Origin: Takakia lepidozioides
Lineage: Eukaryota > Plantae > Bryophyta
DNA length: 64,000 bases
Assembly: GCA_030704615.1 (NCBI GenBank)
Contig: CM060732.1
Coordinates: forward strand, 51,336,001-51,400,000
Direction: 5' to 3'
In this document: piece by piece, positions 1-64,000 of the stretch
Position numbering within the stretch: the stretch's first letter is position 1
How the letters are laid out: each line of letters opens with the position of its first letter
Position numbers and translations under genes: made by a program
Notes under the pieces: generated by a model
Database searches by the model: none
The model's input: only the letters and a program-made list of their open reading frames with translations
What the model was told of the DNA's origin: nothing

Positions 1-1708
1 GATACCATGTTGTGTTCTTGACCACTCATACTGGCAAGTGTTGCCAATTGAGAGTGGTTAGGTGTTGCAGATGAGGAAACAGCTATTCTCATGTTACATG
101 GGTGTTGAGCATAATCAATCCCACTTCGGTCATCCTCTCTTTCGTTCTCATGGGCCATGGGGCCTCAGGGCCCCTGTTGGCCGCTACAAAAATTGTTTCT
201 TTGACTCTAAGTTGAAATTGTAGCTTTGTAGTTCTGGTGGCTGATCATTTGGGGGCCCACTTTTCTGTCCTGATTACTCTTTCCTTCGTCCCATAAGCTC
301 TTTGAACTTCCTGCAGAAATTATAAAATTCCTTCCTTTCTTACCCTTTTCTCAAGTAATGCAGTCTATGGCGACAAGGCTATGGCAAACAGTGTCTTATT
401 AGTACATTCGCTTGATAATGGTGGTACCATTAGAATAACACTAGTTTTTTTGCTGTCGCCTAGCCCTGTATGCTACTGACTTTAGAACCCACTCCCATCC
501 AATGTCACCCTTGGATTTGATACCAGCCAGAGTGAAGCTAAGTCTTGCACACCTTGACACTGACTAGGAGATCGTGTGAAAGGTCAGACTCATATTTTTA
601 CCTCATTAATCTTGCATACTTGCAAGACTCTGACACGTCATCATGGGGCAGCACAGCCCACTTCTGAAGGCAGTTTTACAAGAAAGACAGTGTATGCATC
701 CTGTCCGTCCCATCGGTGTGCTGGAGCGTCCTCCCCTCCCTGCGTTTCTTCCTTTCTCAGTGGTTTGGCTGTTGTCAAGGCTAAACACGCAGTGCTTTTA
801 GCCATATTCTCTGACTTACACGCCTGGCAGGAGCCTTCCTTGTGGATGATAGAACAGAAGTTGGGCTAACCGTGCATGCAAGCATACCACTGCTGGGCCA
901 GCATCTGTTTGCTGGCAGGGCCCACCAACCAGATTGAACAGACAAATTAAACATGCCTTAAGTAAATCTATGCTCCACGTTCCCATGAGCAGAAAACCAT
1001 CTTCCAATACAAAGGAGCTCTCTCCTCTCTTTCAAAGTGAGTGTATTCCACTATAATTTCCACACAAACTTTGTATGAATACGAACTTCTATGATGCAGC
1101 GCTGTGATCTCAGATTTGCATAGTCCTATATCAACAGAGGATCTGTCTCTGGTTTTTGCTTTCAGAAGGAAGTTGTGGGTCATTTCCTTAGTACAACATG
1201 GATGCTGGACAAAGCTCTAAGACATTGACAACTTCACATTGTGTTACACACTGTTACTATAAGTGTTGCGATTCTTCTGTATCCAATTTTCACACAGCCA
1301 AGAATACACAATGTACCCCCCCACTGCACTATGAGGTTATGACCTATTACAAGTCCTTCCCCATTCTTAGAGGGGTACAATCCAGGAAATGTGGCCAGGT
1401 CATTCAGCATATGACGAGCAGCAGGCAATCCAGCAAATTTCTGGGAGAAACAATCTCAGGGCTTACAAATTCTCTTCTATTGCTACAGGTAGAAAGTCTG
1501 AAGGTCTAGTAAACAATGTTTAAACCAACGTACTACCAGCTCTTATAAAACACAACATGAGCTCAAGCCTATCTTGTTATCCTAAGAAATTACAACCACC
1601 GCAGATATGATCCAGGCAACATGTAATCAGGTCCAAACTATATGAAGGCTAAATGAGTCCTCGAAAAGACCCATCACAAACACAGGGGACAGCTAATACC
1701 CATCCCAC

Positions 1709-4700
1709 TCAAGAGCCAGCTCTGGGACTCGGTGAGGAGCAGCCTTGCTCAATGCACTGTCAAAAGAAAAGAACAATTAACAATTCGCCGTCACCGACTG
1801 TCCTCCAATATGGGCACATGAACAGATTACTCAATTCGGTTACAACCAAAACGTCCAAAGGAACTCTTGAATTTTACTCGGACTCTTGTCCTATTCCAAT
1901 AAGGGGACAGATCAAACATCTTTGGCCTGGGTCTGTTATGAATACAAAATGCATTGTATGGCCACAACCTCAGTGCACCAAGATATGTCATGAGACTGCT
2001 ACTCCAAAAAATCAGTGTGACCAGAAAAAAAGTAGGATGAAACATATGAATTTGACCAAGTGTCAGCCATTATCAATACTATAGTAAGTACTGCAATAGC
2101 TGCTAAAGAAAGGCCGTCTTTACGTGGCTTCCAAACACTTACACATAGAACTCAAAGAGATCATCAAAATAGATGCAAGTCCAAACAAGTTAAGTTAGGT
2201 GATTAAACCTGCAAAAGATAGCTGTGCAACCAATCCAGTGTCTGCGGGAAGGTTGTGGCAGACAAATCAATCACTGTCATCCCCTACACCACCAAATCAT
2301 GACATCAAGTGACACAATCAGTTTTCTTGAATTCCTTGGGTTCAGAACCCCAGAGGAGATGCAGGCAGCATATGGGACACTGCAGAACTACAAGAGCAAA
2401 CCAAAGATTACCAAAAAACCCCAAACCCTGAAAGAAATGAAATGGTACTTAATAACGTCCGCGGGAAGCTCGAAGAGCTTATGGGACGAGGAAGAAATGA
2501 AATGGTACTTCATAACGTCCGCGGAAAGCTCAGAGGTTATGGGACAAAAGGGAGAAACCAGAAAGAAGAGACAAAACCATAACCAAAAGCAAACCAGGAG
2601 CAACTACTGCTGAAGGGTTTGCCTAAGGGCCAAGGCCTCATGCAGATAAGCTGCCAATCATTTCTGATCCTCATAATGGAAGACCCCCAGTGAGAGATGG
2701 GGTTCCACGGAATAGACAGTTGAATCTCCCATGGATCTCATAGTATAGAGGGGAATAAAAGAAGAGGTGTCCTTCAGTTTCGATTTCCTGGTTGCGCCCG
2801 GTACACGCTGGGCATAGGCGATCCTCCGGTTGCAGGAAGAAATGAAATGAAACGAAATGAAATGGTACTTTATAACGTCTGCGGAAAGCTCAAAGAGCTT
2901 ATGGGACAAAATGGAAAAAAACATGAGAGAGGAAACAAAACCCGAGCCAAGAAAAACTACTGCTCGAGGGATTGTCTAAGGGTGAAGGCCTCGTGCAGGT
3001 AAGCTGCCAAGCATTTCTGATCCTCACAGTGGAAGACTTCAGTGAGAGATTCAGTTCCGCGGAATAGACAGTGGAATAGACAGAAAGCAAGAAGAAAGAG
3101 AAATGAAATGAAATGGTGCTTTATAACGTCTGCGGAAAGCTCATAGAGCTTATGGGACAAAATGGAAGAGAACAAGAGAGAGGAAACAAAACCAGAGCCA
3201 AAAATAAAACTAGTGCTCGAGTGATTGTCTAGGGATTGTCAGAGAAATGAATGAAATGAAATGGAAACTTCCTGATGTCCACAGGCCTGAGGGCCCATGG
3301 GGCTTAGTAGAACAATAAGAAACTACTTCAATGAAGTCAAGAAACACCCAAAGAGCAGGCTGCCACGCATTTAGATCCTCCAAGGGGATAAGCCTCTGTG
3401 AATGGTCTTTTTAGGGAAAAAAAAGTTTAAAGAAAAAAGGTCTTTATAAATAAACTGGTCTTTATAGATTGTGCTCATAAGACATTGTTTGCCGTAGCCT
3501 TGTGGCCATTGACCCCGCGCCCAGTTTGAGCGGGAACAAAAGGGACAGAACCTACCTCTGTCAGGGGCTGACGTTGGTAGTAAGACTTACCTCCATATAT
3601 AGAATTCTCTAGAAATCCCTTCACACAAGCATCAATCTGCTGTGTGTGATTTGCCCAAAAACTAGGCCTCAGGAGGGCCTGGGCTTTTGGCTCAGCCTCG
3701 AGACTTTCAAAGTTGGTAAACAGGGGTACAGGCACAATTCCCTTAATAGATTTGAAGAGCGTCTCTGTGAATGGTCTTTTTAGGGAAAAAAAAGTTTAAA
3801 GAAAAAAGGTCTTTATAAATAAACTGGTCTTTATAGATTGTACTCATAAGACGTTGTTTGCCGTAGCCTTGTGGCCATTGACCCCGCGCCCAGTTTGAGC
3901 GGAACACAAAGGGACAGAACCTACCTTTGTCAGGGGCTGACGCTACACAAGCATGAACCTGCTGTGTGTGGTTTCCCCAAAAACTAGGCCCCAAAAGGGC
4001 CTGGGCTTTTGGCTTAGCCTCGAGACTTTCAAAGTTGGTAAACAGAGGAACAGGCACAATTCCCTTGATAGATGTGAGGAAATTGCACTCTCCCTTTCCT
4101 CTCTGCTTCCGTTTGCTCTTCAAGGTAGGCTTACCGCCCTGAGTTTAAATTTCCTTTTAGAGACAAAAGAAAAGAGAAATGAATTGAGATGAAATGGTAC
4201 TTTATAACGTCCGCACAAAGCTCAAAGAGCTTATGAGACAAAAGGGAAAACAAGAAATGAAATGGAATGAATGGAACTTTATAACGTCTGCAGAAAGCAA
4301 CAGAGGAAAAAAGAAAGCAGGGAGAGAAATGAAATGAAATGAAATGGTGCTTTATAAGAGGAAAAAAGAAACTTCATAACATCCACAAGGAACCCTGCGG
4401 GCCCAAGGTACAAAGTGGAACAACAAGACAAGAAAGGAATTTAGAGAAGAAAAGTAGTCGGAAGGTCCAGAGGAGGGCCAATAGAAAAAAAAGGAAAAGA
4501 AAAAAAATGAAATGAAATGAAATGGTACTTTATAACGTCCGCGGAAAGCTCAAAGAGCTTATGGGACACAACAGAAAAAAAACATGAGAGAGGAAACACA
4601 ACCAGAGCAGAAAAAAAACAACTGCTGAAAGAAACTTCATAACGTCAAAGAGGGTCATGAGGGCCCATGGGACACAGAGACAGAGGAAGGAAAAAACCTC

Positions 4701-7700
4701 ACCTACATGGGATGCCCAGAGGATGTGTGGTAGACTGTAGACAGAGAGGGAGATACCTGGGACTCAAAAGAGGTGATGTAGTCCTGGATTACTTGTAACT
4801 TACTGATGAGAGCTTCTTTCTCCTGCACCAGCCAGAGCGCTCTTGAATTCATGACATAGGGACAAAACTTGTCCATCATACATTCAAATGTGATCCATAG
4901 CTTGTTCTTTAATGAAAACTATGAGAAAGTGATATGAAGCTGTACAGACCCAAGTTCCCCAGTGTTTCACTATATACAAGAGTGATCTATGAATCTAGAA
5001 TCGTCTAATATTAGGCCGTTAGGCTTCTCAAGGTGCAATAGAACCAGAGAAATGTGAAGCTGAATGCTCAACCCTTGAACAAACTACCATGCACCCAGGA
5101 GACCTTGACACCGGGTAAGTCACATACCTCCAATGGGTCATTGCTCTCACTCTCCATGGCCCTGCATGCAATCCACTCTTCCAAGAGCGTCTGCAGGCCA
5201 GCCAAACTCCATCAGGATATTCTCCACTTCAAAGGTCCCTCATAATCAGAACTGGGTAGATGCCTTAATACCTTGTGATCAATGTCAGCCATCTTTAGTA
5301 CAATAGGCACCACAATGCACTCAACAGGCGCTTGCTTTGTTGGTACAACGTCCTCCTGCCCCACTTCCTTGGCTCCCCCTGAGGTGACCCGCCATGCAAA
5401 GACTACAGTGACTCAAGAATCAACACAAGCAGACCAGGTGTAATGTGGGAGCCACAATGCAGGGGAACAAACACATTCTATGGTAGTTAATTCGCCGCTC
5501 GCTGGCTCTTCGGCAGATTATCACAGGTGAACAACTAGCTAAACATATTCAACTAAGATTTTAACAGCAAGGCCAGACACTGCCCTCCAACTGTGGAGGC
5601 ATATGATAGATCAGCAATACTTTTCTGATGTGGTTTCACTACCAGAAAGCTGCTCCCAAATTAGTCTGGTTCCAAAACATAAAATCTATGTTGAACCACC
5701 ATTTTAGCAGGGGTAATTAAGGTTTTCCCATAAGGTTTTTCCATAAAGTAAGACGCTTGAGAGCAACACATCAGATGAGTGGGTATCTATGATTGAAAGT
5801 TGTCCCCATTTAACAGCTCTTTGAAGCAACCAGAATCTACTTCACAAGGATAGAAGCCACGTCTGTCGGTGATCTCATGGAGTCCTGGTCTCTATGGTGA
5901 TGATTCCAATTCCAATTGTTCAGATTCACTATTAAATGGGAAGAATACGGTGAGGGCTCTTTGTAAGTCGAATTGCATACTTCTGGTTGAGCTTTCCGCT
6001 CGCGAAGAACATAAGGTCTTCCAAAATTACAGATATTACCTGACCAAACTGTTGATTCATGCATTTACTACGATGGCACCCTCCAATGTGTCCATTCCTA
6101 TGCCACAAACCCCCTGCCCAGTAAATTACAAATATCTTTGAAGGAGTGATTTTCTGAAACTGCAGCACATTGGACGGACTTTGTACATCTTTTGGCCTCC
6201 AGACAAACCAGTCATCCACTGCCACCATTACTCTTGCCAGACAAAGAGTGGTGACTCATTATTCTGCCATATCTCAATCTTAAATAGTCAATCTTCGCTG
6301 TCTTGCAAGACAAAGTCTGAGGTCGACTGGAGTTGCAGGGGGTGTCTATTGTTCATACCTGCCACCAAGCACTGCTCTTCAGGCTGCTGTACTGACACCA
6401 GGCTTGCCACACTCCTTTGATCGGACTTGCTGTCTGCCCCAGTGGCAGTGATTGTCACAGTCTCAGGAGGCAGTGCAGTAGCTGCCTTGGTCTGAACCGA
6501 ACCCAGTCCAAACCCTCCATTCTCTTTATCCTTAAGATAGATGGAAGGGTCCAAGTGCAATCCCTGCAGCCACACCCGTTTTAGTGACTGCCGGTTTGAC
6601 CTTCTCCCTATTTATCTGGTCCCTACTTTAAAGGATTTTGTTGTTCTTATGATAAACCTCAGATTCTTTAACTAGTTGAATCGAGTCCTTCCCTCTCAAA
6701 AGGAGGGAAATCCATGCACAACCAAGCATGTGCTTGCATGCACAGGCACCTTTATTGAAAACCCACCACACCCCCCTCACCCCACTAACTTCACCAGCAG
6801 TTATGATCATCTCAGTTGATGATATGGGAAAGTGCAGTTAGACAAATGGACTAATGTACTTGAAAGGAGATATATGATTAATTTTCTCACAGGCCATGAT
6901 GCCTTGTGCTATATCTACTGCCTGAACACTTAAAAGTGCAGCCATCAAAATATACCTCAATGATGACAGGCTTTCCATCTTTCATTGCTTTCTTAAGATC
7001 ACCGTCTAGCCCTGTCCATCCCACCAAGCACAAATACCTTGTTAATTCACAGAAATATAAAAGAAACTCTGCCCAATTCCCCCTTTGTTGCATGAAGTGG
7101 GAACCATGATATTCTGAGAAGTTGGTCCACTCCTACAAGCAAGCAGCTGAGCAAGGAGGTCAGGGAATGTTGCCACAGCCTTGTGCGAGGGCCACCCTAC
7201 ACTTCAGCAGTTTCCTTAAATGGCACTCTCTGCCGCATTGATACAAGCTAAATGTGAGGAAGCTACGGAAAGAGAGCGAAAACCTTGGCGTACAATCCGG
7301 CATTCGCGACAGAATTCTCGCACGAGATCCTCTGGTGAAGTAAAGTCTCTCGCCCAAACTGGTGTGGAAGTAAGAGGAGCGCTGTTGTACATACACCAAG
7401 AAAAACGTAGATGAGAGGTCTTCCAGGCAGGTATGGCCACAAGAACACTAAGAACATCACACTCTCCTTTTACATGTTCACAACCACTTGAGAACGGTTG
7501 TAAAAGGTTCCAGAAATATTCCTCCTACTTCCTGCAGATCCAAATGTTGTTTCCTAAAAATGGCAGGAGTTCAGTAAACTAACACCCCAAGGCTACCCAG
7601 TGCACTTGTTTGCCACTCTGACCTGTACTCTGAAACTGCAGACAAATCCTCAAATGAGGAGAAGGAGAAGGAAGAAGAAGAGAGCATTACTCTGTAGAGC

Positions 7701-10397
7701 TTCGGAGCAATTCATAAACCATATCTGTCTGCAAAAAGACACCAGTAGAAATCATACAGCATCAAAAGCAGAAAAAGCACCATACGAATGACTCTCTCTC
7801 ACTGGATGTTCAATCTATAATTTAACGGTTTCCCATACCAGCAAGAACCATCAGACTCTGGAGTCCTGCCAGTACATCTGAAAAGGTGTCCCCACCAACT
7901 CTGGATACTTTAATTTCCAGCCCTCCATATCCACCGAAGTTCCTAGCCATAAATGAAGGAAAAGACCCCCTGACAGAAATTCCACTCTTCAATCTCTTCC
8001 CATAACAAAAACCAGTGATCACTGCTGAAACTTCCCCTTGAAGGCCATACAGTTCTTTGGGAGACAAGGTTGACTACCACACCTGCAAGACATTTGGAAG
8101 GTTGAGACGCTGAGCAAGATGAGTGGCAATAGTGGATTTGCCTACGCAGGCCGTCCCACATACCAGGATAATGAGTGGCAATCTCTGGTGATGAAATCTG
8201 CGACGGCCCCAGGACCCAGGTTCAACTGTCATGCCTATCTATACTGTTTATGCATGTTCCAACCTCATACTCGTTCACAACATCAGCTACCAGTTCGTCC
8301 ATATTTGTACTGGGTATGTTAGTTCTCTTCTCCAGCAACATGTCATAGGATTTGACGCTTATAGTGCTGAAGTATGGAGAAACAAGAACGAATATACTGA
8401 AAACAATTCAGCCGGACAATTGGACAGCCAGACCAAGAACATCTTCCATTCCTCACAGTGCATGTATGTATGCTTAGATGAGTCAGCCCCACAGGGTGCC
8501 AAAAGCGTCATGCTATTGGATTAAAACAGAGCTAGATTTGCAAACAAGTCACAAAAACCAAAAGCAACCCACCAATGCTCTTGGGTTAGCCCCAAAATAG
8601 GCACCAAGCAACTACAAGCAGCCAAGGAAAGTTTTAATCACCTGGTCATCATCTTATAGCGATTAATGTACTCTGTTCCATAGCCACGTCGCTCCATAAG
8701 CTGCAACAATACCATAGGTCAGGCATCCATAGGTCTTTCCACCACATGGACAATTGCTTCTTTTCCTCCTCCCCCTTGTTGCCTTCCTCTCTGTCACAAT
8801 CTTGGCCACCCCCATCTTCTGTCCTCAGCCCAAAAATGGTCATGGAAAACATATCATATACAGTCCAACAAAAATGGCACACATGCACCAGCAAACCCAT
8901 GTTGCAATGCAGCTCTCACCTTAAACAGATTAGCCTCCAGATCCGATTGAGACCTGCACACATCCAATTGGCAATCATGTTACAAAATGTGCTCAAGATT
9001 TCCCATCTCACCAACTTACCCTACCTAGGAAACAACAGCTTAACCTAAAGAGGCTGTTGTCAAACAGCACTTTTTTCAGCTCTGTCAGATTATCATGATG
9101 CAACTCACAATCAAGTCACAAGCCACACTTCACAATTTCTTAATATTACCCAAGAGGGCAGCTTACACATCTAACAGGCTGTTGTCAATGAGCAATTTCT
9201 TCAGCTCCAGCGAGATTTTGATGGCCACATGACTTGGAATCTGCCACCAAGCAGCACCCATCTTCTTTCAGGTTGTATGCACACTGCATTACTTCCACAA
9301 TCTCTCAATTTTAGAGATACCTGATTATCACAACATCTTTTATGCCAGCTTGAGTTTCAACAGAGTGTTAATAGAAAACATGGAAATAATCCCTTCATAA
9401 TAGTACTGACATTCGGTGACTTCACACTGTTTGGCTTTGAACCCATGAACACTTATAAGACAACCTTGTGTCTTAACCACTTGGCCATTGGTTGGATAGG
9501 CTTTTCATTTCCCTGCCGGTGGCATAAGCAGCTGGGCTTTTACAGAAAGCTTCTAATCTTGTCACCCTGAAGTAGACAATAAACCTATATAACCTCACAT
9601 CTGAATAGCACCAGGATTGATACCTTGGTCACAGTGAGCATACGGCTCACCAGAAAGCGTGACAGTACATAATAATGGTCCGCATTTTCTCCCAGCCACA
9701 CCCTGACCTGCACCCCACACACACCTTAATTTTGTGGAGATCCATCAATCTTTGATGCTACCTGCGCGGACTATTTACCTGGTGGCAACTCTGCCGTGAA
9801 ATGTCGACTGACAGAACATCGATACCTTCGTTTTCAAAATTTGTACAGCAGATGCAATGATGATGGTCTTCGAATTGCCAGGTTAGTCGCTGATACCAAT
9901 CACCCGATAAAGTACAGATGGGCCAAAAACAACTTGGAGGGAGCGGCGCTTTGTTCTGAGCCGAACCTTGGTCATTGCTTATGCCAGTTTGCGTCCAGCG
10001 ATTTAGTTTCCTACAGTTGTGGCCTCAGGGAACCTACAGTAAAGGAAGGCTTGCTCCAGTCTTGGCTCTTATCTTGAAAATGACATTCATAGTGGTCTTC
10101 TGGATTCCCCAGTAAGCTCTTTCCATGGTATCAATTTCTGCCGAGTTTTCTCTCACGAATGAGACCCAAGGAGGGTCACAGTTTTGCATAATTAGAAACC
10201 TCTAAAACCGGACTAGGATGGCTGAATAGACAGCTTCCCCTTCCCCAACCGCAGTTGCTAGCCAGAGTGTCTACCTTAACAAAGTCATACTTAGAAGACG
10301 TGTGGCGGGGTGGTCTAGTGATGGAACCACTGGACTGTTGCGCTGTGTCCCCGGCTTCGTCATTCACACTCGGTCGTTCTACCTTCTCCAAGCCCAT
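1709..10397 (-). CDS. P-loop NTPase / 2-phosphoglycerate-kinase-like protein (LPA1-related family), 15 exons, about 414 aa
   Basis: Spliced by hand with GT-AG introns in consistent phase. Exons: 10397-10275, 9707-9624, 9240-9167, 8953-8920, 8700-8642, 8197-8083, 7728-7691, 7381-7284, 7011-6956, 6563-6359, 5378-5272, 5190-5128, 4822-4757, 2283-2209, 1756-1709 (1245 nt). The protein reads [27 protein letters not shown], Walker [36 protein letters not shown], and [21 protein letters not shown], which I recognise as a conserved plant family. Confidence 0.92.
2432..4680 (-). mobile_element. Stack of 5'-truncated LINE 3' ends with (CATTT)n tails in intron 13
   Basis: About 10 full or partial copies of GAAATGAAATGGTACTTTATAACGTCCGCGGAAAGCTCAAAGAGCTTATGGGAC (near 2434, 2494, 2853, 3105, 3255, 4186, 4260, 4335, 4515, 4630). 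Longer copies extend into a LINE-like ORF end ([37 protein letters not shown]). One copy lies on the opposite strand at about 289-330. Confidence 0.7.
3392..4067. repeat. Tandem duplication of an element of about 310-350 bp within intron 13
   Basis: 3392-3742 and 3761-4065 align closely (TCTGTGAATGGTCTTTTTAGGG...CAGGCACAATTCCCTT), apart from one internal indel. Confidence 0.9.
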
Positions 10398-10929
10398 TGT
10401 TGATGATGACACACTGTGCAGAGACTGCAGAAACACATTCACGCTCAACAAACACGCTCAACAATCCCCACAAGGCTACGGCAAACAACGTCTTATGAGT
10501 ACAATCTTTTCCTCTCAGCGATCTCAACACACTCTTCAGAGACGCAATTGAACAAAACAAAACAATCCCGCATCTTGCATCGCTCAAATTGCAACTGTCC
10601 TAAAAATCCAATTAACTGAGAATTCTGTGTGCTTTGCAATCTTAGCATAACAATCAAGTCCCGGAGCATCGAATTTCCTACCATCCAAGATCAATGGAGG
10701 CTCATGTCAGCAATTATCTTACAAATTCCGCTTCAATCCTGATTCAACAACTCCGGCTTTCCATGTTTCCTGACTTGTCACTCCTCGAACAACCTCCTCT
10801 TGTTTTTTTCTCACACAGATCTTCAACTTCCTCCCATTAAATTCCTGCCAGAACTTTAGAACGCTCCAACGGCCATGAACTTTTGCTTAGATCAAACGTC
10901 ATATTCTCGGAGATGCCATTTTGCTTCGC

Positions 10930-11044
10930 AAACTGAGCAGAATCTCGTTTCGCCATGAGATATTCTAGGTATATTCCAAAATACGAAGAATATTCTGTTA
11001 TGCTTCGTAGAATATTCAGGGCGAAACGAAATTCTGCTCAGTTT
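10930..11044. repeat. Short foldback (MITE-like inverted repeat) between the two host genes
   Basis: AAACTGAGCAGAATCTCGTTTCGCCATGAGATATTCTA pairs imperfectly with TAGAATATTCAGGGCGAAACGAAATTCTGCTCAGTTT. Confidence 0.7.
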
Positions 11045-11296
11045 TCTAGATTATACAGCTTCTAGACTCTCTGTCCCAGAATCTCACACATTGTATAGAA
11101 ATGTAAGCAGTGGGAGTATATGTAGTTTTCAACTTTAACCCCTAAGCACTGCAAGGCCCAACAAGGGCTGAATTGGTTGCAGAATTAGATGTAACTTTTG
11201 CAGATGTAGGCCAAATTCCCTTAACTTTGATGCGTACACTAGAGGTTCTCCCCTCAATTGGAAGGGATGATTGTTCTGTCATGCCTGTTGCTGATT

Positions 11297-13771
11297 TCAC
11301 CAGTATTCCCCACAAGAACAAACTCCATGTTGGAAGTGATGAAAGCGGTTAGCATCACGTACAACTAGAATTCGCCCAACAATCTTTGACATGAACCTGG
11401 TAGCTGTGTGGCAGTCACCACACACCCGAAGGTTCTTGATGACACGAAGAGGTGTCCCAGGGGCTGTGTTAATTAGCCCAAAGGCAATGGCCAGCCTCTC
11501 ACTGTGGTGGCAAAGAGAAAACTCCTTTTGCTCGTCCCCAACATCATGCAATACAAACCGCGTGTCAGGAAAGTACCCAGCCTCCTTCATATGACCAGAC
11601 AATCTCTTCAGCTCAGCATGGATTTCCTCAATTTGGGGATGCAATTTATCGTCTACAACAAATGTATTCAAGCAGTTGTCAACCTCAATGCAGCAGCGAC
11701 CTGCTTCCTTTTTGACACACCTGTCTGTCATCATTCTCCTCACCTTTGCGGTATCATCCCACCTGCCAGCCGCAGCATAGATGTTGGAGAGTAGCACATA
11801 AGTCGCAGGATCCTGTGGATCACACTCGAGAAGGCGTTTTGCCGCACGTTCTGCAACCTCCACATTGCCATGGATTCTGCAGGCAGCAAGCAAGGACCCC
11901 CACACTGCAGCCTGAGGTTTGATTGGCATTTTGTTAATGAAGTCCTCTGCCTCATACAATCGCCCTGAACGACCAAGAAGGTCTGCCATACAGCCAAAAT
12001 GCTCCACTGTAGGGGTTAGGCCAAGGGTACGACTCATACAATCAAAGTAGTGACAGCCTTCGTCCACTAGACCCATGTGGCTACATGCAGAGAGAAGGCA
12101 TATGAAGGTGATAGCATTTGCCTTCAACCCTTCCAGTTGCATTTGTTGAAACAGTTGCAGGGCTTCCATACCACAACCATTCTGAGCGTATCCTGCAATC
12201 ATCACATTCCATGAGATCACATCTCGTTCAGAAATACTGTTGAACACTCGACGTGCAGCCTTTACACTCCCACATTTGGCATACATGTCAACAAGGGTGT
12301 TCTCCAGAATAATATCTGGCTCAATTCCAGTTTTCATGATGTCAGCATGAACCTCTATGCCCTTCTCCAGGGCAGCCAAGGTGGCACATGCATTGAGAAT
12401 GCAAATGAATGTGACTTTGTTGGGTGTTACTCCTTCCCTTGTCATTTGCTCATAGATATCAAAGGCCTCCCTGCCAAACCCATGCTGAGCGTACCCTCCG
12501 ATCAATGCACTCCATGAGACCACATTTGGCTTCAAACCTTCCTGTTGCATTTGTTCAAATAGTTGCAGGGCCTCCCTACCACACCCATGCTGAGCATACC
12601 CAGCAATCATTGCGGTCCATGAAACCACATCTCGTTTAATCATATTGTCAAACACTTCATGAGCATTCTTCATACTTCCGCATTTGACATACATGTCAAC
12701 AAGACTGTTCTCCAAAATGATATCTGGCTCAATTCCAACCTTGATGATATTAGCATGGACCTCTATGCCCTTTTCTAGGGCTGCAAGACTAGCACATGCC
12801 TTGAGAACACAAGTGAATGTAACACTATTGGGCATCAGCCCCATACGTAACATTTGCTCATAGATCTCAAAAGCCTCCCTACCACACCCATGCTGAGCAT
12901 ACCCTGCAATCATTGCACTCCATGAGACCACGTTTCGTTGTGCCATATTGTCAAACACTTCACGAGCATCCATTATGCTCCCACATTTGGCATACATGGC
13001 AACGAGGGCAGTGTCCAGGATGATATCTGGAGCAACTCCGGATTTGCAGATGTCAGCATGGACTTGTCTGCCCTTGTCCACAGCTGCCAGGCTGGCACAT
13101 GCACTGACAACAGAAGTGAACGTGACCTTGTTGGGTATCACCCCTTCCCATTTCATTTTCTCATAGAGCTTCAAGGCCTCCCTACCACACCCATGCTTGG
13201 CATATCCTGCCATTATTATATTCCATGTAAGCACATTCCGTACAGGCATATGGTCAAACACTAGGCGTGCATCCAGAACACTTCCACACTTGGCATACAT
13301 GTTGACAAGCGTGTTCAGTAGAAGGATATTTGGTTTGTGGGCACTCTGGATAATGTGGGCGTGCAACTGCTTTCCCACTGACAAGTCCTTCATTTTACTG
13401 CACTCCTGCAGAAGGCAGACATAGACATTGGAGTCTGCTGAAATGCCTTGTTGGTTCAAAATCTGCAGTGCTTCTTTCAGTTGTCCAGTCTTGCATAGTA
13501 TCTTTACATCCCAACCGTTGGAAGAAGAATTCTTATTGAATCCCTTTGGTGGTCCTCTCTCAAAAGTAGTGGTCATGGTGGAGATGCCCGATACAACCAA
13601 AAGTGCCTGACTCAACCCTGCCATACTGTATGACCAAAACTTTAAAGTTACAATCTTGACACAGGAACAAAAAATATATCCCAACGCTCCAAATTCTTCA
13701 AAGAAAAGTTTCCTGATGAGGACAGGTTCCTTCAACCTATGACCAGTTTGTTGGTTACCCTTCCCCATCAC
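11297..13771 (-). CDS. PLS-class pentatricopeptide repeat protein with E1/E2 and DYW deaminase domain (organellar C-to-U editing factor)
   Basis: 824-aa intronless ORF with repeated P-L-S motifs (LVNMYAKCGS..ARxVFD, VVSWxAMIAGYAQHG, PNxVTFxxVLxACA). Zinc motifs HSERLA and CGDCH are present, and the protein ends CSCGEYW. The true start codon is uncertain (13771 or 13624). Confidence 0.97.
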   Translation of the reverse strand: MMGKGNQQTGHRLKEPVLIRKLFFEEFGALGYIFCSCVKIVTLKFWSYSMAGLSQALLVVSGISTMTTTFERGPPKGFNKNSSSNGWDVKILCKTGQLKEALQILNQQGISADSNVYVCLLQECSKMKDLSVGKQLHAHIIQSAHKPNILLLNTLVNMYAKCGSVLDARLVFDHMPVRNVLTWNIIMAGYAKHGCGREALKLYEKMKWEGVIPNKVTFTSVVSACASLAAVDKGRQVHADICKSGVAPDIILDTALVAMYAKCGSIMDAREVFDNMAQRNVVSWSAMIAGYAQHGCGREAFEIYEQMLRMGLMPNSVTFTCVLKACASLAALEKGIEVHANIIKVGIEPDIILENSLVDMYVKCGSMKNAHEVFDNMIKRDVVSWTAMIAGYAQHGCGREALQLFEQMQQEGLKPNVVSWSALIGGYAQHGFGREAFDIYEQMTREGVTPNKVTFICILNACATLAALEKGIEVHADIMKTGIEPDIILENTLVDMYAKCGSVKAARRVFNSISERDVISWNVMIAGYAQNGCGMEALQLFQQMQLEGLKANAITFICLLSACSHMGLVDEGCHYFDCMSRTLGLTPTVEHFGCMADLLGRSGRLYEAEDFINKMPIKPQAAVWGSLLAACRIHGNVEVAERAAKRLLECDPQDPATYVLLSNIYAAAGRWDDTAKVRRMMTDRCVKKEAGRCCIEVDNCLNTFVVDDKLHPQIEEIHAELKRLSGHMKEAGYFPDTRFVLHDVGDEQKEFSLCHHSERLAIAFGLINTAPGTPLRVIKNLRVCGDCHTATRFMSKIVGRILVVRDANRFHHFQHGVCSCGEYW

Positions 13772-16700
13772 AAAATGAAGGTGCGCACTTCCAACAATTA
13801 TGCCAACTCGGACACCTTACAAAACGAGTCCTTATATGCAAGAACCACACTTAAGAGCTCTGTTCACCTTCACATTGACAGAAAGTTACAACATAAAGAT
13901 TTCTATAGAACTCCCCTTGTGCAAGTAACATCCCATCCCTCACCTCCCAGCTAACATGCAGGTTTTCTGCTCCATTTCAGTCTACTATGCTATGGGTGGC
14001 TCACTGTCTCCACTCATGAGAATATCTAAAGGGAGTAGAAGGTACAATGCAACTAACCGAGCAAGATCGTGACTTTGGGTGATCTGCATCTGGAAAAGAG
14101 AAGGGATTTCCATGCTGGAAGCTAATTGGTGCAACTCCACCACGGCTCGCCATAAATTTCCCCCCGGCTGCTTCCAGCTTCTCAAATAAACCATGTACCC
14201 ACGCAGATTTCTTGCAGCTATCAGACAACAGTGCCCCGTAGACACTCTTCTTTTCGCAATCTGGTCTTGTAGGATGGACCTGCATCCTCATTGCTTCCCT
14301 GCCTCCGTCAGCTATCCTGGCCTCTATAGTAATGCATAGAGCCGAGTAATCCCCACAACATAAACCTCGTCCTTCTGTCTACTACTGTCTGCTGCCGGCC
14401 CGCGATTGGGTTCTGACCTGGGGACAATCAGAATGCCATGCAGTTTGAAAAATCCAGGGGCCAACACCAGCGTTCACCTCGACACCGCCATCACTTGCAC
14501 CAACACCACTTCCACATGCCCCCAGTTCTGATATCCCCAAACAACCTGAGGAGCGGCCAGTCCTCCCCCTCCCTCAGGCCTCCTGCAATGATCAGCACAT
14601 GTGCGACCGGACAACAACAACGCAACTCCAGTCAGCACCCGTGGTACACTCGAACTCAAACCAACCAAGAGTCGTTGTGCTCCGGAGACCTTCCACCGAA
14701 GTGCATGGACGCCCAATGCTATTCACCTCCCCGCCTGGCTCTCCACCCCGCGTTCAAGAGAGAGTTCAAGAGCTTCCCCCTTCTTCTTCTGGGAGATCCA
14801 ATTTGCCAGCTCCCCCAGTTATTCCACCTGCTCCATCAGTGCCGCCATCGACATCCAATCAAGCTTCTCCAGGTGATGACCGCATTCCTTGTCCTGCTTG
14901 TGGACAACCATTTGCTCGGATCATAGGCCTTGCCCGCCATCAACGCACCTGTTCAGCTTTTCGGCCGTCCCACCATGACGGTTCTTCTCTATCCATCCCT
15001 GTACATGCGTCACCCACTCCTCCTCCTGCCTCTGCATGGGTTTGGCTCTCCACTCTAGATGTCCTCGGCGCTTTTCATCTGGGATTGCCTAGGCCTCGCC
15101 TCTATACACGGATCCCGTTGGCGCTAAGACAAGAGGTTCAACACGCTCTTCGCATGTCTATGGACAGTCTATCATGCTGATATCCCGGCTTGGCATCTTC
15201 TCTTGCTCTTTGCCCAGTGGTGTATGGTCTTGCCCCCATGCGGTGGTGATGCTGGTCATAGAGAAACACGCATCCATCTCCACCGTTTTCTATATGGGGA
15301 TTGGGAGTGTCAAACGGCTTGTCTCTACCCACAAACGGCTTCGACACAATCTATTGTTGGGTCGTGTCGGTGAGTACTCACGTACAGCGCGTGCCCTGGC
15401 ACCTTTCACTTATGTACCACCTTCTTCAAACACTGTCGCTGCTTTAGAGGCCCTTCATCCCCCATATGAGCACATTCTTCCAGTTCTTGTCGATGATTTT
15501 GAGCCGGATCAAGATCTCCATCTAGATCATGACATCTTCACCAAGGCTTTTACACGCAGTCCACATCTCTCTGCAGTTGGCCTGTCTGGTTTGTTGTATG
15601 AACATATGCGCGACTACTTCAATCCCCAAGACTCTGCTAGTGGCTTCGCCCAACTCTTTCAGGTTTGTTCTCATATTACCAGTGGTCGCATACTTGCTTC
15701 ACTGGCACGCCTCCTTGGGGCATCACGACTCTTGGTTATGTCCAAACACACCAGTCCTAGCATACGTCCTATTGCCGTGGGGGAAGTCATCTACCGTCTG
15801 GTTAGCCGTTCTATCTGCCTTCAGTATCGAGATGCATTCTCCGCCCACCTCTTTCCACATCAGTTCGGCGTTGCCACTCCAGGAGGCTGTGAAGCTGTTG
15901 TACACGAGATCCGCGCCACACTTGACCTTCACCCTGACTGGGTTGTCCTTCAAGTCGATGTCAGCAACGCCTTCAACACTGTTTCACGCGCTGCCATCTT
16001 TCAAGAGCTCCGTTCTGTTGGAGGTGATTTTCATCAGCTTATCCCTTTTGTCAGACTGTTCTATACGTCTGGCGTTCCCCTCTTTTACAGTCACCATTCT
16101 CACATAGGCGACTACAGTCATTTCATCACGCAATTGCACTCTGTGGGCTCTCCGTTCAACCTCGCAAGTGTGTCTGTGGTCTCCATCCGGTTTACCATCT
16201 GGCTTTTCGCCACCTGCCCATTTTCTCACACCATCTGACGGCATCCGGATCTTGGGCGTTCTTTTTGGCACCACCTCATTCATTTCAACTTTCCTGGAAG
16301 ACGCACTTCAACAGGACATCTCCCATTCTGAGCTCCTTCCTAGGCTTGGGGATCTACAGGTCGCTTATGGTATTCTCACAAGGTGTTTCATTCAACGACC
16401 GTCATACATTTTACGGTCTTTTCCACCTACCGCTGAAAACCTGCAGTCTCTGTCGTAGTTTGATGCTCACATTATGGGGGTTTTTGGTCGTTTACTGGGG
16501 CCCGGTGCTCTGGATGGTTCCCAAGGGGATTTACCTCGGCAACAAGCCACACTTGTGTCCGCTGGCGGAGTGGGTCTACTCTCCACTGCCACCACTGCTC
16601 CTTGTGCTTTCCTTGGCAGTTGGGCTCTAGTTGCTCCAGCCCTTGCGTCCCGATTTATATGTACCAGCGGCCCCTACTCATGGATAGCATTGCTCACATG

Positions 16701-18011
16701 GATAACAGTTCACTCTCATTCCAACAACATCTTTGATCTGCACGAGACCTTCTTCATCCATCAATGCGGGCTTGCCTTCCGCCATTTGAGCAGCTGGTTA
16801 CTCAGGGCTTGGACCATCTCCAGGAGACCGTCGTGGATCGCGTGCACCAACAGACCTTTTCTAGCATGCTTTCTAATGCATCTTCTGATGTGCATCGTGC
16901 CAGGCTCTTATCTTGCACAGGACCAGGGGCGGGTGCGTGGCTTATCGCAAGACCCACTATCACACCGTTTCGCTTGTCGTCTCCAATCTTTGCCACGGCT
17001 CTCCGCATTCGTCTTGGTTTACCACATCCTTCTATGCTTGGCTTACAACGCTGTGTTTGTCACCAACCCATCGATCCACTTGTTGTTCATCTCCTTCGTT
17101 GTCCATGTGGAGGAGATCGTACAGCAACCCATGATGTTGTGCGGGACGTCGTCGCCTCTGTTGCTCGAGAGGCTGGATTCCATGTACTGCGGGAGCAAAC
17201 TCACATGCTTCCCTCTCGTACGCCTCAGTCCACTCATCGGCGAGTTGACATCGTCATATCTCGAGATGGTTTGTGCACCCTTGCAGATGTTGTCATTGCC
17301 GATCCCACTCGATCCGACTTACTTTCTCGCTCGGCCTCTTCCCAAGGCATTGTCGCTTTGATTGTTGCACAAACCAAGCAACGAGACTATCAAGACCGTC
17401 ATCCCACAGATGCGTTCCTTCCACTGGCTGTGGAGATCTTTGGATGTCTTCATCGTCAGTTTGACGACTTTCTTCGTACTTGTGCTCATCATGCTACTAA
17501 GAACAAGATCAATGGCATTCCCTATGGGGGGATGCTATTCTATGAGCAGATCCCGCGAGCAGAAAATTCCGTGAGCAGAAATCTGTTCACGCTTTAGGAT
17601 CTGCCCTATAACCGCGGACGCCTACTCGACTTAGAAGACCTATTACTACGCAGAGTGGCCAGTACTACAAGCTCGGTTATGGATGTTGCTGGGATGAATG
17701 AGGGATGAATGGCGGATGAATGAGACATGGATGAATTAAATAAATGTAATAATACAAAGTTGTTCTATAGTAGAAGCTCCGAAATCCCCCGAGCTCCGAA
17801 ATCCTTTAAACCATGCTAGTCTTGCTTGCAAATCAATTGTGAAAGTGCAGTGTATATTGTCAACAATGAATCCACGTTGCTTTGTTGATTGAGGAGGGGT
17901 TACTTGTCATTTTTCCAGGTATCCAAGGTTGAGAGAGATGCTCACACCCAAATCTAAAGAAGGCAGAGAGGTGAACTCGTGCTTTATAAATAAACGTTTC
18001 AAAACATGTAT

Positions 18012-20345
18012 TGGGAATTAAGATTTCGTTGCCGACACCTTAATCCCCAGCACCTGGACACACCGCCTTACCGCCAATGCTTGTTCGCCATCAGATTTTT
18101 TGGGGTTTTTGGTTTTTCCATGAATTGTCATGTGCCAACTCGTACTAGGAATTAAGATGTCGTTGACGACACCTTAATTCCCAGCACCTGCACACACACC
18201 GCCTTACCGCCAAGGCTTGTTTGCCATCAGATTTTTTTGGGTTGAAATTTTTTGGGTGAATGTTTTTGGGGTTTTTGGTTTTTCCATGAATTGTCATGTG
18301 CCAACTTGTACTGGAAATTAAGATGTCGTTGACGAAATCTTAATCTAGCACATTCGGGAGGAAATAAATAAATAAAAATAAAACAACGTTTTTTTTTTTT
18401 TTTTTTTTTGGGGGAAAACTTGCTGGGAATTAAGATGTCATTGACGACACCTTAATCCCAAGCCCCTGCGCACACACCGCCTTACCTCCAAGGCTTGTTC
18501 GCCATCAGATTTTTTTGGGTTGAAATTTTTTGGGTGAATTTTTTGGGATTTTTGATTTTTCCATGAATTGTCATGTGCCAACTCGTACTAGGAATTAAGA
18601 TGTCGTTGACGACACCTTAATCTGGCACATTTGGGAGAGGGGGGGGGGGAAAAAAAAAAAAAAAAAAAAAAAAAAATGTTTTTGGAAAACTTGCTGGGAA
18701 TTAAGATGTCGTTGACGACACCTTAATCCCAAGCCCCTGCACACACACCGCCTTACCGCCAAGGCTCTTCGCCATCAGATTTTTTTGGGTTGAAATTTTT
18801 TGGGTGAATTTTTTTGGGGTTTTTGGTTTTTCCATGAATTGTTGTGTGCCAACTCGTACTGGGAATTAAGATGTCGTTGACGACACCTTAATCTAGCACA
18901 TTCAGGGGGGGAAAAAAAATGTTTTTTTTTTTTTTTTGAAAACTTGCTGGGAATTAAGATGGCGTTGATGACACCTTAATCCCAAGCCCCTGCATACATA
19001 TGCTTACCGCTAAGGCTTTTCCCTAGGTTGAATTGTCATGTGCCAACAGGAGCTCGGAATTAAGTTGGCATTGACGCCACCTTAATGTCTATTTCTCTGC
19101 ATATAAATGCTTATCGGTAAGATTTTTTGGAATCATTTCTTTCTTTCATGGGTTGAATTGTCATGTGCTAACAACAGGGACTGCGAATTAAGCTGGCGTT
19201 AAGGACAGCTTAACGCCTATTTCCCTGCGTACATGCTGATCGGTAAGGATAAATGTTGCATCAGTCATCCATGGTTCATTCATCAGGCCAATTTTTCATC
19301 CCGGGAGTCCAGGCCTCACAAGTTTTGGTTTGCCCTGATGACATTCAGCGTTGTGTGATGAGGACTTGTCGGGATTCAGTCATCACTAAGCCTCAAATTC
19401 CAGCCGTGTGGCCAGTGAAGGTGAGAACGTGTCTGTCGAAGCAAGAAAATTGCAATGCTGGAGGATGTCGGGTTTCATCTTCCAAGAGGCCCAACTGTCA
19501 TAACACCAGTTTCTTGTCGGGGTTTGCAATACGCATTCCCCCCACATCTACGACATGGGAACGACTGGCCTACAAAACGAAATGGAAAAGTGGTCCGTCG
19601 TGTTGAGGCAGGTCCTGAAAACCAGTGCAAAATTGGGTCAGCAAAAACCCTGCAGTGTCGGGTGACCCAAGTTGTCTAATGTCCCCCCACCAAGCTATGG
19701 GCGGGTGTACATTATGGTGACGTCAGGTTCTGTTGTTCACGACAAGACTTAGGTAACTGTTGGGAATTTTCCAAATTGCACATGCCCGGACTTCCAGAAC
19801 ACGTTATCAAGCTCTATTGGAAAGAGACCCAAATTTGTATCGTGTAAACACCTACACTACATCTACATTTACATGATGTTTTGTGATCCTCACCGAGACA
19901 CGTGCATTCACCAATGTACAATGGGTCCCACTGATGTTCATACACTTCTACAGCGAGATAGGATTACTGAAATGTGAGGGTTTATGAAGGAGTTCAATTC
20001 TTTGCCAATGACTTCACTTTGTTCAATGTAATGAATACATCCATTTATCTTTTGGGTGAATTTTTTTTTCGGGTGAATTATTTTGGGGTTGTTGGTTTTT
20101 CCATGAATTCTTACGGCAACACGTACTAGGAATTAAGATGTCGTTGACGACACCTTAATCCCCACCACCTGCACACACACCGCCTTACCGCCAAGGCTTC
20201 TTCGCCTTGAAAGTTTTTTGGACTGAAATTTTTTGGTTAGTATTATTGGAAAAAAAAAATTCGGGGATTTTGGTTTTTCCGTGAGTTGTCATGTGCCAAC
20301 TTGTACTGGGAATTAAGATGTCGTTGACGACACCTTAATCCCGAG
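18012..20345. repeat. Array of about 12 palindromes of about 35 bp, GGGAATTAAGATGTCGTTGACGACACCTTAATCCC
   Basis: Copies near 18013, 18148, 18312, 18425, 18591, 18695, 18861, 18949, 19056, 19185, 20129 and 20308. The spacers themselves recur as two alternating types. Confidence 0.92.
19330..19977 (+). pseudogene. Remnant of MULE transposase C-terminus with SWIM zinc finger
   Basis: TVGNFPNCTCPDFQNTLSSSIGKRPKFVSCKHLHYIY..CIHQCTMGPTDVHTLL parallels TIGVEPTCNCTDF..YPCKHLYYIY..FIHAPALSVNELHKLL in the MULE-2 transposase. Confidence 0.8.
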
Positions 20346-21099
20346 CACCTGCACATACACCATAGTTCATTTATGTCGCTTATTTTTCATCCAAAAATCA
20401 TCCAACATTCATCCATTCCCTTTTTCATTCATCTCAAAACCATTCATCCGACAGTTTTTCATCGCACATTCGTACCATATGGTCGTCACCCAACAAGGAT
20501 TCTTCCGTCGGATGGGGTGGAGATTGCGTCCGTGCAGTGCAGTTTTTGTCCACGCAATAGGCTCTCTTCTTCCCTCCGTTGTAGGCTCTCATTCACTAAT
20601 CTGCTCACGCTTGCAACCTGCTCACGCTTAAGGGATTCTGCTCACGTTCACCACTTAAAGCGTGAGCGTACTCATGTGAGCTGCTCACACAGTAGCTACC
20701 ATCTTCCCCATGCTTCTGTCTTCGTTGCTTTCTATAGACAACGGGTTTCTGTAGCACTACAGAGGGCACAGGCTATGTCCATCTTGAATCGGGCTACTGT
20801 AGCTGGCATGGCTTCGTCTCATCTTTCTATTCTTCCCGATGTCACACCCATTTCTTTGTCTGATGTCATTAGGCAGTTGGATGGGATGATCACTCGGTTT
20901 GATTAGCTTGATATGTTTTTTTTTTCAATTCTTTATGTTAACTCTTCCCTTGCTATGGGAACTTTCCATACTTTGTACAGTTACCTCATGTCAGTTTGTA
21001 AATAAAAGCTTTGCAGGGTTTCATCATTAGCAAGGGCCTACTATCCTTCGATATGGTCTACCAAACACATTATTATTATTACAAATACGAAAAAAAAGG

Positions 21100-21490
21100 G
21101 CCCGGGGATGGACTCAGGCCCTGTAAATCATATTACCACCCCAAGTTTTGCGTGGGCCCTATCCATTAAGTGATGGTGCAAGAGTTAAAAAGGGGCTACA
21201 TAGTGAGGCATAGAGGGATTTGAAGAAATAAGAGTTCTTGCAAGGAGGTCCAGAAACAAAAACCGTTAGGCTATAAGATATTAAAAGGCGGATGGTTGAT
21301 GGACGTCAACTTGGGATATGGCAACGATGTGTGTCATGGTGAGGGGTTGTATAGAAACAGCGAAGAAACAGGTTGCAGGGAGAATGCATAAGAAGAATGA
21401 GAGAAAGTTTTCTATAAACAAGATGGCGATCCTGAAGACGATAGCACAAAAGATAGGAGCTGCGTAGGACGAAGAGAAGATCTAGACAAG
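21100..21490 (-). mobile_element. Degenerate 3' fragment of a second CRE-like LINE
   Basis: The minus strand reads LVYRKLSLIL..PCNL..HDTHRCHIPS, weakly parallel to FYRQRVSVALQRAQA..PDVTPISLSD of the upstream LINE end. Confidence 0.4.
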
Positions 21491-21491
21491 A

Positions 21492-24400
21492 TGTCAAGTT
21501 ATTTTACCACTAGTGTGAAACTAGCTGGGAAATAGCTAGCTTTTACATATTGACATTTGGGATTGGCCCAAGTATCAATCCAAGGATCAAGGCAGATTTA
21601 GGCCCTGGAGTGGTTATCTTCACGGCAAGTGCGGGAGGCTCATCTTTCTCGAGTTGAGCCTCACTGCGCCTAGCTATGGCACCATAGTGTGGATTCCTCA
21701 TGGCGTGGGGTGCACTTGGCTTGACTTGTATTTGAGTGATGAGTTTATATATGCATGAGTTTATGCTTCAGCTTTGTGAGCTCGCATAAGCTTGTGCTTG
21801 TATTCTTCTTCTTTATCACTCGAGAAAGATGAGCGCGTATCTGTAAGTGCCAGATACGAGTTAGTTGTAGCACTTGTGGTATTTGCTTGAGAATGAGAGA
21901 AACCAGGTTGTTATGCAAGGAGTACCATGGAGCTCTTGGTTGTTAGAAGCGGAGGCGATGTGGGTTATGAGGTAGTAGACCTTGGCATTCGATCTTCAGC
22001 TTCAGAGATGAAAGCACCATGCTGCAGGTAATTCCAGAGCACCTTGATGGTTTCAGATTGTGTACATGCATGAGCAAGCACGATTGGGAAGAAGACCAGT
22101 CAAAAGCAAGTTATAGTGGCTTTGGTGGCAAAGCTGAGAACTGGACTTGGGAATGCGAGCTTTCATTGTGTGAAGGATTGCAAGACCAAGCGAAAGGGTT
22201 GATTTGGCTTGGGGCAAATCAGTGCACTTTGTGGAGTATGTTGAGATTGGGTTTCAATCTCGAGCTTCAGCATTGAAAGGGCTCTTATCATGGTAAGAGC
22301 AGGGCTGGAACAGGAGCTAAGAGGTGTGACAAGACCATGGAATGTGCACCTAGGGTTTCAGAGCTTGGAAGAAGAGCTCTTGCACCACAAAAAGAGTGTC
22401 TTGTGGCTGGAAATGTAAGCCTTAGGGTTTCAGGAGCTTGGCAAAGGCTGTGGAGTGCTTAGTCTTGTCTTAGAGAGCATCAAGGAGCCAAGGAGCCAAG
22501 ATAGGGGGCTGATACCTCTTGTGTGAAGAGGTTGCATGTGTGGAGCATGTATTCAGCTCATTGAAGCTTCCATCTTCAAGCTTGGAGGGCAAGCAAGGAA
22601 GAGGGAAAGGCTGACTTCCCTTATGTGAGGGCAATGCATATGTGGAGCATGCTTTCAGCCTGTTGAAGGCTTGTACTTTCAGGTTTGGGAGTGCAAGAAA
22701 GGAAGGAAGAGGCTGGTTTCCCTGTAGGGCATGTGTGGAGTATGCTTCCAGCCCGCTGAAGCTTGTATTTTCAGGTTGGTGGGTGCAAGAAAGGAAGCAA
22801 AGGGGCTGATTCTCTTGTGGTGAGAGTGGGGCATGTGTGGAGCATGCCTTCAGTCCATTGGGCTTTTGTTTTCAAGCTTTAGAGAACTAGAAGAGAAGGT
22901 AAGGGGCTGATCTGCTCTTATGTACAGTCCGACACTTGTAGAGCGAGTTCTGAGTTGGGGTTTCAACCTCAAGCCTAGATAGAGCATGGATCTTAAAGTG
23001 GCAGGTGTAGGGGGCTGGAATAGGCTCTAAGACAGATGTTATGGCCAAGGAAAACGCTTGAATGAGTGCTCACAAGGGCTGGAAACCAGCAAGGCTTGGT
23101 TGTTTGCCATTGAGTTTAGTGGCGTGTTTGGGGAGTCTAAGTGAGAAAGAAGGCTTGGTTTGTGGCAACCATCTTCCTCGTGGCTTAGGGCTACTATTGG
23201 TGGTGTGTGGGAGCCGAAAGAGCAAGAATACATTGCTGATTCCTTCACAGCCGCCATAGCTCGGTGCAAAGAAGCCTAGAGTCCAAGAGACACAAACCCT
23301 AGCTTGGCGTGGCTAAACCCCTTGGAGAAATGGCTAAATTGCCATGAGTGGCCATGGATGGGGCTGTGACGGGCTGTGGCATGTAGAGCCGTGATCATGT
23401 GACCTACGTAGGGCTGTGATGGGCTGTGATAGGTGGCCTATGGGTCTGTGATGGGTTGTGACAAGCTGTGCCCTATTGCCTGTGGGGCTGTGACGGGCTG
23501 TGGCCTGTGGCCTGTGGGGCTGTGAGGGGCTGTGACAGGCTATGGCCTTTGGGGCTGTGACCCCTGTGACCTGTGTAGGGCTGTGACAGGCTGTGCCCTA
23601 TGGCCTGTGGGGCTGTGATGGGCTGTGATAGGCTACGATAGGTTGTGGCCTTTGGGACTGTGACCCCTCTGACCTGTGTAGGGCTGTGACAGGCTATACC
23701 TTGGCCTTTGGGGCTGTGAGGGGCTGTGACAGGCTGTGATCTATGGCCTGTGGGGCTGTGAGGGGCTGTGACAGGGCCTTTGGGCTGTGACCTGTGACCT
23801 GTGTAGGGCTGTGACAGGCTGTGCCTATGGCCTTTGGGGTTGTGATGGGCTGTGACAGGCTGTGACATGTGGCCTTTGGGGCTGTGATGGGCTGTGGCCT
23901 ATGGGGCTGTGACCCTGTGACCTGTGTAGGGCTGTGACAGGCTGTGGCCTGTGTGGGGTTGTGACGGCTGTGACCAGTGATCTGTGTGGGCATGTGCTGG
24001 TCTGTGGTGGCCCGTGTTGACCTGTGGACGGCCTGTGCTGACTCGTGGAGGCACTGGTGGACTGCCTAAGGACTGACATGTGGTCTTGAAGGCCGAATTT
24101 TGACGCTCGTGGAGGGCGGTTTGAGGAGTATCTTCATGATATTCCCATGGTCATCCAAGTGAAAGAAAGGAGAGGAAGAGTATTGGGATGAGGGCATGAT
24201 GGGGTTAGGCATTGCTTTAGCTTCTCTTCCTCGTAGTTTTCCACCTTCTCATTAGGCCAAGACCTTTCCGTAGGTGGAGGCAAGAGTCAGTCCGGGTTTG
24301 GGCTGGGGTGTCCTTTCAGGACCAACACCGTGGAGTTGTTTTTGGTGTGGGGGAGTTGTCGTTCTGATTTCTTGTGTTTGGATCCCCTCCATACCTGCAT

Positions 24401-25327
24401 GCTTGACTGTGCGCCATGTTAGTTTTGTGTGGGCGCTTGTTTTTATAGGTGATTGGTCCAGATTTGATCACCGGCCAGTCCTAGAGTATGCTGTCGATGG
24501 TGAGGCTGGGGTGATGACCAGTCAGACCATCATTGTTTCTCCTGTGGTGAGGTTGGAGGTGATGACCAGCCAACCATATGAGTGCTTGCGGTGGATGCAA
24601 GTGCAGGTGTAGGCTATGTTAGGAACCTAGTATTCCAAACCATAAGCCGCAACAGGTTCTCTACCCGGTTACCTTATGGAGAGGGGGTTAGGGACATATT
24701 CATGACCGGTTGAGTGACAGTTTGTCAACACGGAGGTGTCACTAGTTGCTGGGGACAGTGCCGGTTCGAGCACTAACGATACTAGTGGGTACACGAGACG
24801 AGGTGTGCGGTTTAGGCCACCTTCACCTCCTGTGTCTTCTACGGAAGGTTCTGATTCGGATTGTGAATCAGGAGGACTCACACCGGTGGTGCAAGTTGTT
24901 TCCTTGCCATTGTTGTGGGACACAATGGAGGAGATGTATGGAGCTACCAAGGGGCCACGAAGGTACTCTGGGGCGGTGAGCACCATCGAGTTGGATGATT
25001 TTATCCAAGAGTTTGATAGTTGGTGTGATTTGCAGCAAATGCGCAATCCACAACTATTTACGCCTTTCATGGCATGGAAGGGGTTGTTTCAGCACCTTGA
25101 GGGGCCGCCTATGGATGATTACCATGAGTTCAGGCGGGGGCATGAGGTTGATCGAGGAGTGGAGGATGTACTGGTCACCCGACTATGTTTCCATCACTAG
25201 AGGGTCACTAGATCCACAGGCATTGGCTCCACCTGGCCGCTGCAACAACCCTACAACTTCATTTGTTTTTTTTTCAGCCCGCCGCAGTGCCAAAGGACGG
25301 GTGTACATAGCGACGCGTCCACCCAGC
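21492..25327 (+). mobile_element. Gypsy-type LTR retrotransposon copy A (5' region and start of gag), cut by MULE-1
   Basis: Begins TGTCAAGTTATTTTACCACTAGTG, identical to 53090. 21492-21878 and about 22230-25210 align with 53090-53476 and about 53860-57270. Gag-like MYGATKGPRRYSGAVSTIELDDFIQEFDSWCD starts at about 24934. The LTR 3' end and PBS were not identified. Confidence 0.8.
23360..24000. repeat. GGGCTGTGA(C/T)-type degenerate minisatellite in retro copy A
   Basis: Dense GGGGCTGTGA / CAGGCTGTG / GGCCTGTG units. Confidence 0.93.
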
Positions 25328-27627
25328 GAGGTTAGCTATTTCATGAGCATGAGCGGCATGAGCGGCATGAGCGGAGTAGTAGACAATCGGTTTTCATGAG
25401 CCGAAGTACAATTCTGCAAATAAAAAAATTACAAACATTATTGTAATGGGATGTGTAAATATATATATATTTATTTAAAAAAACAATGTAATATTCATTG
25501 TTTGAAGTAGAAATTGTAGTTTTGAGAGCCGTGCTCATGATATTTCGTTTTCCGCTCATGCGAATTCCCGAGTGATATCTGCAAAATTGGCACCGAATTT
25601 CGCGTAATAGGTCTGCAAGCAGAAAAATCGGCGACGTATTGCGCGGTAATAGGTGACTTCGGCGAAAAATGGTGCGAATTTCGCGGTATAGGTCCCAAGT
25701 TCATTGAAGTGTAAGCCCACATTGGAAAATGTGGCGCCGAATTTCCGTACATGGTGCCGACATTGCCCAAATGTTGGGCAGTTCTGGGCCATGTAACTGG
25801 AAATTCGGCGCCATTTTTCCAGACATCGTCTCCGACAATGTTGGGACTTAGCCAGTTTTCGGCCCAAAAAAGGAAATTGGCGCCATTTTTCGAGAAATGG
25901 CCCCCTCAACTGCAACTGTTTGGAACTCAGTTTTCTGGAAGATTTGCAAATTTTTCCTGCCGCCATCTTTGTATTGATTCTGTTTCGACATTGAATTGTC
26001 ACTGGACGTCAACGATATCCCAACAGTCCCTAGTGTTAAAAAGACATCACTTTATTATTGTCTGTCTCATTCCAGGAGTTTTGGTGTGCATTCATTACAC
26101 TGCCAAAACAAAGTCTAATGCATAAAATGCAATTGCAATATCCCATATGGTGGATGCCCTTTTCCCCATCAATGATTTTCGGAATCCCGACGGAGGATTG
26201 TGCCAGCTCGTTCACGCTCACGCTGGTGCATGAATAAAGTCATCAATAGTCAAGTTCATCCTCACCTCTTCAGTAAATGTAATACAGATGTTTGCACAAG
26301 ATAATACTTTGACCCCTTCTTTGCTTCCATCAACGAGAAGTCCGTACAATTGCAAGTCGCTCCACTCCAATCGTAATTGTGTATACGTCGTCGCCTACAG
26401 CTGAGCCGGCCGTTGCATCCGATAAACACGTCCCAGGCCGGGTGGGGGTACGTCCACAGAGCTCTGAATAGTGCAAGCCATCCCAAGAGCATTGGCAATC
26501 CGAGTCTCATTCAATTATTGGGGGGTGTCGTCTCTTCACTCTTCCGAATCGCATTGTGGGATGTGCAGAATTGTCCAATCCGTCTCTACTGGACGGAGCA
26601 GCCTGCAATGGCTGGGTCTGAGGAACTGGAAACGAGTGGGCTGGGACGTCTGTGCGCTGCACCATTCAAAATCATTCAAAATCCTGCTGATAAGAGCATC
26701 CGCCTCATTCTACAAGAGGTTGCAACCTGGTGCACAGGCCAGACGCCCGAGCTCCGGCATTCCCTGAATCCGTATTTGGGCTTGCCAATACACAGGTCAT
26801 TATGTCGTGCCTACAGAACCAAACGTCTGCGTTGTGGCGTGAGAGAATGTGGGAGTCAAAAATCTGCCGCTGAAACAAGGTGCAGGTACAACACCGTGTG
26901 GGTTCCTCCGAATCATCTCACCACAGCGTGCTCTCGTATCCACCCGGATGGCGCAGCACTTCCCTCGAAATGCCGGCAATGTCCTTGTTATTCTCCAACT
27001 GTGACTTCGACACTCTGTCTCCACAATAAATTATGTTGTACTGCTTTACTACAATGGCTCGTTATGTTCCTCGGGCACGTGCCCTCTGCTCAAAGGAGAT
27101 GACGATCTTGAACGTGCAGGACTTGCGGTGCTTGACGAGACCCTCCTCGGGCAACATCACGGGACCACGAGGGAGCGTGCGAATATTCTTGTCAGCTCGC
27201 CATGAATCCTCTTCTCCGCCAGTGCCTCGTCAAGTCTTCGTCTCACTAGAGGGTGTGAACATCTCTTCCAAGTGTGGCCTCTCGAAGCAATGGCGTGTCC
27301 GAAGGCCCCTCTCGCAAGGCTGCCAGGCTGCCCACTTGCGAGGATTCTTCGCTCTGGAGGCAGTCCCATCAGCATGTTCTGCCTGTCCGGCCCCAGCCCC
27401 ACTGGTTTCCCTTTCAAGAACTCGTTGTATACCTGCATTGCTGCATATTGACCTCACCACAATGTCCTCCATTGTGGTAGTGAGGATGTCCACAGATGCA
27501 CCGCAGAGGAGGCCACGCAAGGAAGAATGTACTGATTCGGTCCATGTTTGTTGTCGGCATGTTGGTGTCGGAGTCGACACATTTCCTGCACATGCACATT
27601 TGAGGTTACAAGCAAGTTACAAAGAAG

Positions 27628-28345
27628 TGTCGCGCACCTCACTTCGGTAAGCTCCCCCTCAAGTCATAGTTACTCGCTTTGATGCGCGCGCCTGACTCCC
27701 AACCGGCCGCCGGGCCAACTTGGAGCTTCGGCTGCTCACCGGGACATAACGGTCCCCTTCGCTCTCCCGAAAGACCCTCCACCTATTTGGGCCTAGTGGA
27801 ATTCCCTTTGGAAATGGCAGTCCGGAACAGCTCCCCACTCTTTGGTCGCTTTCCGGCTCGCTCGCTTACTCACTAGTTTTTGGTCACCAACGGGCTTGCA
27901 CCGTTCTCGGGGTTACTACTCCCTATATACTTCTGTAGCTGTCCGCGGGGTTTCACAACCAGCCATGCCATTTTATGGCGAACCACCACGAAGACCCTCG
28001 ACTCCCGGTGGTGAGTCGCGGTGAGTCTTGGCCCGCTCACCACGGCCCCTATGGACCGTGATGAGTCCCAAGACTCCCCACGACTCCCACCACGAGGTCT
28101 CCGCCCCCATGGTGAGTCCTATGCCACCCCCACTAAGTCCCACTAAGCTACCACCACCCCTTGTGGAGCCACCCCCACCGCAACCCGGTGTGCGGGGCTC
28201 CACCTAGTGAGCGCCTCCGCTTCCTGAGTGCCTTGGGCACTCAAGGGTGCTTCAGCCCCCCATACCTATCGCTGCCGCTGCCCCCACCACAGGGGCAGCC
28301 CCTCATGTGTCCCGACCCCTGCCCTCAAGGCAAAGGGCCGCGACA
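27628..28345 (-). repeat. 3' LTR of chromovirus
   Basis: Near-identical to 33867-34592, with TG..CA ends and a purine-rich tract GTTGGTAGGGGTGTG adjacent on the minus strand. Confidence 0.95.
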
Positions 28346-29190
28346 CACACCCCTACCAACAGGGAGTCGATGTCCTCATCGACTTGTCCATTTTGTAGAA
28401 ACGAACATCCAAGTTGTGGCGTCCCACATCAAGGGATTTGTTTTTGTACCATGGCGTCCCATGGCAAAGAACCAAACCCCACACTTGACTCTACTCTCCA
28501 CTAGCTAGTTCGGCCGACTTCCTCCAAGTCCCGGCCAAGGGTGGAGCCTCTCCAGCTCCTCCCAGTGCACTCTTCTTGGCCTACTTCAAGGCCAAGGAAC
28601 GATCCTCCCCGAGGATCGAATCGCCTTACTGCAACAACATTGCTTGCGATCGCTCATGATGCCGCTTTTGGCATCACCTTGAGCAAGGGTTCACCTGGAA
28701 CCCTCTTTGACTAGGAAGATAACCTTGAACCAACCGTGCGCCCCAATCACTACAATTGGGTCCGCCTTGGAATGCTGGCCTGAGGTACGGGAACACGCCG
28801 AAGCCGCACTACGACTTCGTCCCGAGGCTACACGATTATAGTACGTGAACGGAAGCACGTAGCTTCCGCGTTAGCCCGCACTACAAGGCAACCCCCTCGG
28901 TAGCGCAGTTATAGTACGCGCACGCGCCAGGTGCGCACTAGCACGTGAACTCCCAAAGAAGTCGCAAGTTTCCTTGCCCCTTGGATGGGGTCACCCGATT
29001 TCGGCACTACGCAAACACACGATTAACCCAATTTACCTCTCCCACTTTTATAAGCTAGCATGCATTCTACACACTAGCCAACCATACCATGCATCACCAT
29101 TCCAAACAAAATAGGACGCACAACATTTGGAACCCATTTCCTTATAACAAATTTTTGTACAATACAAGTTTTTGTAATCGGATTCCTAAG

Positions 29191-32100
29191 CTAGCTAAGC
29201 CGGGCTAAGCATGCATTTCCTCCCCACGCTCCAAGGTTGATGTCCCCATCAACGTTTCTTCCGCTTTTGAGGTCGCCCTTCGAAAGCTGCAACCGCCTCG
29301 GATGCGTTTCCCATTTCTGAGGCACGCACCCAAGATGCCTCCACATGATGATAGCCCTTCCATTTGACGAGATACTCCGTTTCTCGTTCTTGAACCTCCT
29401 CGACTTAAGTATTGCCTCCACCTCGTACTCAGGTTCATTTTCATGATCCAACAGCATAGGTGGCGGACGCAACACTTGATGTCGATTCGGACGCGCTTCA
29501 TCTTTGAAGTAAGGCTTCAAAAGGGAGACATGGAATACTGGGTGCACCTTGATGTTTGCCGGCAGCTCCAATTCATACACATCCTCATTCATAACCTTCC
29601 GAATGCGAAAGGGTCCCGCATACGGAGGTATGAACTTCGGACTCACTTCCGGAGGTAGTCGGAAATTCTTGATGTTCAACCAGACCTCTGCGCCTGCCTC
29701 AAACTTCACTTCCCTCCGCTTCCGATTCGCCTGCCTTTCATACCGTTTCCTGGCTTTGGCAATGTTGTACTTTGCGAGCTTCAACAAACGCTCGCGTTCT
29801 TCCAGTATCGCCGCTACTGCCGGTTCCTCAACGTCCTGGGCGGCCCAACTTGTCGGCACCAGAGGTGCTTTTCCATAGACCAATACGAAAGGGGAAACTC
29901 CCGTTGCGGAGTGTTCTGTGTTATTATAACAGAACTCTGCCGCGTCTAAGTGTTCCACCCAGTCTGTTTGGTCTGCCGACACGTAATTCCGCAAGATCTG
30001 CTTCACTACGGAATTCACCCTTTCTGTTTGGCCGTCGGTCGTAGGTCGGAAGGCGGTGCTCATCTTCAGCCTCGTCCCCATCTTCTTCCAAAGTGTCCTC
30101 CAAAATTTACTCGTAAACTTTGGATCGCGATCCGAGACAATATCCGTAGGGACTCCATGATGCTTTAAGACGTGGGCAAAGTAAAGTCGTCTTGTCTCCT
30201 GCGCCGTTGCCGTCTCCTTGGTGGGGACGAAATGGCCCATTTTACTGAACCTATCCACCACCACCATGATTGCATCGAATCTTTTGACAACGGCATAGCA
30301 GTCATGAAATCCATCGAGACGCTTTCCCAAGTCCCCTCTGGAATCAGCAAAGGTTGTAACAGCCCCGCTTGCTTTTTGTACTCGCTCCGGTTTTGTTGGC
30401 ATGTGGTGCATGTCTTGACATACTCCTCTGCCTCCTCCCTCAGTTTGGGCCAGAAATACTCTTTCTTCAAGAGTGCCGCAGTGCGCTTGGCTCCGCCGTG
30501 GCCCGCAAGCGGGCTATCATGGCATTCTCTCAAGAGGCTATCTCTTATCCCTCCCTTTGGCACGTAGAGACGTTTTTGCTTATACCGGAGCAGTCCATTT
30601 TGCAAGTGGAACTGCGATTTAACCCCCATCCTCAAGTCCTGCATCACGGACTTCGCCAGCTCATCCTTCCGGCAAGCCTTTCGGATCTTCCTTTGGAGCG
30701 CCGTCTCGCCCTTGTACACCAACAAGAGCTGCTGCTTTCTACTTAAAGCATGGCCACCACGTTGTCTCGTCCCGGTTTGTACTGGATATCCACGTCGAAC
30801 ACCGCCAAAGTATCTTGCCACCTAAGTTGTTTTGGGGACAACTTGGGCTGCGTGGCAAAATACTTCACCGTGACATTGTCCGTGAACACCTTCACTGGGT
30901 TGGAACCAACATAGTGGCGCCAAAGCTCAAGGCAATGCACCACTGCCTTCATCTCTTTTTCGTGCGTAGGCCAGCGTCGCTCCACTTCATTCAGTTTCTT
31001 ACTTTCGTAAATCACTGGACGTCCATCTTGCATAAGTACACCCCCAATCGCGAAGTCCGACGCATCTGTATGAATCTCAAATGGACGATCGAACTCCGGG
31101 ATTTTCAAGACTGGAGCTTCCGCCATCCGCTGCTTCAATTCAGCAAAAGCTTGGCCACAAAAGGTGTTCCATGCCCAGACTTTAGATTTACACAGAAGGT
31201 CCGACAGCGGCCCCGCGATCTTGGCGAAATTTCTCACATACTTCTGGTAATAGGAGGCGAGTCCTAGGAAGGATCGCACTCCCGGGACCGAAGTCGGAGG
31301 CTCCCAGTCCAAGATCGCCCTCACCTTTCTATCATCCATTTTGATCCCATCCTGTGTAATCACATGCCCCAGGAACTCCACTTTTGTGACTTGGAATTCG
31401 CACTTTGAAGCTTTGGCATACAGCTTCCCTTCTCGCAATTTTTGGAATACCCTTTTGAGGTGCTCCAGGTGCTCCTCCTTTGTTTTCGAGTACACCAAGA
31501 TGTCGTCGATGTACACGATCACAAAGTCATCCAACCACTCCTGAAAAAGGCTATTCATTAGCGTGCTAAAGGTCGCGGGTGCATTGGTGAGCCCAAAAGG
31601 CATCACCAAAAACTCATATGAACCATACCTTGTCCTGCACGCGGTCTTCTCCTCATCTCCTTCCGCCACCCGAATTTGATGATAGCCGGAGCGCAAGTCG
31701 ATCCGGCTGAAATACTTCGCTCCTGCCAACCGATCGAAGAGGTCGTCGATCCTTGGCAAAGGGTACTGGTTTTTGATAGTCACCTTATTCAGAGCCCTGT
31801 AATCGACACACATCCGCAGCGTCCCATCCTTCTTGTCTGCGAATAGCACCGGGGCTCCGTAAGGTGACTTACTCGGCCGGATGTACCCCTTTGACATTAG
31901 ATCCTTGAGCTGAGTCTTCAGCTCGACCAACTCCCTGTGGCTTAACCGGTAGGGTGCCTTGGCAGGCGGTTCCGATCCCGGTATCACCTCAATCTTGTGG
32001 TCAACTCCTCTTCGCGGTGGCAAGCCGCTTGGTAAATCCTCCGGCATCACATCCTGGTATTTCTCCAAAATCCCCTTGATCCAATCTGGGCTCGGCTCCC

Positions 32101-33811
32101 CATCGCCTCCTTCTCCTTTCACTTCTCTAATGTAAAGCAAAAACTGGGGCTCGTGTGCCTCCTCCACGGCCCACTCCTTTGCTGACAGAAGGTTTATTCG
32201 CCCTCCCACGGATTTGGGCGTTTCTGACACTCGTAAAACCTCGCCACCATTCCCACATGGCAGCGTGACTACTCTCTTGCGGCCATCTATGACCGCTCCG
32301 GATTTGCTCAAAAATGTCATCCCCAAAATGAGATCCACTCCATCGATCTCGCAGATGGTGAAGTTCTCACGTCCCTCCCAACTCCCCAGTTGAAGAGGAA
32401 CATCAATCGCCAACCTTGTCGCCAACTGTGGTTCTCCTTTGGCAGAACGCACCTCAATAGAGGCCCCCACGTCACTTGTCGGGAGTCCCAGCTTTTGTGC
32501 CGTTGCCGGTGTCATGAAGGAGTGCGACGCTCCTGTGTCCACCAACAACGACACATTAGTTCCGGATATTATCCCATCCACGAACAATAACTGACTCCCT
32601 TTTCGTAAGGCGCCAGTTTCCTGATACAACTCACAAGAAAATTTGCCTACCTTGCAAGTCCTGGCGACCACCGCTTCCACCAAGCAACTGATGGTATCTT
32701 CCGACAGCTCTGTGGTCGCCCGAGTCATGTTCAATTGTCGGGGCTTCGTGCACTTCTTGGCCATGTGCCCGGGCTCCCCGCAATTGAAACACACTCTATC
32801 AAAGGTCGCCTTCTGTCCGCCATAAGCCGCTCCACCCGCTTTTCCTTTCGAAGCACTGGGTGCCGCCTTGACGTGTGAAGGCCCTCCCTTCGATTTCCAC
32901 GTGCCATTTTTGCCGCGTGGCCTATCCCACTTCTTTTCCGGTCGGAAGGAGTCACCTTCCCGCCGAATCTTCTTGTGGTTCAGCTCCGTACGGCCTTGTC
33001 TTTCACCCCTAGGGACATCTGAGAAACATTCAGCCCTCTCACTAGCCTCGTTCAAAGTCTTGGGTGGCTTCTCCTCCAACTTCCGCCTGGCCCATGGTGC
33101 CAGTCCCGCCACAAAGTTGAAGACCATTTCTGGTTCTGCCATGTCCGCAACTTCGAGCAACAGCACATTGAAAGCCTGGACATATCCACGAATGTCATCT
33201 GTTTGCTTCAAATTCCTCATCTTGTCCCGGGCGAGCCAGGACGCGTTGAGGGGCACAAACTGTCTCTTCATCAATTCCTTGAACCCACTCCAGTTCAAGG
33301 TTTCCGGGCTTGGACCTTGGTCGTGAAGGCGTTTCTGCCACCATTGTTGAGCATAGCCCCTCAAATAGGTGGGAGCCACTTCCACCCGATCCTCGTCACT
33401 CAACTTGGCCGCCCGGAAGTACTGCTCTAGCTCCAAGAGCAAGGTGTTGAGTGCCTTCCGATTTCGGACGCCCTCGAAGGTGCCGGGTTCCTTAGGCTTC
33501 ACCTTAAACTTTGCCTTAGCGGAAGTGGCATTAGCCGCCTTCAACACGTCTTTCAACGTCCCGCCAAACTGCGCCAACAACCCTTCCCAAAAGGCTGCCG
33601 GCATGGGAGGCATCTCTTGGTTTGTTGGAGCTCTCAAGGATTCCTCGGGCTCCGACTCCTCGGATTCCTCCCGCTCTTGGGCGGCCTCGTTTTCGGAAAC
33701 ATGCATCGCTTCCTCAAACGGCCGCCTCGGTGACACGCCGCCCCCATCGGGCTCACCGGGATCATCATCTTTTGGGCCGTTCCGCTTTCGCTTCGGCTTG
33801 CCCGACCCCAT
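29191..33811 (-). CDS. Chromovirus gag-pol polyprotein, frameshifted near 30750, 30290 and 29375
   Basis: [14 protein letters not shown] knuckle, [10 protein letters not shown] protease, [16 protein letters not shown] RNase H, H..GH..C..C and [14 protein letters not shown] integrase, GPF motif, and [21 protein letters not shown] chromodomain. Confidence 0.93.
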
Positions 33812-33852
33812 GATGAGGCCAATCCCAAGGACGATCGCGTACTGAACTCTAA

Positions 33853-33864
33853 GCTCTGATACCA
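33853..33864 (-). other. Primer-binding site for initiator Met tRNA
   Basis: TGGTATCAGAGC on the minus strand, 2 nt inside the 5' LTR. Confidence 0.93.
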
Positions 33865-33866
33865 AG

Positions 33867-34592
33867 TGTCGCGCACCTCACTTCGGTAAGCTCCCCCTCA
33901 AGTCATAGTTACTCGCTTTGATGCGCGCGCCTGACTCCCAAACGGCCGCCGGGCCAACTTGGAGCTTCGGCTGCTCACCGGGACATAACGGTCCCCTTTC
34001 GCTCTCCCGAAAGACCCTCCACCTATTTGGGCCTAGTGGAATTCCCTTTGGTAGATGGCAGTCCGGATCAGCTCCCCACTCTTTGGTCGCTTTCCGGCTC
34101 GCTCGCTTACTCACTAGTTTTTGGTCACCAACGGGCTTGCACCGTTCTCGGGGTTACTACTCCCTATATATACTTCTGTAGCTGTCCGCGGGGGTTTCAC
34201 AACCAGCCATGCCATTTTATGGCGAACCACCACGAAGACCCTCGATTCACGGTGGTGAGTCGCGGTGAGTCTTGGCCCGCTCACCACGGCCCCTATGGAC
34301 CGTGATGAGTCCCAAGACTCCCCACGACTCCCACCACGAGGTCTCCGCCCCCATGGTGAGTCCTATGCCACCCCCACTAAGTCCCACTAAGCTACCACCA
34401 CCCCTTGTGGAGCCACCCCCACCGCAACCCGGTGTGCGGGGCTCCACCTAGTGAGCGCCTCCGCTTCCCTGAGTGCCTTGGGCACTCAAGGGTGCTTCAG
34501 CCCGCCCATACCTATTGTTGCCGCTGCCCCCACCACAGGGGTAGCCCCTCATGTGTCCCGACCCCCTGCCCTCAAGGCAAATGGCCGCGACA
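33867..34592 (-). repeat. 5' LTR of chromovirus
   Basis: Direct repeat of 27628-28345, adjacent to the PBS. Confidence 0.95.
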
Positions 34593-37129
34593 GAAGGAGT
34601 AGCATAATATTCAACGTGACGCGAATTCGTCCAACTCACCTCCTGCATATAGTCGCCGAACTGGAGGAAACGATAATGCCACCATGCTAGCCAACTGACC
34701 ATTGCTCCCTCGTCTGATTTCTTAACAACACCTGACGTTGTCCACCAAGCCCGTATACATGCAAATTGTGTCTCTGCATCATCCAAGGTGGGAGCACGCT
34801 TCCACGCAAGACACATGGATCGGTGCTCCTCTCTGAAATCTGGCGCGACGAGCCAGGTTGTGTACTGCGACAAGCTCTGTAGAAAATGGAACCCACAAGA
34901 TCTCTCATTGCCTTCCATCGTACATTGGGCTCTTCCCCGTACACCCTTCGGATGGCAGCCCAATTTGCTTGTGCGTTGTCCGCCATGAAACCACGGAAAT
35001 TGGGAGGGGGCAATCCCGCCCTGGCCATCTGTTCGTTTATTCCCTGCCAAAGAAGCATCTCCGATTGTGTGTCCTCTCATTTCATCTCACAAATAGCAAT
35101 TGTCATTAGCATCCTGCAGTGGGTGTCGTAGACATGTGCACCCATTGTCACCCACTGGTGATTTGTAATTCGTGTGATATGGTCGAACATGACCCAACTG
35201 TTTGACAAGTCCCCACTCGTCATCCGGTCGACTAGTTCGACGCCGCTGCCAGGCCCACACGTGGACATTTTGAATACGAAACAACGATCTATCTCAGTCC
35301 CTTGTCCAAGAAACCTACTTCCATGAATGTAGTCATATCCACATCGTCGCTTCACCTCTAGAATGGAGTGCATATCCGAGCCACGCCCAATTTTCTGTTT
35401 GCACGAGACAATGTGGTTTCGGACATTCGGTGAACAGACGTGGGACACCAACTCCAGCAATGCCTCCATTTCCTTCTCATTGAGAGGAACTCTGTCGGAG
35501 CTGTCTTCCGACATAATTCTGGCCAATGCCATCTTATGGGCGGCTTGGAGCTGTATCTGTTTGGGTTTGGCACTAAGTCTCAACCTAACCTCCTCCTGAA
35601 CGAGCTGCTCTGCCTCGTGGGCAGCCTCCCGCGAGTTCCCCCTCGCCAATTTGTGACAATGGGAACCAACGTGTATGCAAGCTCGTGTGAGGTCAGGGAA
35701 ACGGTGCAACACATAGAACTGATTGGCATTACAAACAGACATGCAATTTGGTGGTTCTTTGCAATGCGCACACTTAAATGTGGAGTTTGGAACCTTCTCC
35801 TGAGCTTGAAATGGTTGATGAGCTATGCCTGTCCAATCCGTCTCGTTCCTATGACCTCTGGATTTAAAGTGGAAGCAAGTTGGGGAGAAACACTGCAACA
35901 CGCCCGCACAAACAACGTAGCGCACCCGCACACCATCGAGCATCTTCATGCTAGTGGTTTTGGTAACGCACCAAGGATGGCCGTCATGTTTCCTATCCAT
36001 ATCTGTCAACATTCCGGACGCACTCGAACAGTCCGTTCGAGGAGGGAACTCAAAGAACATATTACCGTCGACGTCTGCGGGAAGGCATGTAACGGATTTA
36101 ATGGCAAACTTGTTGTAGTCCAGCCCAGCCAGCTCCGAGCGGTGTCCCTCCATGTGAAGCCCTCGTAGAATTTCAAGAATGGATCGAACTGCTGTGTTTA
36201 TACTGGGAATATGACTCCTCCTCCACTGATGTCCATTGAGGACTTGCCTGATCTCCAGGATGATCTCGGAACTTCCATGATCTCGTCGGAGTCGGACAGG
36301 TTGTGAACAACCCGGTTCTCGCTCGTCTTCATTGATGGGTTCGGCTTTGGATTACTTCGTTGCGGACTTCTCTCTTTGAGGTACCCACTCTCTGATTCAC
36401 GGATTGTTTCGTGGAAGGCGGCAGGATAGAAGGCGCATTTGGGGGGAAAATGAAGTCCCCAACAGCCCTGTATATGACGATGTCCGATGGTGGAACTCGC
36501 CATTCCCTGCCGTCGCCGAAATCATCGTGGAGCACAACAATACTTTCGACTACAACTCCATTTGAATCCTTCCTTTCCTCCTCCAAAAATACCGACCCCG
36601 GTTTCAGGTGGTATCGAACGCAGAGATATTTCTCCATCACTCGGCAGATCTCCCCTCTGCACGGAAATGTAGCTCTATGCTCGTGAGGAGGGCAGTACAC
36701 TATAGGGCTCGGGTTTTCTGCCATGGGAGTTGTGCACACAAGACTGCCAGGACGGCGTTCAGACAAGCTAGAAGGGGGATGCAGCGAGGGGAAGGAATGC
36801 AGGGCCGATTTTTGCAAGCGACGAAGCCTATTCACAAATCCGGGGAGCCCACTCTCCCGAAAATCCACTGTCAAAGAGTTAATGAACCTTGTCTGCGGAA
36901 TGCGGCTCCTGGCCTTTGCGCAATAACTGCCAACGGTATGCAGCCAGAAGGTATATGACCTGTGCAGATGCGCTGCGCAAACCAATCATTACGGCGTCTG
37001 ACAAGAAGTGTGGGGGCGCGAGCGTGCAAGCACCTTCCCCATGGACAGAGGGAACTGACAGAGGTGGCATTCCAGTGGGTCTGATTACAAGATTGAGTGC
37101 CAGAACCTCGCCGTCAAAAGTCAACATAC

Positions 37130-38640
37130 AACAGCGGCGCCGAATTTGCATCCGAGGCCAGTCGGACGATTTCGTCTCGAGGGTGAGTCGGTCACCTGGC
37201 CGACAGAGAACATCACCCGGATGGAAAAATGGCGCCGAATTTCCATCCGAGGCCCGTTGGATGAAGTTGTTTCGGGGGGAGAGGCCGACACCTGGCCGAC
37301 AGAGAACATCCCCCGGATGGAAAAACGGCGCCGAATTTCCATCCGAGGCCCGTTGGATGAAGTCGTCTCGGGGGGAGAGGCCGACACCTGCCCGACTGAG
37401 ATCATCCCCCGGATGGAAAAACGGCGCCGAATTTCCATCGGAGGTCAGCCGGATGAAGTCGTTTCGGGGGGAGAGGCCGACACCTGCTCGACAGAGAATA
37501 TCCTCCGGATGGAAAAACGGTGCCGAATTTCCATCGGAGGCCAACACTTGGCCGAAAGAGAATATCCCCCGGATGGAAAAACGGCGCCGAATTTCCATCG
37601 GAGGCCGACACCTGCTCGACAGAGAACATCCCCGGGATGGAAAAACATCGGAGGCCGATACCTGCTCGACAGAGAACATCCCCCGGATGGAAAAACGGCG
37701 CCGGATTTCCATCGGAGGCCGACACCTGCTCGACAGAGAACATCTCTCGGATGGAAAAACGGCGCCAAATTTCCATCGGAGGCCGACACCTGCTCGACAG
37801 AGAACATCCCCCGGATGGAAAAACGGCGCCGAATTTCCATCGGAGGCCGACACCTGGCCGAAAGAGAACATCCCCCGGATGGAAAAACGGTGCCGAATTT
37901 CCATCGGAGTCCGACACCTGCTCGACAAAGAACATCCCCGGGATGAAAAAACGGCGCCGAATTTCCATCGGAGGCCGGCCGGATGAAGTCGTTACGGGGG
38001 GAGAGGCCGACACCTGGTCGACTGAGATCATCCCCCGGATGGAAAAACGGCGCCGAATTTCCATCTGAGGCCCGTTGGATAAAGTCGTCTCGGGGGGAGA
38101 GGCCGAAACCTGGCCGACAGAGAACATCCCCCGGATGGAAAAATGGCGCCGAATTTCCATCCGAGGCCAGTAAGATGAAGCCCGTATCGGCACTTCTTCA
38201 ACAATTTATAGTCGTTGCATCAAGTTTTTCGCGTTTTTTTGTATGGCTACACACTAAACTTGGAGTTTTTTTTGCCTACATGCCACATTTCGCACGTTAT
38301 TCCCACCATTCTGGTCCGCTAAAGACAAATTCGTTGCCGGTTTTCCATCGATGAGGTGGACCGAATTACCTGCAGGATGGAAATTCAGCGCTGGATTTCC
38401 ATCCGGCCGCGCTCCGACTTTACCTGGCGGATGGAAATTTTGTGCCGGATTTCCATCCGTCCGCGCTCCGAATTACCTGCAGGATGGAAATTCGGCGCCC
38501 CTCTGACTTACCTGGCGGATGTAAATTTGGCACCGGATTTCCATCCGGCGTCTCCTAGATGAGAACTGCTTGGAGGGAGGGCCTCGTTGCGTCATACTTC
38601 ATCCGCTGGATGGAAATTCGGCGCCGATTTTTTCCATCCA
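37130..38640. repeat. Array of palindromes of about 30 bp (consensus GGATGGAAATTCGGCGCCGAATTTCCATCC) between the divergent MULE-1 genes
   Basis: Roughly 20 copies, most as GGATGGAAAAACGGCGCCGAATTTCCATC, in units of about 60-85 bp. Confidence 0.95.
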
Positions 38641-38884
38641 GCGGGCGATTGACGAAGTCTTGGGGGGATATTCGGTGGGCGCCTGTGACCGACCTCCATA
38701 CATTAATGGCGCAGTTGGGCATTAAATGTCCTCCGCCGTCGGTTTTGAACCGGGCTGGCGACACAGGGATTCCACGGTTGCTTCCCGGATACGCCTTGGA
38801 AACCTGATGCTAAACTTGGATGAACTTCTATTCGAGGCATGTACGCACACATTTGGCAAGATCTTTTTTCTTTTGTTGGGACTT

Positions 38885-41378
38885 ATGCCGCATGGAGAAG
38901 GGCGTGGCTCTCCTGAGAGAGACCCCACATCCAGACCGCGGCGGAAGCTGAAGGCTTTGTACTACGGGCGACGTCCAACCTCTCGCATGGCCAAACTTAA
39001 GCTCCAGCAGGAGATTCCATTGTCTTGCTCACAACCCGCGCCAACTGAAGCTGAGCACTCTCAGGCAAGCCACTTCCTCTTTCGCTTTGTGTAACACGTG
39101 CGGTTTTCTTCGTATTTTGGTTTGTTTTCGCATCTTCAGCCTGGCAGCCCTGGAAGCGCATGGTTGCATCGCAAAAGCAGGAGTTGTTGAGAAGAATGAT
39201 CAAGGTCAGAGTGGTTAGAAAGGAGCCAGGTCGTTGCTGCATTCAGATTTGCAACAGGGTGCACACCTAGCTGTAGATAACAGGTTGCATCTCGGAATTA
39301 AGGAAATCCATGCTGAGCTGAGAAGATTGTCTGAGCAGATGAAGTGCCTTCCAAACATTTCACCCTGTTTTCCCGTCTTATGGAATTCGTGTTCATTTGT
39401 TCATCGTGTTTCATGAAACTGGTTGAGTGAACCTTAGATAGTTTGCAATGCGATGGTGGTTTTCACAGAGTGACGACGAGCCCGGCACGCTGGTGGTATC
39501 ATCGACAGCTCCAACTGCTCGAGCAGTCACTCCAAAAGCCGCTACTCATCGCATGTTTGGATCACCCAACTTGGGGCGGGAGGGCAAACTAAAACCTTTT
39601 GTTGGTGGACGGGAGGACGTGCAGCGAGAGTACGACAGAATAGGCATTGGGGAGGTTGGTGCAGGCGACATGGCAGGTGAAGGGCATCGGATGAGGACAG
39701 CAGATCCGGCAATGGAGGATGTTGATGCACATGCAGTAGGGCCCGCCCACGCAAAGAAGAAGAAGAAAGCCAAGCACATGCAATCCCCAGCGAGAGAGCT
39801 GTCACGGGCTGCGGAGGGGGGAGTGAGCAGGGCGCGCGAGGGTGTCAGTTTGCCTATATCAAAGGTGGTCGTCCTGGAGGGCTCCCCTGCTGTTACCCCT
39901 AGTAAGAAACAGAAAGCCCGTGAGAGGGCAAAAGAGAGGGCAAAAGAACAGGCGAGACAGAAGGCTAGCTAGGAGGAAAGAGAAAAGGCCACTGAAGAGG
40001 TCAGGGGTGTCGAAATGACAGATGCCCATGTAAGCGAGGGACGCACAGAGACGGTGGATCCTTCCAAGACACCACAAAGAGGCAGTAGCACACCGGTTTA
40101 CACCATCGCGGGCAGGAGCAGCCCCCGCAATTACCCATACGGTGGAGACTGGAGGAGGGGAAACAACACCACAAAGAGCATGGAAGTTCGAGGTGAAGCC
40201 GGGGAGAGGGCAGTAGAGACGGGGAGAGTGCTCGAGGTGGTTCCGGCGGTGGTTGACCATGTTGAGGACGACAAGAGGGAGTTTTCAGACCAGGATGACA
40301 TCCTCCCGGACATCCCCAGGCCCCAAACCCCGGAGCATACAAGCTGGATTTGGCGGTCCGGGTGGGCTGCCGGAGAACCCCCCTACAACAGACGTCATGT
40401 CAGAGGCGGATACGAAGTTGGCCGCTGCCAAGATGTTGGAGGCAACCCACAGCAACATTGGCAGGGTCCTGGGGGGCATGATGTACCCGGCCAAGCTTCA
40501 GATTCCCCTTTGCCGCTTGGTTTCATTGCAGGTGGTCAGACCTGCCCTCCCAGACGATATCGACAAGCTAAAATTCTCTTTCCGGGAGGGATATCGAATG
40601 GGGTCTGCCGCGTTATACGTTTCCATGGAGAACGACCACGGAGCTTCTCGTGCCCACACTTCCAATGAGGTGGTTAAATGGGGTCCCCATTGGCAAAGGC
40701 GAAATGAGGAGTTCGAGAGATTGATTGCTACTGATAATCTTTTCCAGCACTTATCCGGAAAGATGTTTTACGTGTGGGACGGCAATCATCGCCTCCTGGC
40801 ATGGATGGAGTACATAGCCCAAGCCCACCCCCAACGACCTGGATTGGCATTTCGCCGTGGAGTGTGTTGTGCTCAAGGTTGTGGGGCCCAAAGATCGCAG
40901 TCTGCTCAAAGCGGCAATGGCAGACATCAACTCGTAAGTTACAATGCTTCTTGCTTTGGAACTTTGAATTTGAAACAGACATTTCATTGCCAATCGTCAT
41001 ATTTGTTGCAAATTCTCATTTTTGTATTGTTTAATGGAAATGTGGCATTGCAGGGTGACTGAGAATGCCTTCATTGCCACCAACTGTCCCATATGCTCTT
41101 CCGAGTGAAGGATGTCCGGAAGCAGGGGGTGCAAGAGTTTGCCAATTCGCTCAGTGCCGACCTCCTGCGCAAGTCGGAGGCAAAGGCAGACAGAACTTGG
41201 CTGAGCATGGACGCCATGGTGGACTACATATTTCGGGTAAAGCTCCTCATTGTTTTGTTGAGCTAATCTGTCTCTCCTCCCCCAATAGATGAAAAAGTGT
41301 TGAGCAGGATCTCTAATTTTATGTGCGCATTCTTGACAGATAAAAATTCAGCAGGATTTGGCACATGCGCGGAGGTTC
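38885..41378 (+). pseudogene. MULE-1 accessory gene, 5' part: low-complexity N-terminus plus ParB/Srx-like (DGNHR) domain
   Basis: Exon 38885-39064, GC-AG intron, exon from 39469 (in-frame TAG at 39970, frameshift near 40330). VRPALPDDIDKLKFSFREGY..KMFYVWDGNHRLLAW (40778-40792). Further GT-AG introns near 40934-41053 and 41237-41339. Interrupted by MULE-2. Confidence 0.78.
39185..39345 (+). pseudogene. Captured PPR-DYW gene fragment (end of E2, PG box, start of DYW domain)
   Basis: LRRMIKVRVVRKEPGRCCIQICNRVHT/LAVDNRLHLGIKEIHAELRRLSEQMK aligns to VRRMMTDRCVKKEAGRCCIEVDNCLNTFVVDDKLHPQIEEIHAELKRLSGHMK of the PPR at 11297-13771. Confidence 0.85.
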
Positions 41379-42166
41379 GAGGTTAGCTATTTCATGAGCA
41401 TGAGCGGCATGAGCGGCATGAGCGGAGTAGTAAGACAATCGGTTTTCATGAACAGAAGTACAAATTTCGAAAATAAAAAACAATAAAAAAACAATAATTT
41501 AATGCAATATGTCAGGAAAAACAAATATATTATTCGGCCCTTTGAAGGGAAAATTGTAGTTTTGACAGTTGTGCTCATGATATTTTGTCTTCCGCTCATG
41601 CCAATTCCCAGCGACATGTGCAAATATGGCGCCGAATTTCGCGGTAATAGGGTCCGTAACGTGAAAAAACGGCGACGTATTTCGCGGTAATAGGTCTCTC
41701 TGGCGAAAAATGGTGCCGAATTCCGCGGCTATAGGTCCCCTCATGACAGGTAATTCGGCGCCATTTTTCCAGTGCATGTTCGGACTTAGCCAGTTTTCGG
41801 ATAGGGAAATTCGGCGCCATTTTTCCAGACACTGTACCAGTGCATGTTCGGACTTAGCCAGGTTTCGGCCCAAAAAAGAGAAATTCGGCGCCATTTTTCC
41901 AGACACGGTACCAGTGCATGTTGGGACTTGGCCAGTTTTCGGCCCAAAAAAGAGAAATTCGGCGCCATTTTCCCAGACACAGGTACCAGTGCATGTTGGG
42001 ACTTAGCCAGTTTTCGGCCCCACAACTACTTCTGTTGGATCTCAGTTTGAATGGAATATTGCCTCATTCCAGGAGTTTTGGGGTGCATTTCATTACACTG
42101 CAAAACAAAGTCTGATACAGCAAAATGCAATTGAAAATATCCATATGGAGGATTCCTTTTGCCCCA

Positions 42167-45100
42167 TCAATGATTTCTGGAATCCCTAAGGAGGAGTTTG
42201 TGCAGCTCGTTCACGCTCAACGCCGGTGCATGAATAAAGTCATCAATAGTCACGTTCATCCTCAACCTCTTCAGGTAAATGTAATACAGATGCTTGCACG
42301 GATAATACTTCGAACCCTTCTTTGCTTCCATCAACGAGAAGTCCGTACAATTGCAAGTCGGCTCCACTCCAATCGTAATTGTGTATACATCGTCGCGTAC
42401 AGCCGAGCCGGCCGTTGCCATCCGATACATACGCCCAAGGCCGGGTGGGGGTACGTCCACGGAGCTCTGAATAGTGCAAGCCATCCCAAGAGCATTGGCA
42501 ATCCGAGTCTCATTCAACTTGTTGGGAGGGTGTCGTCTCTTCACTCTTCCGAATCGCATTGTGGGATGTGCAAAATTGTCCAATCCGTCTCTACTGGACC
42601 GAGCAGTCTGCAATGGCTGGGTCTGAGGAACCGGAAATGCGTGGGCCGGGATGTCTGTGCGTTGCACCATTCGAAATCCTGCTGCAGATAGAGCATCCGC
42701 CTCATTCTGAGAGAGGCTGCAACCCGGTGCAACAGGCCAGACGCCCGGAGGCTCCGGCATTCCCTGAATTTCGTACTTGGGCTTGCCAAATATACAGGTC
42801 ATTATGTCGTGCCTACAGAACCAAAATGTCTGCGTTGTGGCGTGAGCAAATGTGGGAGTCAAAAATCTGCCGCTGAAACAAGGTGCAGGTACAGCACAGT
42901 GTGGGTTCCTCCGAATCATCTCACCACAGTGTGCTCTCGTATCCACCCGGATGGCGCAGCACTTCCCTCGAAATGCCGGCAATGTCCTCGCAATTCTCCA
43001 CTGTGACTCCGACACTCTTGTCTCCACAATGGGAATGTTGTACAGCTTTACTACAGATGGCTCGTTATGTTGCCGGGGCACGCGCCCTGTGCTCAAAGGA
43101 GATGGCGATCTTGAACGTGCAGGACTTGCGGTGCTTGACGAGACCTCCTCGGGCAACATCACGGGACCACGAGGGAGCGTGCGAATATTCTTGTCAGCTC
43201 GCCATGAATCCTCTTCTCCGCCAGGTGCCTCGTCAAGTCTTCGTCTCACTGGACGGGTATGAACATCTCATTCCAAATGTTGGCCTCTTCGCAGCAATGG
43301 CGTGTCCCGAAGGCTCTCTCGCAAGGTCGCCGCCCACTTCCGAGGATTCTTCGATCTAGAGGCAGTCCGCATCAGCATTTCCTGCCTGTCCGGCCCCAAG
43401 CCCCACTGTTTCCCTTTCAAGAACTCGTTGTACCTGCATTGCTGCATAATTGACCTCACAATGTCCTCCGTTGTGGCAGTGAGGATGTCCACCAGATGCG
43501 CCGCAGAGGAGGCACGCCAGGAAGAGTGCACTGATTCGGCCAAGTTTGTCGTGGGCATGTCGGTGTCGGAGTCGAGACACATTTCCTGCACAAGCACATG
43601 TTGAGGTTACAAGCAAGTTACAAATATGGCCAAGAATAATATTCAACGGGACGCGAATTCGTGCAACTCACCTCCCGCATATAGTCGCCGAACTGGAGGA
43701 AACGATAATGCCACCATGCTAGCCAACTGACCATTGCTCCCTCGTCTGATTTCCTTACAGCACCTGACGATGTCCACCAAGCCCGTATACATGCAAATTG
43801 TGTCTCTGCATCATCCAAGGTGGGAGCGCGCTTCCACACAAGGCACATGGAATGGTGCTCCTCTCTGAAATCTGGCGCCACGAGCCTGGTTGTGTGCTGC
43901 GAAAGGCTCTGCAGAAAAATGGAACCCACAAGATGTCTCCTTGCCTTCCATCGGAACATTGGGGTCTTGCCCGTACACCCTTCGGATGGCAGCCCAATTT
44001 GCTTGTGCGTTGTCCGCCATGAAACCACGGAAATTCGGAGGGGGCAATCCCGCCTTGGCCATTTGTTCGTTTATTCCCTGCCAAAGAAGCATCTCCGATT
44101 GTGTGTCCTCTTCTTTCATCTCACAAATAGCAATTGTCATTAGCATCTTGCAGTGGGTGTCGTAGACATGTGCACCCATTGTCACCCACTGGTGATTTGT
44201 AATTTGCTTGATATGGTCGAACATGACCCAACTGTTTGACAAGTCCCCACTCGTCATCCGGTCGACCAGTTCGACGCCGCTGCCAGGTCCACACGTGGAC
44301 ATTTTGAATACGAAACAACGATCTGCCTCAGTCCCTTGTCCTGGAAACCTACTTCCATGAATGTAGTCATATCCACATCGTCGCTTCATCTCCAGAATGG
44401 AGTGCATATCCGAGCCACGCCCAATTTTCTGTTTGCACGAGACAATGTGGTTTCGGACATTCGGTGAACATACGTGGGACACCGACTCCAGCAATGCCTC
44501 CATTTCCTTCTCGTCGAGAGGATCTCTATCGGAGCCGTCTTCCGACATAATTCTGGCCAATGCCATCTTATGGGCGGCTTGGAGCTGTATCTGTTTGGGT
44601 TTGGCACCCGGTCTCAACTTAACCTCCTCCTGAACGAGCTGCTTTGCTTCGTGGGCAGCCTCCCGCGAGTTCCCCTCGCCAATTTGTGACAATGGGAACC
44701 AACGTGTATGCAAGCTCGGGTGAGGTCAGGGAAACGGTGCAACACATAGAACTGCTTGGCATTACAAACAGACATGCAATGTGGTGGTTCTTTGCAATGC
44801 GCACACTTAAATGTGGAGTTTGGAACCTTCTCCTGAGCTCGAAATGGTTGATGAGCTGTGCCTGTCCAATCGGTCTCATTCCTGTGACCTCTGGATTTAA
44901 AGTGGAAGCAAGTTGGGGAGAAACACCGCAACGCGCCCGCACAAACAACGTAGCGCACCCGCACACCATCGAGCATCTTCATGCTAGTGGTTTTGGTAAC
45001 GCACCAAGGATGACCGTCATGTTTTCTATCCATATCTGTCAACATTCCGGACGCCCTCGAGTAGTCCGCCCGAGGAGGGAACTCAAAGAAGATATTACCG

Positions 45101-45760
45101 TCGACGTCGGCGGGAAGGCATGTAACCGATTTAATTGCAAACTTGCTGTAGTCCAGCCCGGCCAGCTCCGACCGGTGTCCCTCCATGTGAAGCCCTCGCA
45201 GAATTTCAAGAATAGATCAAACTGCGGTGCTCGTGCTTGGAATATGACTCCCTCCTCCACTGACGTCCATTGAGGACTTGCCTGATCTCCATGACGACCT
45301 CGGAACTTCCATGACCTCGTCTGAGTCAGACAGGTTGTGAACAACCCGGTTCTCGCTCGTCTTCATGGATGGGTTCGGCTCTGGATTTACTTCGTTGCGG
45401 ACTTCTCTCTTTGAGGTAGCCACTCTCTGATTCGCGGATTGTTTCGTGGAAGGCGCCAGGATAGAAGGTGCATTTGGCGGGCAAATGAGGTCCCCAACAG
45501 CCCTGTATATGACGCTGTCCGATGGTGGAACTCGCCATTCCCTGCCATCGCCGAAATCATCGTGGAGCACAACAATACTCTCGACAACAAGGCCGTTTGA
45601 GTCCTTCCTTTCCTCCTCCAAAAAAAACCGACCCCGGTTTCAGGTGGTATCGAACGCACAGATATTTCTCCATCACCCGACAAATGTCCCCTCTGCACGG
45701 AAATGAAGCTCTATGCTCGTGAGGAGGGCAGTACACTGTAGCGCTCGGGTTTTCCGCCAT
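42167..45760 (-). pseudogene. MULE-2 transposase (DDE plus SWIM), frameshifted; intron 43586-43671
   Basis: WVMFDH, FMADNAQAN, SCGFH and TTNLAESVH (Mutator D, D, CxxH, E), plus C-terminal CNCTDF..CKH SWIM finger. Confidence 0.9.
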
Positions 45761-46059
45761 GGGAGATGTGCACACAAGACTGCCAGGATGGCGTGCGGGG
45801 AAGCTCCCTGGTAGAAGGGGGATGCAGCGATGGGAAGGAATGCGGTGCTGATTTGTCCGAGCGACGAAGCCTGATCCAAATCCAGGGAGCCAACTATCTA
45901 AAAAATCCACAGTCAGAGTGTTAATGAACCTTGTCTCCGGAATGCGGCCCCTGGTCTTTGCGTAATAACTGCCAAACGGTATGCAGTCAGAAAGTGGGGG
46001 GCTGTCCGGATGATGTCGGCTGAAGGGGAGAAGCCGGCACCGTGCCGTCACATTACTAC

Positions 46060-47710
46060 CCCCGAATGGAAATTCGGCACCCAATATCCAACAGGGGCCG
46101 CACGGATGAAGTCGTCTGGGGGCAGAGATGCCGGCACTTGTCCGACAGAGAACATCCCCTGGATGGAAATTCAGCGCCGAATTTCCATTCGGATCCCCCC
46201 AAAGGAAGTCCTATCGGGGGGTCAGGCCGAAAACTGGCCGACATAAAAACCTCCGCGGATGCAAAAATGGCGCCGAATTTCCATCCGAGTCCTTTCGGAT
46301 GCAGTCGGCTCGGGGGAAAGGCCGCCATCTGGCCCTCACATTACAACCCCCGGACGGAAATTCGGCACCGAATATACAACAGGGGAAGCCCGGATGAAGT
46401 CGCCTCGGGCGCAGAGGCCGGCGCGTGTGCGACAGAGAACATCCCCTGGATGGAGATTCGGCGCCGAATTTCCATCCGGGCCCCCCCAAAGGAAGTCGTG
46501 TCGGGGGGTCAAGCCGAAAACTGGCCGCCATAAAAACATCCCCAGATGGAAAAACGGCGCCGAATTTCCATCCGGGGCGGTTCGGATGCAGTCGGGGAGG
46601 GGGGAGAGGCCGGCACCTGGTCGTCATATTTCAAGAAATTCGGCACCGAATATCCAACAGAGCGGCGGAGAGGCCGGCACCTCTCCGACAGAGACCATCC
46701 CCCGGATGGAGATTCGGCGCCAAATTTCCATCCGGGCCCCCCCAAAGGAAGTCGTGTCGGGGGGTCAAGCCGAAAACTGGCCGCCATAAAAACATCCCCA
46801 GATGGAAAAACGGCGCCGAATTTCCATCCGAGGCGGTTCGGATGCAGTCGGGGAGGGGGGAGAGGCCGGCACCTGACCGTCATATTTCAACCCCCGGATG
46901 GAAATTCGGCACCGAATATCCAACAGAGCGGCGGAGAGGCCGGCACCTCTCCGACAGAGACCATCCCCCGGACGGAAATTCGGCGCCGAATTTCCATCGG
47001 GGCCCCCTCAAAGGAAGTCGTAAAAACCTCCCAGAATGGAAAAACGGCGCCGAATTTGCGTCCGAGGCTGTTCCGATTTGCATCTAGCAGTCAAGGATTC
47101 CAAGAAAAACGTGTCTACAAGTGCACTTCAGCCACAAAACAAATAGTTAAGTTTGTTTTTCTCCGAAAAATCAATCGGACACGCTCAGAATTACCTGCAG
47201 GAAGGTAATTCAGCGCTTCGAAATACCTGGCGAATGGAAATTCGGCGTCGAATATCCATACGCCAGCGATCCGACTTACCTGCTGGATGGAAATTCGGCC
47301 CCGGATTTCCATCCATCCGGGATTCGAATTACCTGCAGGATGGAAATTCGGCGCCGGATTTCCATCCACAAGTTTTCCACTTACCTGCTGGATGGAAATT
47401 CGGTGCCGGATTTCCATCCATCCGGGATTCCACTTACCTGCTGGATGGAAATTCGGCGCCGGATCTCCATCCATCCGCTCTCTGACCAACCTTGCGGATG
47501 GAAATCCGGCGCCGGATTTCCATCCATCCGCCTCCGAATTACCTGCGTGAGGGAAATTTGGCGCGCCGCCCTACCTGCGCGGATGGAAATTCGGCGCTGA
47601 ATTTCCATCCTGCTGCGCTCCGAATTACCTGTAGGATGGAAATCCGGCGCCGGATTTCCATCCTGCAGCGCTCCGAATTACCTCTACGTTGGAAATTCCG
47701 GGCCGAGTTC
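46060..47710. repeat. Palindrome array of MULE-2 (GGATGGAAATTCGGCGCCG[A/G]ATTTCCATCC)
   Basis: Same core as 37130-38640 but with differently organised spacers. Confidence 0.93.
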
Positions 47711-47919
47711 CGTCGATTTTCATCCGACATGGAGGGCTTCATCTGACATTTAATTGCGCAGTTGGGCAATAAATGTCCACCGCCATCCATTTTCATTCGG
47801 GCTGGCGACACATGGCTTCCTGGATACGTTCCCTAAATCTGATGCTAATCTTGGCTTAACATGCTATTCGAGGCATGTACCCCAAAAACGGAGATTTTTT
47901 TCCATTTTGGCTGGGACTT

Positions 47920-48863
47920 ATGCCGCCTGATGGGCGTGGCTCTCCTGAGAGAGACCTCACATCCAGACCGCGGCGGAAGTTGAAAGCTCTGTACTACGGA
48001 CGACGGCCAATCTCTCGCATGGCCAAACTGAAGCTCCAGCAGGAGATTCCAGTGTCTTGCTCACAACCCGCGCCAACTGAAGCCGAGTACTCTCAGGCAA
48101 GCCACTTCTGCTTTCGCTTTGTTCGATTTCGCTTTTGCTTTCGCTTTCGCTTTCGCTTTGTTGCCTCGCTTTGTTTTTGCATCTTCATCCTGGCTTCGCT
48201 GGATGAGTGAACCTTAGATAGTTGAGTGAACCTTAGATTGTTTGCAATGCGTGTGCAAATCCGGCAGCTCTGGAGAAGGCTGCTTGTGCATGTCATTCTC
48301 AGGCAATGGTTGCATTTATTTTCATTGTTGTTGCATGGCTCTCCATACTTCCTAAACTTGTTATGTTTTCATTTTTGTTACACGATCGTTGCTATGGTGG
48401 TTACGCTGCTCGTTGCGATGCTGGTTTTGGCACCGATGTTGGTTCTCACGATTTTTGGGAATGACAGAGTGACGACGAGCCCGGCACGCTGGTGGTATAA
48501 TCGACAGCTCCAACTCATCGCATGTTTGAATCGCCCAACTTGGGGCGAGAGGGCAAACTTAAACCTTTTGTTGGTGGACGGGAGGACTTGCAACGAGAGT
48601 ACGACAGAATAGGCATTGGGGAGGTTGGTGCAGGCGGCATGGCAGGTGAAGGGCGTGAGGACATGAGGACAGCAGATCCGGCAATGGAGGTTGTTGATGC
48701 ACATGCAGTAGGGCCCGCCCACGCAAAGAAAAAGAAGAAAGCTAAGCACATGCAATCCCCGGCGAGAGAGCCGTCACGGGCTGCGGAGGGGGGAGTAAGC
48801 AGTGCGCGCGAGGGTGTTAGTTTGCCTCAATCAAAGGTGGTCGTCCTGGAGGGCTCCCCTGCT
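47920..48863 (+). pseudogene. MULE-2 accessory gene, 5' part (truncated)
   Basis: MPPDGRGSPERDLTSRPRRKLKALYYGRR..EYSQ, the same GC-AG intron, then SDDEP..VVVLEGSPA. Differences from the MULE-1 copy include synonymous changes. Confidence 0.75.
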
Positions 48864-49548
48864 GCTAGCGCCATTTTCCCAGGTTGGGGCCGAATATGCC
48901 AAAGTCCCAGAACTCACTGGGCCCGGAACTAGAAAAATGGCGCCGAATTTCCTGTTTCGGTGCCTGCCTCTAAAGGGACTTAGCCATTTTCGGGGCCGTT
49001 CACTGGAAATTCGGCGCCATTTTCCCTGGTTGGGCCCGAAAATGGCTAAGTCCCAGAACTGACTGGGTCCGGAACTGGAAAAATGGCGCCAAATTTCCGG
49101 TTTCGGTGCCTGCCACTGTAGGGACTTAGCCATTTTCGGGGCCCTGCACTGGATATTCGGCGCCATTTTCCCAGGTTGGGCCCCAAAATGGCCAAGTCCC
49201 AGCTAACTTTGCCCTGATCTGGATAAATGGCGCCGAATTTCCGGATTCGGTGCCAGCCACCCCAGGGACCTAGCCATTTTTAGGGCCCTCAACTGGAAAT
49301 TTGGCGCCATTTTCCCAGGTTGAGGCCGAGAATGGCTAAGTCCCAGATCTGACTGGGCCTGCAACTGCAAAAATGGTGCCGAATTTCCGGACCGAGTGCC
49401 AGGCACCCCCTGGACAGCCATCCCCCAGGGCCCGAATTCGGAAATTCGGCGCCATTTTTCCTGGGACCACAACTAATTTCATGCGCCACATAGGGCCTCT
49501 TACATCCTGCAAATGTTAGGACTAAAAAGAAAGGTACAACATATGTAC

Positions 49549-50323
49549 CTGTACAGAAGGCGCATTGCCGCTTTGTCCGCGTTCGGCTGGTCGGTGAACT
49601 CGTGGCTCCGGCGGGCATGGGGTATCTCTTGAAAGAATAGGTCGGTTTTGTAGAGCAGAAAATACTCGTCACATAGTCGCATAGGCTCTCAGCTTCACCA
49701 GAAATCTCCAGCTTGAACTGATGTGCTTGTGTGTCAAGCTGCTCTTGCGCATTCGTTGTCACCTGTGGAGATTCTCCAACAGACCATTTTCCTCAAAAAA
49801 TACAATAAATCCATCCGATACAAGAGTAGACGCCCCAAATGAAGCGTGGGAAAGTACCTGAAACCACCATGTCATGCGGTTCATCCACATGTCGAATGTG
49901 GGGTCGGACAGTTTGTCGAGTTTGGGGAAGCTCCACATGTCCCTTGTACTTTGGGAACCATTCCAGATTTGGAGCCACCGGGTCTGTCCAACCACCCAGC
50001 ATATTAGTAAGCACCAAACACTACAAAAACGAATTGCTACCACGACAATTTGGTTAAGAATGTATAACCTTTTCTGTTGCATCCACACATGATGTGGCTA
50101 GACGATGCAGCTTTTCCAATGTCATTGTGGGCTTCAGAGCGCGGGAGTAGTGCTTCCCTACCTCCACCAGAAAATCGGCACCAAGGGCGGGATCAGCTAT
50201 GGCCACGTACTTCACCATCCGCGACTTGTACTTGATGCGGGCCTTCGCCTCCGCAGCTTTGAGATACGATTCCAGTGCCGGGAGGGTTAGTTTCTTCTCC
50301 TCTGACTCCATGTAGAACCTCCG
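49549..50323 (-). pseudogene. Accessory gene middle exons (continuation of the MULE-1 gene, now inverted)
   Basis: Joining across the TSD gives in-frame DLAHARRFYMESEEKKL. The last exon ..DKAAMRLLY-AG|GT splices in phase to AG|G-TAC-TGC (R-YCKF) at 51885 on the plus strand. Confidence 0.78.
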
Positions 50324-50544
50324 GGGGGCTGCTATTTCATGAGCGGCATGAGCATGAGCGGAAAAAAAAAAAGCATGAGCAGACCATTGTGAGTCCACGG
50401 AAATAGGGTTAGGAGGCACGGAAATAGGGTCATGTGAAGTTGGAATGTGGCACCAGTGGACTTGAAATGCAACATTTTATTGCAAATTTTGTGGCAAGCC
50501 ACGTCTATACAAGTGTGTTCTAACTGTCATAGCCGGAATGGGCA

Positions 50545-51003
50545 CTACTCTCCTACACCCTCCGAGGAACTTGCCCCACCTTCTTCCTCATCCCCCTCAT
50601 CCCCCTCATCCTCCGAGCTCTGTGATGCATCAGTTCCACTATGCCTCTCAAAAATCCCGTCCTCTCCTTGGGGGACTGTCCACCTCACCTCCTGGGAATC
50701 TTCTGCGTCTTCTCCCCCACTTTCCTCAGCAGAATCCAAGACAAATCTACGAGCCCGACGGGCTCTAATAGCTGCTGCCTCCTCCCTCATCTTCATTTTC
50801 TTGAGGCTTGCCTCGTCTAAAATCTGCTGTACACGACTAGGTTCGAAACACCTCCTAATGGACACCGAAGCAAGCCGGGCAGCATAAGTAGGAAGGATGT
50901 ACTCCCTTTCTGGACTAGGCATGAAATCCCCCCTGGCAAAAAAAGGCACGTTCCTCCTGCCCATGAACTCCGGTGTAGACGTCCCTCCAGCAGTACTTGG
51001 CAT
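50545..51003 (-). CDS. Small ORF or exon with acidic C-terminus next to the MULE right TIR, function unknown
   Basis: Open frame MPSTAGG..FFARGDF..YAARLAS..RRFVLDSAEESGGED.., preceded by an acceptor-like TTACTGTAG. Confidence 0.45.
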   Translation of the reverse strand: MPSTAGGTSTPEFMGRRNVPFFARGDFMPSPEREYILPTYAARLASVSIRRCFEPSRVQQILDEASLKKMKMREEAAAIRARRARRFVLDSAEESGGEDAEDSQEVRWTVPQGEDGIFERHSGTDASQSSEDEGDEGDEEEGGASSSEGVGE

Positions 51004-51129
51004 CCTACAGTAAGAACAAATCCACTTCAAGAATGTCAATACCAGCACAACTAGAAAGGGTTTTCAATGAAATAAGAGAGCGGAGGGAGGTGCCTCACGA
51101 AATCTGGAGGCAACTTACAATGCCACCAC

Positions 51130-51510
51130 TCACTCGTAAACCGGGGGCTCCTCGGCCTCGATCCCAACTTCCTCCCCCTGCTCCTTCTCGGACTTTTCCT
51201 CATCCTCCGAGGATGCCTCTTCCCCTTTCGGCAGACGTTCAGCCGCTGCAAGTTCCGAGTTGTGGAGGGCAATATCTGGCTCGAAGGCGAACACATGCCT
51301 GTCGGACAACGTCCCTGCCCACATTGAAGCACCTGAGGAACAAAGCGGGCGGTTAATAGCTTGCGGCATGCAATTGCAATCGGGCCAGGGGACAAACTGA
51401 TCACGTGAAGGCTTACCCGTGCCGCATGTGAGGTCCAGAATCCGCCCTTGGACATCCGAGCACGTCTCCATGAGGGTTTGGATGAAAGCAGGGCTCCGGG
51501 TCCGGCTGTT
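51130..51510 (-). pseudogene. Accessory gene C-terminus: SAM-binding motifs X-I-II of a beta-class amino-methyltransferase-like domain
   Basis: Splicing intron 51333-51416 gives RSPAFIQTLMETCSDVQGRILDLTCGTGASMWAGTLSDRHVFAFEPD, then an acidic tail and stop. Confidence 0.78.
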
Positions 51511-51884
51511 CCAGTGCAGGGCCCCGAAAATGGCTAAGTCCCTACAGTGGCAGGCACCGAAACCGGGAATTCGGCGCCATTTTTCCAGTTTCAAGCCCAG
51601 TCAGTTCTGGGACTTAGCCATTTTCGGGCCCAACCAGGGAAAATGGCGCCGAATTTCCAGTGAACGGCCCCGAAAATGGCTTAAGTCCCTTTAGAGGCAA
51701 GCACCGAAATAGGAAATTCGGCGCCATTTTTCCAGTTCCGGGCCCAGTCAATTCTGGGACTTAGCCATTGTTGGCCCCAATCTGGAAAAATGGCGCCGAA
51801 TTTCCAGTTCCGGGCCTAGTCATTTTCATTCCCTAAAATTTACCTCGTTCCCAGGACCTCATTCTGTGTGTTTCTTGAATGCAG

Positions 51885-53008
51885 GTACTGCAAGTTCTCC
51901 CTTTTGGAGAAAGGACATCTGTCCTTCGAGCCGCCATTCTTCCTCGCATGGAGGAACCCTGGGACTAACTCCATGTACACTGACGTTATCGTGAAGGAGT
52001 GGCATCTGGAACATTTGCGCGACTGCCCTTGGTATGTGGACCTTCCGCCCGGCTCGCTCAACCCATCCAAGTTTCAATTGAAGCTGGATGCTGAGGCTCG
52101 ACGAAACCAGGCTCCGCTGCCTCCGCTGGGTCCAAAGGAGGCGAGAGCGCTTGCCCAGTCCAGGAAAGCGGCAGAGCTTGCTCAGGCAGGTATTCAAGAG
52201 AAATTGAATGAGAAGAATAAAGGACAAAAGAAAAGGACACGGAAACAGGGGAGTACAGTAACCCCCAAAAAACAGAAAACCACCGGGGCACCAGAGGAGG
52301 CGCAGGAGGGGCCCCAAGGGAGTGACTCTGACGACGACTTTGTGCAAGGTCCTGCAACTGCTGCTGCTGCTACCAAGTCCCGGTCGTCCGGTTCCCAAGT
52401 CAGTTTGGTCTGGGATTGGCTCTGCCAAGAAGTTGGCATTTGAGGCCGAGCCTACACGGCGGTATTCGGCGGTGACGTTTCCGAAGAGGCCAAAGCTAGA
52501 ACCCCCAACCATCATCCAATGTGTCAATGAGAGCTTCCTTGACGCTCTGGCTGCCAAGGCGAAGAAGGTGGCACACAGCAAGTCTGTGGAGGAGCAGAAG
52601 GGGAAAGCCAAGAAGAGGGCTCCGAGTACAGAGCCTAAAGACACCCCTGGTTTCGAATCCATGATGGAATTCTTCACGGCTGTGAGCACGGATTGCAAGA
52701 GCACTCGGGGTGGGGTTGAGGTGGAGAGAGCCTGCGATATGATTCTCCTCGATATTCCAGATGGGGAGCTGCTGGAGGGCCTGGATGGTGTGCCCACCTG
52801 GAACAGGTTTACTGAGGACTACTGGAGAGCCGGGTTTGGGCTGGCGGGGATGCTCCTGGATGACGGTGGATGTATGGTGGTCCTTGCCACAAGAGGGAAG
52901 ACCACAGACAATGTTGTGGCAAGGTGGACACCGAAAAGTGTCACCCCGGTCCTCCTCAAAAAATGGTTCTGCATCAATACGCAGGGGTTGCGAACTGAGG
53001 GCCAGAGT
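51885..53008 (+). pseudogene. Accessory gene long exon with MTase motif-IV-like CDMILLDIPDG
   Basis: YCKFSLLEKGH..WYVDLPPG, a Lys-rich linker, a frameshift near 52390, then CDMILLDIPDG (about 52734-52765), VPTWN and LLDDGGCMVVL. Cut by retro copy B at 53090. Confidence 0.7.
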
Positions 53009-54959
53009 ATAAGTTATCAATCTTTTGCATTCACTTCATATTGTGGTGTATCTGAACTAGACCCTGGAGTTGATCCTTCTTTTGTTGGATGTCAAGTTAT
53101 TTTACCACTAGTGTGAAACTAGCTAGAAAATAGCTAGCTTTTACATATTGACATTTTGGATTGGCCCAAGTGTCAATCCAGGGGTCAAGGCAGATTTAGG
53201 CCCTGGAGTGGTTATCTTCACGGCAAGCGCGGGAGGCTCATCTTTCTTGAGTTGAGCCTCACCGCGCCTAGCTATGGCGCCGTAGTGTGGATTCCCCATG
53301 GCGTGGGGTGCACTTGGCTTGACTTGTATTTGAGTGATGAGGTTATATATGCATGAGTTTATGCTTCAGCTTTGTGAGCTCGCATGAGCTTGTGCTTGTA
53401 TTCTTCTTCGTTATCACTCGAGAAAGATCAGCTCGAGTCTGTGAGTGCCAGGTTCGAGTTGTTTTGTAGCACTTGTGTTTTCATGAGAAGCAGTTCAGCC
53501 TAGAGTGCAGGGATCCGTGCATGAGCCTATCCAAAGTGGATAGAGTGCAAAGGCGAACAGGTTTGCAAGTTTGCAATGGATAGAGAGGCGGGTAGCCTAT
53601 GTTGAAGAGCGGCGTTGCATAGCTCAACGCTATGGCAACCAAGTTTGGGCTTCTAGTGTGAAGCGGGGAGATGCTGGTCTCGAGTGGGTGAACTGGTGGT
53701 CGTCTTCTTTTCAGCTGCAGGCCAAGTAAGAAGCTGCAGCAATGTGGAGCTACGAGGGTGTTAGATGTAAGTCATAGTTATCGGGAGCTCCAACTTCAAG
53801 CTCATAAGGAGGATATGAGTGAGAGAGATGGCTGATTTCTCTTGTATGCAAGCCAATGCATTTGTGCTATGTTGAGTTTGGGGGTTTCAATCTGAAACTC
53901 CAGCGGTATGAGAGCTCTTTGCCATGGCAAGAGCGTGCTGGAACAAGAGCTAAGAGGTGCGGCAAGGCCATGGAATGTGCACCTAGGGTTTCAGAGCTTG
54001 GAAGAAAAGTTCTTGGCACCACAATAGGAGTTCTTGTGGCTGGAAATGTAAGCCTTAGGGTTCAGGAGCTTGGCAAGGGCTGTGGAGTGCTTAGTCTTGT
54101 CTTAGAGAGCATCAAGGAGCCAAGATAGGGGGCTGATATCACTTGTGTGAAGAGGTGCATTGTGGAGCATGTATTCAGCTCATTGAAGCTTCCATCTTCA
54201 AGCTTGAGGGCAAGCAAGGAAGAGGAAGGGCTGACTTCCCTTATGTGGGGCAAGGCATGTGTGGAGCATGCTATCAGCCTGGTAAAAGCTTGCACTTTCA
54301 GGTGTGGGAGTGCAAGAAATTAAGGAGGGGCTGGTTTCCCTGTAGGGCTGTGGAGCATGCTTGCAGCCTGTTGAAGCTTGTATTTTCAGGTTTGTGTGGT
54401 GCAAGAAATGAAGCAAAGGAGCTGATTCTCTTATGCTGAGAGTGGGGCATGTGTGGAGCAGGCCTTCAGCCCATTGAGCTCTTGTTTCAAGCTTTAGAAA
54501 GCTAGAACGGAAGGTCTAGGGCGGTTTCCACTTGGAGTGAAAGAAATCACTGTAGGGCCTATGTGAGTTGGGGTTTCAACTTCAAGCTTGAAGGAGCGCA
54601 ACTCTTGAAGCAATCTGGTGTAGGGGGCTGGAATAGGCTCTAAGAAGAATGCTATGGCCAAGGAGAGTGCTTGAATGAGTGCTCACAAGGGCTGGTAACC
54701 AGTAGGGCTTGGTTGTTTGCCATTGAGTTTAATGCGTGTTGGGGAGGCTAAGTGGAAAGAAGGCTTGGTTGTGGCAACCACCTTATGGCTTAGGGCTACT
54801 ATGGTGGTGTGTGGGAGCCGAAAGAGCAAGAATACCTTGCTGATTTCCTCACAGCCGCCATAGTTCGGTGGAAGAGAAGCTAGAGTCCAAGAGACCACAA
54901 ACCCCTAGCTTGGCATGGCTAAACCATTGGAGAATGGCTAAACTGCCAGAGCGGCCCAT

Positions 54960-56060
54960 GGATGGGCTGTGATGGGCTGTCCCTGTGGCCTTGGGGCGAT
55001 GCCGGTGGCCTTCGGGGCTGTGACGGCTGTGAGGGGCTGTGGCGGCTGCGCAGGAATAGGTGGGCCTTCAGGGCTGTGACGGGCTGCGAGGGGCTGTGCC
55101 GGTGGCCTTGGGGGCTGTGTACGGGCTGTGAGGGCCCTGTGAGGGCCTGTGCCTGTGGCCTTATGGGGCTGTGACGGGCTTGGAGGGCCGGTGATGGCTG
55201 CGCTGGTGTGGACCTTGGGGCTGTGATGGGCTGTTAATGGGGCTGTGCCCTGTGGCCTTTTGGCTGTGAGGGCTGTAGATGGGGCTGTCACGGTCTGCGC
55301 CAGTTTTTTTTTTGGGGGCTTTGTGGCTGTGACAGCTGGTGACGGCTATGCCCTAGCCTTTGGGCTGTGCTGGGCTGCGCCGGTGCTTCAGGGCTGTGAC
55401 GGGCTATGCCGGCTGTGCCGGTGGCCTTCGGTCGGGTCTTTGACGCTGTGACTGGCTGTGACGGGCTGCGCAGGTGGCCTTGGGGGCTGTGATGGGCTGT
55501 GAGGGCTGTGCCGGTGGGGCCTTTTGTGGCGTGACGGGCTGTGCCAGTGGCTTTTGGGGTTGTGACGGGTTGTGACGGGCTGGGAGAGGCTGTGAGAGGC
55601 TGTGCCCGTGGCCTTTGGGGCTGTGAGGGACTGTGACAGCCCGTGCCTTAGCCTTTGGGGCTGTGAGGGGCTGTGTCAGGCCGTGCCTGAGGCCTTTGGG
55701 GGCTGTGAGGGGCTGTGACAGGCTGTGCTCGGTGGCCTGCGGGGCTGTGATGGGATGTGAGGGGCTGTGATAGGCTGTGCCCCATGGCGTGGGGCTGTGA
55801 CGGGCTTAAGGGGCTGTGACAGGCTGTGGCCTATGGCCTGTGGGGCTTGTGACGGGCTGTGACACGGCTGTGCCCAGTGGCATGTGGGGCGGTGACGGGC
55901 TGTTGCTGCTGTGACAGGCTGTGACAAGGCTGTCCCTATGGCTTGTGGGGCTGTGACGGGCTGTGACAGGCTGTGGCGCTTTGGGGCTGTGATGGGCTGT
56001 ACAGGCTGGCGGCATGTGGGGCTGTGACCCTGTGACCTGTGGAGGGCTGTGGCCTATTGT
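54960..56060. repeat. GGGCTGTGA minisatellite in retro copy B
   Basis: Same unit as 23360-24000, but the tract is longer. Confidence 0.92.
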
Positions 56061-59000
56061 GGGCCTTGCCTGTGGTCCTGTGGTGTCCCGTGTTGACCCG
56101 TGGATGCCTTGCTGACTCGTTGAGGCACTGGTGGACTGCCTAAGGACTGGCATGTGGTCTTGAAGGCCGAATTTTGAAGCTCGTGGAGGGCGGTTTGAGG
56201 AGTATCTTCATGATATTTCCCATGGTCATGCATAAGGGAAGAGAGGAGAGGAAGAGGGTGGATGAGGGCATGCTGGGGTTAGCATTGCTTTAGTTTCTTC
56301 TTCCTCGTAGTTTCACCTTCTTATTAGGCCAAGACCTTTCCGTCGTGGAGGCAAGAGTCAGTCTGGGTTTGGGCTGGGGTGTCTTTGCAGGAGTCAACAC
56401 CGTGGAGTTGTTTTTGTGTGGGGGAGTTGTCGTTCTGATTTTCTTGTGTTTGGATCCCCTCCATACCTGCATCTTGACTGTTCGCCATGCTAGTTTTGTG
56501 TGGGCGCTTGTTTTTTATAGGTGATTGGGTCCGGATTTGATCACCGGCCAGTCCTAGAGCATGCTGTCGATGGTGAGGCTGGGGTGATGACCAGCCAGAC
56601 CATCATTGTTTCTCCTGTGGTGAGGTTGGAGGTGATGACCAGCCAACCATAGGAGTGCTTGCGATGGATGCAGGTATAGGTGTAGGCTATGTTAGGAACT
56701 TAGTATTCCAAACCATAAGCCGCAACAGGTTCTCTACCCGGTTACCTTATGGAGAGGGGGTTAGGGACATGTTCATGCCCGGTTGAGTGTCAACAGAGGT
56801 GCCACTAGTTGCGGGGACAGTGCCGGTTCGAGCACTAGCGATACTAGTGGGTACACGAGACGAGGTGTGTGGTTTAGGCCACCTTCACCTCCTGTGTCTT
56901 CTACGGAAGGTTCTGATTCGGATTGTGAATCAGGAGGACTCATACTGGCGGTGCAAGTGTTTCTTTGCCATTGTTGTGGGACACAATTGAGGAGATGTAT
57001 GGAGCTACCAAGGGGCCACGAAGGTACTCTGGGGGCGGTGGGCACCATCGAGTTGGATGATTTTATCCAAGAGTTTGATAGTTGGTGTGATTTGTATCAA
57101 ATGCCCATCCACAACTATTTACGCCTTTCATGGCATGGAAGGGGCTGTTTTAGCACCTTGAGGGGCCGCCTAGGATGATTACCATGAGTTCAGGCGGGGG
57201 CATGAGGTTGAGATCGAGGAGGAGGAGTGGAGGATGTACGGGTCACCCGACTATGTCCTTATCACTAGGGGCACTAGAGCCACGAGGGCAATGGCTATAC
57301 CTGCCGCTGCACCGGCAGCTTCAGCAAGTAGTAGTGGGACTAGTGGGACTGGTGGTACAGTAGCTACGACGTCCACCCAAGCCACTACCGCACCAACACT
57401 AGTACCCGTGCCTGCCTTCAACCCTGTTGTGGAGTTCTTCGAAGAGTGAGAGGGAACTACCAAGGGGTGAGGACAGAGAAGTTGCGGAGCTGCAAGAGTT
57501 CCAATGGAAGCCACCGAGAGCTTGAGGGAGGCTTTCACTCACATGAGGCTTGATAAATGTAACCCAAGGGGTTACGGAAGCTCAGGCAGTCCAATTCTGG
57601 TATGGGATATTGGACAAGGAGCTAAGGAGAAGGGTGCGGGATGCAACTCTCCTACAAGCGGCCCAACCCACCTTAGCAAATGTGTTTTGCTGGCAGTGCG
57701 GATAGTAGAGCTCAACATGGTGGAGGAACGAGTGGTTCATGGTGGGATTTGCTAAGGAGACACCACGGGGTGGTGTGGGCCTCCTAGCCAACCCCTACCT
57801 CAATGTGCTCAAGGTGACAAGAGGGCTCAGATGAAGCTCAGGGAAGGGCAGAGAGGACCTCAGATGCAGGGGTTCTCTCCTTCATTTGCTGGCCAACAAC
57901 ACGGGCGATGTGGTGTGCTGGACATGTGGAGGACCCCATGTCAAGAAAGATTGCCCAAACGGAGGCAAATGCACAGCCTGCACAGTTGCAGTGTGGGCAT
58001 TGTGGCAAGCACGGGCATGGAGAGGCCCAGTGTTATGGTTTGCATCCTGAGTTGTGCCCAGGCCAGTGTCCAAGGGAACAATGGTGGCCGGGGGCAAGGT
58101 GGAGCAGCCCGAGAGGACGAGGTGGCCAGCCACGAGGTGCAGGCCAAGGGGCAAGCTCAACATGGCAAGGACGCGGAGGTCAGGGTGTTGATCAAGGCAT
58201 GGCCAACCGCTTCAGCAGCTAGAGCAGGAGGCTCGCTGCCATGGCTACAGCTCAGGTGGTACGGCTCTAAGGCCGGATGGTCCACCTCCTGCTCCTGAGG
58301 GATGAGATATGGGAGGCATGGGATTCATTGTGGAGCGCACTACCACTAGTGCAGGTGGGTCTGCTGCAGCCGTGACTCGAGGAGCAGCACGAGTTCCTGA
58401 GCCACGAGGTGCAGAGGTGGAGTTGGATCCACAGCGTGGGGCGGCAAGCCGTCAGGCTAGCTTCCTCAGTCATTCACATTGCGGAGACAGTGTCGACGCA
58501 ATCCATGGCACCTAGTCTTGCCCGACTGTTACCGAGGCGGAGGGTTACTATGCCATTGGGGAGAGCTACACGTGTAGCACCAATACCTAGTGTTGCCAAG
58601 GCTACGGCAGCCAATGTGCTGCTAGGAGCAGCCACATCTGTGTGCCAGGCTCCATTGTTCTCGGCTACCATGATTGCGACGCCGGGAGTAAGACTAGCTG
58701 AGGTGTTCAGGTTGGCAGCTACACTCTGTGAGAGTGGGGAGGTTACTTCATCTTTTGTGGAGATAGTGGGAGGTGTACTGCCGGAGGGATCCTCGGATTT
58801 GAGGGTCAAGACTGCCACGGCGGCGCCATGGCAAGTTGCAGCTACCAAGTTGATGGAGCTGCCAGCTAGGCCAGCCATTGAGCGCGCCATGGTGACACCT
58901 GGAGTTGTCATGTTAGACAACCAGGATGGCATTTTATGTTTGAGTGGACCGGCAGGCAGAGATACCGGCCATTGCGGGTCTTGTTGGACTCGGGAGCTCA

Positions 59001-59656
59001 GCCACTGATGCTGGGCAAAGCTGCTATTGCAGGCTTGGGCCTCACGGAGGCGGATATGGAGCCTTGTCCTTTCCAGATACAGACGTCTCTGGGAGGATCG
59101 GAGCAGGCTCGGGGGCATGACAGACACTCCATGACGTGAGTTGGTTATCAGACTACGGCCGGATCACCCTACAGATGGCTCAGTGATGCGACCAAGGGCC
59201 ATTGTGACAAACGCGGTCTCATACGACTGCCGGTTGGTGGGGCAGTGTTGTACCCCATGGGCTTCACCCTGGATTTTTGGGAGGAGTCCGCGTCCTATAG
59301 TGCCTGCATGGCGTCAGTGGGGGGAGGGCTGGCGTTTGCAGCTCCTGTGACGTTTCATAGGAGGAGTTGCGGTTGCCCACCGAGGCAAGATGCCGGAACT
59401 AGCAGCATTCACTATCGGCAGTGAGTTGGCCTAGAGAGTTGCTTGAGGGCCAAGTCATTCAGAGGATGTGCCCACCTGGTGAGAGCAGGATGGACATGTA
59501 TGGTATGGCAGAGTTGCCTACCATGGTTGCGCAGCTCCCTTGTGGAGCACGAGCAAGGATTTGCAAGCGGGATGCTGATAGAAGGTGCCACAGCTGGGTG
59601 GAGGCTTTGTACCGTCAGGAGAGGAGGAGAGTGTGGGGGATTGCACCAGGACCACT

Positions 59657-60610
59657 GAAGGCATTTGTCTTCTTGACTTGTTTAGCGGGATCAACACCGG
59701 ATTGGCTGCTGTGTTACAGGCAGTGTACGAGTTCAGCGTTACCTTGTATTAGAGGGATGAGACTGCACGACGCGTTTCACTTCGCCATGTTGCTCAGTTG
59801 GTGCAGCGTTCCCTGAGTTGTTGTCGGTGTCTGCAATTCGTGGATATCAGCAGGCCTTGCTAGCAGACATTTCGTTGCTGGGGGCGCAGGATTTGGAGCG
59901 GGTTGGCTCCATTGATCTGGTAGTGGCAGGTTGGCCCTGCCAGGGCATTCATCAGCCGGCATGGTAATGGATTGCGAGACTCGAGGTCGGGTCTGTTTTG
60001 GGAGATGGTGCGGGTTTTGCGCCACTTGCAGCTTCATCAAGCTGTATCTCCAGCATACATCTTGGAGAATGTGCCACTGATGGGTGATTCTCGGGCCAAG
60101 GTGATGGCCAGTGTGCATCAAGTCCGGTCATGGCGTGGGTCAGGAGTGTTGCTAGATTCAGCTACAGGGGGTCACGGGCTCATCGTCCACGGCTATGGTG
60201 GACTAACTTGATGCCACCCGCACTGCTCAAGCGTGCATTGATGGGGTGCAAGCGCCAGCACATCTCACAGTGGATAGCATTATGGACACAGGAGGCAGTC
60301 TCAGCGTGTGAGACACGATGACCGTTCGCCTTTGGCAGTGGTCAACAGGGTGGGTCAACCACGAGCAGCACTACCTACACCGCTCAGCTTCCCAGGATCG
60401 CATGCTATGTGGATAGTGGACCTGGCCTCTTGTGGGATGCTCAGTTGAAGCAGTTAGTGGAGCCTAATGCTGACGAGCGTGAGCGGGCAATGGGTTTTAC
60501 CACTGGTACCACGGCGGTGTCGTCTCTTTTCTGAGGCATCACGTCGTCAAGTGTTGGGGCAAGCAATGGATCTCAACTTCTTTGACTTGGATTATCAGCT
60601 TGGCTCTGGC
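59657..60610 (+). pseudogene. C5-cytosine DNA methyltransferase domain (DNMT3-like) within retrotransposon pol, frameshifted
   Basis: Motif I LLDLFSGINTG (59669), III ADISLL, IV IDLVVAGWPCQG (PC at 59935-59940), RSGLFWEMVR, VI ILENV (about 60065), VIII AHRPRLWWTNL (about 60178), IX PNADERERAMGFTTGTT (about 60465), X RRQVLGQAMDL (about 60542). Confidence 0.9.
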
Positions 60611-63600
60611 TGAGCAACGCCAGTGCGGAGTAACTTCCCTCGATGGTCTCTCTGCCTACTGAGACGATACAAGCAGTGAGTGGGGGCGAGCATGTGAGGA
60701 CCACGGGGTGCATTCATCCATGGCACACGTGGGAGGTGCTCGAGGTTCAGAGGGAGTTGGCAGCCAAGGCGGCTGTGATGGATCAGATGAGATTGGGGAT
60801 TCTTCTCGGGTTGAGGAGGTCCTCAAGGATGAGATGATGGGGCAGGATGAAGCCTTGTCATTGACTGAGCAGGCAGGGAGTACTGCTCAAGAGGTTGCAC
60901 ATAGCAACCACTGGACGCGTCCTCTACCTCTAAGCCCACTGGACTTAAGGTTGTAGTTACGGAGGACAATTGGGAGGCTGACATTGGACCCATTGTCACC
61001 GGAGGAGAGAGACGACGTATACGGCGGTTCCTGAGGGCTCAAGGAATGCTTTTGCTTTCAGTTTGAAGGACTTGGGAGCACTGAAGGGTCAAGAGATCCG
61101 TATTGAGTTGGCCACTAACACGCCAATCTTTCGGAGACCCTATAGATACAGTGACATGGAGAGGTCTTTGATTCAGATGAGGACTCAAGATCTCTGGGAG
61201 GCAAGTTTGGTGGAGCTCTCTGGTGGAGAGTATGCTTCAGCCACAGTGATGCCAGCCAAGAAGGATGTCTATGGCAAATGGACGGAGAGACGTACGTGCG
61301 GTGATTACCGGCCTGTAAATCGTCAGACCAAGTCCGATAAGTATGCCATGCCAACACCAGAGGAGATCTTTGATGCCATCGGGCATGCTAAGGCCTTTAG
61401 CACTTTGGATTTACGATCCGGATATCACCAGTTGCCAATCAAGGAGGCGGACAAGCAGAAGACGGCATTCTGGGGGATCAATGAGCACGGCAAGGATTGC
61501 ACGGCATTCTGGGGGATCAATGAGCACGGCAAGGATTGCGAGGCGGACAAGCAGAAGACGGCATTCTGGGGGATCAATGAGCACGGCAAGGATTGCGTGA
61601 AGTGTGCCACGGCCCACACTGCAGCTAAGCACTCTCCCTCATATGAGTTGTACGTATCCTCTGCAGCGTTGTTCGAGCGGCTAGCATAAGCCACTACAAA
61701 CGCTCTTCCCTCATCATCACCTGTGTGAGCACCGCTCCAAGCCCCAGCATGCTCCAATCCGTAATGCAGCTGAAAGGGACGCCCCCTGATAGGTCGTCAA
61801 AGATAGGCGCCGAGGTCAACCTCGCCTTGAGCTCTTGAAAAGCTCATTCCGCTCATCTCCCACTGCCACTCATGGTCCATCTTGGTCAGCTTGGTTAAGC
61901 CTTTGCAATGGTACTAAATCCCTTGACAAACCGTCTAGAATTAGTTTGCCAACCCCATGAAAGCTCGACCGGCTCACATCCGTGGGGCGTGGGATCTATG
62001 TGCAATGGCCTCTACCTTTAGTCTGCTGTACCACCAATCCTCCAGGATATTCATGTGACCCAGATACTCAATCTGGTTGTGGAAAAACTTGCACTTCCTG
62101 GAATGCAACTTCAATCCGTGCGCTCTCAAGCGCTCCAATACCACCTGAAGGTGTCTCTCAGGCTCCTCCACGTAACACTAAGATGATGATGTCATCTATG
62201 ATAGAACCGAGCAAAGTCCACCCCTGCTAGAATATATCATGACTCTCGAAACTCTGCAGGAGCATTCTTAAGCCCAAATGGTAAGAACCGCCACTGATAT
62301 CTTTACGGCAATCTTTTCACCCTTGTCACATATCACCAGCCACTCAAGTGGTTGATGGAGTCAGACAGCTTACGGGAAAGCTTGCACGGTGGGCACTCAT
62401 ACTAAAGGAGTATGACTTTCAAGTTTGCATCGACCAGGTTTGGTCAATCGGGATGCGGATGGATTGAGTCGCAATCCATGCATGAGCCAGCAGGATGACA
62501 CTGGAGCTCGGTGGCATGGTGAGTGACGTACGAGGAGCGGAGATGGTGTCGGGATGGCACGCATCTGCATTTTTTGTGTATCTTGCATCGGAGGCCAAGG
62601 TTGGACCTACAAACAGGGATGACTGTAGACGGAGTGTTGAGGACCCTGAGGCTAGTGATGAGCCAGGTGGTGCCAGAGATATACATAAGGATTCGGCTGT
62701 GTTGGACTACCTCCGCACGGGAGACACGGCAGCCACTGTGACTGCCAGGGAGAGGGATCGGATCCTGCAACGAGCCAAGAGGTTCAATTGGGAGGGGACA
62801 CCTACTTCGAGTGTGGGAGGATGGTCGGGGTGAGGATTGTGCATCACCCCACACAGCGTGCACGGTTTGTGCGGCATGCCCATGAGAGAGTTTGGGGCAT
62901 TTGGAGTGCGACACACTCACAGTTATGCAGGCGGGGCAGTATTGTGTGGCGTTGGTATGCATACAGAGTGTGCTGTTGCAACAGTTCGTGGCTAGGTGCA
63001 TGGGGTGTGACAGGGTGCGTGCTTCATTCAACCGCCTTACACCACAGTGCATCCTTACCACTCATGGGATTGGGCTACAGGTGGAGTCTTGACTTCGCAG
63101 GACCGTGGCCACTGACTATGCGCCAACACAGATATGTGTTGGGATGGTGGAGGCATTCTCCAAAGGATTGAGTTGGTTCCATGCCTGATAAGGCTAGTGA
63201 GGGTAGCTACGTATGCATTCTTGGATTGTGTGCTTAGCCGATTTGGTGGTGCTACAGCTGAAGTAGTAAGCACGGACAAGGAAGAGTTCTTGGGGGAGCT
63301 GAGGGGGGAAGGGGAGGGAGCTCAGGCTTTGTGGGAACAAGGCCTTTGATAGAAAGGGAGCTCAGGCTTTGTGGGAACAAGGCCTTTGATAGAACGCACC
63401 ATACTTTCTTCTCTTTGGCCGAGAGCCGGATTTGCCTACATCCATTCGCAGAGAAGCTGCTCAAGTCCTAAACCTTGATGATCCGGACGTGTGGGTACGT
63501 GCATGTGATCAGCGTGCAGAGTTGTTCAAGAAAGTCATGCCCATGGCTTTTGAGAACCTTGCAATTGCCCAGCACCGTGATACGTTGAGGTAGCCACTAT

Positions 63601-63864
63601 ACGTGGTGGAGGATATCGTCCTTGTTCGGAGGTTTAGCCCTGGTGACTATGTTTATTTGCAGTAGACTGCTCCTACGACTCTGGATGTTACTGCAGGGCG
63701 TGTATTCTGAGGGTTCAGAGGTGTTGCCCTCAGGAGTCCTGATCTTGGAGGGTCGGGATGGCATGACTTGGAAAGACCATGTGCGTAATTGTGCGCCATG
63801 TCACCTTCCCATTGTCGATGGCAGAGTTGACCCAAACTTGGCAGTGGTACCTGCAGGTTTGAGG

Positions 63865-64000
63865 TGCATGCTCTGTGGGTCTGCCAAAGAGGCAGCCACC
63901 ATGCTGGTGTGTGATCGATGCTCAAGGGGTTGGCATATGGGATGCTTGACACCACCTCTTGAGAAGGTTCTTGACGGAGATTGGTTTGTGTCCACACTGC
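63865..64000 (+). other. PHD finger (C4HC3) at the end of integrase
   Basis: CMLC-GSAKEAATMLV-CDRC-SRGW-HMGC-LTPPLEKVLDGDWF-(+1 nt)-CPHC. Confidence 0.88.

Follow-up and report, generated by a model that had tools for sequence, protein, structure and literature searches.

The described system most similar to the element reported here is KnitGypsy-Dnmt3 of Klebsormidium nitens, a Gypsy retrotransposon carrying an unpermuted DNMT3-like cytosine methyltransferase domain (hereafter abbreviated as DNMT) under purifying selection, which its describers regard as having been acquired within the lineage of K. nitens (de Mendoza et al. 2018, PMC5890265). According to the accessible parts of that publication, its DNMT lies in the same ORF as reverse transcriptase (RT) and RNase H (RH; peer-review file, PMC5890265), its repeats follow a DIRS-like layout of the form A-coding-B-A-B (legends of Fig. 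4c and Fig. 1e), and an assay in yeast gave no methylation, a result called inconclusive by its authors. Other retrotransposon-borne C5 methyltransferases include SymbioDIRS-Dnmt3, which according to the same parts of PMC5890265 methylates CG de novo in yeast, and the EpiLTRs, in which the available portion of the preprint describes a DNMT paired with a chromatin reader (bioRxiv 10.64898/2026.05.21.726589). How a retrotransposon might profit from a cytosine methyltransferase of its own has been an open question from 2018 onwards, one reason being that genetics is lacking in the known hosts (dinoflagellates and Klebsormidium).

The window, that is the whole stretch of 64,000 nucleotides of Takakia lepidozioides DNA that was analyzed, holds a decayed member of an old family of Gypsy retrotransposons that shares with KnitGypsy-Dnmt3 both the Gypsy domains and the DNMT. 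The element starts at 53090, ends in an integrase with a PHD finger and runs past the window end; its order of gag, protease (PR), RT, RNase H and DDE integrase (INT) is that of Gypsy elements, as claimed by a first-pass annotation made from the sequence alone, and gag, protease, DNMT, RT and RNase H are collinear with Marchantia proteins in tblastn searches. On the forward strand, the left end is formed by the 5' terminal repeat A (TGTCA...CA, 53090-53416), at which similarity to a second copy begins and which shares TGTCA with relatives; contig loose ends from sequencing runs of the host lineage accumulate at both ends of this repeat (53090 and 53415/53416). There follow a candidate self-priming primer-binding site (53417-53432, complementary to 53236-53251 within A at 14/16 positions by eye), a long 5' internal region (53433-56760) with 102-bp and (GGGCTGTGAC)n tandem arrays that is possibly a decayed antisense frame, a frameshifted gag with CCHC knuckles (56906-58250; 60% to protein P0129 over 335 residues, zf-CCHC E 0.1), a frameshifted aspartic protease with the LLDSG motif (58838-59377; alignment and PF13650, E 0.008) and the DNMT itself. 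Downstream lie the 5' part of RT (60971-61560; Pfam, alignment and tblastn), with a 39-bp tandem duplication at 61462-61539, the 3' part of RT with RNase H, inverted on the reverse strand (61598-62300; Pfam and tblastn), and, again on the forward strand, the RNase H end, a linker and the frameshifted DDE integrase (62298-63790; tblastn with ORF2 of locus L005 and the integrase of L022), single pieces of which gave no Pfam match, and finally the PHD finger at the integrase C-terminus (63865-63987; PF00628, E 2.3e-9).

Contigs of all four runs compared join 61500 to 62300 on opposite strands, indicating that the inversion of RT and RNase H is confined to the window copy. (The 39-bp [61462-61600] and 40-bp [63315-63394] tandem duplications, like this 700-bp inversion, are private to the window copy and reflect either real decay or assembly error.) The 56500-64000 region recruited 52,958 contigs in run X1, 22,316 in X3 (same sample) and 980 in X6, with 30/30 bins covered; these figures are not copy numbers, and they show that the host genome contains many diverged copies of the region. 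In X12, which we guess to be an RNA run, contigs left 60014-60515 without coverage. A second copy of the family lies within the window itself (21492-25244, forward strand); it is truncated at its 3' side and has no DNMT, retaining repeat A (21492-21818), the self-priming site (21819-21834), the tandem arrays and the start of gag. The 102-bp (34-codon) repeats, found at 54060-54950 on the reverse strand and at 22500-22900, could represent a decayed antisense frame in both copies; two antisense pieces of the 5' internal region had no Pfam match.

The DNMT of the window copy occupies 59657-60623 on the forward strand, as established by translation, Pfam, tblastn and a frameshift-aware alignment with the intact relative P0022 (65% identity over 313 residues), which carries the domain slightly beyond the 59657-60610 initially annotated. 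Six-frame translation places motif I (LDLFSG) at 59672, motif IV (GWPCQG) at approximately 59929-59946 by counting, motif VI (LENV) at 60062, motif VIII (RAHRPRLWW) at 60175, motif IX (ERERAMGF) at 60475 and motif X (LGQAMD) at 60554, hence in the canonical, unpermuted order, after the LLDSG protease and before RT, exactly where the first-pass annotation had situated them. It had also attributed the absence of an open frame to frameshifts, and the alignment to P0022 counts about 11 of these, besides a stop codon that interrupts motif II. In a comparison with PF00145, the check it had proposed, single-frame pieces match this family only below its curated cut-off (E 0.002 and 0.27) and five of the seven have no Pfam match; the frameshift-aware alignment scores 916, against 34-37 for five shuffled sequences and 33 for the reverse strand. 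Breaks per kb are as frequent in the DNMT (11.4) as in gag (11.7) and in the 3' part of RT with RNase H (17), the 5' half of RT having 2.5; it is thus the entire copy that is dead, not the DNMT alone.

The type of the enzyme was evaluated on intact relatives, in which both sequence and predicted fold show the family DNMT to resemble DNMT3 more than it does DRM or the bacterial enzymes. The best solved-structure match of an intact relative is DNMT3A, collinear from motif I to motif X (E 3.6e-11), and the family profile compared with the PDB gives 1.3e-19 for DNMT3A, 1.3e-6 for HaeIII and 2.8e-4 for DRM2, DRM being matched only via its C-terminal part with motifs I-V; phage enzymes match the family DNMT at 22-28%. 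Folding of a single sequence reached a pLDDT of only 33, and an alignment-based model of the DNMT domain of the intact relative L003 (pLDDT 91.9) was used instead. In Foldseek this model has DNMT3A as its top match (E 4.8e-20, TM 0.73, 23% identity), with only DNMT3A, B and C among the matches listed, and the Atlas model of a Calypogeia protein agrees (TM 0.76). The earlier reading of the domain as DNMT3-like rather than a permuted DRM is consequently upheld. The unpermuted catalytic domain is common to the family, the host plant DNMT3 (PpDNMT3a/b) and mammalian DNMT3A, with which the predicted fold also agrees; unlike these enzymes, the family DNMT has no DUF3444, PWWP or ADD domain, is intronless and is embedded in a polyprotein (cf. 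the accessible text of PMC6453930).

To obtain an unbiased measure of DNMT presence, 60 metagenome loci were fetched by RT alone. With at least 1.4 kb of upstream sequence, 36 of 37 such loci carry the DNMT in the same place, mostly 1.35-0.36 kb before RT; at a threshold of 600 bases the count is 40/44, the four loci without DNMT having upstream DNA that is unrelated or made of inverted repeats. These loci are not independent, most belonging to one clade that groups with a Sphagnum protein and four sets being repeat views of the same insertion. Carriage is family-wide rather than a one-off. Searches with proteins broaden the distribution: a 95-residue piece of the window DNMT retrieved 19 longer proteins, 13 of them named Marchantia polymorpha (59-73% identity), and a Marchantia DNMT region retrieved 57 proteins, including those of Calypogeia fissa, Sphagnum fallax, Monoraphidium, a Chrzof1 model (read as Chromochloris) and, by look-up, Hariotina; proteins named Closterium and Mesostigma are further, more distant relatives. 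In chlorophyte-type relatives the DNMT is located downstream of RNase H and upstream of integrase, in the RT frame, whereas streptophytes have the order PR-DNMT-RT. (Chlorophyte-type relatives are P0040-P0061 and P0063, from Chromochloris, Hariotina, Monoraphidium and others; P0058 has a G-patch and P0041 a Tudor domain after the PHD finger. P0064, with its DNMT before RT, lies on a very long branch.) A scan of viral contigs with P0004 gave two pattern matches and no relatives, and the candidate relative P0102 was rejected as a low-complexity chance match.

A conserved stop separates the DNMT from RT. Unbroken proteins of Marchantia, Calypogeia and metagenomes comprise gag-PR-DNMT and end 70-99 residues past motif X in the clade of the window, or 84-162 residues past it in sister groups. 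In the RT-selected loci, ORF2 begins one codon after the end of ORF1, in the same frame and with a single stop in between. Among the 54 loci checked (6 of the 60 lack the DNA concerned), 48 hold the junction, after subtraction from 50 pattern matches of two judged spurious because they lie in inserted DNA; its codon is TAG in 36, TAA in 11 and GAG in one, so that a stop is present in 47/48 loci, whereas no other codon is a stop in over 35% of loci and the rate across all codons is about 1%. At the aligned position the window reads TAG-CAA-CCA (60902-60910), with the TMV-type CAR-YYA context; this is the only TAG-CARYYA among the 66 TAG triplets of 56800-64000, and five TAG-CARYYA sequences occur in the whole window on both strands. 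Env-like readthrough in SIRE1 and the division between gag-pro and pol in Ogre are familiar precedents, from which the family differs in that its stop follows the protease and DNMT domains instead of closing gag or pol.

UAG-CAR-YYA is the TMV readthrough signal, for which the available part of PMC2754532 gives 6-10% readthrough in stable plants. The likeness to this signal is that the in-frame stop is succeeded by CAA-CCA in the window and by CAA-CCA/CTA in the clade of L005; only four of the 48 loci, besides the window, have strict CAR-YYA at this place, and most loci of the moss clade differ from the TMV context in reading CAA-CCC. We consider it probable that ORF2 is reached by readthrough of the conserved stop. 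The same anatomy would also fit with ORF2 being expressed from its own transcript, by splicing, or by reinitiation just past the stop; the CAA-CCC followed by an in-frame ATG in 42/48 loci, and the joining of the two frames in some Marchantia gene models (P0003, P0014 and P0020, all automatic predictions), lend this some credit. We regard this alternative as unlikely, if credible, given that the ATG is not conserved (GTG in L005, L006 and L008, CTG in the window) whereas the stop and the ensuing CAA-C are, and that both ORFs are exactly in frame with one stop between them. Since in relatives the gag-PR frame closes with the DNMT and a stop follows before RT, the enzyme is likely to be made at the level of Gag, not of pol, whichever route leads to ORF2, as judged from the arrangement of the frames. 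The initial proposal that the enzyme would be packaged with pol is not supported and needs revision.

Quick phylogenetic trees (SH-aLRT support only, no bootstrap, partial rows left out, neither host DNMT3 nor Klebsormidium sequences included) place the window DNMT in a clade of 16 rows with all named land-plant rows (support 99), comprising proteins of Marchantia, Calypogeia and Sphagnum, and its RT-RH in a clade of seven rows with Marchantia (support 99). In both trees the chlorophyte-type rows are grouped in a separate clade (94 and 99), and Closterium and Mesostigma stand apart. The simplest reading of these trees, which are without host DNMT3, is one old capture of the DNMT that was later relocated within the element. 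Two captures, in chlorophyte and streptophyte elements separately, or horizontal transfer could instead account for the two positions of the domain (PR-DNMT-RT and RH-DNMT-INT), and the deep branches of the quick DNMT tree are without resolution. All 60 element DNMTs, which have family-specific segments in common, nevertheless lie on one side of a branch with support 100 that separates them from six phage enzymes (with no host DNMT3 in the tree), and the same groups appear in the DNMT and RT trees, leaving multiple acquisition or transfer a doubtful option by comparison with a single capture.

The DNMT is under purifying selection in the family. Comparison of the window with the main clade gives a pN of 0.20, with pS saturated in 17/17 pairs, and that of the main clade with L005/L006 a dN of 0.28 and a dS of 1.9; between lineages, the protein is kept while synonymous sites are saturated or near 2, and the dN of the DNMT (0.24-0.28) compares with 0.13-0.26 for RT plus RNase H, values biased downward by the codon filter, with 219 of 327 window codons mapped. 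Among copies of the main clade, dN/dS is 0.52 for DNMT, 0.44 for gag, 0.49 for protease, 0.29-0.40 for RT and 0.32 for RNase H.

We lean towards a function in which a DNMT made in bulk and borne by the particle would methylate new cDNA before integration. ORF1 would encode Gag, protease and the DNMT3-like enzyme up to the conserved stop, with readthrough at a low rate giving RT, RNase H, integrase and PHD; the DNMT would be packaged in large numbers in the particle, released by the element's own protease and act upon the cDNA ahead of integration, perhaps with a preference for CG, as the analogy of DNMT3A and SymbioDIRS-Dnmt3 suggests. New copies would then arrive methylated, and either pass as host DNA or stay quiet, and the PHD finger would guide target choice; the release by protease, the pre-methylated arrival and the PHD-guided targeting are steps that we infer. 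Amounts at Gag level would not be needed everywhere, considering that chlorophyte relatives have the DNMT in the RT frame. Against methylation of cDNA stand the absence of methylation by KnitGypsy-Dnmt3 in yeast, the dN/dS of the main-clade DNMT, which exceeds that of RT (0.40 and 0.29) and RNase H, and the pattern of CpG depletion, which is not specific to the element. The CpG value is 0.53 in the element, 0.34 in a host pentatricopeptide (PPR) gene and 0.88 in the chromovirus; we rejected it as a sign of self-methylation because the host gene is more depleted, and the element is not singled out.

Instead of cDNA in the particle, the active enzyme might have as its substrate the chromatin of integration sites, other copies in the genome or RNA. 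The integrase does carry a chromatin reader, the PHD finger, and the substrate was left open by the 2018 paper in the parts accessible to us (PMC5890265); yet a Gag-fused domain would be placed in the particle together with the cDNA and the predicted fold matches that of DNMT3, which acts on DNA. Both points are still compatible with action after nuclear entry, and we hold a substrate other than particle cDNA to be a minority possibility. Quite improbable, in our judgment, is retention of the domain for DNA binding or for a structural role (e.g. holding the palindromic junction described below) with methyl transfer being dispensable: such a role would agree with the negative yeast result of KnitGypsy-Dnmt3 (PMC5890265, accessible parts) and the lack of a CpG signature, but the SAM-binding motif I, the catalytic PC/EC-Q, ENV and the arginine pattern of motif VIII are all retained in 66 of the 78 near-full domains compared, which span chlorophytes to mosses and include redundant entries. 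Finally, the idea that a host DNMT3 pseudogene was inserted once, in the window copy, may be set aside as having virtually no probability, for the frameshifts throughout the domain and the lack of DNMT in the second window copy (which is cut off in gag) are outweighed by the identical position of the domain across the RT-selected loci and in three named land-plant genera, by the equal decay of gag and RNase H in the window copy, and by the absence from Pfam scans of relatives of DUF3444, the mark of host plant DNMT3 (PMC6453930, accessible text).

The ends of the elements depart from the usual LTR arrangement. At their 5' end, relatives have repeat A (~340 bp, TG...CA), and at their 3' end either B-A-B or B alone (B being 113 bp, TG...CA), with B preceding A at none of 13 5' ends; two identical LTRs, one per end, were thus not found among these elements. 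This is the A-coding-B-A-B layout of KnitGypsy-Dnmt3 (PMC5890265, figure legends), and the family probably belongs to the same lineage. No protein named Klebsormidium appeared among the protein searches with the family DNMT, and a profile search aimed at Klebsormidium and host DNMT3 returned five proteins only, which is weak evidence of absence. Differences from KnitGypsy-Dnmt3 lie in the host, here a land plant, and in the stop that separates DNMT from RT in 47/48 loci and the window; chlorophyte relatives do have the DNMT in the ORF of RT and RNase H. The accessible parts of PMC5890265 make no mention of a PHD finger, self-priming, target duplications or a junction palindrome for KnitGypsy-Dnmt3.

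The TG...CA ends of relatives are accompanied by target duplications. Duplications of 4 bp surround the first A and the last B in 8/11 rows, or 7/9 distinct insertions once L003 (its contig ends in the repeat) is dropped and L019 and L022 are merged (the 3' end of the window element lying outside the window); they include taca, aagg, atta, cata, tgtg and ttca. A polypurine tract lies directly 5' of the first B and the primer site directly 3' of the first A in relatives. As deduced from L012, L016, L019/L021/L022, L024, L032 and L053, together with positions 53090 and 53416 of the window, the B/A junction reads CA-GC-TG inside a GACAGCTGTC palindrome, while the A/B junction keeps two bases from the side of the polypurine tract. 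The B/A junction motif terminates the loose ends before 53090 in run X1 (25 contigs, with an agreement of 0.48) and in X6 (2 contigs), though not in X3 or X12, and those after 53415/53416 in X1 begin like B. The bases after the first A are complementary to A over 9-16 nt in 8/13 loci, the remaining 5/13 having no complementarity of 8 nt or more, and the primer site of the second window copy is complementary to A at 16/16 positions (fold z -6.8). Self-priming Gypsy elements of the Tf1/Tcn1 type likewise have a primer site complementary to the 5' repeat and situated directly after it.

From these features we infer that B plus A would constitute the working LTR, that reverse transcription would be self-primed from the site after the first A, and that integrase would open the cDNA at the palindromic B/A junction. 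The split repeats resemble a 2-LTR circle opened within one LTR, but none of 13 5' ends shows the mirror product, A-B-A. That the A...B form arises separately, as an integration product in its own right, is disfavoured by L031 (B) and L032 (B-A-B), which share the same 3' flank in spite of their different form, suggesting that B-only ends may be secondary, by B-B recombination or assembly collapse. An element with DDE integrase and split repeats needs an integration route, and we found none described; in the full-text literature searched, subscription papers aside, such repeats with a DDE integrase were found only in the 2018 legend (PMC5890265, accessible parts). DIRS elements use a tyrosine recombinase instead. 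The broader scenario, in which a single Gypsy lineage extending from chlorophytes to liverworts and mosses carried the DNMT through most of the history of Viridiplantae and moved it from the RT frame to the Gag frame before a leaky stop, with land-plant particles loading the DNMT in bulk and delivering pre-methylated cDNA, and with the DDE integrase opening the B/A palindrome to give DIRS-like split repeats missed by LTR-finding pipelines, is tentative, its parts together being possible rather than probable.

The first-pass annotation knew of no characterised case in an embryophyte, and neither land-plant nor chlorophyte Gypsy elements with DNMT3, nor the conserved stop, were found in the full-text literature searched, subscription papers (e.g. 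the Marchantia genome paper) aside; the suggested novelty in land plants stands in this respect, not in that of sequences, for annotated proteins of Marchantia, Calypogeia and Sphagnum already hold the domain. That annotation missed the chlorophyte relatives and the split-repeat ends in common with KnitGypsy-Dnmt3. Land-plant copies are unmentioned in the accessible parts of 10.1101/363937, PMC9516144, PMC10952607, PMC11244446, PMC8616336 and PMC6453930, and two later papers (PMC12344493 and bioRxiv 10.64898/2026.05.21.726589) say only 'streptophytes' in theirs; their supplementary trees may include land-plant copies already. EpiLTR DNMTs are described, in the available portion of that preprint, as sister to DNMT4, with DAM and chromodomain. 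The family lacks a chromodomain, and in the RT tree it is widely separated from the Tf2-like element that the window also contains. Membership of Phygy or Selgy was rejected on account of the self-complementary primer site and of target duplications that are not NCGN: the accessible text of PMC6317226 gives tRNA-Trp and NCGN target sites for Phygy, tRNA-Ala and ~5 kb for Selgy, and lists an extra domain for neither.

At least 13 annotated Marchantia polymorpha proteins contain the domain, several in unbroken gag-PR-DNMT frames, which renders its activity, substrate and readthrough testable in a model plant with methylation mutants. Mp_8g17980 and Mp_4g09160 are examples of Marchantia copies with a naturally unbroken DNMT domain. 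Transposon copies add to the PF00145 counts obtained for bryophyte genomes, and a large repeat family of this kind may be missed or misfiled because it is without paired LTRs.

The window contains other features of interest. An intact, intronless PLS-E-DYW pentatricopeptide gene of 775 aa (11297-13624, reverse strand; CpG 0.34), predicted to encode an RNA-editing factor, points to an RNA-editing land plant, in support of the host type initially proposed; Marchantia is not known to have PLS-E-DYW genes. The protein collection searched does not contain this PPR protein, and Atlas places it no more closely than Streptophyta. The Tf2-like Gypsy element (27625-34592, reverse strand) is young, with 729-bp LTRs 97.7% alike and a gag-PR-RT-RH frame of 1044 codons, and is nested in another repeat. 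A decayed non-LTR retroelement occupies 14400-17600 on the forward strand (RVT_1, E 1e-7), with a C-terminal stretch resembling a zinc finger and endonuclease. A large repeat is present twice (25327-27623, 34601-36952, 41378-45995 and ~37100-52800), with frames of 200-420 codons that match no Pfam family except for a weak SWIM finger (42170-43267); it has tandem arrays of 96 bp and 53 bp and inverted repeats of 140-170 bp (48868-49153 and 51510-51796), and is possibly an undescribed DNA transposon.
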